A stretch of DNA of 64,000 nucleotides. Source: an uncultured virus (IMG/VR IMGVR_UViG_3300021400_000789) (taxonomy: Duplodnaviria; Heunggongvirae; Uroviricota; Caudoviricetes). Below the pieces are notes generated by a model. That model was not told where the DNA came from and ran no database searches. It saw nothing but the letters and a program-made list of their open reading frames with translations. The stretch lies in IMG/VR virus record IMGVR_UViG_3300021400_000789; one strand, written 5' to 3'. Both the position numbers and the translations under genes were made by a program. Every line of letters starts with the position of its first letter. The stretch's first letter is position 1. Positions 1 through 64,000 of this stretch are shown here, piece after piece.

Positions 1-357
1 CACAAGATTGTTTCCGACCTTATAGCTTATTCCGCCGCTCTGATCGTTAATAATAAGTTTGACCGCATTTGTCGGAGCGGTCAGCTCTAAATCCGTAACA
101 GCTACTTGCGGCTCTGCCATCGAGATTGCATTGTTTGCGCTGTCAATAAAACACCATGTTACAGACGCTGTAGAATCAGAATAAGCATTTATAACAAATT
201 TGTCCCCGGCAGTACAGTCAACTACTGCGTACATTCTTCCCACAGAACTTGGTATCGGTGTAAGGTCTATTGGTGTATCTGACGTTTTAATATAGTAATC
301 TTTTATTAGACTTATAACACCCGTTTGCGCACCTAAATCGGTCTTTTGATCAATATA
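1..357 (-). CDS. Start-less tail/receptor-binding protein cassette (partial, runs off window start)
   Basis: Manual translation: open frame after TAG at 358-360 reads YIDQKTDLGAQTGVISLIKDYYIK...LTAPTNAVKLIIND. There is no start codon before the KTDLG site, which resembles the LKSNLG site of the 2814-3905 cassette. Confidence 0.7.
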
Positions 358-1591
358 CTACGGAAATCTCGCTCCTGGAATTTGCTTTTACTCAAAGGCG
401 GGTTTAGATGCTGTAGAAAATGTACTTGATGATGTCGGATCTGTTTTTAAACAGGGGCTTAACGGGCATACATGGAGCGTTCTCGGTGATTCGATAACAG
501 ATGCAAATTCGACAATAGCGATAGACAACCACTATTATCACTTTATTAAGCGCAGAAATCCTAATCTGATATATAACGCCTACGGAGTAAGCGGCAACCG
601 GATGGCGGCGATGGCCGGAAGATACCAAAACATGAACTACTCTGATATTATCACCGTTTTCGGCGGCGTGAATGATTGGGGGCAGAACAATCCGACACCG
701 CTTGGAACAATTGACGACACCGGCACATCAACGTTTTACGGAGCTTTAAATACTCTCTGTACGGGACTTTTAACAGAGTTTCCGCTATCCTTGATTATAT
801 TTATAACTCCGCTCGGCAACAACGGTTTCGGAAGTTTTCCGACTGACAAAAACAGTTTGGGATTGTCGATTTATGATTATACAGATGCAATCATAGCATG
901 CTGCGCAAAGTACAAAATCCCTGTGCTCGACATTTGCCGAAACAGCATGCTTAATCCTCAGTTTGCTGGGCTTAAAGAGGCATATTTCTATGACGGTCTG
1001 CATCTGAATCCGAAGGGGCACGAGGTTTTATCATATCTCATAGAGTCGGAAATGTTGAAGCATTATATACCGGTTGTCAGTGATATTGACAATAAGGGAC
1101 GGCTGCTTGCTGCTTCGGACATTGATAGCAATATCGGTATTGACAATCTTGTTGTGAAGAATGGTACGCTTACATATGGCACATCAAGAGCGAATTGCAT
1201 CCTCCTTTTCAAGCCATCTGTTAAGAGAATCAGATTTACCTATGTCGTGACAGCGGGAGGTAGACCCGGCACAATCGAATGGACAGCGTTCGGGCTTAAT
1301 GGCACGACAGTCTATTGTACAGATGGTGGAAACACGTTTAAATTTGCTGTCAGCTCTAATAAGTATTCGGCAACAAAAGACAATACTCTAGCGGTCGTCA
1401 CAGATCCCAACAGCATCAACTTTGCGCAGAATATAAACAAACGCGCAGAGATCGTAATAGAAAACGGAGTGCAGAGTCTATATCTTAATGATGTTCTTAT
1501 TATGACAGTTACGAACTCCACAAGAATTGGATTCTGGGGGAGCGACACGATAAAGTTTAGGCTCGAAAACGTTAGGGTTTACGAGGACTGA
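350..1591 (+). CDS. SGNH/GDSL hydrolase tail cassette (start-less; first ATG at 602 lies downstream of the catalytic motif)
   Basis: Frame is open from 350 and encodes SKAGLDAVEN...WSVLGDSIT (block I), GGVND (block III) and DGLH (block V). Confidence 0.8.
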   Translation, partial: SIYYGNLAPGICFYSKAGLDAVENVLDDVGSVFKQGLNGHTWSVLGDSITDANSTIAIDNHYYHFIKRRNPNLIYNAYGVSGNRMAAMAGRYQNMNYSDIITVFGGVNDWGQNNPTPLGTIDDTGTSTFYGALNTLCTGLLTEFPLSLIIFITPLGNNGFGSFPTDKNSLGLSIYDYTDAIIACCAKYKIPVLDICRNSMLNPQFAGLKEAYFYDGLHLNPKGHEVLSYLIESEMLKHYIPVVSDIDNKGRLLAASDIDSNIGIDNLVVKNGTLTYGTSRANCILLFKPSVKRIRFTYVVTAGGRPGTIEWTAFGLNGTTVYCTDGGNTFKFAVSSNKYSATKDNTLAVVTDPNSINFAQNINKRAEIVIENGVQSLYLNDVLIMTVTNSTRIGFWGSDTIKFRLENVRVYED

Positions 1592-1684
1592 TTAGTAAAC
1601 TAAACGCCCGGATGCAAGTATACGCAATGACATTGTATGGCAGATCAAAAAGAGTGAGTGCGCTCATGATTACTGTGTGGGCGT

Positions 1685-2803
1685 TTAGTTCACTACGACT
1701 GTACACGTTGCCGTGTTGCCGTTTTTGGTAGTTGCCGTTATCGTTGCAGTTCCAGATGCCAGAGCTGTTACTTTTCCACCATAGACTATAGCAACACTAG
1801 GCGCACTTGATACCCACGTCAGAGTCATATCTGTCGGATTTGACGGTGTAAACAATCCCGTGAGCAAATGTGTATCACCAACCGACATTGACAATGATGC
1901 AGAATCAAGAGTCAGTGCCGTATCAGGAATAACGTCTGACACACCTTCTGGAGCGTATACACGCACCCATGCAACTTGTGTTTCCAGTTCTGTCTCCGCC
2001 TGTGTGCCGTTTAATTGTGGCAACTGATTGAACATAAGGAAGTGTGGTCTGCGAAAAGCGTTAAATGCACCGACATTTGCATCAGATATAGCAAAAGTTT
2101 CCTTTAAAACCCTGTCGCAATAGATTTTAATATAGTCCTCTGTCCACTCACATCCGTATATATGCCAGTTGGAAGCGTCTGTTGAAAGTGTTTCGTGTCC
2201 GCCCGTCACGTGATGATTTGTTTCCAGATTATCCGCCCAGTGTTTCGTTGTCGTGACAGTGCCGTTGTCCGCTTCTGCTATGTCGATTTCTCCGCAGCTA
2301 GCCCACAATAAACCTTTTGAAGCGTCCGCAACCGCGTTCGGGTCACAAACTCTGTCATATCCCGCGCCCATCGTCCAGAATGTCGAGTGATATACCGGAT
2401 TATCCGGGAACTTCATTTTTGCTTCTATCAGTCCATAGCGGAACTCAAACAGCCCTTTTGTCCAGATAAATGCACCTGTCCAGTCTGTGAGCGGCATATC
2501 AGAATCTTTCTTGTTGTTATAATGCAGATTTCCGTCTTGACAGAAAGCGTTATTTGCCAAGTTGTTTTGATGCATATAGTACCTGTTGGAAGTGTAATAG
2601 CCATATAAATGGTTCCATTTCTGACTATCTACAGCATTTACGTCAAACTCATCGTGCCAAACTAATAACCTTCCCGGAACAATGTCATCAAGACCGCTTA
2701 GCAACTCATTATCATCAATATCATAGGCTTGCGAAAGTGCCGCCCCACTAACACTATATGCGGCATCTGTCGCAGTCCCGTCTAATAAATATACAGGCAT
2801 CAC
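1685..2803 (-). CDS. Glycoside hydrolase family 16 domain protein with C-terminal Ig-like (Big_2) domain
   Basis: WHDEFD, YGLIEAKMK, catalytic GEIDIAE (ExDxxE) and WHIYGCEW; C-terminal TWVSSAPSVAIV..GKVTALASGTATITAT; GGAGG RBS upstream. Confidence 0.85.
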   Translation of the reverse strand: MMPVYLLDGTATDAAYSVSGAALSQAYDIDDNELLSGLDDIVPGRLLVWHDEFDVNAVDSQKWNHLYGYYTSNRYYMHQNNLANNAFCQDGNLHYNNKKDSDMPLTDWTGAFIWTKGLFEFRYGLIEAKMKFPDNPVYHSTFWTMGAGYDRVCDPNAVADASKGLLWASCGEIDIAEADNGTVTTTKHWADNLETNHHVTGGHETLSTDASNWHIYGCEWTEDYIKIYCDRVLKETFAISDANVGAFNAFRRPHFLMFNQLPQLNGTQAETELETQVAWVRVYAPEGVSDVIPDTALTLDSASLSMSVGDTHLLTGLFTPSNPTDMTLTWVSSAPSVAIVYGGKVTALASGTATITATTKNGNTATCTVVVN

Positions 2804-2813
2804 ACACCTCCAC

Positions 2814-3905
2814 TTAGAGTCGTTTAAATTTTATGGACTTAATAAATGCCCCATTAAATGCCGGAGCTGCGGACTGGAAACATCCGATGCCAGTAAAAGC
2901 TATATACTGAGTGGTGTCCGTGTTCTGTGTGAGTGTTACAGGATTACCATCAATAGACAATTCATACACATTGTTGTTGGCTGTGATTTCATAGATGTGA
3001 TACTCGTTACTATTCGAATCTGCAATCGGTGAATTTGTCCCGTTAATTCCAACTGCGACCATACCATGTTCTGATGATGTTCCAAGCCCCGAATCCAAAA
3101 CCATTTTTATTCCTCTGAACTGATTGGGACTTACTACAGCGTTCTGAATCTGGAATTGCGGGTTATTGTTCGCCGCAAACACATGCTGTCCATTACTGTT
3201 CTCGGAATATGATTTTATTTCAATCTGCATTTTGCAGTTTCCGGTATACTCAAAATCAAGTTTCGGTGTTTTTGCAAAAAGAACTCCGTTCTCAGTCGTA
3301 AAATCGTACTCGGTAACCGTCATTCCATCTGGGAGCGTTCTGCTTGACGAATACCATTCATAGTCCCAATAAGGGGCTGATACAGTGACGTTAAATGTTG
3401 TGGTCTTTCCTTCTCTCGCAACCGTGACAGTGCTTGTTCCAGTGGCAAGAGTCCCAAACAGCGTATAATCAGTGATTACTCTCGATGTGCCGTTGCTATA
3501 ATACCCGGTAACGACAAGATAAGCCTTCAGGTCATTCAGCGGAGTTGTCGGATACACTACTGCGCTGCCCTGTGTGAAAACTGCCTCTATTCTCACTAAT
3601 CCCGTGTTTGGGTATAAAGCGCTTTCCAACGCATCATAGTAGGACTGACAACCCGTACCGCTCCATGCTACATGGTCAAAGCACGCAAGCAGAGCAGTTT
3701 TTACATCATTCGACAAACCATCAACATTTTCGAGCGCTTCTTCTACGGCACCTAAACCCGCCTTTGCATCGTCTATATCAGCCTGGGCTGCATTGATCGC
3801 GTCAACGATACTGGTTTTCACGGATGTGTCAAGGTTCGCAATGTTACCTAAATTGCTCTTTAAGGAACTAAATGGCGTCCGGATCCGGGAGACAGTGCTG
3901 CACAA
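2814..3905 (-). CDS. Tail fibre/receptor-binding cassette with Ig-like domain (true start probably supplied by recombination)
   Basis: Coiled N-terminus LKSNLGNIANLDT..IVDAINAA; Ig-like segment LVVTGYYSNGTSRVITDYTL..GKTTTFNVTV; no RBS at the predicted start. Confidence 0.7.
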   Translation of the reverse strand: MCSTVSRIRTPFSSLKSNLGNIANLDTSVKTSIVDAINAAQADIDDAKAGLGAVEEALENVDGLSNDVKTALLACFDHVAWSGTGCQSYYDALESALYPNTGLVRIEAVFTQGSAVVYPTTPLNDLKAYLVVTGYYSNGTSRVITDYTLFGTLATGTSTVTVAREGKTTTFNVTVSAPYWDYEWYSSSRTLPDGMTVTEYDFTTENGVLFAKTPKLDFEYTGNCKMQIEIKSYSENSNGQHVFAANNNPQFQIQNAVVSPNQFRGIKMVLDSGLGTSSEHGMVAVGINGTNSPIADSNSNEYHIYEITANNNVYELSIDGNPVTLTQNTDTTQYIAFTGIGCFQSAAPAFNGAFIKSIKFKRL

Positions 3906-4053
3906 TCCGACATGATTTCTGCACTCTCTGGATGAAATCTATATATTGTTGCAGGTGGTATCAGTCGTGCTTTATCATTGATGCAGGGGTGCTTTTTTTG
4001 TCTCCGGATATTCAGATTCCACCCTCCCCAATAATCAACAGGGAGGGACGTTT

Positions 4054-5064
4054 ATGTCAGATTCATTTGTTGATGGTTTCAGCCTTAAGCTGGAACCATA
4101 TTTCACACCTGAGCAGATCAGGCAGATCAAAGAAGCGCTCTATATCTACACGCTTGGGTTTACGATAGTGCCCATCACTACGGAACTGGCCGTAACTGAA
4201 TACTGCCTTCCGCAAGCGTATCATGTGTACATCGCATCAAAGGAGCAGGACGGCAAGTTATCTTTGCGATCGCGGGAGCAGTATTGCCTCTGTATTGAGG
4301 ACATGTTGTATTTCCTTCGAATTCCTCTGGACGCGATTACCGTGAACCATATCCGTATGTATCTGCAGCATATATCCGTGAACAAGAAGACCGGAAAGAA
4401 GCTCAGTGCGGAAACCCTGAACCAGCGGAAGAGTATCATTAAGTCATTCTTCAGGTGGCTGTACGAAGAGGAATATATTGCAAAGGACCCGTCCGTAAGG
4501 ATCAAACGCGAGAAATCACACTCAAAGCCCAGGGAACAATATGAGGATACAGAAATCGAGAAGATACGTGATGCCTGCATGTCTGAGAGGGACACAGCGA
4601 TCGTAGATCTTCTGGCATCATCCGGGATACGAGTATCTGAATGCGTGGGCCTTAATATTGAAGATGTAGATCTTGAAAACCGTGAGCTTGTTGTCTACGG
4701 GAAAGGCGGGAAGTGGCGGACTGCTTATATAGATGCAAGGGCTGTGGTGAGCATCCGGAAGTATCTTGATTCAAGGACAGATGACTGCGAGGCGCTGTTC
4801 GTATCGAAGAAGAAACCGTTTCAGCGAATAGGTGCCCCTGCGGTGCGCAGATGCCTTCACAGCTTGTCTTTTGAAAGCGGGGTACAGAATATTATCCCGC
4901 ACCGGTTCCGCCACACTGTAGCGACCAGAGCGATTGAGAAAGATATGCCAGTCGAAAGTGTTCAGGCTATGCTCGGGCACATGGATATAAAGACCACAAT
5001 GCATTACGCGCATGTGAACAAGGAAAAGGTTAAAGCTGATCACAGGCGCTATATAGGGAAGTAA
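4054..5064 (+). CDS. Tyrosine recombinase (XerC/D-like), probable cassette invertase
   Basis: GIRVSE, GKGGK, HRFRH, LGH and TTMHY catalytic motifs; GGGAGGG RBS; directly adjacent to the cassettes. Confidence 0.9.
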   Translation: MSDSFVDGFSLKLEPYFTPEQIRQIKEALYIYTLGFTIVPITTELAVTEYCLPQAYHVYIASKEQDGKLSLRSREQYCLCIEDMLYFLRIPLDAITVNHIRMYLQHISVNKKTGKKLSAETLNQRKSIIKSFFRWLYEEEYIAKDPSVRIKREKSHSKPREQYEDTEIEKIRDACMSERDTAIVDLLASSGIRVSECVGLNIEDVDLENRELVVYGKGGKWRTAYIDARAVVSIRKYLDSRTDDCEALFVSKKKPFQRIGAPAVRRCLHSLSFESGVQNIIPHRFRHTVATRAIEKDMPVESVQAMLGHMDIKTTMHYAHVNKEKVKADHRRYIGK

Positions 5065-5072
5065 ACTGACAT

Positions 5073-5100
5073 GGAGCGTATATCGCTCCTTTTTTATTTT
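5073..5100 (+). terminator. Intrinsic terminator after the recombinase
   Basis: GGAGCG-tatat-CGCTCC followed by a T run. Confidence 0.7.
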
Positions 5101-5196
5101 ACGGAGGTGATGTTCATGTCTTATTCGAGAGACTCACCGTAACATTAGAAAACGACAAGATTACTGCATGTTAATTTAGAAAGGAGATTAAGGCCA

Positions 5197-5637
5197 TTGT
5201 CCCTAAATGATTTGCTCACTATGCTCCATATATCCCCGGGCGCAGGAATGTTCATTGTCCTGGCAGTGTTCCTCTCGCTCGTTCAGATTGCACCCATAAA
5301 AATCAATCCGTGGGATACTATCCTGGGATGGATCGGGTCTAAGATCAATGCCGGCGTAAAGAAGCAGCTCGATGCTGTCAGCCAGCAGAGCAACGTCCAG
5401 AAGGAAGAGTTCCGGGAGTTCTGGATCGATTACCAGCGTGAGGCAATCCTGCGGTTCTCACGTGAATGTTCGCAGGATATGTCGCATAGCAGAGAAGAAT
5501 GGAACCACATATTGGATATCATCAAACGATACGAGACATTCTGCAGCAAGCATGAGATCGCGAACGGAGTGATAGAGGAGAATTCTTCCTATCTCCGGGA
5601 CCTTCACAAAAAGCTCCTGCAGGAACACAGAATTTAA
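5197..5637 (+). CDS. Holin-like membrane protein
   Basis: N-terminal TM segment and VQIAPIKINPW motif; located in the lysis module; AAAGGAG RBS with TTG start. Confidence 0.6.
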   Translation: MSLNDLLTMLHISPGAGMFIVLAVFLSLVQIAPIKINPWDTILGWIGSKINAGVKKQLDAVSQQSNVQKEEFREFWIDYQREAILRFSRECSQDMSHSREEWNHILDIIKRYETFCSKHEIANGVIEENSSYLRDLHKKLLQEHRI

Positions 5638-5649
5638 GGAGGATTTTGC

Positions 5650-6081
5650 ATGAACAATTTATTTTTCAACATCTGCATGGCATTGATCGTAGCGATCGCA
5701 GGCATCGTAGCCAAGACACTTCTCCCGTACCTCGAAGAGAAACGCGCTGAGGTGGAAGCGAAGCTCCGGAACACAAGATGGTCGTGGGCCGTTGACATCG
5801 TCGACGCGGTTGTGCGTGCGGTAGAACAGACCGTCGAGGAAGACATCCATGGCGAGGATAAAAAGCGGATCGCCATCAAATATATTGAAAAACTGCTCAA
5901 CGACAACGGGATCGCCCTCACATATGACGAGATAAACACACTGGTCGAGGCTGCGGTCAATACAATGAACTCCGGATTCATTTCTGTGGAAACAGAGGGG
6001 TCGGTTCCTGATGAAACAGAACCGGTAGAAGCGGATCCGGTTATCGCATCTCAGCTCTCAGCGCTCGCTGTTGACTGCTGA
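5650..6081 (+). CDS. Phage holin (LL-H-like)
   Basis: N-terminal TM, AVRAVEQ..GEDKK..A and LVEAAV motifs; precedes the endolysin. Confidence 0.75.
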   Translation: MNNLFFNICMALIVAIAGIVAKTLLPYLEEKRAEVEAKLRNTRWSWAVDIVDAVVRAVEQTVEEDIHGEDKKRIAIKYIEKLLNDNGIALTYDEINTLVEAAVNTMNSGFISVETEGSVPDETEPVEADPVIASQLSALAVDC

Positions 6082-6113
6082 AGATGAAGAATAAAACTGA
6101 ATAAACAATGCAG

Positions 6114-6141
6114 GGCGGGGACTTCGGTCTCCGCCTTTTTT
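6114..6141 (+). terminator. Intrinsic terminator between holins and endolysin
   Basis: GGCGGGGAC-TTCG-GTCTCCGCC then TTTTTT. Confidence 0.7.
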
Positions 6142-6154
6142 AGTGAGGAAAAGT

Positions 6155-8359
6155 ATGAATAAGAAAAATTTACACGTTCTTTCCAATATTATCGCTGCCG
6201 TTGAGAGCGGCGGACAGATCTACAGTGAGAATAGAGATTGGACAGCATACGCCGGAGCCTACGCTAACACTCCCGGGGAGCACACGTGCACCCTTGGACC
6301 TTATCAGGCGTACGGGGACGAGGCGCAGGAGCTTATACAGTATATCTGGGATCACCACGAGCATGAATTCCGGAAATGCGATCCGAATATGATCATCTAT
6401 CGAAAGCTGTATGACGGCCAATTTACCTCATGGGTCGAGATGCGGTGGAACCCGAACAGCACAGAAAAAGCAATCCTCATTAAACTGCTCGGTACGGAAG
6501 CCGGGCATGAGGCGAGCGAGTATGTATTTCAGGAACGCCTTAATAAGTACATCACCAGGGCCGAGAAATTCGGTGTGAAGACCACATACGGCCAGATGAT
6601 GTGGGCGCAGATCCAGCATCTGGGCGGCGTAGGCCCTGTGACACGTGTATTTAACCGCTGCAATGGAAATTATTCCCTCGACAGCATTATGAGCGCCCTG
6701 ATGGCGGATCAGGCTGATTCATCAAGCAGTAACCAGGTCGGGGATAAGATCTATTGGAGCAGGCATCAGAAATGTGTTGAGTTTATTCGTAAATACGCCG
6801 AAGAGGAATACGACGGAGGGGAAAGGAAAGAGGAGGACAAAACGATGAGCCAGCTTCAGAAAGGACTCAATCTTCTCGGTCAGTGGGTAAAGGAAGGCCA
6901 TGTCGAGCCAAATGGAGACGATGACATCATCAAGGCATACAACGACCAGCGGCCGGCAGGTACCTATAAGATGTCAATGTCTGACAGCTGGTGCATGGCG
7001 TCTCAGTCAGTAATGGCGCACATCGTAGGGCTTAATCCGACAGGCAAGGCGGTAGGAGCTCCGAACACATGCGACTGTGATGTGGGAATGCAGTGGTTCA
7101 AGAATCAGGGCAGATGGTATTCCCGGATGCAGGGACAGCTCGGAGACCAGGTGTATTATACATGGCACAGCGACCCGTCTGATGCGCAGCATGTGGGCAC
7201 GATTACTGCGATCGAGGGCAGCTATTATTATGTGACCGAGGGTAACTACCAGGACCGTGTCGCCGTCCGGAAAATCGCAAAATCCGATTCCCGGATCATT
7301 GGCGTTGGTCGTCCGAAGTGGGACAGCACAGAAGTTGAAAAAGAGACAGCTCCGACGCTTGACAATCCCGCTTCAAAAGACAATGCTCTGCAGGGGAAGT
7401 ATACAGTTAAAGAGGACTTGAATATCCGCTACGGTGCCGGCACTGACAAGACCAGAATCGGCACATTGACAGGCGGCGCAGAAGTTTCCTGCGATGGATC
7501 CTATACAGCTGTCGGTGATAAGAAATGGTACTACGTCAAATCCAGTCTGGGGTATGGCTTTGTGTCCGGAGCTTATCTGACGAAGATCGTGGAACTTCCG
7601 AAGGTGAGCGATATCACTGTCGCCACGTTCATCGGCGCGATTGATGCGGTCTACCAGACGGCACACAAGGGAAATTACTCTTATGGCAACAGCCTGGCAA
7701 CGCCGCCGACGTCTGACAAGATCATCTCCTGTGATCGTCTGATCGCCAAGGCCATGTATGACCTTGGATTCACCGACCAGCCTAAGGGCGGTATCACTGT
7801 AGGGCATATGGAAACATACCTTACTAAGTGGGGGCTTAAGAAGGTCACTGATCAGAGCAAGATCAAGGGTGGCGATATCATTCTTTTCAAGGCTGACGGC
7901 ACGGCGCAGCCCACAGCTGCATGGCACGCATTTGTCGTGACAGATTATGATCACGTCACAAAAACATGCAGCAAGTACGATATGGGATCTCAGAATCGTA
8001 TTAACAGTGCGCAGCCGTTCACGAATGTGGACTTTGATCAGTGGCCGGCAAAGTCCTTCTATTGTGCGTTTACCGGTTTCAAGGAAGAGCCGAAGGAAGA
8101 GCCGAAGCAGAGCTCCGGAAAGCTGAATGAAACTCCGAAGTGGGTGGCAAAAGCAACGACCGGCTGTAATGTCCGTGTTTATGCAGGCACGGAATATCCT
8201 AACATCAAGTCATATCCTCAGCTGGCGAAGGGAAACCTGGTCGACGTCTGCGATTCCGTCAAGGCGAAAAACGGTGTGATCTGGTATTATGTACGCATCA
8301 AAGCCAATGATAAATATGTGCATGGTTTCGTGTCGTCCAAGTGCCTTGCAAGTGTGTAA
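6155..8359 (+). CDS. Modular endolysin (lysozyme-like + CHAP + SH3b + second peptidase-like + SH3b)
   Basis: AVESGG N-terminal domain; CHAP motifs SWC...HVG...EGN; two SH3b-like repeats (LNIRYGAG..WYYV..GFVS and CNVRVYAG..WYYV..GFVS); SCD...WH segment. Confidence 0.85.
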   Translation: MNKKNLHVLSNIIAAVESGGQIYSENRDWTAYAGAYANTPGEHTCTLGPYQAYGDEAQELIQYIWDHHEHEFRKCDPNMIIYRKLYDGQFTSWVEMRWNPNSTEKAILIKLLGTEAGHEASEYVFQERLNKYITRAEKFGVKTTYGQMMWAQIQHLGGVGPVTRVFNRCNGNYSLDSIMSALMADQADSSSSNQVGDKIYWSRHQKCVEFIRKYAEEEYDGGERKEEDKTMSQLQKGLNLLGQWVKEGHVEPNGDDDIIKAYNDQRPAGTYKMSMSDSWCMASQSVMAHIVGLNPTGKAVGAPNTCDCDVGMQWFKNQGRWYSRMQGQLGDQVYYTWHSDPSDAQHVGTITAIEGSYYYVTEGNYQDRVAVRKIAKSDSRIIGVGRPKWDSTEVEKETAPTLDNPASKDNALQGKYTVKEDLNIRYGAGTDKTRIGTLTGGAEVSCDGSYTAVGDKKWYYVKSSLGYGFVSGAYLTKIVELPKVSDITVATFIGAIDAVYQTAHKGNYSYGNSLATPPTSDKIISCDRLIAKAMYDLGFTDQPKGGITVGHMETYLTKWGLKKVTDQSKIKGGDIILFKADGTAQPTAAWHAFVVTDYDHVTKTCSKYDMGSQNRINSAQPFTNVDFDQWPAKSFYCAFTGFKEEPKEEPKQSSGKLNETPKWVAKATTGCNVRVYAGTEYPNIKSYPQLAKGNLVDVCDSVKAKNGVIWYYVRIKANDKYVHGFVSSKCLASV

Positions 8360-8418
8360 AAAGTAATTACAATTATCATTACTTGAATAACTCAACGCTA
8401 ACTTGCCGGTAACGCAAC

Positions 8419-8526
8419 GATTCGAGTTAGATTCGAGTTTAACTCGATTGAATTGAGTTAGTTCAATCGAGATTCAATTAAGGATTCAATCGAGAATGGT
8501 TCAAGCTGGTTCAAGCTGGTTCAAGG
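8419..8526. repeat. Degenerate short tandem repeats (GATTCGAGTT, TTCAATCGAG, TGGTTCAAGC x3)
   Basis: Read directly from the intergenic sequence. Confidence 0.7.
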
Positions 8527-8536
8527 CATAAAGATA

Positions 8537-8566
8537 GGGGCGGTCAATTCCGCCCCTCTTTTTTTT
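8537..8566 (+). terminator. Terminator at the convergence of the lysis and leftward operons
   Basis: GGGGCGG-tcaatt-CCGCCCC followed by a T run. Confidence 0.75.
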
Positions 8567-8574
8567 ATGCCCGA

Positions 8575-9102
8575 TTATTGGTGGTTCTTCTCATAGAGTT
8601 TCCGGATATACCGTTTTCCGTCCACCTCGATGATGTCCGACCGCTCCTCCTGAGAGAGCTGGCTGTATGCGTACATGCCGCGCCTATTAGATTCATACTC
8701 CGCCTCGCTGACCACATACACATCACTGACGACGCCATCAGGATCGCTCTGCCTGAACAGCCAGCGCTGCGCTTCCTCGACCTGACGGCACTCCTGCAGT
8801 GTACCGCGTGCAATAATCATCTCCCGGAATTCCGGCTGCCCCGGCCGTCCAATATTCTCATTTGATATTGTCAGGTAGACCATATCGTTCTCACTGACTT
8901 CCGGGCTGCAGGACACGATCTGCGAGATATCAACGTTGAGCGCTTCGCAGAGCCTGTCAATGACCTTGATACTGACCGGTTCGTTCTTCCCCATCTTAGT
9001 GACGGTTCCCCTTGCAAGCCCGACCTTTTCAACCAGGTCCTTCTTTTTCATGCCCTTATCGACCAGCGTCTTCCAGAGCGGGTTGTAATTATACATCTGC
9101 AT
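8575..9102 (-). CDS. Cro/C1-type HTH protein with C-terminal extension
   Basis: YNPLWKTLVDKGMKKKDL..VSIKVIDRLCEALNVDISQIV. Confidence 0.8.
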   Translation of the reverse strand: MQMYNYNPLWKTLVDKGMKKKDLVEKVGLARGTVTKMGKNEPVSIKVIDRLCEALNVDISQIVSCSPEVSENDMVYLTISNENIGRPGQPEFREMIIARGTLQECRQVEEAQRWLFRQSDPDGVVSDVYVVSEAEYESNRRGMYAYSQLSQEERSDIIEVDGKRYIRKLYEKNHQ

Positions 9103-9619
9103 TCCTCCTTATAGTGCATGAAGCGTTTGCCATGGTGACAAGGTCATCCGTCGTGTACGAGTTGAATACGGCAGATACGTCGATGCCGTACAACTGTTGG
9201 TCGAATGGCTTTTTCAATTCCTCGGCGATGTCAGAAAACAGGCACCGGGTAAACTGCGTTGAAAGCCCGACCATGCGGAGGCTGTGGACGATTCCGGTCC
9301 GGGAATCCGCGAATATGATCTGAACGCTGAGCCCCTGCCCGTCTTCCGGATCTTCCAGCGTGCCGAACTTCGACAGGTGCGGTGAGTACGGGGCATCTAC
9401 CCAGTTCAGGCTCCCGAATTTGAAGAGCATCATGAACACGCTCCCCACCTTAGCGTACCGGATATCGATATCCTCATCGAACTGCCTGATCTCTTCCGGT
9501 GTCGGACTGTCAAATAACACATAGAGCAAGCCACCACCGTCGTTGATGTCGAACATGACACGCTCGTTCCCTATCAGATTCTTGTTCACCTTTCCCACCT
9601 GATACATTTCGAAATCCAT
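9089..9619 (-). CDS. Hypothetical protein
   Basis: 176 aa ORF with AAAGGAG RBS, overlapping the neighbouring gene. Confidence 0.7.
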   Translation of the reverse strand: MDFEMYQVGKVNKNLIGNERVMFDINDGGGLLYVLFDSPTPEEIRQFDEDIDIRYAKVGSVFMMLFKFGSLNWVDAPYSPHLSKFGTLEDPEDGQGLSVQIIFADSRTGIVHSLRMVGLSTQFTRCLFSDIAEELKKPFDQQLYGIDVSAVFNSYTTDDLVTMANASCTIRRNADV

Positions 9620-9634
9620 AATTTTCTCCTTTCC

Positions 9635-10144
9635 TCACTCCCATGCACGGGAGAAATCCGCATCCTTGAACAATTCCTGCAGACCGGAGAGCTGCTTCAG
9701 CCTGAGGAGCTCTTCCGCGTCCATACCGATATTTTTCATGATCCATGCGTCCGACATACCTGCGGATGACAGCTCCGCCACGATGTTGACCATGAGATCT
9801 ATGCTGTGCTCGCCCCTTGCCCGGTTGTGGCGTATCGTGCTGGCCATGCGTTCCGTGACCGGCTTATCGATCACGGACACGGGGAGCAGGCCATGCTCAC
9901 GCTCGTAGATGTCCTTGTGCAGGAGCATCGTCGTGTACCGGTGATACCCGTCCACGATTTCATATACATCCTCTTCCGGGATGTAGTAGCAGACTATAGG
10001 CATTGTATAGCCGTCGGACTTGATGGACTGGTAGAGCAGTTTCATTTCGGGCGGGGCAACATGGTTCGGGTTCCATGTGTTCGCCCTGACCTTCTCGATC
10101 GGGACCGCCTGTATGCCGTACACAGGGCTTTTGAATTCTTCCAT
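9635..10144 (-). CDS. ParB/Srx-like protein (IbrB/YbdM-like)
   Basis: NTWNPN, DGYTMPIV, IVDGYHRY and RHNRARG; start re-set to MEEFK behind AAGGAGG. Confidence 0.85.
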   Translation of the reverse strand: MEEFKSPVYGIQAVPIEKVRANTWNPNHVAPPEMKLLYQSIKSDGYTMPIVCYYIPEEDVYEIVDGYHRYTTMLLHKDIYEREHGLLPVSVIDKPVTERMASTIRHNRARGEHSIDLMVNIVAELSSAGMSDAWIMKNIGMDAEELLRLKQLSGLQELFKDADFSRAWE

Positions 10145-10154
10145 AACTGCCTCC

Positions 10155-11456
10155 TTACAGGTTCTTGTATTTCTCGATAGCTGCAGACCTTCGCATCGCC
10201 TCCGCCTTGGTGGGAGCGAAGCCCATGTATTTGCATAGATAATCGTTCTTGATGATGCAGACACACATCCGCTTGTAGGATGGGACATCCTTGAATTTCG
10301 TGACCGCAGCCTCGTCCGGATAATCCTCGAAGGTGCACACGTCCTTGGTCGATGTCTTGCACTTCTTCCCCCGGTTCTCGAACTGAACTCCGGATTCTTC
10401 CAGTTCCCGGATGGTCTCCTCGTCAAGGGCACCGCCCCTGTCGTGCCAGAACTTGATGCTTGTCTTCAGCTTGGCAAGGTAGTTCGCCCTCGTCTCCTCC
10501 GGGAGCGTGTTCAGCAGGAAGAAGCAGTATTCCTTCCATGTGAAGTGTGCCGGCTTTGTGATGTTCTTCCAGCCCATGGCAGTCGTCCCGCCATAGAGGG
10601 ATGCCATATTGACGCCGTTGACCCTTCCGACCATCTTGCCCCAGTTCACCGGGTCGATCACCTTGTAGAGGTGGAGGGAATCCATTGCGCAGTCATTGAA
10701 CGGACTGGCCACCCGCATCTTCGCTACCGGCACGCCTGCCTGATAGTAGAGGTCATACAGCTTGTTATACGGCTTGCCGAACCGGGCATTGTACGTCCAG
10801 ATGTCCGGGGCTGTCCAGTCATACAGCGGATATGCGTTTGCCAGCATATTGCTCTCGGCAAGGATGTAGTTCGTGTCCTTATAGGCGCGCACCTTGTGGT
10901 TGCCCTTGATAGCCCGGAACCGGTTCAGTGATTCGTCGGCGCGGATCCCGATCAGGACTGCGGTCTTCTTCCCGGTATCCTTCTGGAACCATCGCCCGAA
11001 CTCTTCCTGCACGTCATAATCGGCTGTCCCCTTGCGGAATGGGAACGGCACATTGTCCTCGTTGATCACGTACGGATTAACGGGCATCTCACGCACCCAG
11101 AGGTGCTGCGCATCCCTGTCCCATGGAATCCAGTAAGCTCCATCCATACGGCACGCGCACTGGGCGCTGAATGGAAGGCAGAGCCAGAATTTCCGGATGC
11201 CCGGGAACTGGTCAAGGAAACAGTCGGCAACGAAGTCAGTGGTCATCTGGTACTGCGCTTCGTAATCAAGATGGAACATGGCAAGGTCTTCAAGCCGGCC
11301 GTGCTCCGCAGCGTAGTCATACGCCAGGTTCATAAGGACAGAACTATCTTTCCCTCCGGAGAAAGCGACAATGACCTTGTCGAATTCCGAGTAGATGTAC
11401 TCAACCCGTTCTTTTGCGGCTTCGTACACGTTTTTGTTCAGGTACCTTTTTTCCAT
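10155..11456 (-). CDS. PAPS-reductase-fold / DUF3440 protein (IbrA/YbdN-like)
   Basis: PP-loop FSGGKDS, GIRADESLNR, YPLYDW, MRVASPF, PSYKRMC; start re-set to MEKRY. Confidence 0.85.
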   Translation of the reverse strand: MEKRYLNKNVYEAAKERVEYIYSEFDKVIVAFSGGKDSSVLMNLAYDYAAEHGRLEDLAMFHLDYEAQYQMTTDFVADCFLDQFPGIRKFWLCLPFSAQCACRMDGAYWIPWDRDAQHLWVREMPVNPYVINEDNVPFPFRKGTADYDVQEEFGRWFQKDTGKKTAVLIGIRADESLNRFRAIKGNHKVRAYKDTNYILAESNMLANAYPLYDWTAPDIWTYNARFGKPYNKLYDLYYQAGVPVAKMRVASPFNDCAMDSLHLYKVIDPVNWGKMVGRVNGVNMASLYGGTTAMGWKNITKPAHFTWKEYCFFLLNTLPEETRANYLAKLKTSIKFWHDRGGALDEETIRELEESGVQFENRGKKCKTSTKDVCTFEDYPDEAAVTKFKDVPSYKRMCVCIIKNDYLCKYMGFAPTKAEAMRRSAAIEKYKNL

Positions 11457-12834
11457 TGTTCGATCTCCATTTCTTCTCCTTGATCTGATCAACATTCTTC
11501 CGGAACGCATCCGCAAGGTTCTCCTTCCGAAGAAGGTTATCCCGGATGAAGTCGTCGATCGTGCCGGCAGCGCATATGTCGTAGATATGAACCTCATGTT
11601 CCTGCCCGTACCGGTGGACGCGGTCCTCGGCCTGCGCCCTTGTGGCGTAGTCGAAATCGTTATTGTAGAAAATGACGTTATGGCAGAACTGCAGGTTCAG
11701 CCCGTATGCTCCGCACACCTTATTCGCGACAAGGAACTGTGTCCCTTCCCGGAAGAGGGCGCGGTTCTGCTGCCGTTGTTTCGCTGTGCATCGCCCTGTG
11801 AACTCCACACAGCTCCTGTCAAGGCTCCTGAGAAGGTCCATAATCTCTTTAGCCTCGCTCCTGTACTTGACGAATATGATGGCTTTTGAGGAGCCTATCC
11901 CGGTGATTATTTCCGAGAGCGCCTGAATTCTTGGGTTGTCTTCCGGATCCGAAAAAATCTCCTCGGTGGTCATCCTTGCGTCCGCAGCTGATGTGACGAC
12001 CCGGCCGGATGTTACGTGTTGGAGTGCGGTGAAGAATTTGTAGATCGTCTCGCTCCGGAACTCGTCCACGTTCTCCAGGAAGGTGAATTTCGTATCATCA
12101 TAGATACCGCTCTGCTCCATGGACAGCTCAAAGTATTTCACGTGATACCGTTTCTCCGGGAGCGGGATGCATTCCTCCTTCTTTACCTGATAGGTATATG
12201 GTGAGATCTTCTCCGCAAGGTAAGCCGTATTCAGTACCCTGAGGACCTGGTCTGTCTTGTATTCCCCGCCGTTCGGGAGCTTGATGGTGCGGTATTCGAG
12301 ATGGTTGGCCGAAAAGCTGTAGTAGGACTTGTAGCCGAGTATCCGCCAGTCAAGTATGAAGAACTGGCCGAACAGGTCTGCTTCGTTCTTGCTTATCGGC
12401 GTTCCGTTCAATATCAGCTTGTAGGTGCAGTGCCTCGACAGCTCCACGATACGGCTGGAGCGTATGGCGAATGGATTCTTGCACAGCGAGGATTCGTCCA
12501 CTATGAGGAACACTTTGTATCTGTGCACGAGGTCGATGAGCTTCAGGTACAGCCGGCTGGAAGATGATATGGATTCAATGCCCTTGATCACGATCCTGTC
12601 CGGCATCCCTCCGCAGTGATAGATGATATCCTCACGCAGGTTCTTCTTGACGCTGCAGGGGCACAGCCAGAGAACGGCGTTGACCTTTCCCTTGTCCATG
12701 CGCCTGCTGATCAGCTCGAGGGCCGTCCTGGTCTTTCCGGTACCCTGCTCCATGAACAGGGCGCCTACCTTCAAACGCCCAAGTTTCCCGACGGCCGCTA
12801 CCTGATGGGGGAGCAGTGATGTCTCAATCTTCAT
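11401..12834 (-). CDS. SNF2-like superfamily 2 helicase
   Basis: MEQGTGKT, IVDES, LNGTP, YGLNLQ and QAEDRVHRYGQ. Confidence 0.9.
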   Translation of the reverse strand: MKIETSLLPHQVAAVGKLGRLKVGALFMEQGTGKTRTALELISRRMDKGKVNAVLWLCPCSVKKNLREDIIYHCGGMPDRIVIKGIESISSSSRLYLKLIDLVHRYKVFLIVDESSLCKNPFAIRSSRIVELSRHCTYKLILNGTPISKNEADLFGQFFILDWRILGYKSYYSFSANHLEYRTIKLPNGGEYKTDQVLRVLNTAYLAEKISPYTYQVKKEECIPLPEKRYHVKYFELSMEQSGIYDDTKFTFLENVDEFRSETIYKFFTALQHVTSGRVVTSAADARMTTEEIFSDPEDNPRIQALSEIITGIGSSKAIIFVKYRSEAKEIMDLLRSLDRSCVEFTGRCTAKQRQQNRALFREGTQFLVANKVCGAYGLNLQFCHNVIFYNNDFDYATRAQAEDRVHRYGQEHEVHIYDICAAGTIDDFIRDNLLRKENLADAFRKNVDQIKEKKWRSNNGKKVPEQKRVRSRKRTG

Positions 12835-13387
12835 CCAATAAATCCTCCGGTATGTCGATCGTAGTATCGATCACGAGTTCCGTGTCACAGTTGATCGTGA
12901 ACCCGCTCATCAGAAGGTCTCTGGGAACACGACCGAGTGACGTTTCGTAACCGTACCACGCCCCGCCTACATACCTGCAGCAGTTCTCCACGATCCGCCT
13001 GAAATCCCTGTCGCGCTTGTATCTGTAGTAAACGCCGCCATCCATGTGGATAATGTCCACGACACCATCCTTGACCATGGTCTTTGGCGTGTAGACATGC
13101 TTCTCCGGGAACGCCTGCATAAAGTAGACGATGTTGGCCGAACTGAGATATCTTGACTGGCGATCCCTGTCATCGATCCAGAACCTCGCCTGCGTTTCTT
13201 CGAGATATTTCTTAAAGACTTCGGCATAGACAGGTTCGCCGTGCTCGCTCAGGTACTTCAGCGGGACCAGTATGTTCACGCGTATCTTACGTGCCCATTT
13301 GACCTGCTTCGTGCTCCCACTGAGATCAGGGAGCCCCATATCACTTTCAATGCGGCAGATGTCCGCCGGGCTTTCAATGTACAGCAT
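12824..13387 (-). CDS. Hypothetical protein (LxGSxKQVxWA motif)
   Basis: LPDLSGSTKQVKWA..ARFWIDDR; paralogous to the upstream gene. Confidence 0.65.
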   Translation of the reverse strand: MLYIESPADICRIESDMGLPDLSGSTKQVKWARKIRVNILVPLKYLSEHGEPVYAEVFKKYLEETQARFWIDDRDRQSRYLSSANIVYFMQAFPEKHVYTPKTMVKDGVVDIIHMDGGVYYRYKRDRDFRRIVENCCRYVGGAWYGYETSLGRVPRDLLMSGFTINCDTELVIDTTIDIPEDLLDED

Positions 13388-13388
13388 A

Positions 13389-14453
13389 TCAGTCCTCTTC
13401 CGTGAGTTCCGCCAGAAGATCTTCGCTGCAGACGGTATCATCAGCCGGTTTCTCCGGTTCCTTCGGGACGACGACCGCTTTCTCGATTTTGGCCCTTGCC
13501 TGATCAAGCATGGCCTGTGCCTCCGGGATGATGTAAAATCCGTTCTTCCTGGCGCAGTCCTCGATATCGTTGTATCGGTCGACGGATATGTGAAGGGTTC
13601 CGTTCTTATACAGACAGCCCTTCATGCCCCTTACTGCGTAATACAGATCTTCGTTGCGGCCTTCCCATTCGAAAGCGACTTTCTTATCCGTGCTGTCATA
13701 GGGGACGACCCAGCGGGTATGAACCGGCTCGAAATCGGCATTTACCGCTTTCGCCTTGATTCCTTCTGTCGGGAAGCTGACCGCGAATCCCTCACGCAGG
13801 AGTGCGTTGCCGATATCCGCAGCGATATCCTCAGGAGTGCCAACAAGGCTGCTCGCCTTCTTGGTCCAGGCATCGCGCCACTTGCAGAAGTAGCGGTGCA
13901 TGATATCAATGAAATCATTGTCCTTCGGGTACAGGAAGGACACGACCTTCCCATTGATCCTTATTTTGGCCAGCCCTTCATGTCTGCGGTCTTCAGGAGT
14001 CGCAATGAATTCCGGATCCGGATCGGCAGGCTTCTTCCCTTCCTTGTTCTTGATTCTCTTCGCGACCGTGCTAACAATGACGTATTTGCCGTCATCCCTG
14101 TGATCGATCCAGAAGCGGGCATCGGTGATGGAGTACATCTCCTGGAGCACCTGCGACATCGGCTCCTTGTCCGGGCTGCCGTCCGACATCCTTCCGTATT
14201 CATCCTCGATCATGCGGATGGCGTACATGCGGAGCTTGTCTGCCCAAGCCACCTGCCTGTCCGTTCCGGAAAGGGCGGGAAGATCACGCTCGGCATTGAA
14301 TTCCGCGATGACCTTCCTCAGCTCCGCCTCTTCACAATCCGGACAGTTCCCTTTCGCCAGCTGTTCGAGACGCCATTCCCTGTCACTGGTCTTGCCGAAG
14401 AGCTCGACCGTGCCGGTATGGCCGCATTTGTATTCCACTGTATATTTTGCCAT
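13389..14453 (-). CDS. Hypothetical protein (CGH..CPDC Zn motif, LSGTDRQVAWA)
   Basis: Start MAKYTV with AAGGAG RBS; shares ARFWIDxR with the downstream gene. Confidence 0.75.
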   Translation of the reverse strand: MAKYTVEYKCGHTGTVELFGKTSDREWRLEQLAKGNCPDCEEAELRKVIAEFNAERDLPALSGTDRQVAWADKLRMYAIRMIEDEYGRMSDGSPDKEPMSQVLQEMYSITDARFWIDHRDDGKYVIVSTVAKRIKNKEGKKPADPDPEFIATPEDRRHEGLAKIRINGKVVSFLYPKDNDFIDIMHRYFCKWRDAWTKKASSLVGTPEDIAADIGNALLREGFAVSFPTEGIKAKAVNADFEPVHTRWVVPYDSTDKKVAFEWEGRNEDLYYAVRGMKGCLYKNGTLHISVDRYNDIEDCARKNGFYIIPEAQAMLDQARAKIEKAVVVPKEPEKPADDTVCSEDLLAELTEED

Positions 14454-14457
14454 GATC

Positions 14458-14754
14458 TTACTCCTTGATAAGTTCCAATATCTTTTCGATGTACACCATA
14501 TCATGTGAATACTGGCATTCCGGAAGGTTGGCGTCATGGTGTTCATCCCATGATTCCATCCAAATGTCGGAAGCCGTTTTCTTGTCGATGCCTTCGAAGG
14601 TCATCTTTGCAAGACGGTTGTGCAGTTTCGACCATGATTGCTCAGAATAGTGCTCCTGAGCTTCCGAGTTGAAAAATCCCGGATTGAATGTCTCATCTGG
14701 TGAATTCTGCATAGCCGCCCTCAGGTTTATCAGCTGCGTTCTTGTTGTTTTCAT
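14458..14754 (-). CDS. Hypothetical protein
   Basis: MKTTRTQ start behind GGAGG. Confidence 0.6.
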   Translation of the reverse strand: MKTTRTQLINLRAAMQNSPDETFNPGFFNSEAQEHYSEQSWSKLHNRLAKMTFEGIDKKTASDIWMESWDEHHDANLPECQYSHDMVYIEKILELIKE

Positions 14755-14880
14755 TTTGAACCTCCACTTTGAATAAATGTTGTTATCATTATGAATCTTT
14801 CTGTTCATTGACTTTCTCAGGAAGATAAGCCTCACCGCCCCGGCGGGCGGCTGCCACTTGTTTTCTGACCTGCCTGACTG

Positions 14881-15381
14881 TCATAAGGAGCACACCCCCT
14901 CACTGATCATCGTGTGCCGGCACGCGTGCGGCGTGATGGGCCTTCCGATCGTCTTCTTGCAGATACTTTTGAAATATTTCCGATAGTTGTCATAGTGCAG
15001 ATAGCCGCCGTCTTCGTCCGGAAAAAACAGCTTCGACGGCGCGTCGAGGCAGAGCTTCTGCATGCGCATATACTTGCGTATATCACTGATCACTGCGGCG
15101 AGTTCCGGCTGGATGCAGACATCCCGGACGCTGCCGGCTGTCTTCGGCGTGCTGACCTTGTGGGTGGCAAGGGAATACGTCTTTGAGACGTGGATATATT
15201 CATCGTCTATATCCTTGTCATCGAGGGCGACGAGCTCTCCGATCCGGAGGCCGGAGAGGCAGAGGAACCGGGTGAGCAGCGCCCATCTCTGCACCTCCAT
15301 GGCCTCGAGTACAGCGGTCAGCTCCTCGTGTTCCATATACTTGTCCTGTATCAGTTCCCCCTGGCTCTTATTTTTTCCCAT
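14881..15381 (-). pseudogene. Truncated tyrosine integrase core (no N-terminal domains, no catalytic Tyr)
   Basis: GLRIGE, TPKT and HACRH are present; the ORF stops about 10 aa after HACRH. Confidence 0.75.
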
Positions 15382-15474
15382 TTTTATCCTTTCTGCCCTC
15401 GTAACCTCCGGGGCGGGTATGAATTCCATTTCGTTCTCCTTTTGAATACTTCCGTTCATTTACTTTCTATGCAA

Positions 15475-15503
15475 ATGGTATCAAACTGTGGTTGCAATGT
15501 CAA
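15475..15503 (-). promoter_or_regulatory. Sigma70-type promoter
   Basis: TTGACA-17 nt-TACCAT with TG extension on the minus strand. Confidence 0.65.
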
Positions 15504-15674
15504 CAAAAATACTATAAATATAGGATTTAATACTATTTCGTGATTCGAATTTACGCACTACATTGTCGTTTCGGACACACGCTAAACGGACACAATAACG
15601 TAATACGATATTTTATAACAAAAATCCTTCGGAACCATCGTGTGATGGTAATTTGTAACGGAAGGAGCAATGGC

Positions 15675-15944
15675 ATGATACGTATTTTACTGTCAAAAAA
15701 ACTCGGTGAGCTGCGTCTGACGCAGGCGGATCTGTCCCGCGCGACGGGGATCCGGCCGAACACTATCGGTGAGTTGTACCACGAGATAGCGGAGAGGGTC
15801 AATCTGGAACACCTTGATCTGATCTGTGAGGCCCTCGACTGTGATCTCAACGAACTGATCGTGCGCGAGCCGGATACCGAACCGCATGTGACTCATACAC
15901 GCCAAGGGACAAGGCGCGCCGGGAAGCCGCTGCAACGGCGTTGA
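15675..15944 (+). CDS. Cro/C1-type HTH regulator
   Basis: LTQADLSRATGIRPNTIGELY..LDLICEALDC; AAGGAG RBS. Confidence 0.85.
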   Translation: MIRILLSKKLGELRLTQADLSRATGIRPNTIGELYHEIAERVNLEHLDLICEALDCDLNELIVREPDTEPHVTHTRQGTRRAGKPLQRR

Positions 15945-15963
15945 CAGGCGGGAAGGGGAGGTC

Positions 15964-16449
15964 TTACGGCCTCCCTTTTCTGATTTCACGGAGATTCAGG
16001 TACAGGCTGTCGCGCAGGTATGTGAAATCAAGACCGAAGTCCTTGTATCCCTGGTAGATCGTATCGATGTAGAACTCGCTCGGCGGACCCGGCTTCGCGT
16101 CCTTCCTCATGATATAGACGAGACCTTCGATGAGCTCACCGGTATCAAGACGTGCCGTGATGGTCTTCTTGTGGTAGAAGGTCGGATATCCCTCGTACCT
16201 GTCGAGCATCGCTTCATCGAGCTTGGTGATCTGCCAGATGCCGACCGGGACGAACTCCTTCTTTGCCGGCCGGATCGTCGCGTAGTTCCCGGTCTTGGAA
16301 CCTCTGTAAATGAGCTCCCAGCCATCGAGCCACCCTGAGGCATATGGGACAGCCTGCGGACACCGCTGAGCCATCCTGGCCTTATCCAGATTGCTCCCAT
16401 AGGCAATGTAAAACTTCCGCCTGCCTGCCGATCTCCTTATCCTTGCCAT
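15964..16449 (-). CDS. Gamma-glutamylcyclotransferase (GGCT/AIG2-like) family protein
   Basis: YIAYGSNL, RCP and LDRYEGYP motifs. Confidence 0.85.
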   Translation of the reverse strand: MARIRRSAGRRKFYIAYGSNLDKARMAQRCPQAVPYASGWLDGWELIYRGSKTGNYATIRPAKKEFVPVGIWQITKLDEAMLDRYEGYPTFYHKKTITARLDTGELIEGLVYIMRKDAKPGPPSEFYIDTIYQGYKDFGLDFTYLRDSLYLNLREIRKGRP

Positions 16450-16450
16450 A

Positions 16451-16630
16451 TCACACCTCCCTGATACTGTTGACGCTGTACCCGCGTCCATCACATGTAA
16501 GCCATACCGGACGGTTATGCTTGTAGAACCTTCTCTCCGCTTCTGACGGAGATTTTGCCCTGATGATATTCCTCCCGTCCTCGTATCCATCTGAATCGTA
16601 GTATGTCCATGAAAGTTCGTAGCGCTTCAT
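16451..16630 (-). CDS. Small hypothetical protein (59 aa)
   Basis: Manual translation MKRYELSWTYY...SIREV; AAGGAGG RBS; not in the ORF track. Confidence 0.6.
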   Translation of the reverse strand: MKRYELSWTYYDSDGYEDGRNIIRAKSPSEAERRFYKHNRPVWLTCDGRGYSVNSIREV

Positions 16631-16767
16631 ATCGGATCCTCCTTATCCTACCTTCGTTCCATGAATTGTTTCGTCTTCCGGAAGCTCCGGGGCGCTTTCA
16701 CGCCCGGAGTTCATTCCGTATGTGATCAGGTTGCTGATGATCTCCTCGTAGCTCATGTCTTGCCTCC

Positions 16768-17706
16768 TTACGCTGCTTCCGCTCCGGTATCAAGACCTGC
16801 GCTCTTGCGGAGCTCTGCCAGCATGTGCAGTCTGCAGGTCTTGAATTCCTTACCGCTAAGGCCGAGCCTGTGGGTGAGGAGTGTGTGCATCAGGCGTTCC
16901 TTCTGGACTGCCGTATAGTTCTTGGTGGAGCGGAATGAGAAATTGTCTTCGGAAGTGATCGCCCATGCGCTGAGAGCCAGGCAGAACTGGACGTATGCTT
17001 TGATCTTCCCTGCGTGGAGGGTGCTGTTGAAGAGGCGGAACTCGATGGTCCCCTTGGAGAAGAATGCGTGGAGATTGAGGCCGTGATAGCGGGTGGGGTT
17101 GTAGTGCTGGTGGTCAATGCCTGAGCAGTAATTGTCGTTCGCGCGGCTGTACCAGATCTGTTCTGCAGCTGTCCTTGTGATCTCGCCCTCGGCCTTCATC
17201 CTGCGGAAGAGCTTCTTTGATACCGGACGGCACCACCGCTCTTTGCGTTCTCCTACGTTGAGTGCGTCGTAGATCAGATCCTGTCTGCCTACCATGAAGC
17301 CCACCAGCCTGCGGAGGCTCGCTGCGTTGTGGTTGCTGCCGTCGACGTGGATGTGGATCCCGCAGGACTCGTTTACCACCGCGCCTGCCTTGCGGAGCGC
17401 CCGGATGATGTTCTGGTGCGTCTCGATGTCCTTGTAGGAGAGGACCGGTGTCACGAACTCTACACGGTGGTCATCACCTGCGAAGGATCCGTCCGTGTGC
17501 GTCGGAGAGATCGAGCTGTCTCTTTCGATGATCCAGTCACGTCCTTCGCTGTCGCGCACCACGCGCTTGTCGTAGCATCCGTTCGACGGACCTGATATCC
17601 TTGTGCTTCCGAGGGCCTCCGCGACCACCTTGGCTGCCTTGCTCCTTGAGATGCCTGTAAGTTCAACTTCGATTCCGAAACGCTGGTTCTTGATAAGCTC
17701 TGTCAT
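16768..17706 (-). CDS. Putative amidoligase (Amidoligase_2 / COOH-NH2 ligase)
   Basis: FGIEVE, DSSI, EFVTP, SCGIHIHV, RYHGLN and TIEFRLFN. Confidence 0.88.
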   Translation of the reverse strand: MTELIKNQRFGIEVELTGISRSKAAKVVAEALGSTRISGPSNGCYDKRVVRDSEGRDWIIERDSSISPTHTDGSFAGDDHRVEFVTPVLSYKDIETHQNIIRALRKAGAVVNESCGIHIHVDGSNHNAASLRRLVGFMVGRQDLIYDALNVGERKERWCRPVSKKLFRRMKAEGEITRTAAEQIWYSRANDNYCSGIDHQHYNPTRYHGLNLHAFFSKGTIEFRLFNSTLHAGKIKAYVQFCLALSAWAITSEDNFSFRSTKNYTAVQKERLMHTLLTHRLGLSGKEFKTCRLHMLAELRKSAGLDTGAEAA

Positions 17707-17750
17707 GGTTTTGATCTCCTTTTCTTCTGTCCGGTGCCGTCATCACCGGT

Positions 17751-17788
17751 TGATGATTGTTGATGATTGTTGATGATTGTTGATGACT
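17751..17788. repeat. Tandem 10-mer TGATGATTGT x3.8
   Basis: Read directly. Confidence 0.8.
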
Positions 17789-17792
17789 GTGA

Positions 17793-18140
17793 TCACTTAA
17801 CGAGAAGCTTGATAGCCGGGACATCTGCGTAATCGTCTGCGCCCAGTTCAATGTAGGTCGCCTTGGCTGTGGTCATCTTCGTGACCTTGCATCCGGCTGC
17901 CTCGAACCCTGCGAGTATCCTCATCAGTGCGGTGGACTGTTCGCTTACGGAGAACTCCTTGATGCCGAGCCTCCTGAGGTCGTCTACGATATCTTCGAAT
18001 CTGTCTGACATGAAGACGTCCGCGAAGTCCAGACGCTTGCATCCGGATTCTCTTGAGTGTCTGTAGGCGTCGTACACGCTAATGGCTACGCTCATTGCCT
18101 TGCCTTCCATGATGGCTTCCAGTTCGTTGATCTTCTTCAT
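17793..18140 (-). CDS. Hypothetical phage protein
   Basis: AAGGAGG RBS; GIKEFSVSEQST motif. Confidence 0.7.
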   Translation of the reverse strand: MKKINELEAIMEGKAMSVAISVYDAYRHSRESGCKRLDFADVFMSDRFEDIVDDLRRLGIKEFSVSEQSTALMRILAGFEAAGCKVTKMTTAKATYIELGADDYADVPAIKLLVK

Positions 18141-18185
18141 TTTTGTTACCTCCTTCGAATGTATGTTTGCTTTGTTTATGTGCTT

Positions 18186-18295
18186 AGTGTATCACTCCCA
18201 TGGGTGATGTCAATGGTGGATTAACAAAAAATACTATAAATGTAGGAAAAAATACTATAAAAATAGTTGCAAGAAGGGAGCGGGAGTGATACTAT
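18186..18295. promoter_or_regulatory. Divergent sigma70-type promoters
   Basis: Minus strand: TTGACA-16-TACACT with TG. Plus strand: TTGCAA(18267)-17-TACTAT(18290) with TG. AT-rich repeats lie between them. Confidence 0.65.
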
Positions 18296-18338
18296 GAGAA
18301 CAGAGGAAATAGGCAGTCAAAATAGAAAGGAAACCACA

Positions 18339-18749
18339 ATGATCGGCATTGATAACCTTTACAGTATCATAGGCAACAGGGATGACGAGATTGACCGTAT
18401 ATATAAGGAAGCTGAACGAAAGATCCGGGAAGCAGCTAAGGAGATGAGCACGGAAGCGATCATCGAAGCCCTGATCAAGATCAATGATTACGATGATGAG
18501 GACATCGGGAACCTGCTCCAGGACGAGCTGGAAGCCAGGGACAAGGAAGCGTTCGACGCGTGGCACGATGAGCAGTGCCCGCCGGTGTGGGAGCATCTCC
18601 AGGATTTCTTCCTTAATAAAGGAACTGCTTCCGGAGTCCCGGGCGGACGCTACTGGGAGCCGGAAGACGATCGGACAGACGAGGAACTGATGGCGGCAGC
18701 CGAGGAAAACGGCTACAACTACGAGGGTACAGAGATCCCGTTCGAATAA
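18339..18749 (+). CDS. Acidic hypothetical early protein
   Basis: GAAAGGA RBS; first gene after the promoter. Confidence 0.7.
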   Translation: MIGIDNLYSIIGNRDDEIDRIYKEAERKIREAAKEMSTEAIIEALIKINDYDDEDIGNLLQDELEARDKEAFDAWHDEQCPPVWEHLQDFFLNKGTASGVPGGRYWEPEDDRTDEELMAAAEENGYNYEGTEIPFE

Positions 18750-18762
18750 GGAGGCAAAGGGC

Positions 18763-18951
18763 ATGGCAAGACCAGAGAGAAAGGACTACTACACGGTGGT
18801 CAGGTACAGGAACACGGAAACCGATTGGAGAGTTGACGTGGAGAACGTGGAAACGATCTACGCAACATGGACGGAAGCCGTCAGGCTGGCAAAGGCAAAG
18901 TACACAGTCAGGGGCACAAGCAAGAGACACGGAGAGATCCGGGTAGTATAA
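18763..18951 (+). CDS. Small hypothetical protein
   Basis: AAGGAGG RBS; tight gene packing. Confidence 0.6.
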   Translation: MARPERKDYYTVVRYRNTETDWRVDVENVETIYATWTEAVRLAKAKYTVRGTSKRHGEIRVV

Positions 18952-18965
18952 AGGAGGACAAGGAC

Positions 18966-19196
18966 ATGACACTGACATTGGAAGAGAAGAGGACCGTGCG
19001 TGCGGTATTCGGTGAGCTGCTCCGGAAGCCGTACGGTGAGCTGAACAGCTATCTCGGATCGGTGACGATCAAGGAGATGCGAAGGCTGTACAACAAGCTG
19101 AGCTATGAGGACTACTGCGAAGAGCGCGGTATCCGCTATGAGGACATGACGGAAGAGGACTTCATCGATGCGCATCTGAGAGAGAACGAGTGCTGA
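18966..19196 (+). CDS. Hypothetical protein
   Basis: AAGGAGG RBS. Confidence 0.65.
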   Translation: MTLTLEEKRTVRAVFGELLRKPYGELNSYLGSVTIKEMRRLYNKLSYEDYCEERGIRYEDMTEEDFIDAHLRENEC

Positions 19197-19207
19197 AAGG
19201 AGGGTAC

Positions 19208-19585
19208 ATGACATATAAGGAGATTCAGGACGAGGTCGTGGAGAAGTACCGCATCAAACTCTGCCCCTGCTCAAAGTGCAGTGGACGGATGCACGCACAC
19301 GTACGAGAGCGCAAGGTGTGCAAGTGGATTCAGAGGAACAGCGCGAACGCCACATTTGACCTTCTCCATGAAATCGGGCACATTGAGACAACGACGTCTT
19401 CGATGCGGCGCTGTGAATCGGAATACGCCGCCACCCGCTGGGCGCTGGACAGGTGCAGAGAGTATGGCATCGAAGTTCCGGAAAAGCAGTTGAAGCGGTA
19501 TCAGGAGTACATCCTGCGTGAGCGTGACAGAGGTATCCGCCGCGGAGGCAGAGGGCTCCCGAGTGAAAAAGAACTTACACTGTAA
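19208..19585 (+). CDS. HExxH-motif protein (possible ImmA/IrrE-like metallopeptidase)
   Basis: LLHEIGHI...ESEYAA. Confidence 0.55.
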   Translation: MTYKEIQDEVVEKYRIKLCPCSKCSGRMHAHVRERKVCKWIQRNSANATFDLLHEIGHIETTTSSMRRCESEYAATRWALDRCREYGIEVPEKQLKRYQEYILRERDRGIRRGGRGLPSEKELTL

Positions 19586-19632
19586 AATATCCCGCACCCG
19601 GCCGGGTCAAGCCGGGCAGAAAGGAGTATCCA

Positions 19633-19947
19633 ATGAGGCTGAACTACTACAGATTCCCGGATGATGCTCCGGTTTCCGTGATGGTTGCCGAGGGTTGCGA
19701 AGGCATACGCGATGATGGTCGGACAGTGAACTACTGGCAGGCCGAAGATATCACAGATTGGACAGGCATCACGGTTGATGACAGGACGCTCGGCGGCCTC
19801 AAGGTTAGCGCGGCGAAGGAACTGCTCAAGCAGTATGGAGGCATCGCATGGACGGAGCACTGCGAGCGTGACGGTGGCTGCTTCGAGGTCACCGAGATCA
19901 AGCTGAAAGGCAATAACAGCCGGTTCAAGTATAACCACCATCTTTAA
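19633..19947 (+). CDS. Hypothetical protein
   Basis: Follows the variant repeat/RBS. Confidence 0.7.
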   Translation: MRLNYYRFPDDAPVSVMVAEGCEGIRDDGRTVNYWQAEDITDWTGITVDDRTLGGLKVSAAKELLKQYGGIAWTEHCERDGGCFEVTEIKLKGNNSRFKYNHHL

Positions 19948-19991
19948 CCACATCCCGCCCCGGAGGTCACGAGGGCATAGGAGGATTTTAC

Positions 19992-20279
19992 ATGGACGTA
20001 TTAAGAACATGGGTTGATAAAGATAGCAGACAGGAACGCGCAAAACTTTATCGAAACATTGACCCGGAAAGCATCTGCATAGTGGGGCATACTATCTATT
20101 TTGCACACGTCGGGTGCCACAAAAATGGAATTACTACAACGAGTGAACACTATCGAATTGAACTTACTGACTGTCCTTTTTTTGTAACCGATCCAGAGGT
20201 GATAAAGCAGGAAATGAAGCGCTTTAATTTTACTGGTGATTTGGGATATTACAATCAGACTGCAGAACTGAAAAAATGA
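19992..20279 (+). CDS. Hypothetical protein, AT-richer, bracketed by two repeat copies
   Basis: AGGAGG RBS lies within the repeat. Confidence 0.7.
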   Translation: MDVLRTWVDKDSRQERAKLYRNIDPESICIVGHTIYFAHVGCHKNGITTTSEHYRIELTDCPFFVTDPEVIKQEMKRFNFTGDLGYYNQTAELKK

Positions 20280-20321
20280 CAAAAACCCGCCCCGGAGGTC
20301 ACGAGGGTAGAAAGGAGACAT

Positions 20322-20681
20322 ATGACAGACATTGGAAGGATTTGCCCGATATGCGGGAACACATATACAGCACGGCCGGCAATCTCGAGGGCTGACAACG
20401 AGACGGAGATCTGTCCCGAATGCGGGACGCGCGAAGCCCTGGCCGTGTGGAAGATCGCCAGGATGGTGAGGAAGAGCTTCGTTCCTATTCCCGGACACAC
20501 CTACTGCAATGAAGGCGGCGGGTCTTACAAGTGCCTCTCCGTCAGTCCTTTGACCGGAGACGCGCGCATGAGGAACGTGATTTCCGGGTGGACATTCGAT
20601 GCGCATGGCGTCGGCATCTACCCGAACGGCTCGATAGATTGGGACTGGTCAAAGAACGGCTGTTTTGAGGAAGGAGAGTAA
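20322..20681 (+). CDS. Zn-ribbon protein (CPICG..ISR..ICPECG)
   Basis: N-terminus is paralogous to 59286-59531. Confidence 0.7.
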   Translation: MTDIGRICPICGNTYTARPAISRADNETEICPECGTREALAVWKIARMVRKSFVPIPGHTYCNEGGGSYKCLSVSPLTGDARMRNVISGWTFDAHGVGIYPNGSIDWDWSKNGCFEEGE

Positions 20682-20682
20682 G

Positions 20683-21057
20683 ATGACCAATCATGTTATG
20701 AAGTACTGGACCAATATCCGTGGTGAGCGTGTGCAGCGTACCATCTATGAGTATCCGTACAGCTATGATGCTTTCGTGTTGTTCAAGGATCCGGAATGGA
20801 GCGAACATGACAAGGCAGATTATTCAGACCGTCTCCGGGAATGGGACCGCGTAAAATTCAACGAATGCTGCATGGAGGTGTGGGGGAACACTGGACATGG
20901 ATTCGCCAGACGGAGTGCTGCGAATGTTGAAAAATTCCTTCAGCTGTACTATGGCGACGATCAGCTGAGGCTTACAGGGATAGAGCAGGAGTGCAATGTT
21001 TCGAGCGGATATCCGTACTGGATATTCTATTACAAGAGCGGGGATGAACTGAAATGA
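20683..21057 (+). CDS. Hypothetical protein
   Basis: AAGGAG RBS; overlaps the next gene (ATGA). Confidence 0.7.
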   Translation: MTNHVMKYWTNIRGERVQRTIYEYPYSYDAFVLFKDPEWSEHDKADYSDRLREWDRVKFNECCMEVWGNTGHGFARRSAANVEKFLQLYYGDDQLRLTGIEQECNVSSGYPYWIFYYKSGDELK

Positions 21058-21755
21058 CGAAAGTAGCTAGGACGGAAGATGTCAGGAGGAACAAGGCAAA
21101 GAACCTTCGGTATAAGAAGGCTGCGGTCTCCGGTCTGACGCTGTGGAAGATCCGCGAGAAGCTTGGCGAGATCACAGAGGCCTGTGATGAAGTCGTCTAC
21201 TGGATGGACAGCGATGATCAGACGCTCGTCGATGCCCTTGACGGTGACTATGAAGAGGCCGAGAGGTTCAAGGCGGATTTCGCGGTGCTGTCAGCTGATG
21301 CCGACAGGATGAATGAAGACATGTACGAAGTCTGGGAGCCGGAACGGTTCGACGACATTCTGGTCGTCAGCGGGATCGGAAATCAGAGAGGCGAGACACT
21401 GATGGGATATGATACCTATGAATGCGATTACTATGGTATCGATCCGTTCCTTGGCGGATGGGCGGAGAAGGAAAGCACGAAGAGGCTCGAGCGCCTTACG
21501 AAAAGGGAACTGCTTGAGCAGATGGCGCAGACCGTCTCGATCACGTTCGCGTTCCTCGGAATCCAGAGCCGGTACCAGGACCTGAAGGCAGCGATGGATA
21601 TCCTACGCGCCCAGAACAAGGAGTATCTGGATTCTGTCAAACTGCTGAACGAACTGCACGCGCAGCTCTGGGACGAATGGGGGCACATGGATTACAAGGT
21701 CGAGCGACAGATGGACGCGATCATTCAGCGGATGCCTCAGGAAGCCTTCTTATAA
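21054..21755 (+). CDS. Hypothetical phage protein
   Basis: 233 aa, translationally coupled to the previous gene. Confidence 0.75.
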   Translation: MTKVARTEDVRRNKAKNLRYKKAAVSGLTLWKIREKLGEITEACDEVVYWMDSDDQTLVDALDGDYEEAERFKADFAVLSADADRMNEDMYEVWEPERFDDILVVSGIGNQRGETLMGYDTYECDYYGIDPFLGGWAEKESTKRLERLTKRELLEQMAQTVSITFAFLGIQSRYQDLKAAMDILRAQNKEYLDSVKLLNELHAQLWDEWGHMDYKVERQMDAIIQRMPQEAFL

Positions 21756-21840
21756 TGGAAGGAACTTTAAGTTGCCCTTGCAATCATGTCCGGTGGTGGG
21801 TTACAATGTGTCCCGCAGTAGCATCCGGGCACAGTATTTT

Positions 21841-22127
21841 TGATACTGTTGTGATACCGCCGAAAATCGCGGTTTGATACCAGAATGATACTGACATTCT
21901 CCAGGACTCAAAACAGGAGGGTTAAAAACCTTGGATAATAAGGGAAAATCTGGACAGAAAACCACCCAAAAAACACAGAAAATGGACCGGATAATCCGCA
22001 CCGAATAATCACCAAAAACCCGGGAATGCCGTATTTATGCGGCTTCCCGGGTTTTTTTATTTGTCTTTGATACTATTTTGATACCAAGAATGATAATTCC
22101 TGCCTCAAAAAGCCCTTTTTTTGATAC
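21841..22127. other. Probable attP region with arm-type integrase sites
   Basis: TGATAC at 21841/21852, 21875/21886, 22068/22079 (11-bp spaced pairs) and 22122, immediately downstream of the integrase. Confidence 0.65.
22014..22058. terminator. Bidirectional terminator
   Basis: AAAAACCCGGGAA...TTCCCGGGTTTTT inverted repeat. Confidence 0.75.
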
Positions 22128-22149
22128 TATTGCAGCCAAAAACTGCGTT

Positions 22150-23256
22150 TCAGGGCTCCCCGGGCACATCCTCGTTGATGCTGTTGATCTGCTCGTCAAG
22201 GCGCTTCGCGAGCTCGATGTCACGTCCTGCGTACAGGTGTGAATATGTCTTCATCGTGGTCGTCGCGTTCTTGTGACCGACCCTGTCGGCGATCTGTTTC
22301 ACGTTGAACCCCATATCGATGAGCATGGACACATGCGAGTGACGGATGTCGTGGATCCGGATCGGCGGGAGCTGGGCCCTCGAAGTGCAGTTCCGGAACT
22401 CGTTCCACAGCCCTGCCCTCTTGAAATAGAATATCCTCTGGTCCGGAGCGCAGTCAATATCCTTTACGTACTGCTTGAGCTCTTCGTATACGGATTTCGG
22501 GAGCGTGACGATGCGCCGGCCGGACTCCGTCTTCGGCGTGAGGATGATGTCCTTCCCCTCGACGTTCGCGAAGTTCTTGTAGATGTCAAGCGCGTATGTC
22601 TTGTCTATGAGATCCCTCGGCGTGAGAGCCAGGAGCTCCCCTTCCCTAAGACCGGAATAGAACAGGACGTTGAACGCCACGTGATACGGCCTCTTGTCCT
22701 CATGGGCAAGGTATATCTCGAACTGGTCCTTTGTCCATATCTTCATCTCTTCGGCCTCGTACTTCCCCATCGGCCCGACGAGCCGGCAGGGGTTCATGGT
22801 GAGCCCGTAATACTTCATGCAGAAGGTCATGACGTTCGACAGCTCCCTGTGCATGCTCGCAAGGTACGTGTCCTTGAAAGGCTTGCCGTTGGCGTCCCTG
22901 TACTGGATCATCTCGTTCTGCCAGGCACGGATCGTGTTCGCATCGATATCGCATATCCTCATCTCGCCGAAATACGGCACGAACTTCGAGTTGATCAGCG
23001 CTTTCTTGAATCTCATCGTCGTCGGCTTCAGCCTGAGAGCGCAGTCGGCCTCATAGTCCTGTATCATGTACTTGAACTCTATCGTCGGCTTCTTGCCCTG
23101 CCCATTGATGAAGTCCCTCTCGAATTCGAGGGCTTCCCTTCTCGTCGCGAACCCTCTCTTTGTTGTCCGTTTCTTTTCCCCCTTCCAGTTGGTATAGTAG
23201 AAGCTGGCATACCAAAGCGTCTTGCCTGCAGTGTTCTGGTACTTGTAAGCGGGCAT
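22150..23256 (-). CDS. int: Phage integrase (tyrosine recombinase with arm-binding N-domain)
   Basis: WYASFYYTNWKG..KRGF, GLREGE, TPKT, HDIRH, VGH and TMKTY. Confidence 0.92.
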   Translation of the reverse strand: MPAYKYQNTAGKTLWYASFYYTNWKGEKKRTTKRGFATRREALEFERDFINGQGKKPTIEFKYMIQDYEADCALRLKPTTMRFKKALINSKFVPYFGEMRICDIDANTIRAWQNEMIQYRDANGKPFKDTYLASMHRELSNVMTFCMKYYGLTMNPCRLVGPMGKYEAEEMKIWTKDQFEIYLAHEDKRPYHVAFNVLFYSGLREGELLALTPRDLIDKTYALDIYKNFANVEGKDIILTPKTESGRRIVTLPKSVYEELKQYVKDIDCAPDQRIFYFKRAGLWNEFRNCTSRAQLPPIRIHDIRHSHVSMLIDMGFNVKQIADRVGHKNATTTMKTYSHLYAGRDIELAKRLDEQINSINEDVPGEP

Positions 23257-23272
23257 AACTACCTCTGTCATT

Positions 23273-23623
23273 CTATTGCTCTTTCGCTTCCCTCCTTTGC
23301 GCCAGGAGGGCTTTTTTCAGCTCTCCCATAACAACGTCCCTGTAATCCTCTGAAAGTTCCCTGTAGGCCTTTACGAGCTTCAGTTCATCATCGCTCAGCG
23401 TGAGCAGGTCGACGGCTGCCTGTGACGGTGAATCCAGCAGGTAGTCTGTGGACACCCGGAAGAATTGGGCGAGTTTCGATGCCTGCTCGATCGTGAGTTC
23501 CGTATATCCCCGCTCAAGGTTCGAAATGACCTGCCCTGAAAGCCCCACACGCGACGCGAGTTCCTTCTGGCTGAGCTGCCTGTCGGTGCGGAGGTTCCGC
23601 AGCCGTTTTCCCATCTCGTTCAT
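23273..23623 (-). CDS. XRE-family HTH regulator
   Basis: LSQKELASRVG..ISNLERG..FFRVSTDYLL. Confidence 0.85.
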   Translation of the reverse strand: MNEMGKRLRNLRTDRQLSQKELASRVGLSGQVISNLERGYTELTIEQASKLAQFFRVSTDYLLDSPSQAAVDLLTLSDDELKLVKAYRELSEDYRDVVMGELKKALLAQRREAKEQ

Positions 23624-23641
23624 GATTTACCTCTCTGCCCC

Positions 23642-23950
23642 TCAGCTGACCATCTCCATGCACCTGAGGAATCCCCTGGCCTCGCCATACAGCTCCGCCC
23701 TGTAAACCGACGGGAGCCGTTCGAGTGTTGACATTAGTCCTAATATATCTGGATCAAGTGAAGAGCCGCCACGAACCGGCACAAGCCCGTCAAAGGATAT
23801 CCCGGTTCCGTTGTCATGGATTTGCACATTGAATAGTTTCATAAGGATATCCAGCTTTTCGTCGGATATCCCTTCAAGTTCCTGATCGGCTGCCTGACGC
23901 AGGGCTGCCGACAAATACGTCCGGATAAGGTCCTTTTGCACCTTGGTCAT
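23642..23950 (-). CDS. Hypothetical protein
   Basis: GAGGT RBS; in the lysogeny operon. Confidence 0.6.
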   Translation of the reverse strand: MTKVQKDLIRTYLSAALRQAADQELEGISDEKLDILMKLFNVQIHDNGTGISFDGLVPVRGGSSLDPDILGLMSTLERLPSVYRAELYGEARGFLRCMEMVS

Positions 23951-23965
23951 GTTTACCTCATTTCA

Positions 23966-24781
23966 TTATCCCAAAAGAGACGGCAGTATCCACAGGTTGT
24001 CGGAATACTCGCCGATCTGGTTGTCCGCGATGTTCTCAGCCTTGACTGCATCGATGGTAGCCTTAGGCACGTCGAAGGAGATGACCTTCCCCTCATCGCC
24101 GCTCTGCATGTCAGCGACCGCCCAATACTGGATCTCCGTGAAGATATCACCGTGCTGGTTCTTGATGATGTCCGCAACGTTGAAGTAGTTCTGCTCGATC
24201 GTGAGGTTGTTCGTCAGGCTCGGCTCTATCTTTGCCTTGACCACCAGCATTGTCCCATTGATGTACGCTTCGACAAATTTGCCATGCTTGATCTCAATGG
24301 CATCCTTGTCGTAATTGTAGAGACTGCCCGTCCCGCCATACAGGTAGATGTCACGGACGTTCTCATATGTGAGCCCATGCGCTTCCGCCACCTGGCTGAT
24401 CAGCGCGTCCTCCGCAGCCCTGACCTTCTCGCCGTCCGTCTCGGTGGCGAGGTCTCCGTTCAGGTATGCGTCGTTCATCAGGTCGTTGATCTCGTTATAA
24501 ACGACGCGCATCTCTGCCGGATCCGCGATCCCCTTCAGCGGGTTCCCGTCCGGGAGCGCATCCGGATCCGCGGCTTCTTCCACAACGGATTCTTGTACGG
24601 ATTCCTCTGATACAACAGATTCTTGTGTGACGGACTCTTCCACAACTGATTCCACAACTGATTCCTCAACTGCGGATTCAACTGCCGGCTCCTCCGCCGG
24701 TTTCGTAGATTCTTTTGCGCCGCCGCATGCGGACAGCGCGAGTGTCGCCCCGATCAGGAGCGCGACCAGGTTTCTTTTCAT
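23966..24781 (-). CDS. Lipoprotein with acidic V-E-E-S repeats (candidate superinfection exclusion)
   Basis: MKRNLVALLIGATLALSAC lipobox; AAGGAGG RBS. Confidence 0.75.
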   Translation of the reverse strand: MKRNLVALLIGATLALSACGGAKESTKPAEEPAVESAVEESVVESVVEESVTQESVVSEESVQESVVEEAADPDALPDGNPLKGIADPAEMRVVYNEINDLMNDAYLNGDLATETDGEKVRAAEDALISQVAEAHGLTYENVRDIYLYGGTGSLYNYDKDAIEIKHGKFVEAYINGTMLVVKAKIEPSLTNNLTIEQNYFNVADIIKNQHGDIFTEIQYWAVADMQSGDEGKVISFDVPKATIDAVKAENIADNQIGEYSDNLWILPSLLG

Positions 24782-24836
24782 ATATCCCTCCTTAAATAAA
24801 ATCAAACCTGATCCCTTCGGTACCACTCGAAGGGCA

Positions 24837-25217
24837 TTATTTTGCCTGTTTCTTTTCATTGTGCAGACCGTAAGTATGCTGCATTTCCTCAGCCCGTCCT
24901 ATGAGACGCAGCTTTCCTTCACCGGTGAGATTGTGGAACAGCTTCAGCAGCTCCTGATCGCGTTGATCGGATGCGAAATGATGCCGCTCTTCCTCGTTCC
25001 CCGTCAGCAGGTATTCGCAGGAGATTCCCAAAAATTCGCAAATGGGGATGATGTAGTCCGGAGAAATATCCCGGTTCTTCGTCCGCCAGTTGCTTATGGT
25101 GCTTTCCGGTATCCCTGTGGCGCGCGATAGCGCCTTGGCTGTCTTCCCGCTTTCCTTCAATGTGGTGAATAGGCGGGCCGTAATTGTAGATCTGCTCGAA
25201 TCATTACCCGTATTCAT
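24837..25217 (-). CDS. CI-like repressor (HTH)
   Basis: ALSRATGIPESTISNW..ICEFLGISCEYLLTG; divergent from the cro-like gene. Confidence 0.8.
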   Translation of the reverse strand: MNTGNDSSRSTITARLFTTLKESGKTAKALSRATGIPESTISNWRTKNRDISPDYIIPICEFLGISCEYLLTGNEEERHHFASDQRDQELLKLFHNLTGEGKLRLIGRAEEMQHTYGLHNEKKQAK

Positions 25218-25297
25218 AGGCTGTCACCGAATCTCCAAATAAAAATTCGCAAATGGGTATTTTATATGTTGACAAATTCGTAAATGGGGATTATATT
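25032..25297. promoter_or_regulatory. Rightward lytic promoter and three operator-like 15-mers AAATTCGYAAATGGG (25032, 25243, 25274)
   Basis: TTGACA at 25269, TATATT 17 nt later; the third repeat overlaps the spacer. Confidence 0.7.
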
Positions 25298-25459
25298 ATA
25301 AATGTACTTTAAAAATGTAAGATACAGAGTGCAAAAATAAGGCGGCTGCAACCGCCCGGGCCTTATCCGATTGGCGTCTGAAAGGCTATGACACTCTTGT
25401 ATTATACAACCGCTGTTACCATTTTACAAATGTAAACAGCCACGATTGGAGGTGATGAG

Positions 25460-25672
25460 GTGCAGGAAAACAGTCGTCCGCTCCCTCGCTGGTGCAAGGA
25501 CGTCAAGATACAGATGATCGAGAAAGACATGAAGGTGAATGACCTTGCAGACGCTGCCGGGCTTTCGAGGGTCTATGTCTCCGAAATCATCTGTGGCCGG
25601 AGGATCGCTCCCGAAGCAGCGGGAAAGATCTCCGAAATCCTGGGAGTGGATACTCCCTATTTGGTTCCATAA
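25460..25672 (+). CDS. Cro-like HTH protein
   Basis: VNDLADAAGLSRVYVSEIICG; GGAGGTG RBS. Confidence 0.8.
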   Translation: MQENSRPLPRWCKDVKIQMIEKDMKVNDLADAAGLSRVYVSEIICGRRIAPEAAGKISEILGVDTPYLVP

Positions 25673-25699
25673 GTAAATTATACCAGAGGAGGATAAAAG

Positions 25700-26185
25700 A
25701 TGGTGCGTGAATCGCACACGAAATGCGGCCAGAATGTGTTCATTTCAGCACGTGAGGAAGCCGCAAAAAGGAACGAGAGGTTCTCGAACAAGACCAGCGC
25801 GGCCGAAGCCCTTGGAATGGACCGGTCGAGGCTATCACGGATCGAGCTCGGCGTCATCAACCCGTACCCGGAAGAAGTGCTGCTGATGTCGGCGGAATAC
25901 CACTGTCCGGAACTCAGGGCGCATTACTGCAGGAACATCTGCCCGCTAGGGAAGAACGTTCCGCAGCCGGACGCGAACAGCATTGACCGTATCACGGTCA
26001 GGGCGATGAGCAAGATCGAAAAGCTGAAAGAAGCGAAGGACATCCTGCTCGATATCACGGAAGACGGTATCATCGAGGAATCGGAAGTCCCGGAGCTGAC
26101 CAAAGTGCTTGACGCACTTGACGAGGTTGCAAAGGTTGCAGCCGACCTGCGGATGTGGGTCGAGAAGAATATAGCAACAGAATAG
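25700..26185 (+). CDS. HTH phage regulatory protein
   Basis: AAEALGMDRSRLSRIELG..YC..ICPLG..DGII. Confidence 0.75.
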   Translation: MVRESHTKCGQNVFISAREEAAKRNERFSNKTSAAEALGMDRSRLSRIELGVINPYPEEVLLMSAEYHCPELRAHYCRNICPLGKNVPQPDANSIDRITVRAMSKIEKLKEAKDILLDITEDGIIEESEVPELTKVLDALDEVAKVAADLRMWVEKNIATE

Positions 26186-26196
26186 GAGGCACACAA

Positions 26197-26406
26197 ATGG
26201 GTTGCACGGTATACAAGGACAGGGAAGTCCGTTCCTACTACAAAGCGGAAGACATCATGGATATGCTTGACGTCAGCAGGAGCAAGGCTTACTCCATGAT
26301 CCGGGATATGCGTGCGGAACTGCTGGCACTCGGGAGGATATCTAACTGCTATCCATCCGGGCGGATCCCGAAGAAATACTTTGACGAAAGGTGCCTCATC
26401 GAATAA
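26197..26406 (+). CDS. Excisionase-like HTH protein
   Basis: AEDIMDMLDVSRSKAYSMIR..GRIPKKYF. Confidence 0.7.
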   Translation: MGCTVYKDREVRSYYKAEDIMDMLDVSRSKAYSMIRDMRAELLALGRISNCYPSGRIPKKYFDERCLIE

Positions 26407-26421
26407 GAAGGAGGCGAGAAG

Positions 26422-26580
26422 ATGTATTTCGTGGAATGCCCGGGATGCGGAGCACACCTTGACCCGGGTGAGAAGTGCGAGGAATGCCAGGAAAGAGAGC
26501 AGGAGCTCGCACGGAAGGCCGCAGAGATGGCGAGGATATTCATCACCGAGAGCACCAGCCAGATGCGTCTGGCAATCTGA
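26422..26580 (+). CDS. Small Zn-finger protein (CPGCGAHLDPGEKC)
   Basis: Manual translation; AAGGAGG RBS. Confidence 0.7.
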   Translation: MYFVECPGCGAHLDPGEKCEECQEREQELARKAAEMARIFITESTSQMRLAI

Positions 26581-26590
26581 GGGAGGTGTC

Positions 26591-26872
26591 ATGAGCAAGG
26601 TAAGAGCAAGATACTTGGAACAGAGGAAGCGGAAGATAGAACGCTGCATCCTGTGGGCGGGAGTAGAGATCGCAAAGATGACGGTCGTCTTCCTGTCGAC
26701 CATGGCGATGTACTCCGTGCTTTCCATCATTGCCTACAGCGAGAGAGGTTACGATGCTGTGGGTGGAGAGGTCATAGCGGCAGCGCTCTTCGGTGCCTTC
26801 GTGTTCAACGGTATCAGGGAACTGGGGAACCCTTTCGGGGATCCCGCTGAAACAAAAGAAGACACCATCTGA
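26591..26872 (+). CDS. Small membrane protein
   Basis: Two hydrophobic segments flanking ERGYDAVGGE. Confidence 0.7.
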   Translation: MSKVRARYLEQRKRKIERCILWAGVEIAKMTVVFLSTMAMYSVLSIIAYSERGYDAVGGEVIAAALFGAFVFNGIRELGNPFGDPAETKEDTI

Positions 26873-27003
26873 GCCTGTTGACAGGATTGGAAAGTTTGAC
26901 GGCCTTTCCGATCCCCAGGGAACAGATGATGTCACCATGACAGCGCTAAGTGGCGCTACAACTGTATCTTAACAGATGCAGACGAAAATGAAAAGAGGTT
27001 TTT

Positions 27004-28164
27004 ATGAACGAAACAAAGAACTTTCTTGCCGAGATCAAGGCAAGGTACCCGGACTGCAACATCCTTATCCCGCAGTCCAGTGTCGAACAGGTCAGCCCGT
27101 TCCTGAGCTACAGCATCGCGCAGGTGCAGGCAGACCTTTCGGAAGAGTCCGGAGACGTGTTCAAGGTGGGCTCGACAAAGGTAGGCGACAGTTACGTCGA
27201 CCAGTTTTCACTGTCCAAGCCGCTCCTTAACAAGATGGCGCAGGCCGCCGGCATCGTATTCGATTACAGCACGATGCGCACGCAGTTCAACGCGGACAAC
27301 ACAGTGGTCACCTGCTCCATTGCCGGCTCCATGCGCCGTCCGGACATGACATGGCGTACGGAAGCCGATTCCAAGACGATCTCCGTCAAGGACGAGGAAG
27401 TCAAGTACAGGATGGAAGCGGAAGAGAAAGCCAAGAACGGCATCGCTGATCCGCGGCAGGCGGAAGCCGCTGCGAAGCTCTACGATGGACAGTGGTTCGA
27501 GACCACCAACAGGTACAACCGCAGGGTCAAAGGCTTCATGGTCGCTGAGAAAGACCGGCCGAAGTATATCGACCGCTATGTGAAGACCAATCTCGCCCAA
27601 CTCCGCAAGACCTGGGCGGAGAAAGCAATGACGGGCGCGAAGCTCCGCGTCATCCGCTCACTGCTCGGGACTAAGGGCACATATACGAAGGCAGAGCTTG
27701 AGAAGCCCTTCGTGATCCCGACGGTGGCATTCACGCCCGACTACAGCAATCCGATGGTACAGCAGCTCCTTCTCATGCAGGCGATGGGAGGCGCAAACAG
27801 CCTGTTCGGAATGAACAACATCCAGACCACTGCGGTACCCGCCCCGGAGGCATCAGAGGTCATTGACGAGGGATTCGTCAGCGACCGCACCGAAGAGGAT
27901 GAGGCGCGCGAGGAATACGCCGGAAGCATGGAAGAGTACGAGCCTGAACCGCCGCGCAGGAATCCCGCACCTGCACAGCCGGCACCCGCCGCATACCAGG
28001 CACCGCCGGCACAGCAGTACTACAGCGAGCCCACGCAGGATGAAGGTAACTTCTGCGTGCAGTGCGGGGCGCCGATCACTGGTAAGGTCCGCGAATATTC
28101 GATAAAGAAGTTCGGTGAGGCGCTCTGCTATGAATGCCAGAGGGAAAGGAGGGCACAGCGGTGA
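27004..28164 (+). CDS. Putative recombination-associated protein with C-terminal Zn finger
   Basis: Located before the SbcDC gene; C-terminal CVQC..LCYECQ. Function is inferred from position. Confidence 0.55.
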   Translation: MNETKNFLAEIKARYPDCNILIPQSSVEQVSPFLSYSIAQVQADLSEESGDVFKVGSTKVGDSYVDQFSLSKPLLNKMAQAAGIVFDYSTMRTQFNADNTVVTCSIAGSMRRPDMTWRTEADSKTISVKDEEVKYRMEAEEKAKNGIADPRQAEAAAKLYDGQWFETTNRYNRRVKGFMVAEKDRPKYIDRYVKTNLAQLRKTWAEKAMTGAKLRVIRSLLGTKGTYTKAELEKPFVIPTVAFTPDYSNPMVQQLLLMQAMGGANSLFGMNNIQTTAVPAPEASEVIDEGFVSDRTEEDEAREEYAGSMEEYEPEPPRRNPAPAQPAPAAYQAPPAQQYYSEPTQDEGNFCVQCGAPITGKVREYSIKKFGEALCYECQRERRAQR

Positions 28165-28613
28165 AGATCATCAAGGTGGACACTGACAATAATACCGAAG
28201 TCCTCGATTTCCCGGAAGGCACGATCATGGAAGAGCTTGAAGCCCTGAGAACCATGGTGGGACCGAAATGCAGGCTGGTAGAGCATGTGCGCCCCATGAA
28301 GCTGTACACAGTGTTCGGCGCACCGTCCAGCCCCAACCGGATGAAAAGCTCCGCGGTGTCGATGCTCGTCGACGAGGAAGGCATCCTCAGCGGGCTTCCG
28401 CTGAACCATCTCGGCAGCTGGCTGTACGGCACTGAGAAACACGGACACCCGATCGTGGGGAACATACTTTTCGTCGGAGAATACGACACGGGTGACGGTT
28501 ACAGCTTCTGCGGTCTTTCCGATGAAATGCTGAATAAGCTGCTCCCGCAGATCAAGGGAGTGGCCGACATGATAAATACATTTATTATCTCCGAGGGAGG
28601 TGGAGCGGAATGA
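28161..28613 (+). CDS. Hypothetical protein (DUF3846-like)
   Basis: MLVDEEG..LPLN..PIVGN. Confidence 0.65.
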   Translation: MKIIKVDTDNNTEVLDFPEGTIMEELEALRTMVGPKCRLVEHVRPMKLYTVFGAPSSPNRMKSSAVSMLVDEEGILSGLPLNHLGSWLYGTEKHGHPIVGNILFVGEYDTGDGYSFCGLSDEMLNKLLPQIKGVADMINTFIISEGGGAE

Positions 28614-31600
28614 GAATTTTGCATACGGCCGACTGGCATATCGGCGACTTTAAAGGCCCTGTGAAAGACGGGCGGAACCTTAGATTCGATGATACTGCGG
28701 ACTGCCTTGATGCCCTCTGCAGGAAAGCTGAAGAGATACGGCCGGAACTGGTCCTTATCTCCGGGGACATCTTCCATCAGGAGCAGGTCGGCCCGGTAAG
28801 GTACGGCAAGGAAGTCATCCTTGCGTCAAGGACGATCGGACGGCTGGCGGACGTTTCCGGATGTGTCGTAGCGATGCGCGGCACACCGAACCATGACGGA
28901 CAGAGCCAGTGGGACGTCCTGCAGGAGATCCTCGACGGCTTCGACAACGTGGTGGTGACAACAGAACCGCATATCGTTGAATCGATGTTCGGCACGATCG
29001 TCTGCATCCCCGGATTCAACAAGCAGGATTTCAGGGCGAAATACCCCGGGCTTTCCGCAGACGAGGAAGACCGCACATGGACAGAAGCGATCAAGACGAT
29101 GGTCATCGGGATGAGAGGCATGTGCAAGGCAGGCAAGCCGGCGTTCCTTATGTCCCACTACACCGTTCCTGGCGCTTCTGCAGAAGGATCGCAGGTAGCG
29201 TGCTTCGCGGATTTCGAGCCCTGCATCCCGAAGGAAGCCCTTATCGCAGCGAACTACGACGGCGTGTTCCTCGGGCACCTGCACAGGCCGCAGCAGATCG
29301 AGAACATGAATTCCGGGTTCTATTCCGGAGCAGTCAACGCCCTGCGCTTCTCGGACGAGGGGCAGGAGAGGGGCTTCTGGATCCACACGTACGAAGGAAT
29401 CGAGCGGACAGGAAGCGAATTCGTGGAGACGCCCTACAGGCGCTTCAAGACGATCGAGTGGTCCTTTGAGGATGTCGACAATTACCTGAGCTTCGGCAAG
29501 GCTGCGCTTCTCACCATGGGCCTCGATATCAAGGACTGCATTGTCCGCATCAAGTACAGCTGCACCAGCGAGCAGAAGAAACGCCTCAACGTACCCGTGC
29601 TCCAGACGGAGCTTGAGGAGCTCGGCGCTTTCTATGTCGCATCGATCGAGGCGGAATCCATGATCGAGGTCAACAACCGCAACATCCTCTCCGAGGAAGC
29701 CGACCCGCTCATGTGCCTGAAGGAATGGCTGGAAGAAAAGAACTACAAGGATCCGGATAAGATCGCTGAACTCGCGGAGCCGATTATAGCCGCCGCGAAG
29801 GCATCCAGCACGACCTATTCCATGTCCGGCGTGTTCTCCCCGGTAAGCATCAAAGTACAGAACTACCGCACCTACAAGGAAGCGGAATTCGATTTCGACA
29901 ATGTGACCTTCTGCTCCATCAACGGAGTGAACGGAGCCGGCAAGTCATCGCTCTTCATGGATGCTATCAGCGACTGCCTGTTCGAGATTACAAGGGAAGG
30001 CGATAAGAATTCCTGGCTCCGCGCTACGGACGACACAAGGTCAGGCTCCATCGAGTTCGAATTCGATATCGGGAACCAGCGGTTCCGCGTCACAAGGACG
30101 AGGACGAAATCCGGAAGGGGAACGGTGAACATCTCAGAGCTCGGTGAGAACGGCGAGTGGAACAGCCTCAGCAAGGAGAAGGCCAACGATACGAACAAGG
30201 AGATCGAGAGGATACTCGGCATGGACAGTATGACCTTCCGCTCCTGCGCCCTGATCATGCAGGACCAGTACGGTCTCTTCCTCTCCGCCGGCAAGGATGA
30301 CAGGATCGCGATCCTCGCGAAGCTCCTCGGCCTTGGCATCTACGATGTCATGGAGCTGGACACAAGGAAGCGCCTTGGCGACGCGAAGCGCGAGCTCATG
30401 GCACTCAAGGAAGAGGAACGCATCAAGAAACAGCAGATCGAAGACAAGGGCGACGCTGAAGCGGAACTTGCCGCTGCGAACGCTGTCCTTGTGGATTACC
30501 TGCAGAAGAAGCAGGATGCCGAGGGCCGAAGGACGGAGTTCCTTAAGACGCAGGCTGAATACAATGGCGCTAAGACAGCGCTCGACCGGGCCAGCAGCGA
30601 ATACATGGCATCCTCCAGGAAGCTCAGTTCGAAGCAGTCGGCTTACGACCAGCTGGGTGAGCGTGTGAAGTCGATTGACGAGTCACTTTCCGATGCACCT
30701 TTGATCAAGGAAAGCGCTGGCGAGTACCGCAGGATCGTGAGCGAGATGGAAGCGCTGGCACCGTCTGTAGCGCAGTACGGCGCGCAGAAGAAGCTCCTTG
30801 AAGATACGCAGAACCGGCAGCGCAGTGCCGAGGCCGAGGCATCAAAACAGCGTTCCCGGAAGAACCAGCTGCAGGTATCGCTCGACAACCTCTATACGCC
30901 TCCGGCGGATTATAACGAGCGGATCGCGGAACTTAGTGACCTTGAGAAGGAGCTGGCAGATTTTTCCGAACGTTATAAGCAGGTGACGGCGATCAAGCAG
31001 AGATGGCAGGAAGAGGAACAGGAATTCTCACGCCAGTCGCTTTCCTTCGAAAATGCGATCGGCAACCTCGACCAGCTGATCAGGCGGGCCATGACACAGG
31101 AACAGTACATGAAGGATTCCGGATGTATCGATGCGGAGAATGCGAACTGCAAGTTCCTCGCACAGGCAAAGACGGAGGTCCAGTCGATCCCATCCCTGAT
31201 TGAACGCAAACAGGAACTTGAGAAGGATTACACCGAATGCAAGGCAACGCATGAGGTGAGGGAACAGGACTTCAATTCTGAATGTGAGGCTGTCGGCTAT
31301 GACTATTCTAGGCACAGCGAAGTAGCTGCACGGATCCGTGCGCTGACTTCGTATAAGGACGTAAGCCGGAAGGCTGCACATTCCGAAGTCCAGAGAGCCG
31401 CTATAACGGCTCAGATAGCCGAGGTAGATAAAATTATCGCTGACAGTGATGAAAACGCATCACAGCTCAATTTACGCGCTCAGGAACTAACGCAAATCGT
31501 TACAAACCTCTCGGAATCCGTTTCGAAGCACGAAGAACTGAAGACCCAGGCGAACAGGTTAAAACCGTTCATGGAGAAGGAAGCCGCGCTCCCGGTGCTG

Positions 31601-32428
31601 GAAGAGAGGAAGAGGAATGCTGCCGAGCAGATGGCAGACCTCTCGATCGAGCTTGATGAGTGCCGTGCTGATTCGACCGATAAATACAACGAGTATTACC
31701 GGTGCCTCAAAGCGCTGAACGAGCTCACATCACCGGCTTCACTGATCGCAGCGTGCGACGCTGAGATAAGCAACTACAACGATGTCATCGACAGGACTAA
31801 CCGCGCGAAAGGAGCCATCGAGCAGAGGTTGGAAGACATCCGCCAGCTCAAGGACGAAGTTGAGGAGATCTCCGGAAGCATCGAACTCGTGTCGAAGAAG
31901 ACTTCCAGATATGAGATCCTCAAGACCGCATTCGGGCAGGACGGAGTACCGCACCAGATCATCCGCAACGTCATCCCGTATATCACGGACACGGCCAACA
32001 ACATCCTCGGAAGCATGACCGGCGGGAAGATGGGCGTCGAGTTCGTTCTGGACAAGGTAACGAAGGGCAGGGACGGAGAGAAAGCGACTCTCGACGTACT
32101 GATCAACGAATACGGAAAGACCCGCCTGCCGTACGCATCGAAGTCCGGCGGTGAGAAGGTCAAGGCCTCCCTCGCAGTCATCCTCGCGCTTGCCGAGGTA
32201 AAGACGGGGGCCGCCGGCATCCAGATGGGGATGCTCTTCATCGACGAGGCTCCGTTCCTCGACCAGGACGGCACGGAAGCGTATGTGGACGCTCTGGAAG
32301 CCATTCGCAACAGGTATCCGGACACAAAGATCATGGCGATCACGCACGACGAGAACTTCAAGGCACGTTTCAGCCAGTCCGTCACGGTCATCAAGACGGA
32401 CGACGGGAGCAAGGTCGTTGAGGATTAA
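28610..32428 (+). CDS. Fused SbcD/Mre11 nuclease - SbcC/Rad50 ATPase
   Basis: HTADWHIG, GDIF, NHD and GHLH; Walker A GVNGAGKS, long coiled coil, KSGGE, LFIDE and ITHD. Confidence 0.9.
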   Translation: MRILHTADWHIGDFKGPVKDGRNLRFDDTADCLDALCRKAEEIRPELVLISGDIFHQEQVGPVRYGKEVILASRTIGRLADVSGCVVAMRGTPNHDGQSQWDVLQEILDGFDNVVVTTEPHIVESMFGTIVCIPGFNKQDFRAKYPGLSADEEDRTWTEAIKTMVIGMRGMCKAGKPAFLMSHYTVPGASAEGSQVACFADFEPCIPKEALIAANYDGVFLGHLHRPQQIENMNSGFYSGAVNALRFSDEGQERGFWIHTYEGIERTGSEFVETPYRRFKTIEWSFEDVDNYLSFGKAALLTMGLDIKDCIVRIKYSCTSEQKKRLNVPVLQTELEELGAFYVASIEAESMIEVNNRNILSEEADPLMCLKEWLEEKNYKDPDKIAELAEPIIAAAKASSTTYSMSGVFSPVSIKVQNYRTYKEAEFDFDNVTFCSINGVNGAGKSSLFMDAISDCLFEITREGDKNSWLRATDDTRSGSIEFEFDIGNQRFRVTRTRTKSGRGTVNISELGENGEWNSLSKEKANDTNKEIERILGMDSMTFRSCALIMQDQYGLFLSAGKDDRIAILAKLLGLGIYDVMELDTRKRLGDAKRELMALKEEERIKKQQIEDKGDAEAELAAANAVLVDYLQKKQDAEGRRTEFLKTQAEYNGAKTALDRASSEYMASSRKLSSKQSAYDQLGERVKSIDESLSDAPLIKESAGEYRRIVSEMEALAPSVAQYGAQKKLLEDTQNRQRSAEAEASKQRSRKNQLQVSLDNLYTPPADYNERIAELSDLEKELADFSERYKQVTAIKQRWQEEEQEFSRQSLSFENAIGNLDQLIRRAMTQEQYMKDSGCIDAENANCKFLAQAKTEVQSIPSLIERKQELEKDYTECKATHEVREQDFNSECEAVGYDYSRHSEVAARIRALTSYKDVSRKAAHSEVQRAAITAQIAEVDKIIADSDENASQLNLRAQELTQIVTNLSESVSKHEELKTQANRLKPFMEKEAALPVLEERKRNAAEQMADLSIELDECRADSTDKYNEYYRCLKALNELTSPASLIAACDAEISNYNDVIDRTNRAKGAIEQRLEDIRQLKDEVEEISGSIELVSKKTSRYEILKTAFGQDGVPHQIIRNVIPYITDTANNILGSMTGGKMGVEFVLDKVTKGRDGEKATLDVLINEYGKTRLPYASKSGGEKVKASLAVILALAEVKTGAAGIQMGMLFIDEAPFLDQDGTEAYVDALEAIRNRYPDTKIMAITHDENFKARFSQSVTVIKTDDGSKVVED

Positions 32429-32439
32429 GGAGCGTTGAT

Positions 32440-33306
32440 ATGGCGAAAAAGCGAATGTTCTCAATATACGTCATTGATACGGACGCTTTTCTCGACATGC
32501 CGCTGTCGGCACAGGCCCTCTATTTCCACCTGAATATGAGGGCCGACGACGACGGTTTCATCGGGAATCCGAAGCGGGTGATGCGCCTTATCGGTTCTGC
32601 CGACGATGACCTGAAGCTGCTGATCGCAAAGCGGTTCGTCATACAGTTCGATGATGGCGTGATCGTCATCAAGCACTGGCGGATGCACAACACGATCCGC
32701 TTCGACAGGCACACGCCCACCGTCTACACCGATGAGCTGGCAAGGCTGCAGGTCAAGGAGAACAAGGCGTATACCTTCGCAAATGACGGACATTCTGGCA
32801 ACCAAATGGCAACCAAATGGCAACCGCCGGTTGCCGCAGATATAGATATAGATAAAGGTATAGGTATAGATACAGATATAGACCCAGATGAAGATATAGA
32901 TCTAAAGAAAGATATAGACCTAAATACTAATACTTGTTCAACAAGGAAGGCGGAAGAGACACAGAATGCCAATGAACTGTTCTCTTATCTGTGGGACCTG
33001 TACCCGAAGAAGCGCGGCAAGGGAAGCGTATCTCTCACCCAGAAGAAAAAGCTCCTGAAGATCGGCAAGGAACCGATGGAGCAGGCGATAAGGAATTATA
33101 TGCACGACATTGAGGTCAACGGTACGGACATGAAGTACGTGAAGAACGGTTCCAGTTTCTTCAATTCCGGATATGTCGACTATCTCCCGGAGAATTACGT
33201 TTCCTATCCGACCGCGAGGACCGGAAAGAGGTACCAGTCCACAGCCGAGTACATGGAAGCTACGAAAGGATGGAGCGATGGCATCACAGACGATGACAAT
33301 AGCTGA
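32440..33306 (+). CDS. Replisome organizer / replication initiator
   Basis: MAKKRMFS..FLDMPLSAQALYFHL..ADDDGF; C-terminal WDLYPKKRGK. Confidence 0.85.
   Translation: MAKKRMFSIYVIDTDAFLDMPLSAQALYFHLNMRADDDGFIGNPKRVMRLIGSADDDLKLLIAKRFVIQFDDGVIVIKHWRMHNTIRFDRHTPTVYTDELARLQVKENKAYTFANDGHSGNQMATKWQPPVAADIDIDKGIGIDTDIDPDEDIDLKKDIDLNTNTCSTRKAEETQNANELFSYLWDLYPKKRGKGSVSLTQKKKLLKIGKEPMEQAIRNYMHDIEVNGTDMKYVKNGSSFFNSGYVDYLPENYVSYPTARTGKRYQSTAEYMEATKGWSDGITDDDNS
32796..32920. repeat. Probable replication origin: iterons TGGCAACC x3 (11-bp period) + one inverted copy + GATATA repeats
   Basis: Copies at 32796, 32807 and 32818; inverted copy at 32829; AT-rich hexamer repeats follow. Confidence 0.6.
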
Positions 33307-33832
33307 ATTCGATAATATCCGTGCGGCACTTAAGAGCGCATGGCCGTCAGCGAACATCATGCCCGACAAATTCTCCATAAATCTCTGGTACAAGATGCTG
33401 AAGGACATACCGTACGCCGTCTGCTCCGCAGCCGTAATGGAACTGATGGGGACAGAGAAGTTCGCACCGTCGATCGCGCAGATCCGTGAGAAGAGCCTGA
33501 GCTATCTCGAGGAGCCTGACAAGGAAGCGGGCGAGGCCTGGGAGTTCGTCCGAAAGATGATACGGAAGCACGGCTACCCGGAAGAGGAAGAAGCGCTCGC
33601 GGAGATGGACGAGCTGACCCGGTCGGCTGTCCGCTCCGTAGGGTATCTCGATATCTGCAGGTCTGAGAATATCATGGTGGAGCGCGCGCACTTCCTGAGG
33701 ATATACGACACGCTGAGGACCAGGAGAAAGGTCGACAGGAGCCTGCCTCCCGCAGTGCTGGCAAACAGGCAGAGGATACTGGCTCGGATAAAGACAGAGA
33801 ACGAAAGCGCGCCAAAGCTGGAAAAGGGGTGA
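33278..33832 (+). CDS. Replicative helicase loader/inhibitor (G39P-like)
   Basis: LWYKMLKDIPY..KFAPSIAQIR; follows the initiator. Confidence 0.7.
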   Translation: MASQTMTIAEFDNIRAALKSAWPSANIMPDKFSINLWYKMLKDIPYAVCSAAVMELMGTEKFAPSIAQIREKSLSYLEEPDKEAGEAWEFVRKMIRKHGYPEEEEALAEMDELTRSAVRSVGYLDICRSENIMVERAHFLRIYDTLRTRRKVDRSLPPAVLANRQRILARIKTENESAPKLEKG

Positions 33833-33836
33833 TGCC

Positions 33837-34703
33837 ATGGCCAAGAAAGAAAATGCTATCGACCTGAATAACACGGAAAAGGAATTTATGAACCGCTTCC
33901 AGAAGCTGTGCCACACACGCCAGAGCTGGGAAGTGTGGGCCGACATGGTGAACATGTTCGCCCGGTCATATTCGAACTTCCCGGAAAGCGTCGCGGTGGC
34001 GGATTCGGAACAGCGGTCCGAGAGGTGGAAGAAGCGGGAGAAGGAATACCTGCATCTTATCGGCAAGTACCCGAAGGACGATCAGAAGCTGTTCCCGGAG
34101 ATGCACGCACTCATGGTCACGGAGCTGGAACGCAGGAGAGGGGATTTTCTCGGGGACATGTACATGAAGCTGAACCTCGGGAGCCACTGGCACGGACAGT
34201 TCTTCACACCGCAGAGCGTTGCGTCGCTCATGGCGGAGATCACAGTGCCGAAGGACAGCGTAAAGGCAGAGATAGAAGAGAAAGGCTTCATTTCCATCTG
34301 CGACCCTGCATGCGGCGCGGGAGTCAATCTTCTGGCTGCGGTCCACAGCATGTCGATGGCCGGCATCAACTTCCAGGAGCGGGCAATGTTCGCCGGACAG
34401 GACATCGACAGCATCGCCGGGCTGATGTGCTACGTGCAGCTGTGCGCGTTCGGATGCGCCGGGTATGTCTGCATAGCGGACACGCTTGTGAACCCTATGA
34501 CGGGAAACGATCCTCTGCTGGTGGCCGAGAAGCCTGATCAGGACTGGTGGTACACGCCGGCATGGTTCACGCCTATATGGGCAGGAAGGAGAACGGCACA
34601 CCAGATGGACCTCGTCATACGGAGGACTGGCAGAAAACGCGGAACCGTCCCCGGGAGTACGTTCACGTTCAACTTCCAGAATGGGGCGGTCAGCTATGGA
34701 TAA
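33837..34703 (+). CDS. N6-adenine methyltransferase-like protein lacking motif IV
   Basis: DFLGDMYM, GQFFTP, DPACGAG and GQDID; no NPPY/F. Confidence 0.75.
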   Translation: MAKKENAIDLNNTEKEFMNRFQKLCHTRQSWEVWADMVNMFARSYSNFPESVAVADSEQRSERWKKREKEYLHLIGKYPKDDQKLFPEMHALMVTELERRRGDFLGDMYMKLNLGSHWHGQFFTPQSVASLMAEITVPKDSVKAEIEEKGFISICDPACGAGVNLLAAVHSMSMAGINFQERAMFAGQDIDSIAGLMCYVQLCAFGCAGYVCIADTLVNPMTGNDPLLVAEKPDQDWWYTPAWFTPIWAGRRTAHQMDLVIRRTGRKRGTVPGSTFTFNFQNGAVSYG

Positions 34704-34986
34704 CACGCTGCTCGACCGTGTCTATTACGGGGTACGCGCCGTGCATTACATGCAGGGCAAGCAGTACAGGGTCAGGTATATGCGCGCCAGGGATGGGAAG
34801 TTCATAGGCGACATGCCGATACAGGGGCTGGGACAGCCGTGGACAGAAGAAACGCTCAGGTTCTCCGTGACCAGACTGTTCGCAGACCACTGGGAATACA
34901 AGCGCAGGCGAAAGAAGGAGGAACATGGAGAAATGCTGCACGAGTTCTTCTTTGATTTTGAGAAAGGAGTCATCAAATATGGCTGA
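34696..34986 (+). CDS. Hypothetical protein
   Basis: Overlaps both neighbours. Confidence 0.6.
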   Translation: MDNTLLDRVYYGVRAVHYMQGKQYRVRYMRARDGKFIGDMPIQGLGQPWTEETLRFSVTRLFADHWEYKRRRKKEEHGEMLHEFFFDFEKGVIKYG

Positions 34987-35668
34987 GATTACAGCAATCG
35001 CACCGAACCCGGAAGGGGAGATGGTCGTTGTCAATGTGGCGGAGCAGGCGGTAGGGAAGCTCGAGAAAGAGCTGAAAGCCAACAAGGAACCGTACGCCCA
35101 GGCGATCATCAATTACCTGATCGGCAGGGTAAAGGAGAGCAACAGCCTCGCAACGGATGTCCTTCAGCCGCACAAGACATGGGATCGCTGCTGGAAGTAC
35201 ATCTATTCTAAGGCAAGCAAAGCGCCGAGGAAAGGCAACTGCGCAGCGATCGAGGACAGAGTAGTCTTCGAATGGGCTGAGGATTACTACATCAAAGACG
35301 ACAAGGCAGAGGCGGAGAAGGAAGCCGCCGACGCTGCAAAGGCAAAGAACAAGACGGATAAGAAGGCTTCGAAGCCTTCCGGAACGGATAAAAAGAAAGC
35401 GGGAAAGACCGTCAAGGCAAAGGAAGTAAAAGCCGAGCCGGATCCCGTCCCGCCAGAGACTGATGACAGCGCTGAACCGGATGAAGCGAAACCGGTGAAG
35501 GCTGAAAAGCCGAAAAAGGCAGCCAAAGCCGAAAAGAAGGAAAAGGCGCCAAAGGCTCCCGACAGGGATGCCCCGGACAAGAAGGAGAACAAGGAGAAGA
35601 AGAAGCCGAAGAAGGATAAGCAGATCGAAGGCCAGATGTCTCTCGAGGACCTGTTCGGAGGTTTCTGA
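34979..35668 (+). CDS. PcfK-like protein (family that includes AcrIIA9)
   Basis: KTWDRCWKYI..A..CAAIEDRVVFEWAEDYY, K-rich tail and EGQMSL; directly upstream of PcfJ. Confidence 0.65.
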   Translation: MAEITAIAPNPEGEMVVVNVAEQAVGKLEKELKANKEPYAQAIINYLIGRVKESNSLATDVLQPHKTWDRCWKYIYSKASKAPRKGNCAAIEDRVVFEWAEDYYIKDDKAEAEKEAADAAKAKNKTDKKASKPSGTDKKKAGKTVKAKEVKAEPDPVPPETDDSAEPDEAKPVKAEKPKKAAKAEKKEKAPKAPDRDAPDKKENKEKKKPKKDKQIEGQMSLEDLFGGF

Positions 35669-35682
35669 AAGGGGGAGCTGGC

Positions 35683-37794
35683 ATGAATAAGAGAGAACTT
35701 GCAAAAGTCCCGAGACCTGCACCGATGCCGGCAGAGGAGAAGTACAAGCCGAGCGAACGGTTCATTGCGACGGAAGACCTGACGATCGGGGGCGAGCAGG
35801 TACTTGTCCTTAACGTATTCATGCAGGACAAGGGCGATACGGACCTTGTGTGCATCTACCGGACATTCATGACTCCGGATGATTACATCACGCAGGATCT
35901 GAGGACGGACAAGACAAAGTGGATAACAGGGGCTTTCCATAACGCATGGGAATTCGGCAATAAGAGCAAGCAGTTCGTCAGCATGGAGCACATGGACCGG
36001 TTCAGGAGATTCCTCCGGGGATACAAGTGCGACAAGCCATGGAAAAGGAATCCTAATATCTGGGATGACTGCGAAGTGTACCAGAAGAAGGTGCTGTCCG
36101 ACAGGCTGAAAGCAAAGCACAAGAGAGAGACGGATGTGATCGACGCCCGCATGAAGGTTCTCGGGGACATCCCGCAGGAATTCTTCTACTGGGTGGAGGA
36201 TGAGGCGCTCAGCAAGAGCCAGTACATCTTCTACACCAGGACATCGGAAAAGCGTGACCATATCAGGTGCTGCTGTTCCGTCTGCAATCAGATCTTCGAG
36301 GGGGACAGGAAGAAGCTCGGCGTTAAGAACAATGCCGAGGGCGAGTGCCCGATGTGTGCGAGCAAGGTAACGTACAAGTCCTACGGAGCCTTCCCGAAAA
36401 AGAAGACGGACGGCGTCTATGTCACATATGTCGAACCGCTTCCGGAAGGCTTCTGCCTGAGATACCTGCTGGCGGAGAGGACGTTCACCAAGGAGCCGAG
36501 CGGTATACAGCAGCACAGCGTCGAATACTGCGAGCTCGTCAGGGAGTTCGTCAGGTACCCGAAGACCGGGAAGGCAATAACGGACGGATACCAATACGAC
36601 CACTACAAGATGACACACGAACTTCGATGGTGCCACGAGAAGGTACACCACACAATTTACGGCGGGTCGACGCTGTACGAATGCTATTCAAGCTGCCTGT
36701 ACCCGGGGAACCTTCCGGAAGCATGGGCGCACACACCGATGAAGTATTCCGGGCTCGAGATCCTGTCAAGGAACACGCCGGGAAAACACGCAAGGTACTG
36801 GGACGCGATCTACGACCCTGAGGGCTACCGCGCGATCGAGATACTTGCCAAGTCAGGGCTCTACAGGATGAGCCACTGGCTGCTCGATTCAAGGGGGAGC
36901 AGCTGGGGAGCCGGCAGGGGGCTCAACGAGAAGGGCACTGATCTCGGATCGATCCTCCGGCTCAACATGAAGGACCATCCGAACAAGACGAACATCAGGA
37001 TCCTCAGGCAGATCGACGCAACAGTAGCGCAGCTGGTACTCATGCAGCACATCGACAGGACGGGGATCAGCATCAGCCCGGAACTGCTCGTCAGGTACTT
37101 CAACATATTCGAGGTGAACAGCGACCTTCTGAAACCGAGGAACCGGCACGCATCACTGCATAAGATCTGCAGGTACATCGAAGAACAGCACGAGAAGCGG
37201 AAGAGGAACAGCCTGGCCGAAATCGGGCGTGACTGGAACGACTACACCGAATGGTGCAGGGACTTAAAGATAAACCTTGATGATGATTTCCACTATTTCC
37301 CGCCGGACTTCTACAAGGAGCACGACAGGGTATACAAGGAATGGCAGAAGCACAAGGACAAGTGCGAAGCCGAGAGAAAGCGGAGGATGGACCTGGAGGC
37401 AAAGGAGAGGATGCAACTCGCTAAAGCTGCGATGTCAGAGATCTTCAAGGAGAACGAAGGCACCGACGCGTTCAGCATCAAAGGGAAAGGACTGGTGCTG
37501 GTCGTACCGAAGAACGCACAGGAGATAAGGGCAGAGGGCGAAGCCCTTCACCACTGCGTCGGGTCTTATGTCGAGGATGTGGTCAAGGGGCTCACGAGCA
37601 TCTATTTCGTCAGGAAGGCATCCGAACCTGAGACACCGTACTACACGATGGAGTTCAAGAACGGAAGGGTGTGTCAGTGCCGGGGGAACAGGAACTGCAG
37701 CATGACGACGGAGGTGTTTGCATTCACACAGGTATTCGCGCAGAAGATGAATGAGTACATGAAGAAACAGGAGGCGGTGAAATATGCAGGGTAA
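35683..37794 (+). CDS. PcfJ domain protein
   Basis: WNDY..P..HD, EGEALHHCVGSY, IYFVRK and PYYTME..QCRG..N. Confidence 0.85.
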   Translation: MNKRELAKVPRPAPMPAEEKYKPSERFIATEDLTIGGEQVLVLNVFMQDKGDTDLVCIYRTFMTPDDYITQDLRTDKTKWITGAFHNAWEFGNKSKQFVSMEHMDRFRRFLRGYKCDKPWKRNPNIWDDCEVYQKKVLSDRLKAKHKRETDVIDARMKVLGDIPQEFFYWVEDEALSKSQYIFYTRTSEKRDHIRCCCSVCNQIFEGDRKKLGVKNNAEGECPMCASKVTYKSYGAFPKKKTDGVYVTYVEPLPEGFCLRYLLAERTFTKEPSGIQQHSVEYCELVREFVRYPKTGKAITDGYQYDHYKMTHELRWCHEKVHHTIYGGSTLYECYSSCLYPGNLPEAWAHTPMKYSGLEILSRNTPGKHARYWDAIYDPEGYRAIEILAKSGLYRMSHWLLDSRGSSWGAGRGLNEKGTDLGSILRLNMKDHPNKTNIRILRQIDATVAQLVLMQHIDRTGISISPELLVRYFNIFEVNSDLLKPRNRHASLHKICRYIEEQHEKRKRNSLAEIGRDWNDYTEWCRDLKINLDDDFHYFPPDFYKEHDRVYKEWQKHKDKCEAERKRRMDLEAKERMQLAKAAMSEIFKENEGTDAFSIKGKGLVLVVPKNAQEIRAEGEALHHCVGSYVEDVVKGLTSIYFVRKASEPETPYYTMEFKNGRVCQCRGNRNCSMTTEVFAFTQVFAQKMNEYMKKQEAVKYAG

Positions 37795-38008
37795 GATCGT
37801 GATCCGGAGCATCCGGAAGGGAAGCGTCCAGTGGAACGAGGAAGACAGGCAGAAGCTCGGGGCGCTGCTCCTCACCTGCGGGTACACCGTCCGCATCGGA
37901 CGGCAGGCAGTGCCCGGCACTGGGTCAGGAAAGAGAAAACCGACGATGGAATACGTGATCGAGGCATGGGAGGAAAGCGATGAAGAAGAGAAGCTGCAGA
38001 AGGACTAA
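37784..38008 (+). CDS. Hypothetical protein
   Basis: Coupled ORF, GGAGG RBS. Confidence 0.65.
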   Translation: MQGKIVIRSIRKGSVQWNEEDRQKLGALLLTCGYTVRIGRQAVPGTGSGKRKPTMEYVIEAWEESDEEEKLQKD

Positions 38009-38282
38009 GGCGGAGGACGCCATGCACGACCAGGCGGTACGGCTCCGCAAAATGACGGATGAACAGCTCGTCGGGTATATCAGGGATAAAGAGACTGCCG
38101 CATATGAGAACGGCCGTCAGAGGGCATCTGAGGAGCTCTCAGCTACAGCCCAAAGCGTCCCGCAGGAGATGACCGCGAGCGAACTGATCCAAAGGATCAC
38201 CAACGACAAGATACCCGGGATCGGGTCTGTCACCATCAATAAGATCTGGAAGGCGGCGAGGGGATATGGCATTGCAATCTAA
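37980..38282 (+). CDS. Hypothetical protein (HhH-like IPGIGSVT)
   Basis: AVRLRKMTDEQL motif. Confidence 0.65.
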   Translation: MKKRSCRRTKAEDAMHDQAVRLRKMTDEQLVGYIRDKETAAYENGRQRASEELSATAQSVPQEMTASELIQRITNDKIPGIGSVTINKIWKAARGYGIAI

Positions 38283-38805
38283 CCAGAGGCTCAAGGGGCT
38301 CCGGAGCAAGAGCACGGGGGCACTGTTCGAGGAAAAGATCATATTCGCTGAGCTGTACTACCGGAACAACGGGTACTGCTTCATCCAGAAGACACCGGAA
38401 CCGATGCATGTGCTGAGCCCTATAAAGGGAAGGCCGGGACATTTCGAGGTGTGTTTCGAAAAGCAGGCCCAGCCGGACTTCCGCGGTATCCTCTGCGACG
38501 GTTCGACGATCCTGTTCGACGCGAAACATACGGACACGGACAGGATCACCCGACAGGTGGTAACAGCGGAGCAGGAGAAATGCCTTGACGTACACGAGAA
38601 GTTCGGCGCGCACTGCTTCATCATCGTATCGATCCGGTTCGAGAATTACTACCGGGTGCCATGGAATATCTTCCGGGACATGAAAGAGCATTTCGGGCAC
38701 AAGTACATGAATGAAGCAGAGCTCGCCCCGTACCAGATCAAGAACACGAACGGAATACTGCGGTTCCTTGATGGGATAGAGATCGCAGAGAAAGGAAACG
38801 AATGA
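38266..38805 (+). CDS. recU: Holliday junction resolvase, RecU family
   Basis: GALFE, IQKTPEP, QPDFRG and FDAKHT. Confidence 0.8.
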   Translation: MALQSNQRLKGLRSKSTGALFEEKIIFAELYYRNNGYCFIQKTPEPMHVLSPIKGRPGHFEVCFEKQAQPDFRGILCDGSTILFDAKHTDTDRITRQVVTAEQEKCLDVHEKFGAHCFIIVSIRFENYYRVPWNIFRDMKEHFGHKYMNEAELAPYQIKNTNGILRFLDGIEIAEKGNE

Positions 38806-39857
38806 AAGTCTTTAAACATGAGCTGGTCGCAGCTCTCAAGAACCTGAAGACGGTCATACCGAAGGGACAGAACCTGCCGGGCCTCCACGGCATCCTCGTG
38901 GATGACGGTGTGCTGACCGCATCGAACACGGAACTGACAATGCAGATGACACTGGCAGCGTCCAAGGGAGAACGTTTCATCATCCCGGAGAACGCCTTCG
39001 CACTGATCGAGAACCTTCCGGAGGGCGAGATCACCATCACCGAGGAAGATTCAAGGATCCGGATATCGACAGCGAAGATCAAGAACCAGTTCCCAACCTA
39101 CCCGGCGGACGAATTCATCTACGCAAAACCGCTCGTCAGCGTGAACAAGACGAACGTGTCCGGCCAGGAACTGATCAAGGCGCTCAGGCGTGTAGAATTT
39201 GCCTGCGCCAGTGAGGGATCGAAGCCGGTGCTCTGCGGCGTATGTATCAAGAGGTATTCCGGAAGCATGGACGTTGTGGCGACAGACGCGCATGTGCTGG
39301 CATGGGACCAGCTGAAGTCCGACGGTGACGACATGGAGATCATCGTCCCACAGGAAGCGGTAAAGAAACTGATCAGCATTGGGATCGATGACGATATCGA
39401 CCTGAACCACGATGAGCACCATGCGATCTTCCATACGGACAAGTACACGATCTATACACGCCTCATCAACGGTCCGTACCTCGACTATAAGAGACCGTTC
39501 ACCGAACAGCCGGTACGCACATGCGCAGACCGCAAGGAGATGCTGGCAGCCGTCCAGAGGGCAAAGATGTGCGCCGACAAGGAGTTCCAGAACAGCCCGA
39601 TCACGCTTGCTTTCAGCAGGGACGGATTGTCCATCCAGAAGGTAGGAGGCGATGTGATCTATGACGAGAAGATACCTACGGGGATGGACGTCGAGGAAGA
39701 CATCAGCATCGGTTTTGACGGCACCATACTTGCCTCAGCTGTAAAGGCGTTCGATTCGGATGAACTGACAATGTCCATGACAAGCCCGGCATACCCGATG
39801 ATCCTTGGGGCCGAGACATCCGACATGAGGGTTCTGGTGCTGCCGGTACGCAGATAA
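38802..39857 (+). CDS. dnaN: DNA polymerase III beta sliding clamp homologue
   Basis: 351 aa three-domain layout; KPVLCGV, VATDAH, TRLINGPYLDY and terminal LVLPVR. Confidence 0.85.
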   Translation: MKVFKHELVAALKNLKTVIPKGQNLPGLHGILVDDGVLTASNTELTMQMTLAASKGERFIIPENAFALIENLPEGEITITEEDSRIRISTAKIKNQFPTYPADEFIYAKPLVSVNKTNVSGQELIKALRRVEFACASEGSKPVLCGVCIKRYSGSMDVVATDAHVLAWDQLKSDGDDMEIIVPQEAVKKLISIGIDDDIDLNHDEHHAIFHTDKYTIYTRLINGPYLDYKRPFTEQPVRTCADRKEMLAAVQRAKMCADKEFQNSPITLAFSRDGLSIQKVGGDVIYDEKIPTGMDVEEDISIGFDGTILASAVKAFDSDELTMSMTSPAYPMILGAETSDMRVLVLPVRR

Positions 39858-39869
39858 AGGAGGGACATT

Positions 39870-40148
39870 ATGAAAGACATGGTAGTCGTTATCACTCTCC
39901 ATGATCCTTCATCAGCGACGAACTCGCAGATACGTGAGGACATAAGAGAGCTGGAACGCATGACGAAGGACAGGAAGGACGAGCTTTCGAAGCGAAATGC
40001 CAGATGCGCTGAGTCTGCAGAAAGATATCCAGATTCACGGCAGGTGGAGCAAAGCCAGCGCCACGACCCTTATGCAAGGACAAGGGCTGCCGTATACGCC
40101 ACCGGGAACAGGTGGGCGATTGAGAACTTCGAGGCGACGCATTCGTGA
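39870..40148 (+). CDS. Hypothetical protein
   Basis: VYATGNRWAIENFEATH motif; AAGGAGG RBS. Confidence 0.65.
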   Translation: MKDMVVVITLHDPSSATNSQIREDIRELERMTKDRKDELSKRNARCAESAERYPDSRQVEQSQRHDPYARTRAAVYATGNRWAIENFEATHS

Positions 40149-40343
40149 GGACAGGGAAACCGGAATAGAGAGGAACTGCGGATATGGCAAAAAAGGAAAT
40201 CTGTAAGAACTGCGATCACTGCAAGCCGACCTATAAAGGCGGCTACTGTGAGAAGAACGGAAAGAAGGTCAGCATAAGCAAAGGCACGTGCGAAGACTGG
40301 AGCCCGAAAAGATGAAGAAGGAAGTACAGGAGGGTGAGTAAAT

Positions 40344-41135
40344 ATGGATTTTGAAAAGAAGATGGCTGACATAACGAGCAGCCTATTCACCGAAGGATGG
40401 GTAGATGAACAGGTGACAGAGGCTGTCAAGGACGCCATCAAGAAGGCTATCAAAGACCAGTTCTCTTATGGCGGTATCGGATACAAGAAGATCAAACAGG
40501 TGGTGGAGGAATCCGTAGAAAAAACGGTTGCCAACGTAGCACCTGAATACATCCCGAAACTGGAAATCGTCCTTGCGGAGATCATGAGCCAGACAGTCGT
40601 AGCGGAGAAGAAAAGGCTACTCGAGAACTTCCGAGTATTCATGACGGATACGGACATCCCGGACAGAGAAAAGAATACAGGCAACCGGAAGATACAACTG
40701 AGTGAAATCTTCAAGGTATACCGCAAATATGTCTCCGAGCACTTCGATACCGAAGACAGGAATATCGACTATGACGATGAGCCGACATATTACCCTGTTG
40801 AATGCAAGGCATGGATAGAACCTGAACACGAAGGTAGCGGTTACTTCCGGAGCAGCTACAAACACGCGACATTATACCTTGTGACGGAAGACGGGCAGGA
40901 TGAACACGGAGAGAGCTGTAACTTTAAGGTTCCGCTCGTCATGTGGAACGAAAAAAAAGGGTGGTCCATATCGGAGCTTCACGAGAACATCGACTTTGGG
41001 AACCTCCTGCATGCCGACCCGATGCTCTGCTATCTGCATAAGCTGAAATGCCATTTCATTCGTATCGAAGATACAGGAGAGGAAATGGACGAGTATGTGG
41101 AGCTTGACGCAAAGCCAGAATGTGATTGGAGCTGA
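40344..41135 (+). CDS. Hypothetical protein
   Basis: 263 aa, AGGAGG RBS. Confidence 0.75.
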   Translation: MDFEKKMADITSSLFTEGWVDEQVTEAVKDAIKKAIKDQFSYGGIGYKKIKQVVEESVEKTVANVAPEYIPKLEIVLAEIMSQTVVAEKKRLLENFRVFMTDTDIPDREKNTGNRKIQLSEIFKVYRKYVSEHFDTEDRNIDYDDEPTYYPVECKAWIEPEHEGSGYFRSSYKHATLYLVTEDGQDEHGESCNFKVPLVMWNEKKGWSISELHENIDFGNLLHADPMLCYLHKLKCHFIRIEDTGEEMDEYVELDAKPECDWS

Positions 41136-41137
41136 CC

Positions 41138-41560
41138 ATGGAGAATGATGGATTCAAATGGGTCGCGAAAGGGAAGAGGCTGGACGGATGCCAGGAACGC
41201 ATAGACCTGATCACTGGGATGGCACAGACGGTCAACCTCGAGACAGGAAAGATCGAGAATTACAAGCTCGTCTGCCCGAAGTGCGGAAAGATAATCGAGC
41301 GGGACGACCAGAGCAGGTCTTGGAGCTGGCGGGTGTACGCACATGAGAAATATGTGCATCGATGCATAATCAAAGGCGAGATGCACCTGTCCGACATCCA
41401 CACGCTAGACATGGTGGTGCCGCCCGGAATGACGATCGACGAGTTTTACAGCTGCGTCCGGTACGGAATGCAGCACAAGGAGGAAGTGCTAAATGGCAAA
41501 GGTCAAGGGAAAGGTGTGGAAATTAACACCGACGGAGGAAAATTCAACTTTTCGTTCTAA
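41138..41560 (+). CDS. Hypothetical protein
   Basis: ORF in operon; true 3' end uncertain because it overlaps the next ORF. Confidence 0.5.
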   Translation: MENDGFKWVAKGKRLDGCQERIDLITGMAQTVNLETGKIENYKLVCPKCGKIIERDDQSRSWSWRVYAHEKYVHRCIIKGEMHLSDIHTLDMVVPPGMTIDEFYSCVRYGMQHKEEVLNGKGQGKGVEINTDGGKFNFSF

Positions 41561-41798
41561 GGATTTCAAGGAGCTTGAAGAGCTTGGCGGATTTGACAGC
41601 ACCCGGTATAAGGCGGACTTCTGGTTCGAGCTTGATATCACGGATAAGTGCAAGCAGGCGCTGACATTCGTCTGCGCGAACTACCCGGAGATCGATACTT
41701 CCGACGTGGTAGTCATCACGGATCCGATTTACGACAGCGGGGCGTTCTACAAGAACAGCGTAGGATGGACAGCACTGAAAGACCTGTGGGAGCAGTAA
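41493..41798 (+). CDS. Hypothetical protein
   Basis: AAGGAGG RBS. Confidence 0.6.
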   Translation: MAKVKGKVWKLTPTEENSTFRSKDFKELEELGGFDSTRYKADFWFELDITDKCKQALTFVCANYPEIDTSDVVVITDPIYDSGAFYKNSVGWTALKDLWEQ

Positions 41799-41828
41799 CA
41801 GCAGATCATCAATAACGGAGGTGAATGT

Positions 41829-42080
41829 ATGGCGAAATGCAGGGGATGCGGACAGGAAATCACTTGGATAAAAATGAAGACCGGGAAGTCAATGCCGGCG
41901 GATCCGGAAAGAATCATGTACTGGGAAGACGAGAACGGAAAGGACGTGCTGGTCACTCCGGACGGAGAGACGGTCACCTGCTCTCTTACGGGGGACATCA
42001 ATAAAGCGACTGGATACGGGTATGTATCACACTTTGCGACCTGCCCGGCCAGCGACAATTTCAGGAGGAGAAGAAAATGA
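41829..42080 (+). CDS. Zn-binding hypothetical protein
   Basis: CRGCG..GKSMP..SHFATCP. Confidence 0.7.
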   Translation: MAKCRGCGQEITWIKMKTGKSMPADPERIMYWEDENGKDVLVTPDGETVTCSLTGDINKATGYGYVSHFATCPASDNFRRRRK

Positions 42081-42249
42081 TGGAAGGCAAGATCACAATC
42101 AACAACGCACCGGAGAAGACTGAAAAATATGTAGTTGTGAGCGATGTGGAAGGTGAGTTCTGGTACTGGGGCTCATGGCCGGACGAGGCACGCGCGAAGA
42201 AAGCCGCGAATGAGATCGGCGGGTTAGTCGTGAAAGTGGGTGCAGCGTA

Positions 42250-42729
42250 ATGGGATCGAAGTGGATCAAAGGCGTTCCGCCGCAGATGCTGAACGACCAG
42301 TTCGGACTGTACCGCGGAGTATGGATGAAAGAAATGGACCGATGCTGGCTGCGTGAATCCGACGGCACCTGCGTGTGCTCACGCCTTATCAGAACGCAGT
42401 TCGGCAAGGTAGAGCATGTAACTATTACCCGGAGCGACGCGAGCCGTGCAGAGGGCTTGACGGACTTCACATGGGCCGAGAAGCAGGAGATCAAAAATGA
42501 GCTCTTCGGTGAGAACAGGTTCGCCATCGAGGTATATCCGAAAGAAGACCGACTGGTCGACATGGCCGATGTTTACCACCTGTGGGTGTTCGATAAGAAG
42601 ATGGACATGCCGTTTGGCATCCACCCGAAGGAGTTCTCCAAGACACCTGCAATCAAGCGGGGCTACAGCGTATCGCTGCAGGATATCGAGACTTTGAAGA
42701 ATCATTACGATGGAGTGAAAAATGGCTGA
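42250..42729 (+). CDS. Hypothetical phage protein
   Basis: EHVTI..TWAEKQEIK..FG..EVYP..YHLW; related to 57094-57492. Confidence 0.7.
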   Translation: MGSKWIKGVPPQMLNDQFGLYRGVWMKEMDRCWLRESDGTCVCSRLIRTQFGKVEHVTITRSDASRAEGLTDFTWAEKQEIKNELFGENRFAIEVYPKEDRLVDMADVYHLWVFDKKMDMPFGIHPKEFSKTPAIKRGYSVSLQDIETLKNHYDGVKNG

Positions 42730-42949
42730 TTTTACGACAAGGCTCAGAGAGCTGATGGATGAGAAGAATCTTAATGCAGCTCAGATGGGAGAGTTATCGG
42801 GTGTCAATCGTATGACGATCTACGGGTACCTGAACCCGTGGAAATACCCGGACCGCGCCATGTTCCCGAATATGAATACATTCGAGAAGATATGCGATGC
42901 GCTGGATGTCTCGATGGACTACCTCTGGGGAAGGAGTGATAAGAGGTGA
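42722..42949 (+). CDS. XRE HTH protein
   Basis: FTTRLRELM..ICDALDVSMDYLWGR. Confidence 0.8.
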   Translation: MADFTTRLRELMDEKNLNAAQMGELSGVNRMTIYGYLNPWKYPDRAMFPNMNTFEKICDALDVSMDYLWGRSDKR

Positions 42950-42953
42950 TGAT

Positions 42954-43202
42954 ATGGAATTCATGATGCCCGAGTGGCTTAGCGGAAAGAAAATATTGAC
43001 GGCGGAAGAGGTCAAGAAGCTTCCTGTTGGCGCGACTGTATATGTGCACAAGGTATATGGAAATCTTGGTGAGCATCTTTGCGCCAGGTATACGGTGACT
43101 CAGAGCGAAAATAAGAAGGTACTTACGACATTGGACTGGTACGGGAATCGGCAAACCATGCAGATCAAGGACGGCAAGAGAGTTGCATTTACCGCAGACT
43201 GA
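42954..43202 (+). CDS. Hypothetical protein
   Basis: GAGGTG RBS. Confidence 0.6.
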   Translation: MEFMMPEWLSGKKILTAEEVKKLPVGATVYVHKVYGNLGEHLCARYTVTQSENKKVLTTLDWYGNRQTMQIKDGKRVAFTAD

Positions 43203-43219
43203 ATGAGGAGAGAGGAACT

Positions 43220-43450
43220 GTGAAAAGGACGATCGAAGAAGTGCTGGATGAGATGGTCGGTGCCAATTACATGATAACAGCTGCACAGATCTGTGAGATC
43301 GCGGAGATCCATTCCGCAGAGATCGCATCCGTCAACGAAAGGATAAGGGAGGCATACTTCGCAGGCCGCAAGCACGACCGACCGAAGCTCGAAGCTCTGC
43401 TGCTCAAGAACAGCATACCGCAAGGAAGCAAAAATGAAAAAACAACTTGA
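43220..43450 (+). CDS. Hypothetical protein
   Basis: GAGGAG RBS, GTG start. Confidence 0.55.
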   Translation: MKRTIEEVLDEMVGANYMITAAQICEIAEIHSAEIASVNERIREAYFAGRKHDRPKLEALLLKNSIPQGSKNEKTT

Positions 43451-44507
43451 AACAGATCTCGCCGTTGCATTGGCTCCATACGTTAAGGACCAGGATATCT
43501 CCACAGTCAAAATGATCATAACAATGACGCTGAGCGCCTACGATGTGACAAAGCCGGAAACGGCGCTGACCGTCTATGAGGGAGATATCAATGAACTCAT
43601 CATAATGAGATGGCTGTCAGCAAAACTGGCAGCCGGGTGCTCCAAGCGCACGGTAAAGCAGTATAAGGACAGCGTGACCCTTGTCCTGAGCAGGATAGGG
43701 AAAGCGTATCAGGACATAACTGCGGACGATGTGAGGGCATATCTGGCTACCAGGATATTCCGGGATGGGGTGTCAAAGACAACTGCGAACAACGAACGAC
43801 GGAATCTCTCGGCATTTTACTACTGGCTCCAGAAGGAAGAGATCCTTCTGAAGAACCCGATGAACCGGGTCGATCCGATCAAGGTCACGAAGAAAAAGAA
43901 GCAGGCCTTCTCACAGATGGATATCGAGAAAATGAGATATGCCTGTATGACCACAAGGGAGACCGCAATCCTAGAGATACTGCTATCGACGTGGTGCCGT
44001 GTGAGCGAGCTTGCCGAGATCCGCATAGCGGACATCCATGGCGATGCGGTAACGGTACACGGCAAGGGAGATAAATATAGGGAGTGCTACCTGAATGCGA
44101 AAGCACAGATGGCTCTGCAGAAGTATCTGGATGACAGAGAAGACGAAAACCCGTATCTGTTACCGAGAGCCAAGTATTCGGGAAATATACAAAGAATATG
44201 TCCGAAGGGCTCAAAGCAAAAGGATCTACCTAAATGGTATATGCACAAAGAGCAGGTTGACGAGGAAAAGCATATGGACACCGCAACGATTGAATCAATC
44301 ATCCGGAAAATCGGAAAAAGAGCGGAAGTAACTGGAGCTCATCCGCATCGGTTCCGGAGGACTGGCGCGACGATGGCGCTCAGGTCAGGGATGCCTCTGA
44401 TACAGGTCTCAAAGCTGCTTGGACATGAGCAGATAGATACGACACAGATCTATCTGGACATCTCGGATGAGGAGCTCATGCAGGCGCATAACAAATATGT
44501 CACGTAA
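43434..44507 (+). CDS. XerD-like tyrosine recombinase
   Basis: WCRVSE, HGKGDK, HRFRR, LGH and TQIY. Confidence 0.9.
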   Translation: MKKQLETDLAVALAPYVKDQDISTVKMIITMTLSAYDVTKPETALTVYEGDINELIIMRWLSAKLAAGCSKRTVKQYKDSVTLVLSRIGKAYQDITADDVRAYLATRIFRDGVSKTTANNERRNLSAFYYWLQKEEILLKNPMNRVDPIKVTKKKKQAFSQMDIEKMRYACMTTRETAILEILLSTWCRVSELAEIRIADIHGDAVTVHGKGDKYRECYLNAKAQMALQKYLDDREDENPYLLPRAKYSGNIQRICPKGSKQKDLPKWYMHKEQVDEEKHMDTATIESIIRKIGKRAEVTGAHPHRFRRTGATMALRSGMPLIQVSKLLGHEQIDTTQIYLDISDEELMQAHNKYVT

Positions 44508-44672
44508 ATCCGTACTCGGCCACAAGAATCAAACATCCCTCAGCAAGAGTTCTGATCTACAAGGCCGCAGTGCTGATCATAAAAACACTAGAGAAGGGAG
44601 GCGATATGATAGCGGACAACGAATTTTGGAGAAGATAGGCTATTTCTACAGACAAACAAGGTAAGCAAATTA

Positions 44673-44745
44673 AATAGGCGGGCTCGTTACATTCTAAATA
44701 CATTCTCAAAGCCCTTACTACACCAACCCCAACGAGCCCGCTATT
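44673..44745 (+). ncRNA. Hairpin RNA with 11-bp stem and 42-nt G-poor loop
   Basis: GCGGGCTCGTT (44678-44688) pairs with AACGAGCCCGC (44731-44741). Confidence 0.55.
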
Positions 44746-44752
44746 GATTTTC

Positions 44753-44842
44753 CGTGACGTAGCTCAGCGGTCAGAGCGCAGGCGTTTATTTCATCCCCTC
44801 AAAATTAGCCTGATTTCGTTGGTTCGAATCCAACCGTCACGA
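44753..44842 (+). ncRNA. tRNA-like RNA 1: 24-nt loop in place of the anticodon loop
   Basis: Acceptor CGTGACG/CGTCACG, D arm GCTC/GAGC, stem CAGGC/GCCTG, T arm GTTGG-TTCGAAT-CCAAC. Confidence 0.75.
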
Positions 44843-44857
44843 CTTCCCCCGCCGGAT

Positions 44858-44929
44858 TCCCGGTTAGCTCAATCGGTAGAGCACCGGATTGGTTAATCCG
44901 AAGATGCAGTTCGAGTCTGCTACTGGGAT
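44858..44929 (+). tRNA. tRNA-like RNA 2: Asn/Thr-like with non-canonical (8- or 6-nt) anticodon loop
   Basis: TCCCGGT/ACTGGGA acceptor, canonical D arm, CGGA-TTGGTTAA-TCCG and GCAG-TTCGAGT-CTGC. Confidence 0.6.
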
Positions 44930-44968
44930 GAACGCGGGGGCAACCTGACAGCTGGGAAAGACCGGCGC

Positions 44969-45073
44969 TGGAACGTAGCTCAACGAGGAATGGAAGAGCA
45001 GCTCTGAACGCACAGGTCACCCGGGTTAGACTGTGCGGGAAGGCGGTTGCAGGTTCGAATCCTGCCGCTCCAG
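44969..45073 (+). ncRNA. tRNA-like RNA 3: enlarged D loop, anticodon arm replaced by a long hairpin
   Basis: TGGAACG/CGCTCCA, GCTC-14nt-GAGC, CGCACAG/CTGTGCG and GCAGG-TTCGAAT-CCTGC. Confidence 0.7.
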
Positions 45074-45075
45074 CT

Positions 45076-45145
45076 CGGGACGTAGCTCAATTGGGAGAGT
45101 ACGGGGGTGCCCGGATGGTTGCAGGTTCAACTCCTGCCGTCCCAA
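45076..45145 (+). ncRNA. tRNA-like RNA 4: anticodon arm shrunk to a 4-nt loop
   Basis: CGGGACG/CGTCCCA (C:A at 1-72), GCTC/GAGT, CGGG-GGTG-CCCG and GCAGG-TTCAACT-CCTGC. Confidence 0.7.
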
Positions 45146-45487
45146 AACTTAAACCGAAAGGAGGTGAAGCAGAAAGCATGTGGGATATTCAGGAATGTTC
45201 AATGGCTCTGATTCATTACGACAGCTACATCCTTCCGGCTCAAAGGGATTATCCGCAGACTGGATTTTTGATCGCGGAGTTGGCTTGTCGACGCATTGTG
45301 ATATGCGATTACGGCTAGGTGGTGCCTGCGCGGTGCCGTGAGCAATGAAATAACTGAATGAGCCTATATTGTTCAATACGGCATGGCGCGGGCTTCCCAG
45401 AACGAATAGATACCAGGGGCGGCTTGTGATAGCGAGCGCAAAATGCTAGAGCCGCCCCGTTTTGAGAGATAGAAAAAGGAGAAATGC

Positions 45488-45775
45488 ATGAATACGGCAA
45501 AAGGACCAAACACGACACTCGGCGGGATGCACGACATCCTGTTCAGACAGCTGGAACGGATAGCGAACCAAGACCTTACCGGGGAAGTCCTCGAGGAGGA
45601 GATGAGGCGATCCGATGCTATCTGCGACCTCACAAAGACGATCATCGATAACGGACGCCTTGCGATACAGGTGGCAAAGCTCCGCCAGGATGCCGCGTCA
45701 ATGGCACCGGAAGTCGACTACCTGCTCGATACCCCGCAGCCAAAGAGGTTGGGAAATGGCAAGAAAGTGGTCTGA
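45488..45775 (+). CDS. Hypothetical phage protein
   Basis: LFRQLERI..EEMRRS..IIDNG; AAAGGAG RBS. Confidence 0.7.
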   Translation: MNTAKGPNTTLGGMHDILFRQLERIANQDLTGEVLEEEMRRSDAICDLTKTIIDNGRLAIQVAKLRQDAASMAPEVDYLLDTPQPKRLGNGKKVV

Positions 45776-46400
45776 CGAAGAGATCGAATTTATCAGGGAG
45801 CACGCAATGGAAATGCCGTGCGCCGAACTTTTGAAACTTGTCAACAACAGGTTCGGCAAGAACTATTCTCTTGAACAGCTCTACCGTGTAAAAGCCAGAT
45901 GCAGGATCAAGAGCCTGAACATAGGATGTTTCCGAAAGGGAATCCGTAACAGCCCTGCGACTGAGTTCAAGAAAGGGCATGTCCCTCGTAACAAGGGTAC
46001 GCACCCACCGACGGTTGGGAGGATGGCAGAGACCCAGTTCAAGAAAGGGAATATACCTCCCAACCACAAACCGGTCGGAACTGAACGCATAAGTTACGGA
46101 AAGATACAGCTCAAGATAGCAGAGCCGAACAAGTGGGAGTGGCTGGCGACGCTGATCTGGCAGTCAGTCCACAAGAAGGCACTTCCGGAAGGCTGCATCA
46201 TCCGTTTTGCGAATGAGGACATCACGGATTATTCCCCGGAGAACCTTGTCGCGATCACCAAGGCGCAGAATGCAGTCCTGAATCATCTGCATATCCATAC
46301 GTACGACGCGGACAGCCTGAAGGCAGCCCTGCTCATATGCGATCTTAAAATGCAGCAGTCAAAAAGAAAGAAAAGGAGAAACAAAAGGAACAATGAGTGA
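45756..46400 (+). CDS. HNH-endonuclease-like protein (degenerate)
   Basis: Repeated FKKG motifs, PVGTER, KIAEPNKW and ENL. Confidence 0.65.
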   Translation: MARKWSDEEIEFIREHAMEMPCAELLKLVNNRFGKNYSLEQLYRVKARCRIKSLNIGCFRKGIRNSPATEFKKGHVPRNKGTHPPTVGRMAETQFKKGNIPPNHKPVGTERISYGKIQLKIAEPNKWEWLATLIWQSVHKKALPEGCIIRFANEDITDYSPENLVAITKAQNAVLNHLHIHTYDADSLKAALLICDLKMQQSKRKKRRNKRNNE

Positions 46401-46842
46401 AGCACAGAAGCTACAGCTGAGGGTCAAGTACAAAGACGGAGTAGAACCGATGGTGAGAGCCAATGACGGAGAATGGTTCGACCTCCGCGCGGCCAGGGAA
46501 TATGTGCTTTTCAAGGGAGACATCATAAAGATCGACCTTGGAATAGCGATGGAGCTTCCTGCCGGCTATGAGGCGATGATAAGGCCGAGGAGTTCCACAG
46601 CTGAGGAATACGGGATCATGCTGGCTGACAGCGGAGTCATTGACAACCGTTACAACGGAGACAATGACTGGTGGAACTTCGAGGCGTATGTGATAAGGCC
46701 GGGAGTGATCCATAAGAACGACAGGATATGCCAGTTCAGGATTCTCCCGGAACAGCCGAAGAACTACATGATGGACATCCAGACGGTGGACTTCCTCGGT
46801 AATGAGGACCGCGGCGGATTCGGCAGTACCGGAAGGAGGTAA
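46393..46842 (+). CDS. dut: dUTPase (trimeric type)
   Basis: FDLRA, PRSS, GVIDNRY, RICQ and RGGFGSTG. Confidence 0.92.
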   Translation: MSEAQKLQLRVKYKDGVEPMVRANDGEWFDLRAAREYVLFKGDIIKIDLGIAMELPAGYEAMIRPRSSTAEEYGIMLADSGVIDNRYNGDNDWWNFEAYVIRPGVIHKNDRICQFRILPEQPKNYMMDIQTVDFLGNEDRGGFGSTGRR

Positions 46843-46844
46843 GT

Positions 46845-47081
46845 ATGTGGGATATCGTAAAAGGTATGGCGAGCATGTTCGTATACCAGCTGATCGGGAT
46901 CCTCTTCCTGCTGTACAAATGCACGGACGCATACGGTGAAGGGAAAGCCGAAGTCAAGGACATCATCCTCTGGCAGTTCTTATGGCCGATACCGGCAGTG
47001 GTCGGGATCCTCATGCTGCTCTTCAATACGGGCAGGAACATGATCAGCGCCCTTCCGAAGAAGGGGGACAAGGGAAAATGA
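46845..47081 (+). CDS. Small membrane protein
   Basis: Two hydrophobic segments; AAGGAGG RBS. Confidence 0.6.
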   Translation: MWDIVKGMASMFVYQLIGILFLLYKCTDAYGEGKAEVKDIILWQFLWPIPAVVGILMLLFNTGRNMISALPKKGDKGK

Positions 47082-47194
47082 CAACGATGATTTCATTCGC
47101 GATCGGGCTTGCCGCAGGGTGTGTCGTTGGATCTGTGATCGCTGTAGTGCTGTATGTGGACCGCAAACGGAAATGAAAGAAGGGAACCAAGCCA

Positions 47195-47857
47195 ATGAGA
47201 GCAGAACTTAAGGAACTGAATACAGATCAGCTCCGGGATTATGTGATAGATCTGAAAGGCATCGAGAACGCGCAGGACTGGAAGAACGCGAAGCCGGTCA
47301 CGCTCATGGAGCTTATCGAAGAGGCAATGGCCAATCATCCGGAAGTGTTCTGGATCGTCGAGTACTCTGAACCGGGAGATGTACTGGTCGAACCGGAAGA
47401 TGTCCAGATTGAGCAGAAAAACAACCAGATTGAACAGGAAAGTGCTCAGGACGAGCAGGAAGCTGCTCAGAACGAACATGAAGTTTTGCAGGATGTCACA
47501 CCGGAACCTGAGCAGGAGCCTGCACAGGAAGTTGTTCAAATAGAGTCGGAAAGCGCCATTGTTGGACAGGAAAGCGTCAGTATCGATTCTGCAGAAGGAG
47601 CTGAGCCGGAGAAATCTTCGGATATCCTTTCCGGTAACTGGACGGAATATGAAAAGCCTGCAAAGCACAAGTCGATTTCCGATCTCGGGGAATGGGCTAA
47701 GTACCGGGGACGGGCACTGACCACATCCGAACAGAATTATGTCATCAAGGGCATGAAAGATGAAGGATACTCGTTCTCAGTCATTTCCAATGTGGTGCGG
47801 CTGTCAGTGCCGACAGTCAGTAGCCGGTACAAGAAGATGACTGGTAATGCTGACTGA
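47195..47857 (+). CDS. Acidic protein with C-terminal HTH
   Basis: EGYSFSVISNVVRLSVPTVSSRY. Confidence 0.65.
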   Translation: MRAELKELNTDQLRDYVIDLKGIENAQDWKNAKPVTLMELIEEAMANHPEVFWIVEYSEPGDVLVEPEDVQIEQKNNQIEQESAQDEQEAAQNEHEVLQDVTPEPEQEPAQEVVQIESESAIVGQESVSIDSAEGAEPEKSSDILSGNWTEYEKPAKHKSISDLGEWAKYRGRALTTSEQNYVIKGMKDEGYSFSVISNVVRLSVPTVSSRYKKMTGNAD

Positions 47858-48025
47858 TCAGGAAAGGAGAGCAGATGAGCGATAAAGCAGCGATCATTGT
47901 GATCGCAGTAGTGGTAGCGGTATTTATCATCCTGTTCATGTTCGGCGCGGCAAAGGTATCGAAAGAGGCAGACGCCAGGGAAGACGCATGGCTGCGTGAA
48001 GAATGGGGAGACGAGGTGGAATAAG

Positions 48026-48445
48026 ATGGTTGAAAAGAAATGCGATAATTGTGACAATTCGATAATTTTAGAGCCGAATGGACCGTGTGAGACATGCGAT
48101 GACGATCGGTGTAACTGGAAACCGATTGGGACAGATGCGGTTCCGGACGATACCGCACCGGATCCTGTAAACCATCCTTTGCACTATGCAGACAACTGCT
48201 CCCTTGAGTGCGCCGACGTCATGCTGATTGCATTCGGTGTGGAAGGCTTGAATTATTTCTATCTCGGCAATGCGTTCAAGTACCTGTGGCAGTACAAGTA
48301 CAAGAACGGTGTTGAAGACCTGAAGAAAGCACAGTGGTATCTGGACCATATCAAAGCAGGATATCTGCAGGTCGGAGTAGACGAGCAGTATGAACACATG
48401 AAAGACCTTCTTGCTGAACTGAAGAAAAAAGAGGGCATTGAATGA
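48026..48445 (+). CDS. DUF3310-like protein
   Basis: DPVNHPLHY..GNAFKYLW..KNGVEDLKKAQWYL. Confidence 0.8.
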   Translation: MVEKKCDNCDNSIILEPNGPCETCDDDRCNWKPIGTDAVPDDTAPDPVNHPLHYADNCSLECADVMLIAFGVEGLNYFYLGNAFKYLWQYKYKNGVEDLKKAQWYLDHIKAGYLQVGVDEQYEHMKDLLAELKKKEGIE

Positions 48446-48457
48446 CGGGGGTGCGCC

Positions 48458-48898
48458 ATGTATGAGAACTTAGTGATAAAAGACCGTATCGCCAGGAAGA
48501 AGCACACCTGCGACTTGTGCGGGGAAATCATCGACAAGGGTGAAAAGTATGAATATCAGAAATTCATCTACGATGGTGCTTTTTACGAGTGGCGTTCACA
48601 TCTTGCATGCAGCCGCGTGAGTTCCGCGATCTGGGATTATGCGGATCCGGATGAAGGGATGAGCAGTGATGAGTTTGATTCGACCTGCGCGGATGTATGT
48701 GGCGAGTTCATCTGTCCGGACTGCCCGAAGTGGAACAAGGAATACGGTGAGTGTGAAGAAGACCTGTCGTACTGCATCGACAGGATGGACGAGTTCTTCA
48801 AGACCCACGAGCTGTATCGCTGGAAAAGAAACGGTTACGTCACCTACTGGCGCTGCAGGGAAAAGCAGGCAGAAAGGAGAAACGCAGAAAATGAGTGA
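48458..48898 (+). CDS. Cys-rich hypothetical protein
   Basis: ARKKHTCDLCGEII..GEKY. Confidence 0.7.
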   Translation: MYENLVIKDRIARKKHTCDLCGEIIDKGEKYEYQKFIYDGAFYEWRSHLACSRVSSAIWDYADPDEGMSSDEFDSTCADVCGEFICPDCPKWNKEYGECEEDLSYCIDRMDEFFKTHELYRWKRNGYVTYWRCREKQAERRNAENE

Positions 48899-49286
48899 CG
48901 GAATACAGCTGATAATCAGGGAAGGCGGTGTTGCTGAGATCTACGATGACACCTACGACCTGACGATCCACTGTACCAGTGCGGATGAACAGCGTGAGAT
49001 TCTCAGGAAGATGAATGAAGCGTTCAATCCGGAGAAAAGAACAATTTCGCAGGATCAAGAAAACGAACTGCTCGGGAAGATCAAGGTCGGGGCTTTTTAC
49101 CGGCACTTCAAAGGTGGCCTGTATATGGTGACCGGATTCGCGAGACACACGGAGACCATGGAAATGCTGGTCATCTATAAGGATAAGCACGGGAAGAGAT
49201 GGGCGAGACCGATAGCAATGTTCTGCGGTATGGCCGGAGACGTCCCGAGATTTACGGAGGTTGATAATGGAAGACTGGACCTGTGA
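48891..49286 (+). CDS. DUF1653-like domain protein
   Basis: YRHFKGGLY..ARHTET..VIY..WARP..MF. Confidence 0.75.
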   Translation: MSDGIQLIIREGGVAEIYDDTYDLTIHCTSADEQREILRKMNEAFNPEKRTISQDQENELLGKIKVGAFYRHFKGGLYMVTGFARHTETMEMLVIYKDKHGKRWARPIAMFCGMAGDVPRFTEVDNGRLDL

Positions 49287-49382
49287 TGGATGCAAGTATA
49301 AGTGTGTGCCGATCCACGCAAATCCGTGCTGTAATTGCGTAGACGGTAGTAAGTACGAGCCGGAAGAAAGCGAGGATGAGTA

Positions 49383-49571
49383 ATGAAATACCGCACAGCT
49401 GATGGAGTCGAATTCCATGTACTCCCACATAATGCGCGGTGTCAGTACGTAATGACACATCCGGACAACTTAGACAGTTGCCCGATATGCAACTTTGATG
49501 ATGACGGCGACATCTGCGTTCCGGAATTATGCGACTACTACGATGAGGTCAATCCAAGAGAGGTGGAATGA
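49383..49571 (+). CDS. Small Cys-rich protein
   Basis: ORF in operon. Confidence 0.55.
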   Translation: MKYRTADGVEFHVLPHNARCQYVMTHPDNLDSCPICNFDDDGDICVPELCDYYDEVNPREVE

Positions 49572-49778
49572 ATGATCAAAGAATTGAAACCCTGCCAAAA
49601 ATGCAGATCTGATAACGGCCAGACTGTCGGAAGGGTAAGGCTTGGGAACCGCTTTGTGAGCGCCTGCGACTATTTTGTCAGATGCGACGATTGCGGATTC
49701 ATGGTCCGTGGGTACATCACAGAGGGAGCGGCAATTGCTGCATGGAACGAGCTGGAGAGGGAGAAGGATGAAGGCTAA
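49572..49778 (+). CDS. Lar-like (restriction alleviation) Zn-finger protein
   Basis: ELKPC..C...VRCDDCG..AIAAWN. Confidence 0.6.
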   Translation: MIKELKPCQKCRSDNGQTVGRVRLGNRFVSACDYFVRCDDCGFMVRGYITEGAAIAAWNELEREKDEG

Positions 49779-49968
49779 AAAGAAAAAGACCCCAGCCGGC
49801 AATACAGCTGAATCGTACGACATCCCGGAATATGTGATCAGGGAGATCGAGACCGAATACAAAAAGGCTCAGAAACAGCCCTTGGTCAAAAAACCACTTG
49901 CGTATGCCTTGTATCAGGTCTGGAAAGCCCACGACAGAACGGAGGTGAGCAGAAATGGATACTATTGA
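49768..49968 (+). CDS. Hypothetical protein
   Basis: Coupled ORF. Confidence 0.55.
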   Translation: MKAKKKKTPAGNTAESYDIPEYVIREIETEYKKAQKQPLVKKPLAYALYQVWKAHDRTEVSRNGYY

Positions 49969-50428
49969 GAAACCGATGGATAACTTCCAGACACGGCTCA
50001 GGACCGCGATGCAGATGAGGAACATGAGCGTGAGCACGTTGTCCAGCAAGTCAGGTATATCACAAAACACCATCTATATTTACCTGAATCCGGAAAAGTA
50101 TCATCGGGAATCGTGTCCGGGATCGAATAACCTCGAAGCTCTGGCCGTGGCGCTTGACGTCTCAATGGACTGGCTATGGGGCAGACCGGTGGCGCTGATG
50201 AGCTGGATCCCTACCAGCGAGAGATTGCCGGAAGATATGCAGTTTGTATTATTAACCGTACGGAGATTGAAGAATGAATACAATCCCGGGCCTTTCATAT
50301 CTGTCGGATATATAGGATGGAATCATCAACATTGGTGGTGTGCGCATGATGGAGATTGCGAAATTAGCAAAGTAGAAGTCCTCGCATGGATGCCACTGCC
50401 AACACCCTACAAACCAAACAACAAATAA
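49955..50428 (+). CDS. XRE HTH fused to DUF551-like domain
   Basis: HTH followed by WIPTSERLPE...AWMPLP. Confidence 0.75.
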   Translation: MDTIEKPMDNFQTRLRTAMQMRNMSVSTLSSKSGISQNTIYIYLNPEKYHRESCPGSNNLEALAVALDVSMDWLWGRPVALMSWIPTSERLPEDMQFVLLTVRRLKNEYNPGPFISVGYIGWNHQHWWCAHDGDCEISKVEVLAWMPLPTPYKPNNK

Positions 50429-50442
50429 AGGAGAACAAAATT

Positions 50443-51048
50443 ATGAGCAAAACAATGAAAACAGTATTTATCGTTATGGCAATTATCATCGCTGCACTGG
50501 CCTGCACATGCGAGACACAGGCTGCAACGGTCAAGTACGCAAAGAATGTCAGCGATTTCAATTACAGCCACCGTTACATTCTTGAAGCTGCGGAGTACCC
50601 CATGTCGCAGACAAAAAAGATTGACGGCTGGGTTGCCACACCGGACGCAGACGGATGGATGAATCTCAAAAAGTACACGGCAAGCACAGCGGACTCCAAG
50701 CATCAGATTTGGTATATCGAAAATTGGGTATATGACTACGATATGGGAGAAATGACATTACCGACCTATACCATAACTAATTCAGACCCTTTGCCGCACT
50801 GGTCTAACGATTTTATGGGGCGAGCGGTCACATACACATCCAAGGGTTTCTACCGTCAGAAGGAAATCTACGGAGAGTTTGGCACGATGTATGAGCACTG
50901 GAACAGTCCTGCACAGCGATTCAAGATCGTCAAGGTCCGCACTGATGCAAAGACGGGCAGAGTGATTTTCAAGTTCGTGAACGTGAAATCCGGCAAGGCA
51001 ATGTGTGCGGGCGGCTACGCATTCTTCTATGTGAGGATTGTGGAATGA
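50443..51048 (+). CDS. Secreted protein, possible ricin-B/beta-trefoil fold
   Basis: Signal peptide ending TQA-A; HQIWYI, AQRFKI and FVNVKSGK. Confidence 0.55.
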   Translation: MSKTMKTVFIVMAIIIAALACTCETQAATVKYAKNVSDFNYSHRYILEAAEYPMSQTKKIDGWVATPDADGWMNLKKYTASTADSKHQIWYIENWVYDYDMGEMTLPTYTITNSDPLPHWSNDFMGRAVTYTSKGFYRQKEIYGEFGTMYEHWNSPAQRFKIVKVRTDAKTGRVIFKFVNVKSGKAMCAGGYAFFYVRIVE

Positions 51049-51252
51049 CAGTACTAATCGTATTGATCCCGCTCGGTATCATGTTCGGACTGATCGTCAG
51101 GGCGGCAAAGAAGGCGCCAGACAGACACATAGATTTGATGGTCATGCTTCAGGACAGGCATACAAGCCGGATCGTCGACCAGATCGTAAGAGACCAGGTC
51201 AAGGCGGCAGAGGCATTTCACGAGGGACTCATTCAAGGGATGGAGGACGCAA

Positions 51253-51597
51253 ATGAAAAATATAGAGGCGGCACAGATCATTGAAGGCATCGAAGAGGTG
51301 CATGGAACGCTGCCTGAGGATGGGCTTCTGGTAGAGGAAGCCCTCCGCATGGCGGCAGAGGCGTTGCGCAAGAGTGACGGGATCGAGAGACCGAAGTCTA
51401 AGCCTGATATAGACATCACTGATGCTGTATCCGGAGACAACCTCAAAGACATTGTGGGAGCCTTGAAAGAATTGCTCATACAATGTCTCATGACAGAAAG
51501 AAACGTGGCTGAGGTCGAGTGGGAGTACGATAACGGCATGGCAGTCATGGCAAAGGTTTCTTTCGAAATAAAGATGGGAGAAAGATGCGGCTCATGA
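51253..51597 (+). CDS. Hypothetical protein
   Basis: GGAGG RBS. Confidence 0.65.
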   Translation: MKNIEAAQIIEGIEEVHGTLPEDGLLVEEALRMAAEALRKSDGIERPKSKPDIDITDAVSGDNLKDIVGALKELLIQCLMTERNVAEVEWEYDNGMAVMAKVSFEIKMGERCGS

Positions 51598-51753
51598 AGA
51601 GAGTGGAATCATTTACCAACGTTCAGAAGGCGTTAAACGAGCGCTCCGGACCAATAGCGACAGACATTTGCCTGTTGGTATTACTCGAAGAGATCGCCGG
51701 CAGCCTTGCAGTGATCGCGGACGTACTTACGGAAGAAAAGGATGGTGAACAGA

Positions 51754-51966
51754 ATGGCGGAGATTAAACTAAAAACCTGTCCATTCTGTGGCGGCGAGGC
51801 AAAAGTGTTCAAACACAAAAAGGCTATGGCGTCATTTGGAACATTGTTCTCGTACGAGGTTGAGTGCGCATACTGCTTCTGCAGGACGGGGAGGTATCCG
51901 TCAGAAGAAAAAGCGGTAAATGCGTGGAATCGCAGAGAGGACGGTGAGAAGCATGACGTATATTGA
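51754..51966 (+). CDS. Lar-like restriction alleviation protein
   Basis: LKTCPFCGGEA..VECAYC..AVNAWNRR. Confidence 0.75.
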   Translation: MAEIKLKTCPFCGGEAKVFKHKKAMASFGTLFSYEVECAYCFCRTGRYPSEEKAVNAWNRREDGEKHDVY

Positions 51967-52291
51967 ATATATTAGGCAGATGACCGATGGGCAACTTGCA
52001 CATTTCATCAATGGATTGCAACCCGAGATTGAACTTTGGATGATCTCCATGGAAAGAGCATTGTCATATTGCTATAAGGGACCTGACGTATACCACGGGC
52101 TTAACGGTGATGCAAGGAGTCTGATGCATATCATGTATAAAGATTATGACCTTGAATTAAAGCGTATCAATGACAAATATAATCCGGGGCATCACGTTCC
52201 GTGGGAAGATGAGAAACATCCGTATGTGGGGCGGCACGACCATGAATTAAAGGATGGTGAGAATCATGTGGACAATCGAACAAGCGATTAA
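51953..52291 (+). CDS. Hypothetical protein
   Basis: Coupled ORF. Confidence 0.6.
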   Translation: MTYIEYIRQMTDGQLAHFINGLQPEIELWMISMERALSYCYKGPDVYHGLNGDARSLMHIMYKDYDLELKRINDKYNPGHHVPWEDEKHPYVGRHDHELKDGENHVDNRTSD

Positions 52292-52547
52292 GCATTACGA
52301 GGTCCTCGCTTCCAGATTAGAAGATATTTGCATGAAGCCCGCAAGCGAGTATCCAAAGCAAACAGCCGAATGGCTCCGTGAGCTTGTCTGGCGTCGTAAA
52401 CTCCCAGAGATTATCTACTGCATGTTTTGTGCAAATAGAGTATGGAACCCAGATACCTGCAAATTTCATTGTGGATTATCAGGTTCGATAAAAACGGATT
52501 ATGAGTTCTGCTCTGATGGGAAACGAAAGGAGGATAAAAACGAATGA
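52266..52547 (+). CDS. Hypothetical Cys-rich protein
   Basis: AEWLREL..C..C..FCSDG. Confidence 0.6.
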   Translation: MWTIEQAIKHYEVLASRLEDICMKPASEYPKQTAEWLRELVWRRKLPEIIYCMFCANRVWNPDTCKFHCGLSGSIKTDYEFCSDGKRKEDKNE

Positions 52548-52765
52548 TAGGCATTTTGCTTATAATCCTGAGCGTGATTTTTCTCGCCGTGCCGGTTACA
52601 GCGACGCTTTACTCGAAGTTCGGATATTTCAAGAGATTCTACCACGACATTCTGAAATGGCACGAGCCGACGGATGAGTGCTGGTGGGACGGATGCACAG
52701 TTCATTCCAAATGCAGGTATTGCGGCAAGGAGATCATGCGTGATTCGCAGGGGAATTGGTTCTAA
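52544..52765 (+). CDS. Small membrane protein with Zn motif
   Basis: TM segment + CRYCGKEI..DSQGNWF. Confidence 0.6.
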   Translation: MIGILLIILSVIFLAVPVTATLYSKFGYFKRFYHDILKWHEPTDECWWDGCTVHSKCRYCGKEIMRDSQGNWF

Positions 52766-52871
52766 TCCGGAAAGGAAAACAGATGGATGATAATACATTC
52801 TATATAATCGTGCTTATTATCTTCTGCATATACAATTATTTCTTTAGCCGATAGTGACGGAAAGGAGCCTG

Positions 52872-53657
52872 ATGGAAAGAGATGAGTTAATAGATCTGCT
52901 CACACAGGAATTATCCGCAGACCCGGATAATTGCCGGCTGAACCGCATCTTGGAAGCTGCCGACCAGTATGCCGAACAGCTTGTAAGCGAGAGCATCGAC
53001 AACTATAAAACGGCAGTAATTGATTCCATCATCAATGCAATCAATTCAGTTGTAGTAATGTCGCACACTGGACCATGGAAACCAGGAGAGGAGCAGCTGA
53101 TCATGCGGGAGGTTGATGAGTGGGAAGCAGAGGAAGCGCGAGAGCTTAGTTTGGGCGAAAGGATATCCATGTACCTTGAGAAAAGAGGAATGTCGCAGAA
53201 GGATCTGGCCAAAGCAGCCCACCTAAGAGAAGTAACGGTATCACGGTATATATCAAATACGCGGATCCCGAATGCGAGTATCTTGCTGCAGATCGCAAGG
53301 GCGCTCAACGTGTCGACCGATGAACTGTTAGGAAATGAACAGTCAAGTAGTTCGGATGTTACCGACACTAATGTCGGGAAGACGCAACTTTCCGAAAAAG
53401 ACACAACTGACGCAATCTACAGGAAAGATGCAATTGAAGTGGCAAAGGCACACTGGTACAAGCCGGATATTGCACAAGCATTGGCAGAGCTCCCGCCGGC
53501 ACAGTCACCGCCTATTTCGGAAGCGTACGCGAAAGCAGTAAGAAGCTGGCTGGTCAATTACCAGGTCAAACTAGCAAAGCTGCAAGGCAAATACACACCA
53601 TATGAGGTCCTTGGATGGGTAGTAAGCGATTGGAGGAAAGAAAATGAAATCTGGTGA
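52872..53657 (+). CDS. Mosaic protein with internal XRE HTH
   Basis: GMSQKDLAKA..VSRYISNTRIP..IARALNVSTDELL. Confidence 0.75.
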   Translation: MERDELIDLLTQELSADPDNCRLNRILEAADQYAEQLVSESIDNYKTAVIDSIINAINSVVVMSHTGPWKPGEEQLIMREVDEWEAEEARELSLGERISMYLEKRGMSQKDLAKAAHLREVTVSRYISNTRIPNASILLQIARALNVSTDELLGNEQSSSSDVTDTNVGKTQLSEKDTTDAIYRKDAIEVAKAHWYKPDIAQALAELPPAQSPPISEAYAKAVRSWLVNYQVKLAKLQGKYTPYEVLGWVVSDWRKENEIW

Positions 53658-54045
53658 GATGGACTTATTGAGTAAAAAGGCGATATTGAGCCTTCCGAGA
53701 GACGTGGAGAAAAGTCTTGACGGGAAAATTCTGGACGAATACATCAATGTGAAAGACATTGAAGGTCTTCCGCCTGTAGAGCCGGGACAGCAGTGGATTT
53801 TGTGCGATGAAAGAATGCCGGAAGAACATGAATGGATAGGGACAAAAAAGTTCGGTACAACTATATCCGATGAAGTCTATGTCACATTTGAGAATGATAA
53901 AGGCGAGAGATTCTGCAATCACATGACATTCCATAATGGAGAACTTAGTCGTTATGACAAGGCTTTTATGGATGCTTGGAATAAAGGCAGTAAGCCTATT
54001 GCATGGATGCCGTTACCAAAGCCGTTCGAAGGAGGTACCGAATGA
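53644..54045 (+). CDS. DUF551-like protein
   Basis: WILCDERMPE...IAWMPLP. Confidence 0.7.
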   Translation: MKSGEMDLLSKKAILSLPRDVEKSLDGKILDEYINVKDIEGLPPVEPGQQWILCDERMPEEHEWIGTKKFGTTISDEVYVTFENDKGERFCNHMTFHNGELSRYDKAFMDAWNKGSKPIAWMPLPKPFEGGTE

Positions 54046-54449
54046 GACCGATCACGAAAAAGGATGTCATAGATATGCCGTCCGCACTGAACAATCAAGT
54101 GAATCTGTGCGATAGCTGTACATACACATATCCGGAGTGTCCAAGCGAAAAAGATGATGTAATTTTCGGGAACGGCATCGGAAACGACAATATTTGTGCT
54201 TGCAACAAATATCAGCCGACTGTCCAGCCAGTTGCGACCGACACAAATGTCGGGAACAATTCTGAAATTCCGAACAGTTCGAAAGGTCATTGGATATTTG
54301 TCCACCCGTTGCAAGAAGATGATACAGGAGCTTATATGTGTTCGGAATGTAAAGTAGGGAATTTTGAAATTGATCCGGAGAGAGATTTTATCTGCCCGAA
54401 TTGTGGGGCAGATATGAGAGGTGAACAGAATGAGGTACGTACACCATAA
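54042..54449 (+). CDS. Zn-ribbon mosaic protein
   Basis: KGHWI..CSEC..CPNCGADM. Confidence 0.7.
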   Translation: MRPITKKDVIDMPSALNNQVNLCDSCTYTYPECPSEKDDVIFGNGIGNDNICACNKYQPTVQPVATDTNVGNNSEIPNSSKGHWIFVHPLQEDDTGAYMCSECKVGNFEIDPERDFICPNCGADMRGEQNEVRTP

Positions 54450-54636
54450 CAAATGCGATGGTGGATATGCCATTGAGGAAGTTGACCATAACACGTACTG
54501 CCTTGGTCGTGCTGATTCATACTACGAAGATATTGTGCTTGTGTCGGAATGCAAAAGGTGTCCGAGATTGATTTATAACAATGAGGACAAGATAGATGAA
54601 TACATAAAACAGGCGGAAAGGAGAAACGATGACTGA
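54430..54636 (+). CDS. Small hypothetical protein
   Basis: Coupled ORF. Confidence 0.55.
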   Translation: MRYVHHNKCDGGYAIEEVDHNTYCLGRADSYYEDIVLVSECKRCPRLIYNNEDKIDEYIKQAERRNDD

Positions 54637-55468
54637 TACGGAAAGAGAAAGAATAACCGCAATCTGCGAAGTCGCAGGCGTGGCTGAGATTGATGATTTA
54701 TCTGATGGATTTCACACATTTAGACAGCTTTACTATCAGCGCATGATGCTATTTGCCACAATCGTAAGGCAGAACAAGGATAAGGCATGGAAGTCGCTCA
54801 GGCACGAGGACGGAGAACTTTGCTTTGGCGGTGGGTGGTTTATCGTTGGCATTGATACGCCGGAAGGAAGTTACACGTACCACTATGAGGACAACTATTA
54901 TTCACTGTTTGATTGCGAAGAACTTGAGCGTGGCAAGCATTGGGACGGGCACACCGAAAAGGATGTAACAAGGCTGCTATCACTGCCAAAGGCACAACTT
55001 TCTCGGGAAGGCACAACTTCCGACCTGATAGACAGACAGAAGGCGATAATGGACGCAGAATCATGGGTTGCGGTAGATGAGTACGAAAAGCATCTGCAAA
55101 AGAATGTCGTTGAATGGCTCAAAAAGTTTCCGCCCGCAGAACTTGGCGTTGGCACGGACACGATCAGCCGGCAGGCGGCTATCGATGCGCTTGACTGTAT
55201 CAATGGAACAGAGGAAGTATTGAGATCTTTGCCACCCGCACAGCCCGAACCGCAGTGGATTCCGTGTTCGGAGAGGATGCCGGAAACTGGCGTTGAGGTT
55301 TTAACCTACGATGAAGCCTTAAATTATATCGAGATTCAAACGGTTAGCGATGGAAGATGGGAGAACCAGCGTGGCGATTGGCAAGATCTGGATGATATTG
55401 CTGCATGGATGCCACTGCCAGTTCCGTATCAGAGGGGAGGTGAAGAAGATGTACGAAAGCCCGATTGA
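54629..55468 (+). CDS. WDGH-motif domain fused to DUF551-like domain
   Basis: SDGFHTF..LY..WDGHT; WIPCSERMPE..AWMPLP. Confidence 0.7.
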   Translation: MTDTERERITAICEVAGVAEIDDLSDGFHTFRQLYYQRMMLFATIVRQNKDKAWKSLRHEDGELCFGGGWFIVGIDTPEGSYTYHYEDNYYSLFDCEELERGKHWDGHTEKDVTRLLSLPKAQLSREGTTSDLIDRQKAIMDAESWVAVDEYEKHLQKNVVEWLKKFPPAELGVGTDTISRQAAIDALDCINGTEEVLRSLPPAQPEPQWIPCSERMPETGVEVLTYDEALNYIEIQTVSDGRWENQRGDWQDLDDIAAWMPLPVPYQRGGEEDVRKPD

Positions 55469-55892
55469 GTATGTAACAAGTGAGCTGACAAAGCAGCTAG
55501 AGGGAGATGTCTTGACCCTTGCACAGAGTTATGGCGTTCGCGTAGACAAGGATGAGCTGATCAGGGCATTGAACTATGACCGCCAGCAGTATGAAAAAGG
55601 CTTTGCCGACGGCAAGGCGGCTGCGGGGAACTGGATTCCTTGTACGGAAAGGATGCCACACAACACGGGTGACTTTTATCTTTGCACAGCTAAATTAAGT
55701 GTGGATGACGAATATGAAGTAGAGTTGCTTATGCTGGACACAGCAAATGATTTCGATAAATCCTATTTTTCAAATTGCATCCATAATGGCCTTGTTTTTC
55801 GGGAATGGTGGAACGGCGGAAATGAAGCACTTGATGTTATAGCATGGATGCCGATGCCTGAGGCATACAAGGAAGGAGGCGAAAGGATATGA
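55449..55892 (+). CDS. DUF551-like protein
   Basis: WIPCTERMP..IAWMPMP. Confidence 0.7.
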   Translation: MYESPIEYVTSELTKQLEGDVLTLAQSYGVRVDKDELIRALNYDRQQYEKGFADGKAAAGNWIPCTERMPHNTGDFYLCTAKLSVDDEYEVELLMLDTANDFDKSYFSNCIHNGLVFREWWNGGNEALDVIAWMPMPEAYKEGGERI

Positions 55893-56308
55893 AAATCATT
55901 CAGCTGGCGCACAGAACGGTAGACGAACTTCTTGAAGAGATATTTGCAATTACGAGCAAGCAGGAGATCGATACAAACGATAGACGTGTTCTCTATGCTC
56001 TGGCCTGTGCGATGAAGAACCGGTATGAGAATGACGTTCCGAAATGGATACCGGTGAGCGAGAAGCTCCCTGAGCTCGACGAGGACGGATACAGCCAGAA
56101 GGTGCTCGTTAGCTTCGACCTGAGCACGGTCATCGAGATCATGGAGTACCGGGTAACGGACGGTGTCGGCAAGTGGTATATCGGGGATTCCGAGGACAGT
56201 CCGGAAGACATCGGTCTGCACGCTGTCGCGTGGATGCCGATCCCGGAGAGATATGTAAGGCCAGCCGATGCGGAAACGGCGCAGGGCGGTCTCGAAAGCG
56301 CAACATAA
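55889..56308 (+). CDS. DUF551-like protein
   Basis: WIPVSEKLPE..VAWMPIP. Confidence 0.7.
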   Translation: MKIIQLAHRTVDELLEEIFAITSKQEIDTNDRRVLYALACAMKNRYENDVPKWIPVSEKLPELDEDGYSQKVLVSFDLSTVIEIMEYRVTDGVGKWYIGDSEDSPEDIGLHAVAWMPIPERYVRPADAETAQGGLESAT

Positions 56309-56338
56309 AGCATAAAATGCATAAAGGCGGAAAAGAAT

Positions 56339-56848
56339 ATGACATTTGAACTTATCGAGAATTACAGGAAAATCTTGAAGCCGGCCATAAGCAGTTTGCT
56401 CGGAAGAACGAACTATGAGGGCAAGGGACAGCTGTATCAGGAAGAGTTAGAGAAGGATTTCGACGAGCTCCTCAATCTGGCGCTTGCCGGGCTTGCTGCC
56501 TGCCAGGAATCCGGGGAGAACTGGAAATACGTCGAGAAGGACGGGAACCCTGCGGAAGCAGGCATGTACTGGGTAACGCTCCTGTATGATGAGTGCTACA
56601 CCGAGGGCGATTCTCAGGAGGTCAAATTCACCGGAAAGAAGTATGCCGCTGTTGAGACAAGGTATTTCGGGGACATCACCAACGACCCCGAGCTCGCCGG
56701 ATGGGCGATGGCGGGAGAGCCGAATACCGGGCTCGTCTGGACGGAGGAGACAGGAAGCCATTTCGGTGAGAAGGTCTGGGCGTGGATGCCGATCGGTGCG
56801 GTATCGATCGCGGAGCTCCCGGAAGGGTACGTTGCAGCCAATGAATGA
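56339..56848 (+). CDS. Divergent DUF551-like protein
   Basis: WKYVEKDGNP..VWAWMPI. Confidence 0.6.
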   Translation: MTFELIENYRKILKPAISSLLGRTNYEGKGQLYQEELEKDFDELLNLALAGLAACQESGENWKYVEKDGNPAEAGMYWVTLLYDECYTEGDSQEVKFTGKKYAAVETRYFGDITNDPELAGWAMAGEPNTGLVWTEETGSHFGEKVWAWMPIGAVSIAELPEGYVAANE

Positions 56849-56867
56849 TGTGAAAGGAGCGGACAGC

Positions 56868-57080
56868 ATGGAATATACATTGCCCATACCGGGCGCGGTC
56901 TACCAGAACAACACGACGGGGAAGAAGGTGGTCTTCCTCTGCATACATGGGAACGAGGCGCATTTCATCAACGGGGACCTGACGAGCGGGACAATGGACG
57001 AGGTCGAGTTCATCGACACGCACCACGCGACAGGCCGTGAGGCAGATCTGGACACGATACTGCACGCCATCTGGGAGTGA
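56868..57080 (+). CDS. Hypothetical protein
   Basis: AAAGGAG RBS. Confidence 0.55.
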   Translation: MEYTLPIPGAVYQNNTTGKKVVFLCIHGNEAHFINGDLTSGTMDEVEFIDTHHATGREADLDTILHAIWE

Positions 57081-57093
57081 GGAAGGAGAACGA

Positions 57094-57492
57094 GTGAAAA
57101 GCATAGACCAACTGAAACAGACGCCGAACCTTTGCGTCACCGGAAGGAAGACCAGCTACGGGCTGGACAGGTTCCACGTTTATGAGGGTTTCGTCGACTG
57201 GCCGGGCTTCAAGGGGAGTGTGATCTTCGGTTATGACGAAGCACACCTGATGGAGCATGTCAGCGTCAGCTGCCACAACAGGAAAAAGCTTCCCACATGG
57301 GACGATATGTGCAAGCTGAAAAAGATGTTCTTCAACGATGACGAGATGGTCGTGCAGATCCATCCGTCCGAGGAGAACTACCTGCACGGGGTGAGCCGTC
57401 CGGGATTCAAGACGCTCGAGAACGTGCTTCACCTGTGGCGTCCGATGGACGGGGACTTCTCGATCCTCAACACGCCGGAAAGGTGGCAGTAA
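57094..57492 (+). CDS. Hypothetical phage protein
   Basis: EHVSVS..PTWDDMC..K..FF..QIHP..LHLWRP. Confidence 0.7.
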   Translation: MKSIDQLKQTPNLCVTGRKTSYGLDRFHVYEGFVDWPGFKGSVIFGYDEAHLMEHVSVSCHNRKKLPTWDDMCKLKKMFFNDDEMVVQIHPSEENYLHGVSRPGFKTLENVLHLWRPMDGDFSILNTPERWQ

Positions 57493-57501
57493 GGAGGGGC
57501 T

Positions 57502-57879
57502 ATGGGAATGACCGAAAATGATGCGGGCGAACTTGAACGCCTGATTGAGAAGCTCGGGGGAAGTATTCAGCCGATCATGCAGGAATCCAGGATGAAGGAG
57601 TCAAGTACCGATGCCTTTCTGGTGACGGAGCAGGTGGAAAAGCTGAAGGAAGCGTTCGCGAAGGTGGCGGAAGCAGCGCAGAATGCGCCCGCTATGCTTA
57701 TTGTGTTCGCGAAAGAAGTGGAGGCCGCGGAGCCGTCCGATGCGCTCGACAGCGACCCCGTGAGGGACATTGCATGGCTGAAAAAGGCGATCAAGCACAG
57801 CAGGAACCCAATGGAACGCAAGAGGCTCGAAACAGAACTGAACACGGCGTACAAACGCAGGAAGAGGAAGACTGGATGA
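57502..57879 (+). CDS. Hypothetical protein
   Basis: AAGGAGG RBS. Confidence 0.65.
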   Translation: MGMTENDAGELERLIEKLGGSIQPIMQESRMKESSTDAFLVTEQVEKLKEAFAKVAEAAQNAPAMLIVFAKEVEAAEPSDALDSDPVRDIAWLKKAIKHSRNPMERKRLETELNTAYKRRKRKTG

Positions 57880-58082
57880 ACCAAGAAGGATATGCGGACC
57901 CGACGGCCGAAAAGGCGGTGTCCAACGTCATGAGGGACGGCAGGCACACGAACGTGCAGGACAAGAGCGCCGCCATCGCCTATCTCGTGCGGATGCTGAA
58001 GAACGAGGCGAACGCGATGGGCTTCGATATCATCAACCGCATCGAGTTCAGGGACAAGAGGACCGGAGAGGAGTACCGCTGA
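57876..58082 (+). CDS. Hypothetical protein
   Basis: NQEGYADPTA..GF..RI..DKRTG. Confidence 0.65.
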   Translation: MNQEGYADPTAEKAVSNVMRDGRHTNVQDKSAAIAYLVRMLKNEANAMGFDIINRIEFRDKRTGEEYR

Positions 58083-58294
58083 TGTACCACAGATGCCAGA
58101 AATGCGGCAAGCAGCTCACGGATCCGGAAAGCATGATACGTGGGTACGGACCGGAGTGCTGGTGCGAGATCGTGAGGGCTGTCGCAAGCGCCATGGACAG
58201 TGACGCAGGACAGATTCCGGGTCAGATGAGCATTTGGGACCTTATGGAAAATGATAAGGAGATAGATGATGCAGGAACCGAAGAAATATTATGA
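58082..58294 (+). CDS. Zn-finger protein (DUF6011-like)
   Basis: CQKCGKQLTDPES..GYGPEC. Confidence 0.7.
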   Translation: MYHRCQKCGKQLTDPESMIRGYGPECWCEIVRAVASAMDSDAGQIPGQMSIWDLMENDKEIDDAGTEEIL

Positions 58295-59060
58295 GATCTA
58301 CGCCGTTGATTTCGACGGCACGCTCACCGAGAAGTCGTGCTGGCCGTGGATAGGCGAGCCGAACAGGCCGTTCATCGAATGGCTGATCAGGGAGAGGGAG
58401 AGAGGCGTCAAGCTGATCCTGTGGACGAACCGTGTTGGAGACCTGCTCGACGAAGCCGTCGAGTGGTGCCGTGCCCAGGGACTCGAGTTCGATGCCGTGA
58501 ACGACAATATCCCGGAAATGAAAGAAGCGTTCGGGAATAATCCTAGGAAGGTCTTCGCGTCGAAGTATTTCGATGACAGGAACAGCTGGTGGATCGATGT
58601 GGACAGCGGGGAAGGACCGCTCACCATGGACGAGGCGATCGCCCACTGCTACGATGTAGCTGAGAAGAAGAAGGACTGCGAAGAGTGCTGCATGATGCAC
58701 CTGATGCTCGCCAGATGGCTTGAGGAGCTGAAGGACAGGAGAAAGGCGGAAGCGGTGCAGAAAGCCATCGACAGCGGTCTTGCCCCGGTAGGGGCAGGTG
58801 AGGGCGCAATGAAATCAGATGAACTGATCTGCACGAGGCACGAGGAGATAATGAACATCTGCAGGGAACAGTTCGAAGACCTCCCGCCGGAAGCAGAAGC
58901 GCCCCAGGAGTACAGCGGGGTCTATGAAGCTTTCAGGAAGATACTCAGCGAGGCGGGAAAGGCATTGGAAGACGGGCAGAACATGGAGAACCGACTGACC
59001 GAGTACTACACAGCCATTAAAAACCTCGGATTTGAGCGGAGAAAGGCAGGTGAGGCATGA
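58266..59060 (+). CDS. HAD-superfamily domain protein with C-terminal fusions
   Basis: AVDFDGTL, LILWTNR, RKVFA..YFDDR. Confidence 0.75.
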   Translation: MMQEPKKYYEIYAVDFDGTLTEKSCWPWIGEPNRPFIEWLIRERERGVKLILWTNRVGDLLDEAVEWCRAQGLEFDAVNDNIPEMKEAFGNNPRKVFASKYFDDRNSWWIDVDSGEGPLTMDEAIAHCYDVAEKKKDCEECCMMHLMLARWLEELKDRRKAEAVQKAIDSGLAPVGAGEGAMKSDELICTRHEEIMNICREQFEDLPPEAEAPQEYSGVYEAFRKILSEAGKALEDGQNMENRLTEYYTAIKNLGFERRKAGEA

Positions 59061-59329
59061 TGGAAGCGGTCTATCGCTGCTCGCTCTGCGGAACGAGGTA
59101 CGCGGAAGGAAAGACGTCATCCGTCCTCGCCGAGGCATACCTGCAGACGCTCCTTGCCAGCGGTGAGGAAAGCGCCTCGCTCATCGGATATACGGGCAGG
59201 GTCTACAGGAAGACGGTGCACAGATGCCCGGACGGGGCGTTCGGGATCGGAGAGATCATAGGATTCAGGCCGGAGGGAAAAAAGGATGGCGGTGAAAAGG
59301 ATATGCCCCAGGTGCGGGAGCGAATATGA
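59057..59329 (+). CDS. Hypothetical Zn-binding protein
   Basis: YRCSLCG..HRC.DG. Confidence 0.6.
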   Translation: MMEAVYRCSLCGTRYAEGKTSSVLAEAYLQTLLASGEESASLIGYTGRVYRKTVHRCPDGAFGIGEIIGFRPEGKKDGGEKDMPQVRERI

Positions 59330-59531
59330 CAGGCCTCCCGCCATGTCGAGGGTGGACAGCAGCCTGATCTGCCCGATGTGCGGGTACAAGGAAGCCCTGC
59401 AGACAGCTGTGGAACATGGTATAATGGACGAGGCACAGATGGAAGAGATTCTCGGCGCGATCAAGGAGGCGGAAAGTGGCGGAACTGGGAGAGAACAGCA
59501 AGTTCGTCTACATGACGGAACAGGAACTTAA
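59286..59531 (+). CDS. Zn-ribbon protein
   Basis: CPRCG..PAMSR..ICPMCG..EAL. Confidence 0.65.
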   Translation: MAVKRICPRCGSEYDRPPAMSRVDSSLICPMCGYKEALQTAVEHGIMDEAQMEEILGAIKEAESGGTGREQQVRLHDGTGT

Positions 59532-60078
59532 GGACATCATCACGGAAGCGGCTGCGGAAGGGGCGAGGATCGCCATCGCGGACCGTGACCGAAAGAACGA
59601 GGCGGAAGTGAAGAGGCAGAACGACCAGCGCCTCTACAACATGCAGAAGCTCCTGCAGAACTACCGGCACATCCGGTCGAACTTCCTCGAGACGATAAGC
59701 AACGGCGCGCAGGCAAGGGAGCAGACCCAGGAGGAAGCGATCCGAAGGCTCATGGAAGGGAAGGACGATGTTGACGTCGCCGCCCTTGAGACCACGAAGA
59801 CCAGGAGCGGCATCATCATTGCCGACGTCGACAAGATGATGAAGGTCTTCCGGAAAGAGTGCGACCTTAAGGGCGAGATGGGGAAGCGCATGTACGACGT
59901 CATCCGCTCCATGTATTTCCTGAAAAAGCCGAAGTCCGTCAAGGAGCTGGCCGAGAAGTGGGACGTGTCCAAGGTCACGATCAACAACGACAAGAACCGC
60001 GCGATCGAGATCCTTTCCACGAATACGTTCGGGATGGCGGCAGTAAAAAATTATCATCAAAATAACGGCAAGCGTTAG
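59476..60078 (+). CDS. Late-gene transcriptional regulator (ArpU/RinA-like position, C-terminal HTH)
   Basis: KLLQNYR; SVKELAEKWDVSKVTI; last gene before the late promoter. Confidence 0.7.
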   Translation: MAELGENSKFVYMTEQELKDIITEAAAEGARIAIADRDRKNEAEVKRQNDQRLYNMQKLLQNYRHIRSNFLETISNGAQAREQTQEEAIRRLMEGKDDVDVAALETTKTRSGIIIADVDKMMKVFRKECDLKGEMGKRMYDVIRSMYFLKKPKSVKELAEKWDVSKVTINNDKNRAIEILSTNTFGMAAVKNYHQNNGKR

Positions 60079-60138
60079 TTATTCACAGATATATGTGGAC
60101 AATGTGGACACAAAAAAACGGCAACCGTTAATTTTATC

Positions 60139-60217
60139 TTGACTTAATTCACAAAAACTCATATGATAAGTGGGTAATATCATGTCATGGGGCCGCTGGA
60201 AAGACCAGCGGCCTTTT
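60139..60217 (+). promoter_or_regulatory. Late promoter followed by a terminator-like hairpin
   Basis: TTGACT-17-TATGAT (60139-60167); GGCCGCTGG-AAAGA-CCAGCGGCC-TTTT (60191-60217). Confidence 0.6.
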
Positions 60218-60292
60218 CCATTCATCCGGGGAGAGGAGGTTGGTTTTGACGGAACGGAATGCCCTTCAAATAATATCCCAAGGAGAAGGAAG

Positions 60293-61702
60293 ATGAATGG
60301 ATTTATCATACTCGCGGTATACGCAGCAGTGATGCTCGCCGCGACTTTTTTATTTGCAAAGCAGGGCAGGGGGAGCGACGATTTCTATGTCGGAGACAGG
60401 AAGATGGGCCCGGTCGTGTCCGCCATGAGCATTGCCGCCACATGGATATGGGCGCCGGCACTGTTCACCTCGGCGGAGAAGGCGTACTCGAACGGATTGC
60501 CGGGTCTTTTCTGGTTCCTGGTCCCGAACGTCCTTTGCCTGATGCTGTTCATTCCTTTTGCGAAAGCTATCCGCAGAAGGATGCCGGCAGGGATCACGCT
60601 GTCCGGCTTCATGGGCCATGAATACCAGAGCGACGGTGTGAAGAAGATCTACGGGATACAGCTCGCCGGTCTCACGATCCTGTCGACCGCTGTCCAGCTG
60701 CTTGCAGGCGGCCGGATCCTCAGCAACGCGACAGGTATAAACTTCACGCTGACGACGGTACTGCTGGCCGTGATAGCGTATTCTTATTCACAGTTTTCGG
60801 GAATACGGGCATCCGTCATGACGGACGTCGTGCAGATGCTCTTTATCCTCGCTGCATGCGCAGTATTCGTACCGTGGGCCATAAGCATGCCGGGGGGCGC
60901 AGAGAACCTCCTGAAAGGCTTCCACGGATTCACAGGGGACTACAATTCACTTTTCGACGCGAAGGGCATGGAAGTGCTGCTCGCGTTCGGGCTGCCCACA
61001 GCCATCGGGCTCATATCCGGGCCATTCGGTGACCAGTGCTTCTGGCAGAGGGCTTTTTCCATCGACGAGAAGAAGATCGGGAAAGCGTTCCTGCTCGGCG
61101 CGGTCCTTTTCGGTCTCGTGCCTCTCAGCATGGGGATCATAGGCTTCATAGCCGCCGGCTCCGGATACGCGGCGCAGGACAAGGGCATTGTCAACTTCGA
61201 GCTGATCAGGGCGCTCTTCCCGTCATGGGTGGTCGTCCCGTTCCTGTTCATGCTCATGAGCGGTCTCCTGTCTACAGTTGACAGCAACCTGTGCGCGGCT
61301 GCGTCGCTGACGACGGACTGGCAAGTTGCCGGCAAGTTGGAAAATGACGGAAAGATGAGGCTTCCGAAGGCCGTCATGGTCCTCCTGCTGGTCATCGGCA
61401 TCTTAATTGCCAACATCCCAGGCCTGACAGTGACGCATATGTTCCTCGTATACGGGACGCTGCGCGCGACAACGCTCCTGCCGACAGTCATGACACTTTG
61501 CAGGGTGAGGCTGAAGGCGGAAGGCGTCATCACCGGGGTGGGCGTGGCTCTGCTCACCGGACTTCCGGTATTTGCGTATGCAACGATACATGAGCTGCCG
61601 CTCCTGAAGACAGGGGCGAGCCTTTATACCGTGCTGATATCCGGTCTCATTGCCGTCATCCTCTCGGGGATGGGGGCGCGTTCAGGGGAAACGGCTGCCT
61701 GA
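60293..61702 (+). CDS. Sodium:solute symporter (SSS) family transporter
   Basis: Many TM segments; DFYVGDR, SIAATWIWA, GIRASVMTD.VQ, FWQRAFS and LSTVDS. Confidence 0.88.
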   Translation: MNGFIILAVYAAVMLAATFLFAKQGRGSDDFYVGDRKMGPVVSAMSIAATWIWAPALFTSAEKAYSNGLPGLFWFLVPNVLCLMLFIPFAKAIRRRMPAGITLSGFMGHEYQSDGVKKIYGIQLAGLTILSTAVQLLAGGRILSNATGINFTLTTVLLAVIAYSYSQFSGIRASVMTDVVQMLFILAACAVFVPWAISMPGGAENLLKGFHGFTGDYNSLFDAKGMEVLLAFGLPTAIGLISGPFGDQCFWQRAFSIDEKKIGKAFLLGAVLFGLVPLSMGIIGFIAAGSGYAAQDKGIVNFELIRALFPSWVVVPFLFMLMSGLLSTVDSNLCAAASLTTDWQVAGKLENDGKMRLPKAVMVLLLVIGILIANIPGLTVTHMFLVYGTLRATTLLPTVMTLCRVRLKAEGVITGVGVALLTGLPVFAYATIHELPLLKTGASLYTVLISGLIAVILSGMGARSGETAA

Positions 61703-61776
61703 GGGCAGAACGAACCCGCCATCGGCACGTTCATGCCATTGCCCTTCTTTTCATAGACGGAAAGGAGGGCATTTTT

Positions 61777-62403
61777 ATGCAGATCAACAGGATGAAGCTG
61801 GCGGACATGCACAAGCCGGAGAAGAACGTCCGGATGCATACCGAGAACCAGTTGAAAGAATATGAGCGCTCGGTCCGCATGTTCGGCCAGACGAGACCCA
61901 TTATTGTAGATGAGGATGGGCTTGTACTGGTCGGCAACGGACTGTATGACACGCTCGTAAGGATGGGTGAGACGGAAGCGGATGTGTACCGCATGACGGA
62001 CCTCACACCAGCCGCAAAGAAGAAACTCATGATCGCGGACAACAAGATCTTCAACCTCGGCGTCGAGAACCTGACCGTCCTGAACGAGTTCATAGAGGAA
62101 CTGAGGGACGACCTCGACATACCGGGCTTCGATGAAGACATCCTCCGGGACATGGTGGCGGATGCCGAGGAAGTGACCGAGACGATCGCAAGCTACGGGC
62201 TGCTCGATGAAGAGGAAGTGCAGGAAGTAAGGCAGGCAAGTGCCGAACGGGAAGCGAGGCGGGAAGCCTCCCCTGAGCCCACAGAAAGAGCTGTGAGCGC
62301 TCAGAACAGCCCAGACGACTTACAGACTGCCGAAGCCGGGGAGAGCGCTGAGAACGGCAGATTCATCACATGCCCCAAGTGCGGTGAGAAGATATGGCTG
62401 TAA
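61777..62403 (+). CDS. ParB-like N-terminal domain protein with C-terminal Zn ribbon
   Basis: NVRMH, FGQTRPIIVDE..LVGNG, IADNK and CPKCG. Confidence 0.85.
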   Translation: MQINRMKLADMHKPEKNVRMHTENQLKEYERSVRMFGQTRPIIVDEDGLVLVGNGLYDTLVRMGETEADVYRMTDLTPAAKKKLMIADNKIFNLGVENLTVLNEFIEELRDDLDIPGFDEDILRDMVADAEEVTETIASYGLLDEEEVQEVRQASAEREARREASPEPTERAVSAQNSPDDLQTAEAGESAENGRFITCPKCGEKIWL

Positions 62404-63548
62404 AGCGGAAGCAGGGAACGATCAACGTGGTGCAGGCCGCGGAGATGCGTGTACGGAACGTCTTTAGGAACGGCCTCCCTGTGTACATGAGCTTTTCCGG
62501 AGGGAAGGACAGCCTGTGCCTCGCGAACGTGACCCTCGAACTGATCCAGAGGGGCGAGATCGACCCGGCACAGCTGACAGTTCAGTTCATCGACGAGGAA
62601 GCGATCTTCCCGTGCATCGAGGAGATGACCAAACAGTGGAGAAGGAAGTTCCTCATGGTGGGAGCGAAGTTCGCGTGGTACTGCATGCAGTACAGGCATT
62701 TCAACTGCTTCAACGCATTGGAGAACGACGAATCCTTTATATGCTGGGACGCGGAAAAGTCTGACAGGTGGGTAAGACAGCCACCGCCGTTCGCCATAAG
62801 GAACGACCCGCAGCTCCGGGAAAGGGTGGACTCCTATCAGCAGTTCCTCGACAAGAAGTGCGCGATGGGGATGACGATGGTCGGCGTACGGACAGCGGAA
62901 TCGCTGCAGCGCCTCCAGAACATCGCCAAGGTCCCGCACCAGAGGAAAGGATCACTGGGAAGACGGAAGATCTATCCGATCTACGACTGGAAGGATTCGG
63001 ACGTCTGGCTCTACCTGAAGGAGCACAAGGTCGACATCCCGGACATATACCTCTACATGTGGCAGGCCGGCGCGACCAGGAGACAGATGCGCGTCTCGCA
63101 GTTCTTCTCCGTCGATACCGCAAGGTCGCTCGTCAAGATGAACGAGTATTACCCGCACCTGCTCGACTCCATCATACGCCGTGAGCCGAACGCCTACCTC
63201 GCCGCCCTTTACTGGGACTCGGAAATGTTCGGCAGGAGCACGAGGACGAGGCGCACGCTCGAAAAGGAGACAGAAAAGAAAGACTACCGTGCGGAACTGA
63301 ACCACGTTTTCAGGAACTTCGACACGTATTTCCAGACAAAGCACAAAAGGAAAGTGGCAAGCGCCTACAGGAACTTCTACCTGTCGACCGCCGCGCTCCT
63401 GAACGACCAGCAGGCAAAGAGCCTGTATGAATCACTGATGGCCGGCGACCCGAAGCTGAGGAGCCTGAGGGCGCTGTACCAGAACGTCTACAGCAAATAC
63501 GTGGAAAGCGCGAAGGAAGAATTGAAAGCGAGGCCGAATGATGGATAA
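62394..63548 (+). CDS. PAPS-reductase-fold protein (IbrA/DndC-like PP-loop)
   Basis: SFSGGKDS, FIDEE, GVRTAESLQR, YPIYDW and MRVSQFF. Confidence 0.88.
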   Translation: MAVKRKQGTINVVQAAEMRVRNVFRNGLPVYMSFSGGKDSLCLANVTLELIQRGEIDPAQLTVQFIDEEAIFPCIEEMTKQWRRKFLMVGAKFAWYCMQYRHFNCFNALENDESFICWDAEKSDRWVRQPPPFAIRNDPQLRERVDSYQQFLDKKCAMGMTMVGVRTAESLQRLQNIAKVPHQRKGSLGRRKIYPIYDWKDSDVWLYLKEHKVDIPDIYLYMWQAGATRRQMRVSQFFSVDTARSLVKMNEYYPHLLDSIIRREPNAYLAALYWDSEMFGRSTRTRRTLEKETEKKDYRAELNHVFRNFDTYFQTKHKRKVASAYRNFYLSTAALLNDQQAKSLYESLMAGDPKLRSLRALYQNVYSKYVESAKEELKARPNDG

Positions 63549-64000
63549 GAAACTGTCCGCACCGTTATCCACCCTCCAGTGGGTGGACAGGGATGCATTG
63601 AAACCGAATGATTACAACCCGAACAAAGTATCCGAAGAGAACCTGAAACTGCTGACACAGTCCATCCTCACCAACGGCTGGACGCTCCCGATCGTGTGCA
63701 GGGAAGACCTTACCATCATCGACGGGTTCCACAGATGGACAGTGGCGGGAAGGGAACCGCTTAGGTCCAAGCTCGACAACAAGGTGCCAATCGTCATCGT
63801 CATCCATAAGGAACACGCCGAGGACATTTACGGAACGGTCACGCACAACCGGGCAAGAGGAACGCACCTTCTGGAACCAATGAAGGCGATCGTCAAGGAG
63901 CTGATCGGTGAGGGCAAGTCCGTCGAAGAGATCGGCAGGGAGCTCGGCATGCGTCCGGAAGAAGTGTTCCGGCTGTCGGACTTCAGCCGTGAGGACTTCC
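63541..64000 (+). CDS. ParB/Srx-like protein (IbrB-like), partial
   Basis: Manual translation MDKKLSAPL..PNDYNPN..GWTLPIV..IIDGFHRW..THNRARG; runs off the window end. Confidence 0.85.
   Translation, partial: MDKKLSAPLSTLQWVDRDALKPNDYNPNKVSEENLKLLTQSILTNGWTLPIVCREDLTIIDGFHRWTVAGREPLRSKLDNKVPIVIVIHKEHAEDIYGTVTHNRARGTHLLEPMKAIVKELIGEGKSVEEIGRELGMRPEEVFRLSDFSREDF

Follow-up and report, generated by a model that had tools for sequence, protein, structure and literature searches.

A probable tyrosine-recombinase shufflon of start-less tail-fibre cassettes, with three spacer classes, in a rumen phage

The first 5,064 positions of an uncultured Caudoviricetes genome (IMG/VR IMGVR_UViG_3300021400_000789; the 64,000-nt stretch analysed is hereafter the window) contain three long frames without a start, which lie in alternating orientation beside an intact tyrosine recombinase (Table 1). 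We consider it probable, at roughly 0.6, that we see here the portion nearest the recombinase of a Rin-type DNA-inversion shufflon, one that serves the receptor-binding ends of phage tail fibres. The earliest ATG, GTG or TTG codons are GTG 243 in frame A, ATG 602 in frame B, and TTG 3905 in frame C, and no Shine-Dalgarno sequence was seen by eye ahead of TTG 3905. The frames agree with an earlier sequence-only reading, which had described three alternating ORFs lacking proper starts.

Table 1. Features of the putative shufflon region and of the adjoining genes
Feature	Position	Strand	Remarks
Frame A	1-357	-	119 aa, stop-to-stop, open at window edge
Frame B	350-1591	+	413 aa, stop-to-stop
Frame C	2814-3938	-	374 aa, stop-to-stop
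Cassette A	1-332	-	5' part of start-less tail-fibre cassette, cut by the window's left edge
Site a	330-346	-	AAAGACCGATTTAG plus GTG; spacer class GACCGA
Stub	347-392		46 bp between head-to-head sites a and b; closes both frames
Site b	393-407	+	CAAAGGCGGGTTTAG; spacer class GGCGGG; inverted partner of site c
Cassette B	408-1591	+	SGNH/GDSL esterase, then C-terminal domain of ~170 aa
Central element	1593-1695		between converging cassette sets; inverted half-sites (1593-1609 and 1679-1695), each AGTnAACTAAACGCCC, flank a 69-nt core
Helper gene	1685-2803	-	GH16-like domain (PF00722) and Big_2 (PF02368); travels with cassette C
Cassette C body	2814-3751	-	helical neck, Ig-like domain, concanavalin-A-like beta-sandwich
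Site c	3752-3766	-	15-mer identical to site b; spacer class GGCGGG
Shared segment	3767-3847	-	NIANLDTSVKTSIVDAINAAQADIDDA; between sites d and c
Site d	3848-3861	-	AAAGAGCAATTTAG; spacer class GAGCAA
Leader stub without start, silent side	3862-3938	-	same in L001
Armless Xer-like tyrosine recombinase	4054-5064	+	PF00589, E 1e-34; SAM-like N-terminal domain
Terminator-like hairpin	5073-5089	+	after recombinase gene; consensus match only
Holin	5650-6081		after recombinase; profile match
Endolysin	6143-8359		after holin; profile match

Each of these frames is headed by a short motif instead of a start. The pattern AAAG-N5-TTTAG occurs four times in the 64 kb (394-407 on the plus strand; 333-346, 3752-3765, and 3848-3861 on the minus strand), against a mean of 0.20 in shuffled sequences, of which 0 of 100 reached four; the N6 form of the motif had no match in the window. 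Codon phase is identical at all four sites (translations KTDLG, KAGLD, KAGLG, and KSNLG) and every site leads into a long stop-free frame; from the letters alone, in-frame sites with three of these translations (KTDLG, KAGLD, and KSNLG) had been described. Sites b and c form an exact 15-nt inverted pair, site d is identical to both d sites of the relative L001, and a stop (TGA, 347-349) stands ahead of frame B. The three spacers had been reported correctly but were taken for an anomaly of one site set; they fall instead into classes, one shared by b and c and another by d and the L001 pair. To our knowledge, one core serves all sites in known shufflons, and the three classes were therefore counted against the shufflon, as were the arms of 4-5 bp, which are short for an Xer-type site.

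The gene at 4054-5064 is the presumed invertase. It keeps the XerD-aligned catalytic motifs (GIRVSE, GKGGKWR, HRFRH, LGH, and HY), and the domain search found no arm-binding domain in it; a separate arm-type integrase is encoded at 22150-23271. With the PF00589 match and the holin and endolysin genes downstream, these motifs uphold the earlier description of an intact tyrosine recombinase followed by lysis genes. Its best NCBIfam match is of the XerA/integron type, at 206 bits under a cut-off of 220. A dimer resolvase was rejected on scores under the cut-offs (XerA 206/220, XerC 161/335, XerD 147/330), and so was an integron IntI (TIGR02249, 83 against 265); the cassette ends bear a 16-22-nt double-strand-type site. 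A serine invertase (Gin/Cin/Pin/Min) was rejected because the sole recombinase at the locus is of the tyrosine type. Within 800 nt upstream of the recombinase gene, TAAA-N6/7-TTTA was found in 15 of 20 members of the family, the window included, against a background of 0.185 per kb, and the remaining five have the same core with one arm altered. Every recombinase relative examined has a CTAAA-N6-TTTAG-type site beside the gene.

Cassette B is a member of the SGNH/GDSL hydrolases, block I (GDS) included, with a Pfam match to PF13472 over residues 44-226 of the 413-aa frame (E 5e-19, 70 bits against a cut-off of 32.9) and a match to PHROG 5240, 'tail fiber protein' (E 6e-43). The GDS triad lies at 485-493, upstream of ATG 602, which confirms the earlier observation that the catalytic motif precedes the first ATG; SGNH relatives of the cassette are joined to several different fibre N-termini. 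For cassette C, the AF2 model (mean pLDDT 77) has Foldseek matches to lectin or glucanase beta-sandwich domains at modest TM scores of 0.35-0.55, and C-type ends stand on at least five different fibre N-termini (L034, L035, L036, L037, and L043). The GH16/Big_2 helper, which has its own GGAGG ribosome-binding site and ATG as read in the sequence, also follows C-type fibres in L034, L036, L042, and L043. From site a onward, the DNA of cassette A matches the expressed L040 fibre at 97% identity, while the upstream parts are unrelated (45-nt flank identity, 0.16 upstream and 0.93 downstream). The central element is 98% identical to that of L001, in opposite orientation relative to the recombinase, and 95% identical to that of L046, where the orientation is kept. 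The half-sites of the element correspond to the spacer plus left arm of the 3' boundary site found in relatives.

The window ends short of the constant gene, of the upstream d site, and of any partner for site a, and the expressed end is seen in two relatives. In L001, whose recombinase is 98% identical to that of the window, two cassette sets converge between the copies of an inverted repeat of 112-116 bp, and the expressed gene opens at ATG 3689 after AAGGAG, 21 codons ahead of site d. The expressed partner in both L001 and L046 consists of a ribosome-binding site and ATG, a 21-aa leader, site d, the shared segment, a c-type site, and an unrelated cassette; L046 has leader and segment as in L001 and a third cassette. 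An inverted silent copy also adjoins the recombinase in L001. The shared segment of the window has 94-95% identity with L046 and with each arm of the L001 repeat, and the drop in identity among the three, from 0.96-0.98 to 0.24-0.27, lies exactly at the c-type site. A contig end from run X2 (same sample as run X1) continues past 3867 into sequence that, on visual reading, is complementary to the L001 leader. The layout, the expressed partner, and the homology ending at site c support the receptor-binding shufflon proposed in the sequence-only reading, which had overlooked the 3' boundary element and the possibility of cassette exchange.

In the shufflon that we propose, the armless Xer-like recombinase would bind core sites in which a 6-bp spacer separates two short inverted arms, (C)TAAA and TTTA(G), and would recombine two sites of equal spacer, the spacer classes presumably limiting which sites can pair. 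Because the codon phase is common to all sites (A AAG nnn nnn TTA G), every exchange would be in frame. Recombination between b and c would invert 394-3765, and cassette B, the SGNH esterase, would then replace cassette C and its GH16/Big_2 helper beside the shared segment. Recombination between d and an opposite d site upstream, as seen in L001, would supply the segment with a promoter, a ribosome-binding site, and the leader of 21 residues. For cassette A to take part, site a would need a partner, and none lies within the window. Such switching may be ongoing and would alter host range.

Public sequencing runs provide one instance of such a rearrangement. Run X1, possibly the source of the window, contains 99% of the stretch, with one contig covering 310-5200, and no alternative b, c, or d junction was found in its contigs, which at ~13x drop rare variants. 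In run X3, record 13 is 96% identical to the window over 412-1711. It has 412 fused to the complement of 3791-3748, and beyond the opposite end of B it contains the central element together with the final 27 nt of the GH16 gene. Judged from its sequence, this record is a flipped b-c segment, followed by a deletion, in a related lineage. A search for inversion junctions had been suggested when the locus was first described; it yielded one flipped segment, in this 96% variant, and none in the X1 contigs. The a-stub-b module is retained in the X3 variant. At site a, the contig graphs of both X1 and X3 fork, and X3 record 13 has a different cassette after 330. X3 record 12 has the same other flank, cassette A, and diverged recombinase pieces in the same orientation, like L040; the fork (record depths 25.8 = 12.9 + 11.1) most likely reflects a second, L040-like phage that shares cassette A.

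That cassette A stands in two contexts in X1, and that contigs break there (the window starts at this point and L041 ends at 84), would fit a chimeric contig joining pieces of several phages at a repeat. Such an artefact is highly improbable, however, since L041, an independent metagenome contig, is 99.99% identical over window positions 84-10357, the X1 contig crosses the region in a single piece, and L001 and L046 have the same architecture.

The relatives also bear on whether the cassettes are a static mosaic, i.e., remnants left where ordinary recombination, homologous or illegitimate, took place at a conserved linker of the fibre (K-x-x-L-G), with no programmed inversion and with a neighbouring recombinase that has another job, such as dimer resolution. 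The sequence K-A-D-L-G/C is found at the joint between N- and C-terminal parts of single-copy fibres, including that of the recombinase-less L034, and no alternative junction is seen in the X1 contigs. Most recombinase-bearing relatives lack a silent cassette; among the 15 loci of relatives that extend 3 kb or more upstream of the recombinase, inverted start-less cassettes were found in one (L001), a count that leaves out a 154-aa minus-strand frame of L021. We nevertheless regard a static mosaic as quite unlikely, because frames of 119+, 413, and 374 codons have stayed free of stops despite having no starts, and because the motif codons AAG GCT GAT TTA G are identical across 18 diverged contexts; L014 and L040 do differ at synonymous positions within AADAKKTGD, a conserved stretch nearby. 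The equal arms at a non-coding 3' site, the site beside each recombinase gene examined, and the relative with a flipped b-c segment also speak against a static mosaic.

Known systems provide precedents for the proposed shufflon. Site-specific inversion switches tail-fibre C-termini in the Min, Gin, Cin, and Pin systems, and Min has several crossover sites and cassettes, but these are serine invertases that work with an enhancer and Fis, whereas the enzyme here is a tyrosine recombinase. The R64/IncI1 shufflon (Rci, sfx, pilV) does employ a tyrosine recombinase, with several inverted sites that head C-terminal segments and have one conserved arm; it differs in that its target is the adhesin of a conjugative pilus instead of a phage fibre, and in that its sfx sites have a single spacer. 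A shufflon of the present kind has been known since 2018, when Rin was described in Bifidobacterium breve and B. longum prophages (Mavrich et al. 2018, PMC6109161), and Rin shufflons are reported from Eggerthella lenta prophages too (PMC8778435). As described for Rin, an armless XerD-like tyrosine recombinase, separate from the arm-type integrase of the phage, flanks start-less variable C-terminal cassettes of the receptor-binding protein, with a short site at the 5' end of each cassette and a further site past the 3' end of the expressed gene (PMC6109161). The window has the recombinase layout and at least two start-less, site-preceded cassettes in both orientations, the recombinase being likened to Rin by layout. 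The Rin account gives one asymmetric 11-bp site, TTCCCTAACCC, and cassettes that are all 95-100 residues long (PMC6109161); the system here has, in place of one shared core, palindromic arms with at least three spacer classes, cassettes of 300-800 residues with enzyme domains and helper genes, a constant part of just 21 residues in L001 and L046, and a rumen Clostridia-type bacterium as host. The three spacer classes, the large cassettes with helper genes, and the recombinase-side sites are what is unusual here. In BV01-like Phocaeicola phages, a preprint describes a multi-cassette inversion region with a recombinase at its flank, as here, which overlaps the distal end of a tail-fibre gene whose product binds carbohydrate, though with a single 10-bp motif and three short cassettes in 1.7 kb; reads show all configurations there, so that activity is demonstrated in that system and inferred in ours (PMC13596623). 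Min (plasmid p15B), Gin (Mu), Cin (P1), and Pin (e14) are cited alongside Rin (PMC6109161).

The relatives' loci carry two further spacer classes, GGCTGA and CGCCCA. The recombinase and its sites might mainly trade cassettes between genomes by recombinase-mediated cassette exchange, with inversion as a side reaction. A cassette would then be bounded on its 5' side by an in-gene site (GGCTGA) and on its 3' side by one past the last cassette gene (CGCCCA), with equal arms and incompatible spacers; co-resident phages or prophages would swap the piece by two crossovers, and the silent cassettes that stand inverted in the window would represent stored exchange products. The 3' site was found as an exact 18-mer at 18 IMG/VR loci, and in all 16 of these with at least 1.3 kb upstream, TAAAG-N5-ATTTA lies on the same strand 1.37-2.88 kb upstream, as exact AAAGGCTGATTTAG in 12 of the 16. 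This 14-mer occurs in 18 distinct contexts whose 45-nt flanks are just 0.41 and 0.35 identical; as the set was picked by exact match, its context count, position, and pairing are the informative parts. The conserved 3' site is non-coding, so protein constraint does not explain its conservation. Pairs of phages that are 92-97% identical diverge solely between the two sites: between L004 and L016, identity falls from 1.00 to 0.36 at site 1 and rises from 0.40 to 1.00 at site 2, and similar two-site swaps separate L004/L017, L004/L005, L009/L010, L012/L015, L054/L064, and L050/L062. The same site can bound the same cassette with a new upstream part (site a against L040) or the same upstream part with a new cassette (site c against L001 and L046). 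Fibre cassettes swapped exactly between two sites in related phages suggest recombinase-mediated exchange, a process known from the laboratory, where heterospecific lox or FRT sites are engineered to bound a module. In Acinetobacter plasmids, modules bounded by two short XerC/D-like sites are described in different backbones (PMC5790767); there host XerC/D and resistance genes are involved, while here the recombinase is phage-borne, the fibre cassettes are in frame, and exchange is inferred.

Exchange as the main function nonetheless appears unlikely. Edges of non-homology would fall at cassette ends whatever the mechanism, the site arms are short, no recombination intermediate was seen in the loci compared, and between L014 and L040 similarity returns 80-200 nt past site 2 rather than at it. 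In 7 of the 12 evaluable loci with the site pair, no recombinase lies within 1.3 kb, and those phages show the same kind of swaps; this absence was also counted against the shufflon. As a tentative proposal beside inversion, the recombinase together with its palindromic-arm sites would constitute a natural cassette-exchange system, in which rumen phages in the same host would trade fibre cassettes and their helpers with precision and in frame, the further classes GACCGA, GGCGGG, and GAGCAA would give several independent inversion circuits for one enzyme at one locus, and enzyme-less phages would be substrates in trans.

If the switch works, a single rumen phage could display no fewer than three widely differing fibre ends (cassette A, an SGNH esterase, and a lectin-type beta-sandwich accompanied by a GH16 helper) and could track variation in the surface glycans of its hosts. 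If the spacer classes limit pairing, the locus would provide a natural orthogonal site set for one small recombinase, a possible tool, and would answer a question raised by Rin, namely, how deletions between direct sites are avoided. Mosaicism of receptor-binding genes is usually attributed to homologous recombination, and the sharp boundaries that swaps between two sites show across dozens of related phages provide an enzyme-based account of it that can be tested.

Stop-to-stop reading bore out the claim, first made from the sequence alone, that the segment from 1 to 5064 holds three frames (A, B, and C) in alternating orientation without usable starts; their first ATG, GTG, or TTG codons lie at 243 (A), 602 (B), and 3905 (C). 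Four copies of the motif AAAG-N5-TTTAG are present in the 64 kb, all inside this segment, while shuffled sequences contained it 0.20 times on average and 0 of 100 reached four. The codon phase of the four sites is identical, and the proposed in-frame placement at the cassette starts stands. Sites b and c form an exact inverted pair of 15 nt, and sites a and b are arranged head-to-head with 46 bp between them. A looser search of the window alone (CTAAA-N6-TTTAG with one mismatch) returned 3 sites against 0.76 expected, which is not significant (5 of 100 shuffles reach 3), and promoter and terminator scans gave no excess over shuffles.

Features of the tail-fibre cassette locus, its candidate recombination sites, and associated genes
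Feature	Position	Strand	Remarks
Frame A	1-357	-	119 codons, open at the window edge; stop-to-stop reading
Site a	333-346	-	AAAG-N5-TTTAG; reads K-T-D-L-G
Frame B	350-1591	+	413 codons; stop-to-stop reading
Site b	394-407	+	AAAG-N5-TTTAG; reads K-A-G-L-D
Central element	1593-1695		
GH16-like and Big_2 gene	1685-2803	-	Downstream of C on the same strand; own ribosome-binding site
Frame C	2814-3938	-	374 codons; stop-to-stop reading
Site c	3752-3765	-	AAAG-N5-TTTAG; reads K-A-G-L-G
Shared segment	3767-3847	-	Between sites d and c
Site d	3848-3861	-	AAAG-N5-TTTAG; reads K-S-N-L-G
Armless tyrosine recombinase	4054-5064	+	Catalytic motifs align with XerD
Separate integrase	22150-23271	-	Arm-DNA-binding domain present
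Site 1 (relatives)			(T)AAAGGCTGATTTAG; in the fibre gene, where the N-terminal part meets the variable end
Site 2 (relatives)			AGTnAACTAAACGCCCATTTAG; downstream of the last cassette gene

Cassette B encodes an SGNH/GDSL esterase that hits a PHROG carrying a tail-fibre annotation (E 6e-43), and its catalytic GDS (485-493) does lie ahead of the first ATG, as the sequence-only reading had stated. No close relative of B was found in IMG/VR; in a set of 5.8 billion proteins its nearest SGNH relatives are 49 to 63% identical, and none of these nearest matches is fused at B's site. The predicted structure of C (mean pLDDT, 77) comprises a helical neck, an Ig-like domain, and a beta-sandwich, the last of which, as modeled, resembles lectin and glucanase domains with modest TM-scores. 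An exact 40-mer from the window start had no match in IMG/VR, and blastn of 1-5100 had none among GenBank phages; a metagenome scan with cassette A recovered an almost identical contig (L041), which stops at position 84 of the window and so adds no sequence upstream of it.

An intact tyrosine recombinase gene beside the cassettes, with lysis genes next, was confirmed by the catalytic motifs and by the holin and endolysin genes that follow. The top family matches of the enzyme are Xer-type, all under curated cut-offs. The integrase encoded elsewhere in the window is presumably the true integrase of the phage. A second armless tyrosine recombinase, at 43434-44507(+), shares 27% full-length identity with the cassette-side enzyme, and the 730 nt preceding it contain no CTAAA-N6-TTTAG-type site. 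Two parts of the window, 3751-9000 and 51737-64000, match the nearest record (64,978 bp; G001, the same as G002) and keep one order there. Were that record circular, about 24 kb of the window, within approximately 9000-51700, would be without a counterpart; an SbcC/Rad50-like ATPase (28610-32428), a methylase, PcfJ, and a DnaN-like clamp are encoded in this part. Two pairs of PAPS-reductase-like and ParB-like genes are also present, at 10155-11597(-)/9635-10432(-) and 62394-63548(+)/63538-63999(+).

The expressed end of such a locus is seen in L001, a 64,978-bp IMG/VR record with a 98% identical recombinase and, from window position 3751 on, 96% identity in collinear order. Its fibre gene runs from AAGGAG and ATG through a 21-residue leader, site d, the shared segment, and a c-type site into a cassette unrelated to A, B, and C. 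Site d and the segment recur in inverted form (112 to 116 bp) next to the recombinase gene, behind the same start-less stub that the window has, and two converging cassette sets lie between the two copies; a self-blast for inverted repeats recovered only this L001 repeat, the shorter sites falling under its threshold. A second relative, L046, has the tail genes, leader, and segment as in L001, together with a third cassette, the central element, and, on the opposite strand, a large cassette. Among the window, L001, and L046, identity of the 45-nt flanks drops from 0.96-0.98 to 0.24-0.27 across the c-type site. In another related locus (L035, 334-1077), a 248-residue fibre consists of a 25-residue N-terminus (MANKPLKSIKFPGL...) joined straight to a C-type end, which shows how little constant sequence these fibres need.

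Recombinases 53 to 98% identical to that of the window were found at 19 loci. Inverted start-less cassettes are present in 1 of the 15 loci with at least 3 kb upstream (L001), and in the rest of these 15 the recombinase gene just follows a fibre gene. A TAAA-N6/7-TTTA motif lies within 800 nt upstream of the recombinase in 15 of 20 cases, window included (background, 0.185 per kb), and the remaining five have the same core with one arm changed, so that a related site stands beside all 20. Sites 1 and 2, which bound the relatives' cassettes at the 5′ and 3′ sides, each allow a reading as CTAAA-N6-TTTAG, in which the arms agree and the spacers differ. The exact site-2 18-mer occurs at 18 IMG/VR loci, three of them in contigs already in the set (L054 = L034, L060 = L014, and L065 = L015), and L003 recurs. 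At all 16 loci with at least 1.3 kb upstream, a site-1-type motif lies 1.37 to 2.88 kb upstream of site 2 on the same strand, as the exact 14-mer in 12. The contexts of this 14-mer number 18, all distinct, with flank identities of 0.41 and 0.35; since the set was picked by exact match, the invariance of the core holds by construction, and the informative features are how many contexts there are, where the site lies, and how it is paired. In L009 (1221) and L010 (7531), the in-gene site is CTAAATGAGCGTTTA, which resembles the complement of the 3′ site and is thus inverted relative to the recombinase-side site.

Phage pairs with 92 to 97% identical flanks differ solely between sites 1 and 2 (L004/L016, L004/L017, L004/L005, L016/L017, L009/L010, L012/L015, L054/L064, and L050/L062), a pattern that would be expected if cassettes were exchanged between genomes. 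Some observations speak against a straightforward connection with the enzyme: a recombinase relative lies within 1.3 kb of site 2 in only 5 of the 12 loci with enough downstream DNA, phages without one there show the same swaps, and the edges of a cassette are edges of non-homology whatever the mechanism. That such exchange occurs at all is less likely than not, and that it is the chief role of the enzyme is unlikely.

The central element (103 bp) separates the converging B and GH16 genes, and its 17-nt inverted ends (1593-1609 and 1679-1695) are made up of site 2's left arm and spacer. It is 98% identical in L001, where its orientation relative to the recombinase is flipped; in L046 the orientation is that of the window. 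The 69-nt core (window 1610-1678; L001 7211-7300) is 98% kept between phages with unrelated flanking cassettes, in both orientations, and may serve as a spacer, a terminator, or an accessory site for recombination. In public run X2, a joint at 1593/3747 (depth, 23; side, 42) places the shared segment and site c directly onto the start of the element, which would be a fibre gene without any cassette.

Parts of the stretch are contained, as contigs only, in 20 public runs, four of which (X1 to X4) were compared with the window; window stretches uncovered in X2 to X4, and small joints (side below 30: 1696/3738 and 2318/3199), were excluded. X1, with 99% of the sampled words, is a possible source of the window; its record 1 reaches about 2.7 kb past window position 1. 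One contig of this run spans 310-5200, and sites b, c, and d show no alternative junction. The X1 graph forks within site a, where cassette A (depth, 25.8) continues into either the window path (12.9) or another sequence (11.1). An inversion polymorphism was rejected as the cause, given flanks at about half the depth of A and an L040-like contig in X3, a run from the same sample. This 8.3-kb contig (record 12) joins the same other flank to cassette A and carries fragments of a diverged recombinase gene, likewise oriented; L040 itself has a fibre N-terminus of about 100 residues that runs into an A-type cassette with 97% identity starting at the site. Because record 12 has this layout, a second phage that also carries cassette A is the most likely cause of the fork. 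Another X3 contig (record 13) is 96% identical to 412-1711; its 5′ end is joined to the complement of 3791-3748 (shared segment and site c), and past 1711 it continues with the complement of 418-330 and then a cassette other than A. Judged by its junctions, record 13 has the structure expected of a b-c inversion after which C and most of the GH16 gene were lost, and it is the best comparative evidence for inversion. The switching originally proposed thus finds support in one past flip at the predicted sites; with the X1 fork assigned to a second phage and no alternative b, c, or d junction in that run, the evidence does not extend to ongoing switching in this phage. A static mosaic to which the recombinase is unrelated would fit the uniform X1 junctions and leave the record 13 flip to be explained; we consider it improbable, more so than a chief role in exchange.

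Tail-fibre shufflons with armless tyrosine recombinases have been published for Rin in Bifidobacterium and Eggerthella prophages (PMC6109161 and PMC8778435) and for a BV01-like Phocaeicola phage (PMC13596623). Compared with these systems, the window locus has several spacer classes rather than one core, palindromic arms at its sites, and very large cassettes with enzymes and helper genes, and a site pair of its kind marks cassette swaps in many phages. Literature searches yielded no description of such a system in rumen phages, nor of fibre-gene cassettes being naturally exchanged by a phage recombinase. We favor, with a probability of roughly 0.6, a shufflon in which the recombinase acts on short inverted arms and sites of the same spacer are paired. 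The enzyme would bind these arms and exchange strands over the 6-bp spacer, and inverted pairs of like-spacer sites would yield inversions. Recombination between b and c would then swap B for C and its helper, while recombination of d with an upstream d would link the shared segment to the leader.
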